From NCBI GenBank assembly GCA_004431415.1, contig QPMI01000009.1, forward strand, positions 1 through 28,181: a DNA stretch of 28,181 nt, written 5' to 3'. Shown here in pieces: positions 1-28,181 of this stretch. The stretch's first letter is position 1, and the number at the start of each line of letters is the position of its first letter. A program made the position numbers and the translations under genes. This stretch comes from Cyanophora paradoxa CCMP329 (taxonomy: Eukaryota; Plantae; Glaucophyta). The notes beneath the pieces are model-generated. The model saw only the letters and a program-made list of their open reading frames with translations, did not search any database and was not told where the DNA came from.

Positions 1-1365
1 AACTCCAGCTTCACCTGAGGTGGAGATCAGGGGGGACAAGGCGGGGAAGGCAGATGGGGGTGAGAGAGGGAAGGCGGCGGGTGGTACGCGCCTCGGGCTG
101 GGGGGAGGCGGTGTAGGACCACACGTGCACGTACTGGTCCTCGCTCGCCGACGCGATCTGAGAGCAACAGGGGTCGGGGGTGCGAGGATCGGTTTGTTGG
201 GGGTACGGTGCGCACGAGGCCGCGAGAGGGGGAGACGTCCATCGCGTTGATTGTCCGCGAGTGCGCGTCGATCGCGCACGTCTGCCGGCCGCCGGCTCAG
301 TGAAGGTGGGGGGGAAAGGCGGAAGGGGGTACGGTGCGCGCCTTCCGCTTGGAGGCCACGTCGAAGATAGCGATGGTGCCGGTGCTGTACCCCGCAGCCA
401 GCTGCCGCTTGCCGTGGAACCCGAGCGACGAGCAGGGGTGCCTGCCCGGCGCAGTGAGCCGCAGGGGCAGAGCGGCAGGGGCGGGGCGGCTGCGGGGCGC
501 GGCGCACCCGCTGCCGAGGAACGTGCACTGCTTCTCGAAGCTCCCGGCGGCCCAGACGTGGATGCTCCCCTCGTCGTCCCCGCTGGCGAAGAGCTCGCTG
601 GACTTCTGCGGCCGGCCTCGGCGCCGGCGGCGCGCGGCGCGAGCGCGGGCGCGGGCGCGCGGAGCGGCCGCACGTCGGAGGCGATGTCGGTGATGGCGAA
701 CTTGTGCCCCGTCATCGTCCGCACGAGGGAGAACTCCTCGCGGTCGGCGAGGAAGACCAGCACCTCGCCCAGCGACGTGCCTGCCCGGCGAACTCAGCCG
801 CGCCGGCGCGCCGCCTGCTGCGCGGCGCGCGGCGAGGCGGTGCGCACCGACGCAGAGGTACTCCTTCTCCCCGTCCGACACGGAGCAGATGCCCCTGCAG
901 AAGCGCGAGCGGTCTGCGGGCCAGGATCGGCGGGCGGGCGCGACCAGCGCGGACACTCGGAGCCGCGCCGCACCTGTGCCCTTTGCGACGGGGATCGAGT
1001 GGTTGAAAATGAGCCGCGTGCCGTCCTTGTCGAACACCTGGGCGCGGGCGCGCGTCGGCGGCTGGCGCGCAGGGCGTGCGCGCCGCGCTGCTCACCTGCA
1101 CGCCGTTCTCGGTCGCCAGCACGAGCAAGACCGCTGAACCGATGGTCACGAACTTCGCCTGCATGACTGGCGCGCCATCCTTATAAGCTACGCGCGTCGG
1201 AGTGCTTCCCGATGGGTTCTGGACCGCCGCCTCCGGGATGAGGACGACCTCGTTCAAGTGCACATAAGCCAGGTGGCTGCCGCCGGACGACAGGTTGTTG
1301 AACGCCAGCGAGGGCGAGCCTTTCAACGCGTGGCCCTCCTTGACGGCCTCAGAGAAGATCCCCAT
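1..1365 (-). CDS. WDR54: WD repeat-containing protein 54 homolog (3' end runs off the window); 8 introns seen
   Basis: Manual splicing with introns 1038-1095, 914-973, 781-847, 606-673, 442-507, 282-341 (GC-AG), 158-215 and 15-91 (GC-AG) gives a continuous frame: MGIFSEAVKEGHALKGSPSLAFNNLS...LLVLATENGVQVFDKDG...FCRGIC...YLCVGTSLGEVLVF...GHKFAITDIASD...GDDEGSIHVW...HPCSSL...LAAGYSTGTIAIFD...IDAHSRTINAMDV...SASEDQYVHVW. These blocks are colinear with WDR54 as I recall it (LRGSAAALCNNLS, LLVLTSHRGIQ, FARGI, ICVGT, GHQMPITDIA, AAGYGNG, INAHARAI, AGEDTFVHIW). Confidence 0.9.
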
Positions 1366-1410
1366 CGCTATCTACGAATCTAGGACTACGATGACCCGGC
1401 ACGGAGGCCA

Positions 1411-1431
1411 AGCCGCGGAGTTTGACGTACC
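1411..1431. repeat. Left copy of 21-bp perfect direct repeat AGCCGCGGAGTTTGACGTACC
   Basis: Identical to 5474-5494; flanks diverge on both sides. Confidence 0.95.
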
Positions 1432-1447
1432 CTGCTGGACGGCTTCA

Positions 1448-1500
1448 CGTCTTCAACGTCGTCTTGGAACGTCGTCTTCGTCGTCTTGGACGTCGTCTTG
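1448..1500. repeat. Degenerate short tandem repeat with core CGTCGTCTT (~5 copies)
   Basis: cgtcttcaa cgtcgtcttggaa cgtcgtctt cgtcgtcttgga cgtcgtcttg read directly. Confidence 0.85.
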
Positions 1501-1654
1501 AAAGGGTCCTTGTTCAAGGACGACACGATCTCTTGACGCCGTCCGTCACGGTGTTGACTTTTGCACGTATGTAAAGCTCGTTTGAAAGCTAGGCCGCCAG
1601 CTAGCATTCGGCCTGCCGATCAGAGTGCACATCGCTGACCGATCAGAGTGCGAC

Positions 1655-4208
1655 ATGGCGATGATGAGACCCATCGCTGTCGCGCTCCTTCTCCTCTGTG
1701 CGGCTGTCGACGTATTCGCCCGTGAGCGCAGGATGCCCCGCTAGCTGGCTTGCAATTTCTGCCTTGGATGCAATTAATATAGTGCAATTTCTGCCTTGCA
1801 ATTGAATTCATGCTTCCTCTCAGAGACACCGATCATCGTCACTGACGGGTTTGAGCCCGTCATTGGCGGATACGCCACGATCGTCGTGACCGTCAGCGCT
1901 CAGTCTACCCGATGTGTCGTTTCCTGCGATGGCGTGCTCGGTCTGATAACCAGCCTGGACCAGGACTATGCGCCAGCGCCAGCCCCTCAAGGCCGTGCGA
2001 CACTCAATGGGACCACTGCCAGAGTTCCAGTGCGCTTGTCCAAGGCTCTCAGCGTCGCAGCGATATCTGATCAGCAAGCCCTGTCCGCGCGCAGGTTCCA
2101 CTCACGGTCAGCGATTACATGTACATATGCTATGCGACTGAGATAATCGGAGGTGTCTCTTTCACCGACGAATCAATGACCGTAATTGTTAGAACGAAGC
2201 CATTTCCTCCATCAATTTACATCCCTGCCGACCGTGGCTTCGTTCCTCTGTCTGGCAATCCGCTTCGGGGTGAGCTCACGCTGACGGTACATCGATTGGC
2301 AACGAGAGCAGTCGTGTCATGTTCGGACAACGCCAACCAAAGCACAATCCCTGTTACAAACGCGGATGCGGATTTCGATGGAGTGGATGCATCCAAGAGC
2401 GGTACAACTGCCACAATCCGGGCACGTATATTGAAAGTACCTGATCTCGTTGTGCTGATCCTGCAGACAGCTGGCTCTGGCTGCCAATGTAGCCCTGTAC
2501 AAGTGCAAGGCAACGCAGACCGTCGCTGGCCTTACCTCGGGTTTTAGTTCTGACGCATACATCACCACGATCCCTAGACCAGATCCTCCTACTTTCAACC
2601 TCTCTTCTGCCTTTGCCCTTCTCTATGGAAGCCCCTTGCGGGTCGATGTATCTCTGTCTGTCAGTGCATCTTCAACGAGAGCAGTAGTTGTGTGCACAGA
2701 CCTTGACGGGCTGGGTCCATCCATATCCAATGTAGACATGGATTACGATGGCATGTCTGCTATACTGTTGGGCACGCGTGCAACAATCGCGGTGCGTTCG
2801 TTTTTGCTTATGCATATGCCCGTGATATGCTATATTTCTGACGAAAACTCGACAGCTTGCTTTGACTGCTGGAAAATACTACAGTTGCACCGCAAAGCAG
2901 CGGGTGCTTGGAGTGGACTCGCTCGCCAGCCAGGGGACTAGCATCACAACAGTTCCCCCACCTCCAAAGGTCAACACTGCTGGCTTTCTTCTCATGTCAG
3001 GCGATCCATTACGAGGTGTCATTTCTCTCCAAGTGCATCCAGCGTCCTCAAGAACTGTTGTCGTTTGCACCGATATTGCTTCTGGATTACGTGTTCTGAG
3101 TGTGGATGCGGACTACGATGGCACACTTTCCGTCTTGACTATATCAGGGGAAATCGCAAGAGCTGATGTCAAGGTGCACTGTTTTCAGTGCTCGTTTCAT
3201 GATCATCCTTCGACCCTTCCCACACTCGCAGATTGCACTTCTGGGAAACAGCCGCTACCAATGCACGGCTACGCAGATGGTTCGGGGGGCTGTATCTCTG
3301 CCAAGCCTGCCATCCTCTTTGAACACGGTGGCACCCGAACCTACAATTGAGACAAAGGGCTTCGTGGTACTGGAGGGTGGATTCGTAACTTTGACCTTGA
3401 CTGTTCATTTAAATTCAACACGTGCTGTCGTGACATGCACATCTTCTGACTCGAACACTCTGGTCAGCAGCTCGGATACAGACTATGATGGCATCTTGTC
3501 ATCAAAGTTTGGACGGACTGCCTCAGTCAAGGTTCAGATTTCGGAAGTGCTAAGCAGTAGTACCAACAACTAAGCCTTGATTATGTGCATACGCCGCAGA
3601 TTGCACTAATGGGAAACAGCCTCTATCAATGCACGGCTACACAGACGGTTGGGGGGGGCATATCTCTGCCAAGCCTACCATCCTCTTTGAACACTGTTGC
3701 GCCCGAACCTACTATCCAGACAAAGGGCTTCGTGGTACTGGAGGGTGGATTTGCAACTGTGACCTTGGCTGTTCATTTGAATTCAACACGTGCTGTCGTG
3801 ACATGCACATCTTCCGACTCGAACACTCTTGTCAGCAGCTCGGATACAGACTATGATGGCATCTTGTCATCAAAATTTGGACTGACTGCCTCAGTCAAGG
3901 TTCAGATTTTGGAAATGCTAAGCAGTAGTACCAACAACTAAGCCGTGATTTATGTGCATACGCAGCTGACTTTAGAGGAGAAGAAGGATTACACCTGCAA
4001 AGCGATTCAAATGGTGAACAACTCATTCTCTACGCCCAGTGAAGAGGTCATGCTCAGCACAAAACACGGTATGCTTGCTTGTCACCCGGCATACGTATAT
4101 ATACGCATGCACATGACTCCAGCTCCCGGGAGTCCAGAGACGAATACGCAGAGACGCTTCCACTGGATATCTTGTAAAGGGTGCAATATGCGATCACGGG
4201 GCATCTAG
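1655..4208 (+). CDS. Secreted/surface protein with signal peptide and ~6 tandem ~100-aa beta-rich (FN3/Ig-like?) modules; 3' end probably truncated or frameshifted
   Basis: ATG at 1655 gives signal peptide MAMMRPIAVALLLLCAAVDVFA-Q. Introns 1722-1823, 2030-2094, 2422-2470 (GC-AG), 2792-2855, 3174-3231, 3532-3599, 3900-3965 and 4069-4122 restore one frame. Repeated motifs: YxCxAxQ, TRAVVxC, DxDYDG. The fold call is inference from the pattern only. Confidence 0.8.
3232..3965 (+). repeat. Recent tandem duplication of a 368-bp exon+intron unit (two 300-nt exons)
   Basis: Exons 3232-3531 and 3600-3899 are nearly identical, and so are their following introns (gttcagattt...gctaagcagtagtaccaacaactaagcc). 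Confidence 0.95.
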
Positions 4209-4462
4209 GTAGAAGTTCTGATCATTATCAGTTCTTTTACCTGGCCTGGGGACCGTTCTCAAATTCAGTACTAGGGTGCCGTTGGAACCAATGCTGTTTG
4301 TACAGACATTTACGTCCGTGGGCCTGAAGCCCCTGGGCGACTCGATATCGAGTGCAGTTGTAGTTGATCATCGTCTTTTTCAAATGTGTACATCTTTCTG
4401 TTCAACGGTTCAAATTAAATGTGCGATGTATACGGATGGAAGATGTGTATCTGGCACACGTG

Positions 4463-5265
4463 CTACCGCTTGATATCCGCCACGTGGAATGACCTCGACC
4501 CGATGGCCATGGGCCCGTGCTGCAGTGCCGTGGAGACCTTTGTCCTGAATTCGAAGGCCTTCGAGAGGGCTGCAGCGACCCCCACGGCCGCCGAGGGCCC
4601 GATCACGAAGCCCGATCCGAGGGCCACGGCCGCCCCCAGCTGCGAAGCCGTCAAGAGGGGAAGGGGTGCAGTGCCGTGGGTTCATGCGCTCGAAGACGAG
4701 GCGTATCACGGGGCACGATCTCCTTCTCCGTCGCCGTGACCACACCCTTTACGTTCTCCCGAAGGGGAGCGCATTCTTCTTCGAGGCATTCTTCGTGAGC
4801 AGGGGTACAGCATTCTTCGAGGGGGTGCGCGAAGGCGGGGGGGGGGCACCGGGTGAGGACAAGCTGAAGGTGAGGGGGCCGTCTGTGGCACGAGGCGGCC
4901 GTCTGTGGCACGAGGCGGCCCTCCACGAAGGAGCGCACCACGTCGTCCCCGCGGCCAGGACGCGGATTCCCGGTCGCGCGCCGCGGGCGGCGACGGCTAC
5001 GTCGGAGACATGCCGTCCCCGCCCCCGGGCCCCAGGAGGGAGACGGGCTCCTCCTCGAACAGCTCCAGTGCCTGGCGTCAGCCTCCTCGAACAGCTCCAG
5101 CTCCTCGAGTCCGGTGGCCTAGCGGTGAGCCTCAGCAGGGCGGGCACACGAGGCGGGATGAGCGCCCCGCCGTAAGGCGGGATAGCCGTCCACGTGGTCG
5201 TAAGCGGATGAGCGCCCCGCCGCAGGGCGCGGGTGGGGTCTCCTTCACGATGCGGGCGCATTTCT
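4463..5265 (-). pseudogene. Decayed intron-containing gene fragment(s) of unknown function
   Basis: Minus-strand acceptor-like signals (ctgac...ctgcag|aaatgc; gctcaccgctag|gccacc; ttcgcag|ctgggg) and peptide-like pieces (KCARIVKET, ATGLEELELFEE, GDDVVRSFVEGRLV, RENVKGVVTATEKEIVP) in inconsistent frames, interrupted by short local duplications. Confidence 0.4.
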
Positions 5266-5473
5266 GCAGGCGGGGCGGCGTGAGGGGCGGTCAGAGCGCA
5301 GCGCTAGCTGAGGACGTCAGCTGCAGGGTGTTCAACGAGCCTGGCCCTTGACGGCTGGAGCGTTCTCAGGCACCACGATGTGGGGGCGAGGGCCTGTGAA
5401 CAAGGCACGCAAGAATGTGAACAAGGAACGCAAGAAAACGAATGGTGCGCAGCGCGCCGCGGCGCGCCGGCTT

Positions 5474-5494
5474 AGCCGCGGAGTTTGACGTACC
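5474..5494. repeat. Right copy of 21-bp perfect direct repeat
   Basis: Identical to 1411-1431. Confidence 0.95.
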
Positions 5495-5629
5495 TCGGCT
5501 TCCACTTCGGCGTGACTTCGCGGCAGCTGTAGCACAGCCAGAAACAACTCGCACGTCTCCTCTAGCTAGTCGGCGGACGGCGTGCCCTGAGCGGCCTTGG
5601 CGCGAATCTGACGCGGCGGGCGAGCGACC

Positions 5630-6924
5630 ATGCTAGACCCGGCGCTCGAGCGTGCGCTGAAAGCGCGGAGGATCGCAAGCTCCTCTTTAAGGTCCGCCCG
5701 CCCAAGCCTCGCCCGTGTTCGTCTGCCGACCCCACCGCGCAGCTCGAAAACGAGCTGTTCGACTTCATCGATGACAAGGCGAGTGCGTCGCTATCGATTC
5801 GACTCCCCGTCGAGCTGCCTCGCGGCCCTCCCGTCCCTAGCCTAGTCACGGAGACCCGCGCCCGTCCTGCGCTGTGTACAGCATCGCTTGCGAGCCTCGC
5901 CATGCGCAGGGGCGACGCGCTTCAGTTGCCGGCGATGAGCAGCTTCCACCGCTCGCTCGTCCAGAAGACGGCGGAGCGCTTCAAGCTGCGCTGCGTGCTG
6001 GAGGGGTCCGAGATCAACCCGCAGGTGATCATCGAGCGCACTGCGAAGGCCGTCAAGCCCGCGCTGCGCTTCGTCGACTTCGTGCGCACGCCGCCTCGCC
6101 CTCGCCCAGCGCCCAGCGCCCAGCGCCCCGACGCGCGGCCGGCGGCAGATTCCGGATATGTTTGGCAAGCCGCCGCCGGTGACGCGCAAGCCGAAGCGCA
6201 CGACGCCCAAGCGGCCCGAGCTGGGCGCTACGTCCCGCCGTCGCGCCGGAAGCAGGAGCAGGCGTGAGGAGGGCGAGGAAGAGGGGGAGGAGAGGGCGAA
6301 GAGGACGAGGAGGACGAGGTCGAGGACGCGGAGGGCGAGGGCGACGGCGAGGAGGAGGCGGCCGCCGCCGCCGCCGCCGCCGCCGATGACGGGGAAGCTG
6401 AGAAGCCCAGCGGCGACAAGAGCGACGAGAAGCCGCGGAGGAGCGCTGCGAAGGAGGAAAGAGCGCCGGAGGCGGGCGCACCGGAGGGGCACGACGCGCC
6501 GCGGGAGCAGAGGCGGCGGGAGCGGGAGCGCGCGTCGCGGGGCCGCGAGTCGGAGGGCGCGCCGGCGGAGGAGGCGCCGGCCGCCGGCGGGGACCTGCGG
6601 AGCCTGATCGAGGCCCGCCGCTCCCGCGGCCGCGCCAGCGATGCATCCGAGGCCGCCGCCGACGCGCCGGCTGCCACGCCGCCAAGCCGGCGGCCCCTGC
6701 GCTGCGGACCCTCGCGGAGGCGGCGGAGGCGGGGAGCCGAGGCAGCAGCGGCCGTCTCGGGGCGGCCCTTGGGCGGCGCGGAGGCGGCGGCGGCGGCGGC
6801 AGCGGAGGGCAAGAAGGGCCGCGCGAGGAGCAGCGGGAGGCGCGGCCGAGCCGTGAGGGGCGGGAGGAGGGCGCCCCAGCGGGGGCGAGGTCCCGTCTGC
6901 GGCGGCGGCCGGCGACGAGAAGCC

Positions 6925-6958
<34 letters not shown>

Positions 6959-9589
6959 AGGGCGCGGAGGTCCATCGGGAGGGCGAGGCGGCGTCGGGGG
7001 AGGGCAGCAGCGGCCGGGGCGGCTGAACGTGCGGGCGCGCTCTTCTCGCGGCGATGGGCCTCCCGGTCACGGAGAAGCCGCCCCGAAGCCCGTCCGGCAC
7101 CGCTCCTCCGAGCGCACGAGGACCCGGCCGGCGAGGCGGCGGCGGCCCGGAGGAGGCGGCCCGGCCGGCGTCGGCCGCGGCGCGGGCGGGGGCGGGCGAA
7201 GGCGGGGCGGAGGCGCGGAGGGAGGAGGCGCCGGCGCAGCCGAAGAAGGGGGCGAGCTGGGGCGACCCGCCCGCGGCGCGGCGCTCCGAGGAGGGCGGCG
7301 ACCGGCGCGCCGGCCGCGCGTCGGGCGGCGCGGCATCCGGCGAAGCGGCGGCGCCGCCGCGCGGGGAGCGGAGGAGCGACGCGGCGCGAGAGGACGGGGG
7401 GCGGAAGGGCGCGACGTGGGGCGAGCCGGCGCCAGCCTCGGCCCGGCTGGCGCCAAGGCCGATCGGGCGGAGGCCGCGCCGGCGCGCAAGAGCGACGCCG
7501 CTCCGGCGCGCAAGAGCGACGCGGCGCAGGAGGCCCCGCCGGCCCGCGTCGGCCCCGGCCGCGAATCCCGCGCCGGCCCGGCGCGGACCCGGCCCCGGCC
7601 GCGGAGGCGGAGGCGGAGGCGGCGCCGGCGCCGGCGCCGGTGAAGAAGTCGTGGGCGGACGAGGTGGAGGGGATCGAGACGCCGCCGCGGCGCCGCTGCG
7701 GGCGCCGGCAAAGACGCGGGAGGACCCGCCCCGCGGCAGCGCGAGGAGGCGGCCCCGCCAAGCGCGGCTCCAGCTGGGGCCAGCCATCGAGCGCGCCCCG
7801 CCGAGAAGAGCTACGGCGGCAAGGCCCCCGGCGGGCGGACCGTAGCCCGCCGCGCGAGCGCGGGGCGGGGCGGGAGCGGAGCCCGCCCGCAGCGGCGGCC
7901 GCGACAGGAGCCCCGAGGGCAGCGGGGCGGCAGGCCCGAGGGCCGCGGGTCGAGCTGGGGCGGGTCCGGCGGCGACTCGTGGTCCGCTGCCCCCGCTCTT
8001 CCCCCCCTTCCTTGTCCGAGCGCCCGCGGCAGGTTCCACCACGACGAGCGGCGGGACAGCGGCAGGGGCGGGCGCGAGAGCGCCGGCGGCGGCAGCGGCA
8101 GCAGCGGCGGCGGCGGCGCCAAGGGCGGCCGGGAGAGCGGCGGCGGCGGCGCGCGGTGCGGCTTCCTTCTCCCCCTGCCCTTTCCTGTACGACATCATCT
8201 GAAAGGGCTGCACGCGCAGGGGCGGCCACGGCCACGGGCCGGCGCCCGTGCCCGTGATCAAGCCCAAGCCCCTGGCCGTGCCGAACTGGGACGCCCCGGA
8301 CCTCGGCCTCGACGCGGCCGCCAAGGCCAAGAAGGAGGGGCCGCGAGGCGGCGGCGAAGGGCGAGCGGGAGGCGCGGACGGGGGCACGTGGTACGTCAAG
8401 GACCGGAGGAGGATGAGCCGCGGCAGCGCAAGCCGCAGGCCTCGGCCTCGGCCCGGCGGCCCCGGCGGCCCGACGGCGCCCCAGGCGGGCGGCGAGGAGA
8501 AGAAGGCTTCAAGGTGCTGGACCTCACGGGGGACTCCCGCGCCCATCCCGTCCCCTCCTCCTCCTCCGCCGCCTCTTCGAAGCCAAAGGAGCGTAACATG
8601 GCGGTGCTGCTCGAGGACTACTCCGAGTTCGAGGGCGGCGCCTTCCAGGTGAGGAGGGGCCTCTCGGGGCCGACGACAGGCCTCGCCCGAGGGAGCGCCG
8701 GCGCGGCTGACGCGGCGCTGCGGCAGCGGACGCGGGGGAGTACCTCTCGGCGGGGACGGGCCAATCCTCGAGCTCCACGGGTTCGACTCCAGCCTCAAGA
8801 CGCCCCAGGTGGCCCCGCTCCTCAGGCCGCGCTCCCTTCTCGCTGCGCGGCCCCAGGGCCGATGGCACCCCAGGGCTCGCCCCGTGCCTGACCCTCCTCC
8901 GGGGCCGGTGCCGCGGGCAGATCGAGCGCTGCTGGACACGTACATCGCGGGGGCATGTGCCGCCTGAAGTGGTCGACGACACCCACTGCTCGCATCTTCC
9001 GCTCCTCCGACCTCGGTGCGCCCTTCTTACCTCTCTTGTCTCTCTCTCTCTCCCTCTCTCTTTCTGAGCCGGCGCCGCAGCGAGAACGCGCTGAGCAAGT
9101 CTCGAACCCTTCTTCAAGCTGCGGCCGCTGGCGACGCCTCCCAGGCCTCCCGCTCCGTCGCCGTCGCCGGCACTTGCTCCCCACTCCGCTATCCTCCCCC
9201 CTTCCTGACCGCCCGGGCCAGACGACGACGTCTCGTCGGCGAGCGGCCGGCGACCGACGCGACCGTCGCCCACCGCATGATCAAGGTGCCGAGCTTCTCC
9301 AGGCTGGCTGGCTGGCTGGGCCCGAGGCTCACGCCGCGGCGCGCGCGCGGGCCGCAGAACCTGCTGAACATCCGGGAGCCGCGCAAGTCGCCCGCCGAGG
9401 CCGCCGCGCCAAGGCGAGCGCGACGCCCGCGCTCCGCCGGCCGCCGCTCCGTGCGCGCTTCAAACTCCCTTCCCTTCTCGCCCCTCCTCTGCTCATCCCA
9501 ACGGGGCCGTTTCTGTTTTTGCAGGGGGCGTGACGGCGAGCCCCAAGGCGGACGGGGCGTGGGACTCCGGCGACGAGGACCAGCCGTAG
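5630..9589 (+). CDS. R3H and coiled-coil domain-containing protein 1 (R3HCC1/R3HCC1L)-like RNA-binding protein; multi-exon, many apparent indel errors
   Basis: N-terminal MLDPALERAL..EDRKLLFK|LENELFDFIDDK..LQLPAMSSFHRSLVQKTAERFKL (R3H-type); long low-complexity middle; C-terminal ILELHGFDSSLKT...RLKW(V)DDTH...IFRSSDL...LRPL..ASQASR...ERPATDATVAHRMIK matches the family RRM (IKWVDDTHA) and the RPETSAALARRLV motif; ends GAWDSGDEDQP* at 9587-9589. Several single-base frameshifts must be assumed. Confidence 0.8.
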
Positions 9590-9682
9590 CGGAGCGCCAG
9601 TGGCCCCCAATTTCGGTCTCTGCCTCCACACAGTTTTGCAAGTGCAACACAGTTACAGATCTAGAGGAAACCACGGCTGCAG

Positions 9683-12548
9683 CTAGAGGAGGGCGAGGAG
9701 GGCGGCGAGGAGGGGCAGCGCGAGGCCAGGCCCGGGGCGCCCTCCGCCGCGGGGCGGCGCCCGAGCTCGAGGGGCCATTCTGGAGGGCGGCGGGGGGCTG
9801 GAAGAGCCCGCCGGGGGGCGGCGCCAGGTCCGCCGCGGAGCCGGGGGCGCCCAGGCCGGCGAGGGCAGCGGGCTCCCGAACGCCGGCTCCCTGCCAGGCG
9901 CCTAATAAGCTGAAGAGAAGAGAGAAGAGGTTGGCTTTGGGGGTACGGGCACGGGCACCGGTCGGGGCGGAGGCGAGGCCGATGGCGCCGAGCGGCGGTC
10001 GAAGACGGGCGCGTAGCTCCGGAAGAAGAGCGCACCGAGCACGAACCCCGGCGGGCTGAGGGCTGGATCAGGAGTGGGGAGGATAGACGAGCGGGACTCT
10101 GAGAGGGGCGCACGCGCGGCTCGTGTTGCTGCGAACGAAGGTCTGGAAGCCGAAGAGGCACTCGCCGGAGCCGCCGAGGGAGGAGGGTACAGCGAAGACG
10201 TAGTCGGCGGGCTCAGGAAGATCGGCACGGGCCCGAGATCGAAAGTGATGTTCGGGAGGCGGCCCGCCCTCCCGCAGTCGAAGGGGAGCTCCGTAAAATC
10301 TCTGGTGAAAAAATGAGGGGGGCAATAAGGCGGAGGGGGGTAAGGGCGCGCGTGAAGTTGGCGGGCGGCTCCATGCCGATCGCGTCCATTAGGATCCTCT
10401 GGATTTCCACCCCGTCGTCTGATATTGTTCGATTCGGAATAAGAGAACGGGGGAATTTGAGCGAGGGGGGTACAGCAGTGCCCGCGCACCCTCCGGGATG
10501 GCGAGAAGGGAGGTTCCAGAGTCGATGACGGCGAAGCAGACGCCTTCCTCGGGGCCCCCGCAGCCGCCCTGGGCAGAAGACGATATCTTAGACTTGGGCA
10601 GAGGGCGCGGGGGGTACGGCGCACGACGGGGCGGCCGTCGAGGGTCACGTTGGCGAGGGGTACGGCCCAGTAGCTGTCGCTCGCGATGGGGGCCCAGTAG
10701 TAAGTGCGGTTCAGATCTCGCCCCCCGAAAACCATCTGAGCCGCCTTGATCATGAGCTTGAGCGGTCTTGGGGAGGGCGGGTGGGCAAAGGGGGTACGCG
10801 CGATGCTCTGGGGGCTGCGGGGTCGGAGGAGGGGGAGGGTACGAGGTAGAAGGAGGCCTCGGCGAAGGGTAGAACGTTCTGCGGGAGCCCGCTCTCAGAG
10901 CCTCGAGCTAATGATCATGATCATAGAAGAAGGGCCCGCGGACGCTCGCGTCCCGGCTGTCGTTGTGCTGCCTCTTATCGTAGGATCCCGAAGGGGTACG
11001 GTGCGCGGACCTGGAGGAAGCCGTTCTCGAGGATGGTGGCGCCCTCGTCGGCCCCGGACTCGGCGCTCGTCGGGCCCAGGCCCAAGATCCCCGAGATCGG
11101 TCCGACGTCTGAGGGCGAGGGCCCCGTGGTTCAGCGATTCGGTGGCTCAGTGATGCGAAGATTCGATGCGGGGGGGCGCCGTGCTTAAAGCAAGTAAGGG
11201 GAAGCTTGAGATATCGAGGGGGGCCGGGCGGGGGCGGGGGCGGGGCGGGGGCGGGGGCGGGGGCGGGGCGGCGCGCGGCGCTGAATGTCTCGGCGTCGAT
11301 GTGCGTCGCCAGGGCCACCGGCTGCGGGGCTAACATCAGATCGGAGATCAGATCAGACTCGTCGGAGCGAGGCTCAGATCAGATCGGCGCCCGTGACCAA
11401 AGGAGGGGAGGGGGGGAGGGGGGGGGGGGGGAGGGGAGAGAGAGGGGGGGGGGGGAGGAGGGGAGGGGGGCTTTGCTCGCCTGGTTCCTCACAGTGACGT
11501 TCCCGACGGTGACGGTGTCGACGCCGAGCTGCCCCGGGCCCCCGCCCCGCAGGCAAAGAGAGAAGGTCACACGGATCGATGGTTTCGAACTTCGGAAGGC
11601 GTTAGGGCGGACCGAGCCGAGGAAGTAGCTGCGAACGAAACAATCGGAAGCCGTCGGGGATCGGAGAGGAGGGCCAAAGAGGGGGGGTACGCGCACCCGA
11701 TGCCGTAGCGGACGGCGACCTGGGGCGGGGTCTCCCCCGCCGTGGTCGCGTTCGCGAAGGTCGAGGACGCCTGCGCCGAAACATTCTGAGGCGGTCCGGG
11801 GCGAGCAAGGGTATGTGCAGGCGCACGAAGGGGTTGAAGAGGCGGCCACCGGCGCACGACCGGTCGCAGAGGACGCTCTGGCTCATATGATCAGGTGGCA
11901 ATGTCGAAGTTCGAGCCCGGCGCGCGAGAGCGGTTCCCACCTTCACCCACGTCAGCGTACTCCCGTATCTGGAACGACACCGAAGGACTGCGGCGGGGTT
12001 CGATCGAAAGCGTGTTCAAGAGACCGACCTGCGCATGCGCGCGCGAGAATCGAACATCGAGCGCGGCGTGCGCCGGCTCCCGGCCGCGGGCGCTGGCCAT
12101 GGCCGTCGACGCCCCCGCTTGGCTGGAGACGTGCGCACAAACGAGTCGACCAGAGGCACGGCGGTCGCCCCGGGCGTAATGTTCATCGTTTTGAGTGTTT
12201 CCTGATGCACGAGCAGCTGTGCGGCGAGTGAGGAGAGAGCGCCGCAGCCAGCCGGCGCTGCAAAGAGCAGCGCGCACGCGTCGTGTTCCGCCGGCGTCCA
12301 GCGCGAACGGCTGCGCAGCGGCGGCGTGCGCGGAGAGAAGCCGGGGTGGTCCGCCGCCGGCAGCGAGCGCCTCCCGGCGCGGGCTAGCGCATCAGCGACT
12401 GTGTGACCGCATCGTAATCTCAGCGCGCCAGGGCCCGCGCGCGCCGGCCGCACCTGTTTGTCGTGGAACGGACGCTCTGTTTCTGCGCGGCGCTCACGCT
12501 GGCCGCAAGGAGAGCGAGCAGGAGAGCCGTGAAGCGTGTCGCGCGCAT
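9683..12548 (-). CDS. Pepsin-family (A1) aspartic protease with signal peptide and probable GPI-anchor signal
   Basis: Signal peptide MRATRFTALLLALLAASVSAA; TPPQSFGVVPDTG (DTG at 11961-11969); SSTF; VAVRYGIG flap; GQLGVDTVTVG; GILGLG; SYWAVPL; FAVIDSGTS (DSG at 10515-10523); LPNITF; FVLGALFFRSY..FD; C-terminus ...LALPLLAALLALL* (stop 9683-9685). Many short introns; some indels assumed. Confidence 0.9.
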
Positions 12549-12632
12549 CGCTGCCAGGCCACTGGGCTGCGCGCGTGAGGACGGCAGTTTTTTTTCACTC
12601 GGGGGGTAGGGCAAACCTTGGTCCGCGCCGAA
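12549..12632. promoter_or_regulatory. 84-bp bidirectional promoter/5'UTR spacer between the protease and RHL1 start codons
   Basis: ATG (-) at 12548 and ATG (+) at 12633; contains a T-run near 12587-12595. Confidence 0.6.
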
Positions 12633-15244
12633 ATGAAGAAGAAGGCGCAGAAGGAGGATTCCGATGCGTCCGACGCGTCCGACGCTTCCCTTGAGGAGGT
12701 TCCGGTGCGTCGCTCTCGGGCTGCGGCGCTGCCAGCGCAAAGTGAACGCCTGCGCCGCAGAAGCCGAAGCGCGCGAAGAAGGATGCGGGCGGCAAGGCGA
12801 AGCCGAACGAAGATCCGCTAGAGAAGGCGACGCGCGAGGAGTCCGCCCGCCTCGCGCGGGAAGCGTACAAGACCGAGACGCTGCGGAAGCAGCGGCCCGA
12901 CGTGTACGGCGTCCTCAAGCCGCCGCCGGGTGCCTGCGGCGGCCATTCGGGGTGCTCTGATCTGAGGCCGGGGCGTGCTGCAGCGCTGCGGAAGCTCGAC
13001 GGCTGCGACGTGGTGAAGAAAGCGCGGCAAGGCCGGCCACACGGGCCGATACCTCTTTGTCTTTCCGATGCGCGAAGCTGCCCGGTCCTCTGCGCGCGCC
13101 GAGCGCGGCCGCAGGGCGAGCTCTCGGAGGGCAAGGCGGCGGAAGATGGGGACCTGGAGCACCTGGACACCCGAACCCCGTGCTGCATTTGGAGTACCGG
13201 AGGCCGGCTGCGGCTGCGGGGCACGCTCATGTACCCCAAGCTCGGTACCTCACGCTGCAGTGCGCGCCGCGGCGCGGGTGGCCCAGTGCTCCGACCCCTT
13301 CGAGACCCTCGTCGTCTTCTCGGAGGCGAGCCGCGCGCCCTCCCTTCTCCCTGCTCTTCTCCTCCTCCTCCCCTTCCGCGCCCTCTCTGCTGACCGGGCG
13401 GCGGGGGCAGGCGCGGCGTGTGGCAAGCCGGAGGAGAACCCGGACGGCAAGCCCTGGAGCTCCCAGGCACCTCAAGTGGACGGCGCGCCGGCGCTCCCTC
13501 GTTCCCTCTCGCGCGCGCCCGTTCTGAGCGCCGGCGCGCAGGCGGAGAAGGCTGCGTCGCTTCCCAAGTCGGGCGAGCAGCAGCAGCAGCAGCGCGGCGC
13601 TCCTCCGGCGCGCCGGGGCCAGGGCCGCCCCGGCGCCGGCGGGGAAGAGAGGAGGAGGACGAGTGGAGGACGAAGCTCGGGCGGGGAGACGATGGGCGGA
13701 GCGGGGGCGGCGGCCGGCGCCCCGCGGCGGCACTCGGCGGGTGGCGGCGGACGGCCCGCAGCGCAAATCGTACAAGGAGCAGCAGGGCCGACGACGACGA
13801 GGGCGAGGGCGAGGGCGAGAGAGCGACGCGGAGGGGGGAGCGGCTCCGACGCCGGTGCGGGGGTACCCCCCTTGCGCCCGCCCTCCGCGCGGACCCTCCC
13901 GGCAGAGGCGCAGGCCCGAAACGGGGCAAGAGCAAGGCGGCGGCCGCCGCTGCGCCGTCCAAGCCGAAAGGTGCCGGCCGCAGCCCGCTCCGCGTCTCGT
14001 CTCCGGGGTACGCGGCCGACGCTGACGGGCCGACCGGGGTACAGAGCGAAGCAGCAGGCGGACTGGGGTTCCTGATGGGCGGCAAGGGCCCCGCCGCGGG
14101 CCCGGCTAAGGGCGCGCCGGTACGCGCCGCACCGCCGATCTCGTCGTGCACGCCATCCCCTGACGTCGCGTACCTCCCCCTCAGGAGGCAAGGCGGAGGA
14201 CAAGGACAAGGCGAAGAAAGACGGGGCGGAGGAGGCGAGAAGCGGGCAAGCCTGGGAAGAAGCGGGAGGGGGAGGGGGAGGCCGGGCGCAAGCCGAAGAA
14301 GTCGACGGGCGGGGAGAAGGCCGAGGAGAAGAAGAAGGCGCGCATGGGGCCGGCCGGGCCGGCCGGGCGAGCGGCGCCGTCCTGAACTCGGAATCACTCG
14401 GTGCGCAGCACCGGGAGGGGCGGCGGCGGCAGCGGCTGTCATATCACTGGACGCGAGCGACGGGGGAGGAGGAGGAGGAGAAGGAAGAGGAGAAGGGCGG
14501 CAAGGCCAGCGGCAAGAAGGGCGGGGGCAAGGCCGGCGGCAAGGGCGGCGAGGGCAAGGGGCGCGCGGGGGGCTCGGGGCCCAGCAAAGGGGGGGCCTCG
14601 GGGGCCCCCGGCGCCGCCGGGGCGCCCCCCAAGGCGAAGAGCAGCAAGCCGGTGGTCCTGGACGAGGAGGACGAGGAGGACGAGTTCGGCTTCGCGGACG
14701 CGTGCGCCCGCCCCGCCCCGCCCCGCCCCGTGCGATCCAAGCAGAGGCTGCATCGGGATTCAGACGGCCCCTAGATGGAAACAGAGGTGCTATCTAGAAT
14801 TTGGACGGCCCCAAGATGTAAATAGAGGGTTCACGAATATTTAGACGGCCCTTGGTTTGATTCGCGTGCCCCCGCAGGTGGGATGCGGTGGAGCAGCAGC
14901 GGGCCAAGGCCAAGACGCCCCCTCGCCCGGCGCCGGCGCCGGCCGCCGCGAGGGCCTCCGCCCCCTCCTCCTCCGCCGCCCCCGCTGCCCCCGCCCAGGG
15001 GCCCTCCTCCCCCGGCTCCCTCTTCGCCCCGCCCCCCCCCGCAGCCTCCGGCCCGAGCGCCAAGGCGCCCCCTTCTTCGGCGGGGGCGGGGGCGGGGCGG
15101 GCGCCAAGCAGGGACCTGGACGGCTTCCTACGGGCCAGCTCCAAGGTGCGCCCGCCGCCCCGCGCCCCCCGCCCCCGGCCCCGCCCCTGCCCCCGGCCCC
15201 GGCCCGGCCCCCGCGGCTCATCGCCGTCGCGGTCGTTCCAGTGA
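12633..15244 (+). CDS. RHL1: ROOT HAIRLESS 1-like DNA-binding protein (topoisomerase VI complex subunit) with long low-complexity C-terminus
   Basis: Spliced/indel-corrected pieces LKPPP..LRKLDGCDVVKK..RYLFVFP..GDLEHLDT.NPVLHLEY..GRLRLRGTLMYPK.RYLTLQ..QCSDPFETLVVFSE..GKPEENPDGKPLELP follow plant RHL1 as recalled (HGTDIIRK..RFLFSFPG..LSTKNPVLYL..GRMKLFGTILYPKNRYLTLQF..CDDYFDNMIVFSE..GTKEENP). The 3' end (..SRDLDGFLRASSK, TGA 15242-15244) is less certain. Confidence 0.85.
14737..14855. repeat. Intronic ~41-bp degenerate minisatellite, 3 copies
   Basis: RGACGGCCC cores at ~14762, ~14803 and ~14843, each preceded by an AGAGG motif; AT-richer than the flanks; lies in an intron ending cccccgcag at 14877. 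Confidence 0.75.
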
Positions 15245-16533
15245 ACCGCAAGCCCCGTCGCGCGCGCCAGCCTTGGATCGGAGGCTCTGGGCGGCGTGCG
15301 CGGCGGCCGCAGGGCCCGCCGCCGCGGCTCGGAGTTCACGAGTCAGCAGGCTGAGAGGCCCGGCGCGGCCCACCCCGCCGTCCGGCCGGCGCGGCCGGGC
15401 CGGCCCGCGGCCGCGACTCCCGACTCCGAGTCCGTACTACGGTATCCCGCGAGGCCGGGGCGCCCGTGTCCGACTCGCCGCGGCTTGATTGAACTCGCCC
15501 GGCCGCCGCCGAGTCGCTTGAGCTTCAATTCAGGCTTCGTGTTTAGCAATTAGAGCTGGAAGGTTCACGGTTCCCCACTTTTGGAAATTCTTCAATTGCA
15601 CATCAAACGTTGCAATTAGCCATCGCCGTCGCCATCGACGTGCGGCCCGGTCCGACGGTCCGACGGTCGACGTCCGGCAGCCCGGCCCGGGGCCGGCGCC
15701 CCGCGTCCGAACTCGGAGCCTCGGAGCTCAGAACTTGGAAGCCCGCCGCCGTCGCCCGCGGCCGGCCCGGCGGCAGGCCGCGCGCGCGGCCGCCGGGCTG
15801 GCGGCGAGCCTGGCGCCCCGCGGCGGGTCGGCCGGCGCACGGTTTACAAGTTCAGACTCTCTCAGACTTTGACGGGTACTACCACCACACAATTAACTTA
15901 CCATAACTTGAAGACTTGATCATGAAGCCGCCTAGAAGTTGAACTTGTTTAACAAATGTTGTGTTGCAAAAACTTGCAATTGAAATCACAATGAACTTGA
16001 ATGAAGTACTAGTGTAGTACTATAGTGGTAGTGCTAAAGGGCTAGTGTTACCAGAAAAAGCAAAGCTGGCCAGTACTAGTGATCGATTCAGATCGAAATG
16101 CGAAGTGATGTAAATGACGAAAAGACCACCAAAATACACGGGTGTTAGCAATTAATATTGCAATTCCTGACAACGACAAATATGAGAAACAACACACATG
16201 CATGCGAAGGGGTACGCTCTGTAACAAATAAATCGAAAACGATGTATACATGTACATGCATATGTCTCAACAAAGATAACATTGGTTTGATTTGTTTTGG
16301 ATGATAATAATTTAAAGGCTTGCACGTGCAGAAAATTAACATGTACTGTCCGATCGCGACTTCTCGATACCGATGAGAGACTATTCAGAGTCTCTGTTGA
16401 CGTCACCGAGGATCCGGAAAACCTCTGTTTACGTAAAAGTGGCCTTTCGAGGTATCGAAGGAACTGAGCTCGCGGGTCAAGCCTCAAGCCCGGCCAGGCT
16501 GGCACTTCAGCTAGCGCTGCAGCTGCAGTCTGC

Positions 16534-16587
16534 AACTGCCGGCTAACTGCCGGCTAACTGCCGGCTAGCTGCCGGCTAACTGCCGGC
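16534..16587. repeat. 11-bp tandem repeat (AACTGCCGGCT) x ~5
   Basis: Read directly; one A>G variant. Confidence 0.95.
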
Positions 16588-16796
16588 CCGGCGCGCGGCT
16601 AATTACTAAGAAAAGTTACATGCAAGTTGCAATATTAATTGGGCTCATGGTTTATCATAGTATTCTATAGCTACGTATACGATCATCGGATATCGATCGA
16701 TACTTATAATTAACTATGATAGCAGGCTGTTAATTAAATAACAGCGCCAGCTTAAGCTTGTTCACAGGCGGCTTACAGCTGCAGGCGGCTTACAGC

Positions 16797-17190
16797 TAGG
16801 GTTGGTGAATTTCATGAAATTCAAAAATTTGGCGTTGAAACTGAAAGTCGACCCTTTGAAAGCTTTGAAAATTCAATTGAAATTTCAATCCGCAGTGCAG
16901 CACTTGCAGAGACCCCACGCACTGCGGAGAGTCTCTTTCACTCTGAATTGTCTCTAATCGACTTCACTCTCACTCTCTGAGTCTCTTTACGGGCTGGGAG
17001 GGCTCCCGGGAAGGCCGGAGGGGCTGGGAAGGGAAGCTGAGCTCGAGGTGCGAAAACGGAGAAATTCAATATATTTTATTATTTTTATATTCTATTTCAA
17101 TGCAATTTCAACGGGCGGCGTTGAAATTGAAATTGAATTTTCAATTTCAATGCAATTTCAATGGCTTGAAATTTCAAGCTGCCAACCCTA
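16797..17190. mobile_element. Non-autonomous hAT-superfamily MITE, 394 bp
   Basis: Perfect TIR TAGGGTTGG (16797-16805) / CCAACCCTA (17182-17190); perfect 8-bp TSD CTTACAGC (16789-16796 and 17191-17198); dense subterminal TTGAAA/TTTCAA motifs at both ends. An 8-bp TSD with TAGGG termini is typical of hAT. Confidence 0.9.
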
Positions 17191-17833
17191 CTTACAGCTG
17201 GATTGGCGCTTAGACGGCTACGAGGCTAGATCGAATCTGGCTAGTGAGCGAGCTGCAAATTAAGCCTGCAATTAGCCTCAGCCTGCAGCTGGCAGCCTGT
17301 GGCAGCCTATAGCTAGGGCCTGCAAGTTGCCAAAAAGTTGGCTGCAACTTGCAATTGCCATGCATATGGCCATTTGCAAGTTTGCAATTTTAAAAAAATT
17401 ATGCTGCCAGTGTGAGTTTCGGAATTCGCCACCTTAAAGCTTCGAATTCGATTCGCGGCGATTTGGAAACTTGAAATTGGATCATCGGATTCGTCATGAT
17501 CAGCAATGATTCAGCATTCGGCCCGAGCGCGTGCGCGCTCATTGTTCAAGGTGCGCGCGATCGTCCGACGGTCCGGCGTCCGGCGTCCGACGGTCGCGAT
17601 CGCCGAGTCGACGCGGTCCGATCTAGCCTCGCAGGCTCGGAGGGCGCGCGCGGCGCGCCCCGCGCCGGCGGGCCGCAGCCCCCGGGCCCTGGCCGGGCCC
17701 GCCGCGGGCCGGCGCGCCCGGCCGCGGGTCGGCCAGGAGAAGGCAGCAATCGCGAAATCAGAACATCGAGACTCGGCTATGATCATCATCGTCATACCTC
17801 CGGCGGCCCTCCGCTGTGCCTCAGAGTAGGGTT

Positions 17834-17850
17834 TATTATATATATATAAA
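17834..17850 (+). promoter_or_regulatory. TATA-like tract (TATTATATATATATAAA), candidate promoter of the downstream spliced unit
   Basis: Ends in TATAAA, ~100 bp before the GC-rich exon/intron series; could equally be an (AT)n microsatellite. Confidence 0.4.
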
Positions 17851-18591
17851 TCAGACTAAATTTTGTAAATCTGGTGGATTTTCTAGCGGTTTTCATAAAT
17901 GTCTAGGCGTCGACCTAGCAGGTCGGCCTAGGTCCGGAAATTTCAGCAGGATTTCCGGGAATCCGCCGCCAGCGGCCGGCGGCCCGGCTCGCAGAGCATC
18001 CCGCGCGTTCGCACGCGCTCTCCGGCCTCTCTACAGCCTTTCCCGCACGTTCGAAATCCTGGAAAGCCCCCGCGGCTCGCCTTCTTCTCAGGCGCGGGGC
18101 CCCGCGAGCGCCAGCGTCCCGGTCCGCGCCCCGGCCCGTTCGCCTACAGCCTCGCCTTCTCGTACACGCACTCGGCGTAGTACTTTCTCACCGTGGTACG
18201 CTTCGTCCTCCCCCGCGCGCACTCCCCGCGCCCCGCGCGCCGTCGCCTCCTTCGCTGACAATCGCGACTCCACTCGCCCCGCTGCAGCCAGCGCCGCACG
18301 ACGCGCGCCCAACCGCGCACCTCATCTATGCTCTGCGCACTCTGCGAATTCACGTCCATCGTCGCCCGAGCCCTCTTCTGCGCCGCGCCCCGCTGACCGC
18401 CCCGTGCAGCACCGGCCGCTGCCGCGCGCCGCACCGCCGTCCAGCCGATCGCAGCGGGCGTGCCCGATCGTAACTCAAGCCAGCACAGCTCGTGAGAGCC
18501 CCGCCTTCCCGCCCCGCCCGCTCTAAACCGCGCCCCGCTGACCGTGCAGCATGGCCTGGGTTTCCGACACGCGCCGCCGCGCAACCAGCAG

Positions 18592-20790
18592 GTGCCGGGC
18601 CAGCGGGCGGGCCCGGGCGCGGCGGAGCGCACGCGCTGCCCGCGCGGCAGGTGCGGGGCGGCGCGGCGGCGCTGGCTGCGGTGGCCTGCGGCGATCGGGG
18701 GGCCCGCAGCAGGTGCGCCGCGCGCCGGGCGGGCGGCGGGCCGGCCCTAGGGGGCGGGCTCGCCGGCCCTTCCTGGGGAGGGCCCCGGCGCGAGGCCGTG
18801 GGTGGATACGGGGCGGGCGGCGCTCACGCGCTGGCCGTGCGGCAGGTGCGGGGCGCGCGGCGGCGCTGGCGGCGGCGGCCTGCGGCGATCACGGGGCCCG
18901 CAGCAGGTGCGCCGCGCGCCGGGCGGCGGCGGGCCGGCTCTAGGGCGGGCCTCGCAGCCCTCCTGGGAGGGCCCAGCGCGGGCCGGCGGGCGGTACGGGC
19001 GGGCGGCGCTCACGCGAGGGCCCCGGCGCGGGCCAGCGGGCGGTTACGGGCGCGGCAGCGCTCACGTGCTGGCCGTGCGGCAGGTGCGGGCGGCGTCGCG
19101 GCGGCGCTGGCGGCGGCGGCCTGCGCGTTGGGGGGCCCGCAGCAGATGCGCGCGCGCCGGGCGGGCGGCGGGCCGGCCCTAGGGGCGGGGCTCGCCGCCT
19201 TCCTGGGGAGGGCCCCGGCGCGAGCCGGTGGGCGGGTACGGGGCGGGGCGGCGCTCACGCGCTGCCGCGCGCAGGTGCGGGCGGCGGGCGCGCTGGCGGC
19301 GGCGGCCTGCGGCGATCGCGGGGCCCGCAGCAGGTGCGCCGCGCGCCGGGCGGGCGAAGGGCCGGCCCTAGGAGGTGGGGCCTCGCCGGCCCTCCCTGGG
19401 GAGGCCCGGCGCGGGGCCGGCGGGCGGTACGGGGCGGGGCGGCGCTCACGCGCTGGCCGTGCGGCAGGTGCGGGGCGGCGCGGCGGCGCTGGCGGCAGCG
19501 GCCGGCGGCGATCACGGGGCCCGCAGCAGGTGCGCCGCGCGCCGGGCGGCGGCGGGGGGCTCTAGGGGGCGGGGCCTCGCCGCCCTTCTGGGAGGGCCCC
19601 GGCGCGGGCGGTGGGCGGGTACGGGGCGGCGGCGCTCACGCGCTGGCCGTGCGGCAGGTGCGGGGCGGCGTCGCGGCGGCGCTGGCGGCGGCGGCCTGCG
19701 GCGATTGGGGGCCCGCAGCAGATGCGCGCGCGCCGGGCGGCGGGGGCCGGCCCTAGGGGCGGGCCTCGCCGGCCCTCCTGGGAGGCCCGGCGCGGCCGGC
19801 GGCAGGCCCGGGCGCGGCGGAGCGCACGCGCTGCCCGCGCGGCAGGTGCGGGGCGGCGCGGCGGCGCTGGCGGCGGCGGCCTGCGGCGATCGCGGGGCCC
19901 GCAGCAGGTGCGCGCGCGCCGGGCGGGCGGCAGGGCCGGCCCTAGGAGGTGGGCCTCGCCGGCCTTCCTGGGGAGGGCCCCGGCGCGGGGCGGCGGGCGG
20001 GTACGGGGCGGGGCGGCGCTCACGCGCTGGCCGTGCGGCAGGTGCGGGGCGGCGCGGCGGCGCTGCGGCGGCGGCCGGCGGCGATCACGGGGCCCGCAGC
20101 AGGTGCGCCGCGCGCCGGGCGGGCGGCGGGGCCGCCCCTAGGGGGCGGGGCCTCGCCGGCCCTTCCTGGGGAGGGCCCCGGCGCGGGGCCGGTGGGCAGG
20201 CCGGGGCGCGGCGGAGCGCACGCGCTGCCCGCGCGGCAGGTGCGGGGCGGCGCGGCGGCGCTGGCGGCGGCGGCCAGCGGCGATCGCGGGGCCCGCAGCA
20301 GGTGCTCAGCGCGCCAGGCGGGCGGCGGGGCCGGCCTCTAGGTGGCTGGGCCTCGCCGGCCCTTCCTGGGGAGGGCCCCGGCGCGGGGCTGGCGGGCGGG
20401 TACGGGGCGGGGCGGCGCTCACGCGCTCCCTGCGGCGCAGCTGCGCGGCGTTGCGGCGGCGCTGGCGGCGGCGGCCGGCGGCGATCACGGGGCCCGCAGC
20501 AGGTGCGCCGCGCGCCGGGCGGGCGGCGGGGCCAGCCCTGGGGGACGGGCCGGCGCCGGCCCTCCCTGGAGAGGGCCCCGCGCGGGGCCGGCGCGGCGGT
20601 ACGGGGCGGGGCGGCGCTCACGCGCTCCCTGCGGCGCACCTGCGCGGCGTCGCAGCGGCGTGGCGGCGGCGGCCGGAGGCGATCGTCGGGCCCGCAGCAG
20701 GTGCGCCGCGCACCGGGCGGGCGGCGGGGCCGGCCCTGGGGGGCGAGGCCTCGCCCGCCGTTCCTGGGGAGGGCCCCGGCGCGGGGCCGG
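18592..20790 (+). repeat. Tandem array A: ~11 copies of an extremely GC-rich ~190-200-bp unit (62-nt CAG|GTGCG..CAG| segment plus ~135-nt segment)
   Basis: The ~62-nt segment starts at ~18651, 18846, 19084, 19275, 19468, 19658, 19846, 20042, 20240, 20441 and 20640; CTAGG marker spacing is 189-201 bp, with one 238-bp unit carrying an internal partial duplication. Confidence 0.95.
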
Positions 20791-23700
20791 CGAGGGCCCT
20801 ACGAGCGCACGTCGACGCAGAGAGATTCTAAATATGGCCTGGGTCTGACCGCTGCGCGCGCAGGGACCCACGCCCCCTGCCCCCGCCGCCCCCTGAACCC
20901 GGTACCCCTGGTGCGAGCCCCGGGCCGTGCTCCCCGCTAGCTGATGGCCCGGCGAGGGCCCTACGAGCGCACGTCGACGCAGAGAGATTCTAAATATGGC
21001 CTGGGTCTGACCGCTGCGCGCGCAGGGACCCACCCCCCTGCCCCCGCCGCCCCCTGAACCCGGTACCCCTGGTGCGAGCCCTGGGCCGTGCACCCCGCCT
21101 GCCGATAGCCCCGCGAGGGCCCTACAAGCGCGCGTCGACGCATAGAGATTCTAAACATGGCCTGGGTCTGACCGCTGCGCGCGCAGGGACCCACGCCCCC
21201 TGCCCCCGCCGCCCCCTGAACCCGGTACCCCTGGTGCGAGCCTCGGGCCGTGCTCCCCGCCCGCCGATGGCCCGGCGAGGGCCCTACAAGCGCACGTCGA
21301 CGCAGAGAGATTCTAAATATGGCCTGGGTCTGACCGCTGCGCGCGCAGGGACCCACCCCCTTGCCCCCGCCGCCCCCTGAACCCGGTACCCCTGGTGCGA
21401 GCCCCGGCCGTGCTCCCCGCCCGCCGATGGCCCGGCGAGGGCCCTACGAGCGCACGTCGACGCAGAGAGATTCTAAACATGGCCTGGGTCTGACCGCTGC
21501 GCGCGCAGGGACCCACGCCCCCTGCCCCCGCCGCCCCCTGAACCCGGTACCCCTGGTGCGAGCCTCGGGCCGTGCTCCCCGCCCGCCGATGGCCCGGCGA
21601 GGGCCCTACGAGCGCACGTCGACGCAGAGAGATTCTAAACATGGCCTGGGTCTGACCGCTGCGCGCGCAGGGACCCACGCCCCCTGCCCCCGCCGCCCCC
21701 TGAACCCGGTACCCCTGGTGCGAGCCCCGGGCCGTGCTCCCCGCCCGCCGATGGCCCGGCGAGGGCCCTACGAGCGCACGTCGACGCAGAGAGATTCTAA
21801 ACATGGCCTGGGTCTGACCGCTGCGCGCGCAGGGACCCACCCCCTTGCCCCCGCCCCCTGAACCCGGTACCCCTGGTGCGAGCCCCGGGCCGTGCTCCCC
21901 GCCCGCCGATGGCCCGGCGAGGGCCCTACGAGCGCACGTCGACGCAGAGAGATTCTAAACATGGCCTGGGTCTGACCGCTGCGCGCGCAGGGACCCACGC
22001 CCCCTGCCCCCGCCGCCCCCTGAACCCGGTACCCCTGGTGCGAGCCCCGGGCCGTGCTCCCCGCCTGCCGATGACCCGGCGAGGGCCCTACGAGCGCACG
22101 TCGACGCAGAGAGATTCTAAATATGGCCTGGGTCTGACCGCTGCGCGCGCAGGGACCCGCCCCCCTTGCCCCCGCCGCCCCCTGAACCCGGTACCCCTAG
22201 TGCGAGCCCCGGGCCGTGCTCCCCGCCTGCCGATGACCCGGCGAGGGCCCTACGAGCGCACGTCGACGCAGAGAGATTCTAAATATGGCCTGGGTCTGAC
22301 CGCTGCGCGCGCAGGGACCCACGCCCCCTGCCCCCGCCGCCCCCTGAACCCGGTACCCCTGGTGCGAGCCCCGGGCCGTGCTCCCCGCTAGCTGATGGCC
22401 CGGCGAGGGCCCTACAAGCGCGCGTCGACGCATAGAGATTCTAAATATGGCCTGGGTCTGACCGCTGCGCGCGCAGGGACCCACCCCCCTTGCCCCCGCC
22501 GCCCCCTGAACCTGGTACCCCTGGTGCGAGCCCCGGGCCGTGCTCCCCGCTAGCTGATGGCCCGGCGAGGGCCCTACGAGCGCACGTCGACGCAGAGAGA
22601 TTCTAAATATGGCCTGGGTCTGACCGCTGCGCGCGCAGGGACCCACGCCCCCTGCCCCCGCCGCCCCCTGAACCCGGTACCCCTGGTGCGAGCCCCGGGC
22701 CGTGCTCCCCGCTAGCTGATGGCCCGGCGAGGGCCCTACAAGCGCGCGTCGACGCATAGAGATTCTAAATATGGCCTGGGTCTGACCGCTGCGCGCGCAG
22801 GGACCCACCCCCCTGCCCCCCCCCCCCCTGAACCCGGTACCCCTGGTGCGAGCCCCGGGCCGTGATCCCGCTAGCTGATGGCCCGGCGAGGGCCCTACAA
22901 GCGCGCTTCGACGCATAGAGATTCTAAACATGGCCTGGGTCTGACCGCTGCGCGCGCAGGGACCCGCCCCCCTTGCCCCCGCCGCCCCCTGAACCTGGTA
23001 CCCCTGGTGCGAGCCCCGGGCCGTGCTCCCCGCCCGCCGATGGCCCGGCGAGGGCCCTACAAGCGCGCGTCGACGCATAGAGATTCTAAATATGGCCTGG
23101 GTCTGACCGCTGCGCGCGCAGGGACCCACCCCCCTTGCCCCCGCCGCCCCCTGAACCCGGTACCCCTGGTGCGAGCCCCGGGCCGTGATCCCCGCTAGCT
23201 GATGGCCCGGCGAGGGCCCTACAAGCGCGCGTCGACGCATAGAGATTCTAAACATGGCCTGGGTCTGACCGCTGTGCGCGCAGGGACCCACCCCCCTGCC
23301 CCCGCCGCCCCCTGAACCCGGTACCCCTGGTGCGAGCCCCGGGCCGTGCTCCCCGCCCGCCGATGGCCCGGCGAGGGCCCTACGAGCGCACGTCGACGCA
23401 GAGAGATTCTAAATATGGCCTGGGTCTGACCGCTGCGCGCGCAGGGACCCGCCCCCCTTGCCCCCGCCGCCCCCTGAACCTGGTACCCCTGGTGCGAGCC
23501 CCGGGCCGTGCTCCCCGCCCGCCGATGGCCCGGCGAGGGCCCTACAAGCGCGCGTCGACGCATAGAGATTCTAAACATGGCCTGGGTCTGACCGCTGCGC
23601 GCGCAGGGACCCACGCCCCCTGCCCCCGCCGCCCCCTGAACCCGGTACCCCTGGTGCGAGCCCCGGGCCGTGCTCCCCGCCCGCCGATGGCCCGGCGAGG

Positions 23701-26700
23701 GCCCTACGAGCGCACGTCGACGCAGAGAGATTCTAAATATGGCCTGGGTCTGACCGCTGCGCGCGCAGGGACCCACCCCCCTTGCCCCCGCCGCCCCCTG
23801 AACCCGGTACCCCTGGTGCGAGCCCCGGGCCGTGCTCCCCGCCCGCCGATGGCCCGGCGAGGGCCCTACGAGCGCACGTCGACGCAGAGAGATTCTAAAC
23901 ATGGCCTGGGTCTGACCGCTGCGCGCGCAGGGACCCACCCCCCTGCCCCCGCCGCCCCCTGAACCCGGTACCCCTGGTGCGAGCCCCGGGCCGTGCTCCC
24001 CGCCCGCCGATGGCCCGGCGAGGGCCCTACAAGCGCACGTCGACGCAGAGAGATTCTAAATATGGCCTGGGTCTGACCGCTGCGCGCGCAGGGACCCACC
24101 CCCCTTGCCCCCGCCGCCCCCTGAACCCGGTACCCCTGGTGCGAGCCCCGGGCCGTGCTCCCCGCCCGCCGATGGCCCGGCGAGGGCCCTACGAGCGCAC
24201 GTCGACGCAGAGAGATTCTAAACATGGCCTGGGTCTGACCGCTGCGCGCGCAGGGACCCACGCCCCCTGCCCCCGCCGCCCCTGAACCCGGTACCCCTGG
24301 TGCGAGCCCGGGCCGTGCTCCCCGCCCGCCGATGGCCCGGCGAGGGCCCTACGAGCGCACGTCGACGCAGAGAGATTCTAAACATGGCCTGGGTCTGACC
24401 GCTGCGCGCGCAGGGACCCACGCCCCTGCCCCGCCGCCCCTGAACCCGGTACCCCTGGTGCGAGCCCCGGGCCGTGCTCCCCGCCCGCCGATGGCCCGGC
24501 GAGGGCCCTACGAGCGCACGTCGACGCAGAGAGATTCTAAATATGGCCTGGGTCTGACCGCTGCGCGCGCAGGGACCCACCCCCCTGCCCCCGCCGCCCC
24601 CTGAACCCGGTACCCCTGGTGCGAGCCCCGGGCCGTGCTCCCCGCCCGCCGATGGCCCGGCGAGGGCCCTACGAGCGCACGTCGACGCAGAGAGATTCTA
24701 AACATGGCCTGGGTCTGACCGCTGCGCGCGCAGGGACCCACGCCCCCTGCCCCCGCCGCCCCCTGAACCCGGTACCCCTGGTGCGAGCCCCGGGCCGTGC
24801 TCCCCGCCTGCCGATGACCCGGCGAGGGCCCTACGAGCGCACGTCGACGCAGAGAGATTCTAAATATGGCCTGGGTCTGACCGCTGCGCGCGCAGGGACC
24901 CGCCCCCCTTGCCCCCGCCGCCCCCTGAACCCGGTACCCCTAGTGCGAGCCCCGGGCCGTGCTCCCCGCTAGCTGATGGCCCGGCGAGGGCCCTACGAGC
25001 GCACGTCGACGCAGAGAGATTCTAAATATGGCCTGGGTCTGACCGCTGCGCGCGCAGGGACCCACCCCCCTTGCCCCCGCCGCCCCCTGAACCCGGTACC
25101 CCTGGTGCGAGCCCCGGGCCGTTGTCCCCGCTAGCTGATGGCCCGGCGAGGGCCCTACAAGCGCGCTTCGACGCATAGAGATTCTAAACATGGCCTGGGT
25201 CTGACCGCTGCGCGCGCAGGGACCCGCCCCCCTTGCCCCCGCCGCCCCCTGAACCTGGTACCCCTGGTGCGAGCCCCGGGCCGTGCTCCCCGCCCGCCGA
25301 TGGCCCGGCGAGGGCCCTACAAGCGCGCGTCGACGCATAGAGATTCTAAATATGGCCTGGGTCTGACCGCTGCGCGCGCAGGGACCCACCCCCCTTGCCC
25401 CCGCCGCCCCCTGAACCCGGTACCCCTGGTGCGAGCCCCGGGCCGTGATCCCCGCTAGCTGATGGCCCGGCGAGGGCCCTACAAGCGCGCGTCGACGCAT
25501 AGAGATTCTAAACATGGCCTGGGTCTGACCGCTGCGCGCGCAGGGACCCACCCCCCTGCCCCCGCCGCCCCCTGAACCCGGTACCCCTGGTGCGAGCCCC
25601 GGGCCGTGCTCCCCGCCCGCCGATGGCCCGGCGAGGGCCCTACGAGCGCACGTCGACGCAGAGAGATTCTAAATATGGCCTGGGTCTGACCGCTGCGCGC
25701 GCAGGGACCCGCCCCCCTTGCCCCCGCCGCCCCCTGAACCTGGTACCCCTGGTGCGAGCCCCGGGCCGTGCTCCCCGCCCGCCGATGGCCCGGCGAGGGC
25801 CCTACAAGCGCGCGTCGACGCATAGAGATTCTAAACATGGCCTGGGTCTGACCGCTGCGCGCGCAGGGACCCACGCCCCCTGCCCCCGCCGCCCCCTGAA
25901 CCCGGTACCCCTGGTGCGAGCCCCGGGCCGTGATCCCCGCTAGCTGATGGCCCGGCGAGGGCCCTACAAGCGCGCGTCGACGCATAGAATTCTAAACATG
26001 GCCTGGGTCTGACCGCTGCGCGCGCAGGGACCCACGCCCCCTGCCCCCGCCGCCCCCTGAACCCGGTACCCCTAGTGCGAGCCCCGGGCCGTGCTCCCCG
26101 CCTGCCGATGACCCGGCGAGGGCCCTACGAGCGCACGTCGACGCAGAGAGATTCTAAATATGGCCTGGGTCTGACCGCTGCGCGCGCAGGGACCCACGCC
26201 CCCTGCCCCCGCCGCCCCCTGAACCCGGTACCCCTGGTGCGAGCCCCGGGCCGTGCTCCCCGCCCGCCGATGGCCCGGCGAGGGCCCTACAAGCGCACGT
26301 CGACGCAGAGAGATTCTAAATATGGCCTGGGTCTGACCGCTGCGCGCGCAGGGACCCGCCCCCCTTGCCCCCGCCGCCCCCTGAACCCGGTACCCCTGGT
26401 GCGAGCCCCGGGCCGTGCTCCCCGCTAGCTGATGGCCCGGCGAGGGCCCTACGAGCGCACGTCGACGCAGAGAGAGATATTGGCCTGGGTCTGACCGCTG
26501 CGCGCGCAGGGACCCACGTCCCCTGCCCCCGCCGCCCCCTGAACCCGGTACCCCTGGTGCGAGCCCCGGGCCGTGCTCCCCGCTAGCTGATGGCCCGGCG
26601 AGGGCCCTACGAGCGCACGTCGACGCAGAGAGATTCTAAATATGGCCTGGGTCTGACCGCTGCGCGCGCAGGGACCACGTCCCCTGCCCCCGCCGCCCCT

Positions 26701-27278
26701 GAACCCGGTACCCCTGGTGCGAGCCCCGGGCCGTGCTCCCCGCCCGCCGATGGCCCGGCGAGGGCCCTACAAGCGCACGTCGACGCAGAGAGATTCTAAA
26801 TATGGCCTGGGTCTGACCGCTGCGCGCGCAGGGACCCGCCCCCCTTGCCCCCGCCGCCCCCTGAACCCGGTACCCCTGGTGCGAGCCCCGGGCCGTGCTC
26901 CCCGCTAGCTGATGGCCCGGCGAGGGCCCTACGAGCGCACGTCGACGCAGAGAGATTCTAAATATGGCCTGGGTCTGACCGCTGCGCGCGCAGGGACCCA
27001 CGTCCCCTGCCCCCGCCGCCCCCTGAACCCGGTACCCCTGGTGCGAGCCCCGGGCCGTGCTCCCCGCTAGCTGATGGCCCGGCGAGGGCCCTACGAGCGC
27101 ACGTCGACGCATAGAGATTCTAAATATGGCCTGGGTCTGACCGCTGCGCGCGCAGGGACCCACGCCCCCTGCCCCCGCCGCCCCCTGAACCCGGTACCCC
27201 TGGTGCGAGCCCCGGGCCGTGCTCCCCGCTAGCTGATGGCCCGGCGAGGGCCCTACAAGCGCGCGTCGACGCATAGAG
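20786..27278 (+). repeat. Tandem array B: ~40 highly homogeneous copies of a 162-bp satellite unit
   Basis: GATTCTAAA marker at 20824, 20986, 21147 ... ~27116; the unit carries GTCGAC and GGTACC sites; variation is confined to a few recurrent positions and homopolymer lengths. Confidence 0.98.
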
Positions 27279-27295
27279 GTCATTTGTGCTTCGAT

Positions 27296-27985
27296 GCACA
27301 TGTGTACATGTACATGAGGTGATGCATATGGGCCCGCGGATCCACGCCAGGGCACCCCAGGACGGGCCCCGCGCCCGAATCGGAGCACTGGGAAACAACA
27401 TGTATTATACATGGATTCATAATCTATAAGATGAGCTTGGAACGCCGCGCGTGAGACACAAGGCCGGCCTCGAGGGAGTGAGGGGGGCAAGTGAGGTGAT
27501 CGGCCCGCGGAACCACGCCAGGCTAGGGCACCCCAGGACGGGCCCCGCGCCTGCTTCGGGGCACTGAGACACAACTTTTACGGAACATCGATTGCGAATC
27601 CAGAACATGAGCCGAGGGCCACGGGCGCAAGACAAAAGGCCCGCCTTGAGGGAGTGAGTGGTGCACATGTGTACATGTACATGAGGTGATGCATATGGGC
27701 CCGCGGATCCACGCCAGGGCACCCCAGGACGGGCCCCGCGCCCGAATCGGAGCACTGGGAAACAACATGTATTATACATGGATTCAGAATCTATAAGATG
27801 AGCTGGGAACGCCGCGCGTGAGACACAAGGCCGGCCTCGAGGGAGTGAGGGGGGCACATGAGGGAATGGGCCCGCGGAACCGCGCCCTTTCTCCCCAGGG
27901 CGGGCCCCGCGCCCGAATCGGAGCACTGGGAAACAACCTGTATTACATAGGGATTTAGAATATATAAGATGAGCTAGGGGTGCAG
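27296..27985. repeat. Tandem array C: 367-bp dimer of two diverged monomers (171+196 bp), ~2 dimers
   Basis: GGCCCGCGGA marker at 27331, 27502, 27698 and 27869; 27296-27490 is nearly identical to 27662-27857. Confidence 0.9.
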
Positions 27986-28181
27986 GGTTCTAGGGGGATG
28001 GTCAGAGCGAGCCGAGGGCACCATGTGCCATCCACTGTAGTTTCATTCGAACTGGATATCTTTGGATGGGAATTAGTTATATTAGATCCAAATGTATCAT
28101 GAGAACGACAATGAAAAGGGCGGATAGAATATTGCAACGGTCGGGACTCACAATAAGCCTAAACCTGTAAGTCGCCACAAA

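Follow-up and report, generated by a model that had tools for sequence, protein, structure and literature searches.

In Dscam1-type clusters of mutually exclusive exons (PMC4835542), a single exon per cluster is chosen from copies that have diversified. Tandem exon duplication, reviewed for human genes in PMC8373072, yields a repeated unit of an exon plus a chimeric intron with breakpoints in successive introns, in which the splice signals are copied with the unit and the copies are homogenised by unequal exchange. In the SNORD115/SNORD116 host arrays and in rat Bsr, non-coding exon-intron units are repeated in one orientation; their introns each carry a C/D snoRNA that has both C and D boxes, and abundant RNA is present (PMC8162545, PMC4063771).

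The locus studied here, in a 28,181-nucleotide stretch of DNA from the alga Cyanophora paradoxa (the window), shares traits with each of these systems. The duplication traits listed above recur, although with 11 and 40 copies rather than 2-3, in two adjacent modules, with exon lengths that are not multiples of three and with no expression found. The single orientation of non-coding exon-intron units recalls the snoRNA host arrays, whereas the introns here are only 115-137 nt long, contain no C box and are no better conserved than the exons, and no RNA was found. With Dscam1-type clusters the locus has in common tandem exons of lengths not divisible by three and complementary intronic elements; here, however, the copies are near-identical, flanking constant coding exons are not evident and no expression was seen.

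We give slightly better than even chances to a gene-derived minisatellite that arose from a multi-intron Pol II gene or gene relic. Two adjacent exon-plus-intron modules are amplified in a linear gene, so the splice signals would be inherited and are not evidence of function; strong splice signals in tandem arrays can be inherited in general and need not imply function. Read in this way, the locus is a clean snapshot of a gene becoming satellite DNA, in which the amplification of an exon whose length is not divisible by three, together with its intron, ends in junk.

Anatomy and splice signals of the two arrays

The original prediction described tandem exon-intron cassettes with a 62-nt exon in one array and a 47-nt exon plus 115-nt intron in another, about 55 introns altogether, and this anatomy stands, with a total count of 55. 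Array A (18651..20800, + strand) has 11 copies of an exon that measures 59-64 nt, most often 62 nt, separated by introns of ~136-139 nt, with a period of ~198 and 88% identity between units. Array B (20787..27278, + strand) contains 40 exons, 29 of which are 47 nt long, with introns mostly of 115 nt, a period of 162 and 96% identity. Copies in both arrays are arranged head to tail and homogenised, as in satellites, and B also has higher-order blocks, in that divergence minima at lags 14 and 17 mark block duplications of 14 and 17 units. The first B exon (20864..20910, + strand) reads as a 15-residue Pro-rich peptide in its second frame. At its right end array B breaks off abruptly at 27278, within a truncated last intron (27203..27278, + strand) whose donor at 27203 has no strong acceptor. 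No further copies of B were found in viral or metagenome contigs.

Splice signals were scored with a model whose training set was 34 introns from flanking genes, those of the neighbour gene being mostly backed by RNA contigs and the others hand-curated. With the intron models of the original prediction, the A and B introns reached 22.6 and 22.7 bits, compared with a median of 18.6 and a 90th percentile of 21.8 bits for true introns scored leave-one-out. Shuffled units gave 13.1±2.2 bits for A (p<0.004) and 14.3±3.0 bits for B (p=0.003), and the minus strand was no better than its shuffles (p=0.55 and 0.77). Scoring on both strands and against shuffled units, the check proposed with the original prediction, was thus passed by the arrays on the + strand, where each unit carries acceptor, exon and donor in a single orientation above chance (p<=0.003). 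A minus-strand gene was also considered, because a GTGAG donor, read in reverse complement, gives the + branch motif and because some variants fitted; yet minus-strand models were no better than shuffles, and neither codon use nor the synonymous pattern gave support.

The prediction that all splice signals lie on the + strand and match the local consensus held for the strand and the scores of the arrays; it did not hold for the head region, where donors are weak, nor for those copies of A that have lost sites. In array A, donors have changed from GT to AT in two of the 11 copies, the acceptor from AG to AC in one, and branch sites are degenerate in three. In array B, donors are GT in 40/40 copies, and across 39 units none of 14 core splice columns varies (p=0.06) and only one of a wider set of 26 does (p=0.03).

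Origin of the arrays from neighbouring introns

The boundaries of the units lie within introns. Between the arrays is a hybrid intron of 163 nt (20701..20863, + strand) that consists of an A-intron 5' half and a B-intron 3' half, and it is probably the unamplified ancestral intron. The A intron joins the 5' half of this segment to the 3' half of intron 5 (18592..18650, + strand; 59 nt, or 61 once read-corrected), so that the breakpoints of A fall in both flanking introns. The 3' half of the B intron likewise matches that of 20701-20863, and the right parent of B is cut off at 27278.

These junctions suggest a route by recombination. The ancestor would have been an ordinary multi-intron Pol II gene, or a relic of one, inside a low-copy duplicated segment, with the order exon 5, intron 5, exon 6 (62 nt), intron 6 (163 nt), exon 7 (47 nt) and intron 7. 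Unequal crossing-over where introns 5 and 6 share short G/C-rich matches would have duplicated exon 6 with chimeric flanks, and a similar exchange between introns 6 and 7 would have doubled exon 7. Further rounds of unequal exchange and of conversion could then have raised the copies to 11 and 40, followed by satellite-like behaviour: block duplications, a spreading 1-nt deletion and splice-site decay in the presumably older array A. Amplification would have broken the reading frame, because neither exon length is a multiple of three. If transcribed, the locus would give a spliced RNA of ~3 kb with an ORF of at most ~265 codons and dozens of junctions after it, a probable substrate of nonsense-mediated decay. 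Observations that count against the minisatellite reading are the invariance of the core splice columns of B and its uniformly GT donors, an excess of synonymous variants in the B exon (four of five) and a rare TA tract at a promoter-like position.

A derivation of the B unit from head intron 4 plus exon 5, with which it has an 11-12-nt word in common, was rejected, as the alignment scores 39.5 and unrelated true introns score 40 and 44.

The head region and its RNA evidence

The TA tract (17837..17850, + strand), a TATA-like element with a putative promoter role, is one of only two in the window, where ~0.06 would be expected; Illumina contigs carry a C at 17839, inside it. Five intron-like segments follow, four of them 56-59 nt long, as originally predicted. 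A leader with three short hairpins (17855..18036, + strand) lies between; its fold has z=-2.0, eight of 200 shuffles fold equally well, and no Rfam match was found for it. Exon-like segment 1 (18037..18091, + strand) has no good donor upstream and so may begin at a transcription start. It is followed, always on the + strand, by intron-like segment 1 (18092..18149; 58 nt, GC-AG, 11.0 bits), exon-like segment 2 (18150..18195; 46 nt), intron-like segment 2 (18196..18287; 92 nt, 13.6 bits, with good branch and acceptor sites and a weak donor), exon-like segment 3 (18288..18353; 66 nt), intron-like segment 3 (18354..18409; 56 nt, 13.6 bits, weak donor), exon-like segment 4 (18410..18491; 82 nt), intron-like segment 4 (18492..18549; 58 nt, 15.5 bits) and exon-like segment 5 (18550..18591; 42 nt), which holds the only useful ATG (18551) and precedes intron 5. 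The antisense frame of exon-like segment 2 has coding-like codons.

As a chain, the head introns, which score 11-15.5 bits, did not beat shuffles (23.9 against 17.1±6.0, p=0.11), compared with in-sample values of 38.7 and 45.8 (p<0.01) for real gene chains. Intron-like segments upstream of the TA tract, at 17551-17634 (26 bits) and 15640-15731 (21 bits), outscore those of the head, and the tract is for this reason not established as the 5' end.

The head had been called unique, a description that its DNA depth contradicts. The left edge of the multi-copy segment (17726..17892, no strand assigned) has a contig depth of 161.7 compared with 70-97 for single-copy DNA, corresponding to about two copies, and further right, near 17964-18070, depth reaches 332.6, corresponding to about four. 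Together with variant contigs, depths of 162-333 suggest 2-4 or more genomic copies of the head; moreover, its fifth intron-like segment supplies the 3' half of the array-A intron. Variants between the head paralogs show no synonymous excess. Homology searches, with genomic stretches or single exons as queries, found no homologue of the head ORFs in Pfam, in two protein searches, in metagenome contigs or in the ESM Atlas.

A multi-copy head with diverged relatives is also what would be seen if head and arrays were the cargo of a non-autonomous transposon, with the arrays as internal satellites and the TA tract and hairpins as sub-terminal features, and the sequence at 17827 shares its first 7 bases with the terminal repeat of a hAT-like element at 16797-17190. 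However, tests for hAT and CACTA elements found no enclosing terminal inverted repeats, right terminus or target-site duplication within the window, although a right end may lie beyond 28181, and the two-copy segment starts ~100 bp to the left of 17827. We regard this origin as very unlikely; it is compatible with the minisatellite reading, and alone it leaves the splice signals unexplained.

RNA evidence came from contigs of three presumed-RNA runs of unspecified condition, compared over the neighbour gene, the head and the first A unit. The neighbour gene served as a positive control, its RNA contigs following it exon by exon in spliced form, and no spliced contig over the head or the first A unit was present in the same three runs. 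Contig depth over head exons 3-4 was 0, 0 and 2, the words of 17500-21300 were nearly absent from these runs, and one diverged presumed-RNA contig (depth 2.5, 15 differences) left intron-like segment 1 unspliced. The junction 18491|18550 across intron-like segment 4, put forward as a diagnostic of the original prediction, was likewise missing from the RNA contigs. The proposed transcription unit was therefore not borne out over the head and the first A unit, and the arrays, apparently silent, are probably silent at present.

Intron cargo and coding potential

Within introns, C/D snoRNAs are positioned ~50 nt 5' of the branch site. The C box (RUGAUGA) occurs in no unit of A or B, and CUGA, the D box, is absent from A and has in B a single copy that is the branch site. 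No Rfam match was found for the arrays, nor any tRNA or known RNA family. Intron folds are branched and not unusual (z from -0.1 to -1.6), and they show neither a two-hairpin fold nor a long stable pre-miRNA hairpin as expected of an H/ACA or a miRNA/mirtron host. Introns and exons are equally variable (Fisher p=0.58 and 1.0), so introns are not the more conserved part. There is an inverted repeat of ~13 bp in each B intron (20916..21008 in the first, + strand), where 20916-20929 pairs with 20995-21008 just before the branch site; it was found in 3/3 folds, with an overall z of just -0.1 to -0.5.

A functional spliced non-coding RNA that releases many identical introns as a snoRNA or miRNA host, or acts as a repetitive scaffold, would account for the strong + strand signals, the unvarying splice sites of B, the TA tract, the stem closing each B intron, and premature stops with many junctions downstream, as in snoRNA host RNAs; small RNAs and predicted miRNAs are reported in this alga (PMC3700990). 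Against it are the missing boxes and Rfam matches, the ordinary folding and conservation of the introns, the lost splice sites of A and a head whose three presumed-RNA contig sets contain no spliced host transcript, contigs being unable to show small RNAs. We judge such an RNA distinctly unlikely, and the analogy with SNORD115/116 arrays drawn in the original prediction was not upheld. As neither RNA nor functional cargo was found, the locus resembles a satellite of gene origin more than an RNA gene that releases introns.

The product had been predicted to be largely non-coding, since exon lengths are not multiples of three. Joined B exons indeed contain 11-18 stops per frame, and on the + strand the best frames of array and array-adjacent exons have codon-use scores of -0.2 to +0.05, compared with 0.40±0.34 for true exons. 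The prediction overlooked, however, that in-frame models with two exons per unit exist, in which micro-exons of 7 nt in A and of 10 (or 1, or 16) nt in B divide the introns into parts of modal size (46+59, 57+57 and 70+59 nt). One candidate of 7 nt (20174..20180, + strand) would split an A intron into ~70 + 60 nt and close the frame, and one of 10 nt (20957..20966, + strand) splits the first B intron into 46 + 10 + 59 nt. Each is preceded by a GAG acceptor, opens with the same 5-nt sequence as the other and has a GC donor behind it, and in B these sites are preserved in 38/39 units; all these internal sites are weak (10-13 bits versus 22.7), and neither micro-exon was present in the RNA contigs.

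On this basis a conditionally expressed protein-coding repeat gene can be drawn, its frame closed by the above micro-exons or, in B, by a donor 16 nt downstream that makes a 63-nt exon. Translation from the ATG at 18551, which lies in the A frame leading into the Pro-rich frame of B, would give ~1,000 residues, with 11 Arg/Ala-rich repeats of 23 residues followed by 40 Pro-rich ones, each of 16-21 residues. The two periods are divisible by three, four of the five B-exon variants are synonymous in the Pro-rich frame (p=0.022, or 0.083 when three frames are counted; the remaining variant is R>P), and micro-exons of up to 15 nt are often missed (PMC8831610). The A frame that coding requires has only 3/14 synonymous variants, however, and both other + frames outrank it in codon use. 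A B exon of 46 nt is present in units 2, 13, 16, 20, 24 and 30, some of these copies lying 14 units from each other. Unless it reflects a systematic under-call of a C7 run, this exon would throw the reading frame off at unit 2; length errors are few in other C/G runs, and two of the five B variants may stem, as indel artefacts, from the same event. In addition, 16/39 micro-exons would carry an E>K change, the frames tried gave no real homologue, no domain was recognised, and the head and first A unit yielded no spliced RNA. We consider a coding gene of this kind unlikely. Non-coding is not proven for the arrays, and the 46-nt exon in six copies counts against micro-exon coding. Coding without splicing was rejected: in B, a stop interrupts the open + frame in 14/39 units and 1/15 of its variants are synonymous, the figure for the open minus frame is 5/15, and HMMER against 1.8 billion proteins returned just two unrelated repeat proteins.

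Both the non-coding RNA and the micro-exon gene readings are kept alive by the lack of variation at the B splice sites, by the TA tract and by the bias towards synonymous change in the B exon. Taken together, a real condition-specific gene is a minor but genuine possibility, either as a 55-intron non-coding RNA from which 39 stem-closed and nearly identical introns of 115 nt would be released as small RNAs of a new class, or as a repeat-protein gene of ~100 introns with micro-exons of 1 to 10 nt in each unit. Were its RNA regularly spliced, the locus would represent either the algal equivalent of the tandem intron-host arrays of mammals or a serial micro-exon gene of an unusual kind.

The minisatellite reading includes a probable coding ancestry. 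In the unamplified order, the frames of exon 5, of the A exon (by codon use) and of B (by synonymous change) are continuous across the joins, as expected of a coding ancestor, which is a weak indication at ~1/9 by chance. The same joining would suit Dscam-like mutually exclusive clusters, in which one A and one B exon per mRNA keep the frame and pairing of the complementary intron arms drives the choice. Yet a choice among the 40 B exons would add almost no diversity, since between them they specify just two or three peptide variants. The distance from donor to branch site exceeds what steric exclusion permits, a constant exon downstream is not evident, and exon 4 holds a stop in the frame that such clusters would use; we regard them as highly improbable here.

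Exon and intron modules of the arrays

Tandem Repeats Finder detected two arrays, one with a 198-bp period ending at 20792 and one at 20787-27278 with 40.2 copies of a 162-bp unit. On the + strand, the first of these, array A (18651-20800), was parsed into 11 exons of 59-64 nt (mode 62) with introns of about 136 nt, and array B (20787-27278) into 40 exons, 29 of them of 47 nt, with introns of about 115 nt. Together with the five intron-like segments (58, 92, 56, 58, and 59 nt) of the head, directly left of array A (18037-18650), this parse bears out the predicted total of 55 introns. Donor, branch, and acceptor matrices were trained on 34 introns from four flanking genes, most of those from the expressed neighbour gene (12633-15600, +) being backed by RNA contigs; true introns had a leave-one-out median of 18.6 bits. 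The predicted A and B introns are the best parse of each unit (22.6 and 22.7 bits), above the 13-14 bits of shuffled units (p<=0.003), and the minus strand of the units scored at chance, so that the arrays withstand the two comparisons by which the original prediction was to be refuted. The structure is real: two adjacent exon and intron modules of a duplicated gene relic were amplified 11- and 40-fold.

The A intron is chimeric: its 3' half matches the 3' part of the intron at 18592-18650, and its 5' half matches the start of a single 163-nt intron (20701-20863), the 3' half of which is shared by every B intron. Structures of this kind are what tandem duplication yields when its breakpoints fall in two successive introns. 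The unamplified order would have been exon 5, intron 5, a 62-nt exon, the 163-nt intron, a 47-nt exon, and a further intron, of which the end is missing, the array breaking off at 27278. Given this origin, one orientation and local-consensus splice signals follow without any selection. The word GTAC[CG]C, found in gene bodies, occurs about 6 times per kb in array B (one per unit). Its density is 0-5.6 per kb in flanking genes and 0-1.3 in intergenic DNA, in loose agreement with an origin in a gene body.

Judging from sequence identity, array A (88%) is the older and array B (96%) is young; in array B, blocks have also been duplicated at spacings of 14 and 17 units, as happens in satellites. 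Splicing is not maintained in array A, because sites have decayed in some copies: two donors changed from GT to AT, in copies sharing other variants, one acceptor changed from AG to AC, and in three copies the branch site is degenerate. In array B, none of 14 core splice columns varies (p=0.06) and only one of 26 in a wide set does (p=0.03), a hint of constraint, yet also expected of a young array. A functional spliced non-coding RNA seems quite improbable, and we lean towards the reading that the locus has become satellite-like DNA whose splice signals are inherited.

The head and the search for RNA

The head introns scored 11-15.5 bits each, and their splice signals did not pass the shuffle test (chain score 23.9 versus 17.1±6.0, p=0.11; real genes gave 39-46, in-sample). 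Stronger intron-like segments on the + strand, apparently intergenic, lie upstream of the TATA-like tract (17837-17850, +) where the 5' end had been placed, at 17551-17634 (26 bits), 17712-17824 (20 bits), and 15640-15731 (21 bits), and the 5' end is therefore uncertain. The first and last of these have a short repeated motif in common, and RNA depth was zero across 15890-16486. Nor is the head unique sequence, as had been thought: depth in the DNA run was 162 at 17726-17892, 333 near 17964-18070, and 176 at 18384-18631, compared with 70-97 for single-copy DNA, and variant contigs were present.

No RNA run containing 17500-21300 was found in the run index, a test insensitive for exons of 47-62 nt. 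One DNA and three presumed RNA contig sets were compared with 12905-18860. In all three presumed RNA sets the neighbour gene is represented by spliced pieces at a contig depth of 5-26, which served as positive control; depth across head exons 3-4 was 0, 0, and 2, and no head splice junction was among the matches listed. Depth near the first A exon is, by our estimate, explained by short matches of other GC-rich contigs. The only long piece of the head in these sets (18009-18174, depth 2.5, 15 differences), unspliced through the first proposed intron, is a paralog and may be DNA rather than RNA. Since contigs can show presence, not absence, this result says no more than that head RNA went unseen in the three runs.

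Read in antisense, head exon 2 (18150-18195, minus) gives 15 codons whose coding-like score, 0.62, exceeds that of every one of 300 intergenic control windows and of 97% of intron windows; it is possibly a captured or relic coding fragment, and no homologue of it was found. An 11-12-nt word near the beginning of head exon 5 (18551-18561) recurs in every B intron directly ahead of the branch site and there makes up one arm of the intron stem; wider similarity of this region to the B unit was not above controls.

Coding potential and the intron-host reading

The predicted largely non-coding product stands in part. Joined 47-nt exons contain 11-18 stops per frame, the longest ATG frame of the predicted unit has 265 low-complexity codons, and neither exons 3-5 nor the array exons show coding-like codon use (-0.2 to +0.05 in the best frames, compared with 0.40±0.34 for true exons). 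No synonymous excess was found between head paralog variants, and searches with genomic stretches or single exons found no homologues. Against this, four of five variants are synonymous in the B-exon frame reading DPRPLPPPPPEPGTP (p=0.022; 0.083 over three frames), and in-frame models exist with a 10-nt micro-exon inside the B intron (leaving 46+59 nt), a 1-nt exon there (57+57), and a 7-nt micro-exon inside the A intron (70+59), the ATG at 18551 lying in the matching frame. However, the GAG acceptors and GC donors on which these models depend are weak (10-13 bits), only three of 14 variants are synonymous in the required A frame, and six units, block-duplicated ones among them, have a B exon of 46 nt, while length errors are few in other C/G runs. 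This short form is a true frameshift or else a consistent under-call of C7; in the former case, two of the five B variants also drop out of the synonymous count. A present-day repeat-protein gene with micro-exons is unlikely. Frames read from the window are fragile, since Illumina contigs reveal many one-base under-calls in its G/C runs; across the neighbour gene, gaps amount to about 31 per kb.

The suggestion of an intron host resembling SNORD115/116 gained no positive support. Introns of tandem C/D snoRNA hosts contain a box C (RUGAUGA) and a box D (CUGA), preferably some 50 nt ahead of the branch point (PMC8162545), whereas box C is absent from every A and B unit, CUGA is absent from array A, and in array B CUGA is the branch site. 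An Rfam search up to E=5 gave only chance matches, intron folding was no better than that of shuffles (z -0.1 to -1.6), and introns are not more conserved than exons. A 13-bp stem joins both ends of each B intron.

Genomic setting

The 100-Mb Cyanophora paradoxa genome, assembled from PacBio data, has 9.2 introns per gene (mean 86 bp) and many antisense ORFs (PMC6704402); the window, with its high GC and dense introns, agrees with this description. The genes of the window encode a WD40-like protein (1-1365, -; weak Pfam matches), an R3H-domain protein (5630-9600, +; Pfam E=4e-6), a putative pepsin-like aspartyl protease (9900-12060, -; DSGT motif in translation, single exons without Pfam match), and, in the neighbour gene, expressed and spliced according to RNA contigs, a lysine/acidic low-complexity protein. 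RNA pieces of the latter (13971-14046, 14700-14877) point to GAG as the acceptor at 14046 and GC as the donor at 14700; nine of 34 curated introns are GC-AG. The gene-like region 1650-4100, AT-richer and devoid of GTAC[CG]C, contains a 368-bp tandem duplication (3227-3963, copies 91% identical), which may be another exon and intron duplication.

Right of array B lies a third, palindrome-rich array (27295-27980), which comprises 3.5 units of 171-191 bp and has a higher-order duplication of 367 bp; none of its splice signals exceeds chance. Terminal repeats enclosing the locus were not found within the window. A hAT-like miniature transposon at 16797-17190 has 9-bp perfect terminal inverted repeats, AT-rich inverted sub-terminal repeats, and an 8-bp target-site duplication (16789-16796 and 17191-17198); DNA depth of about 1500-2300 over it indicates roughly 20 copies.
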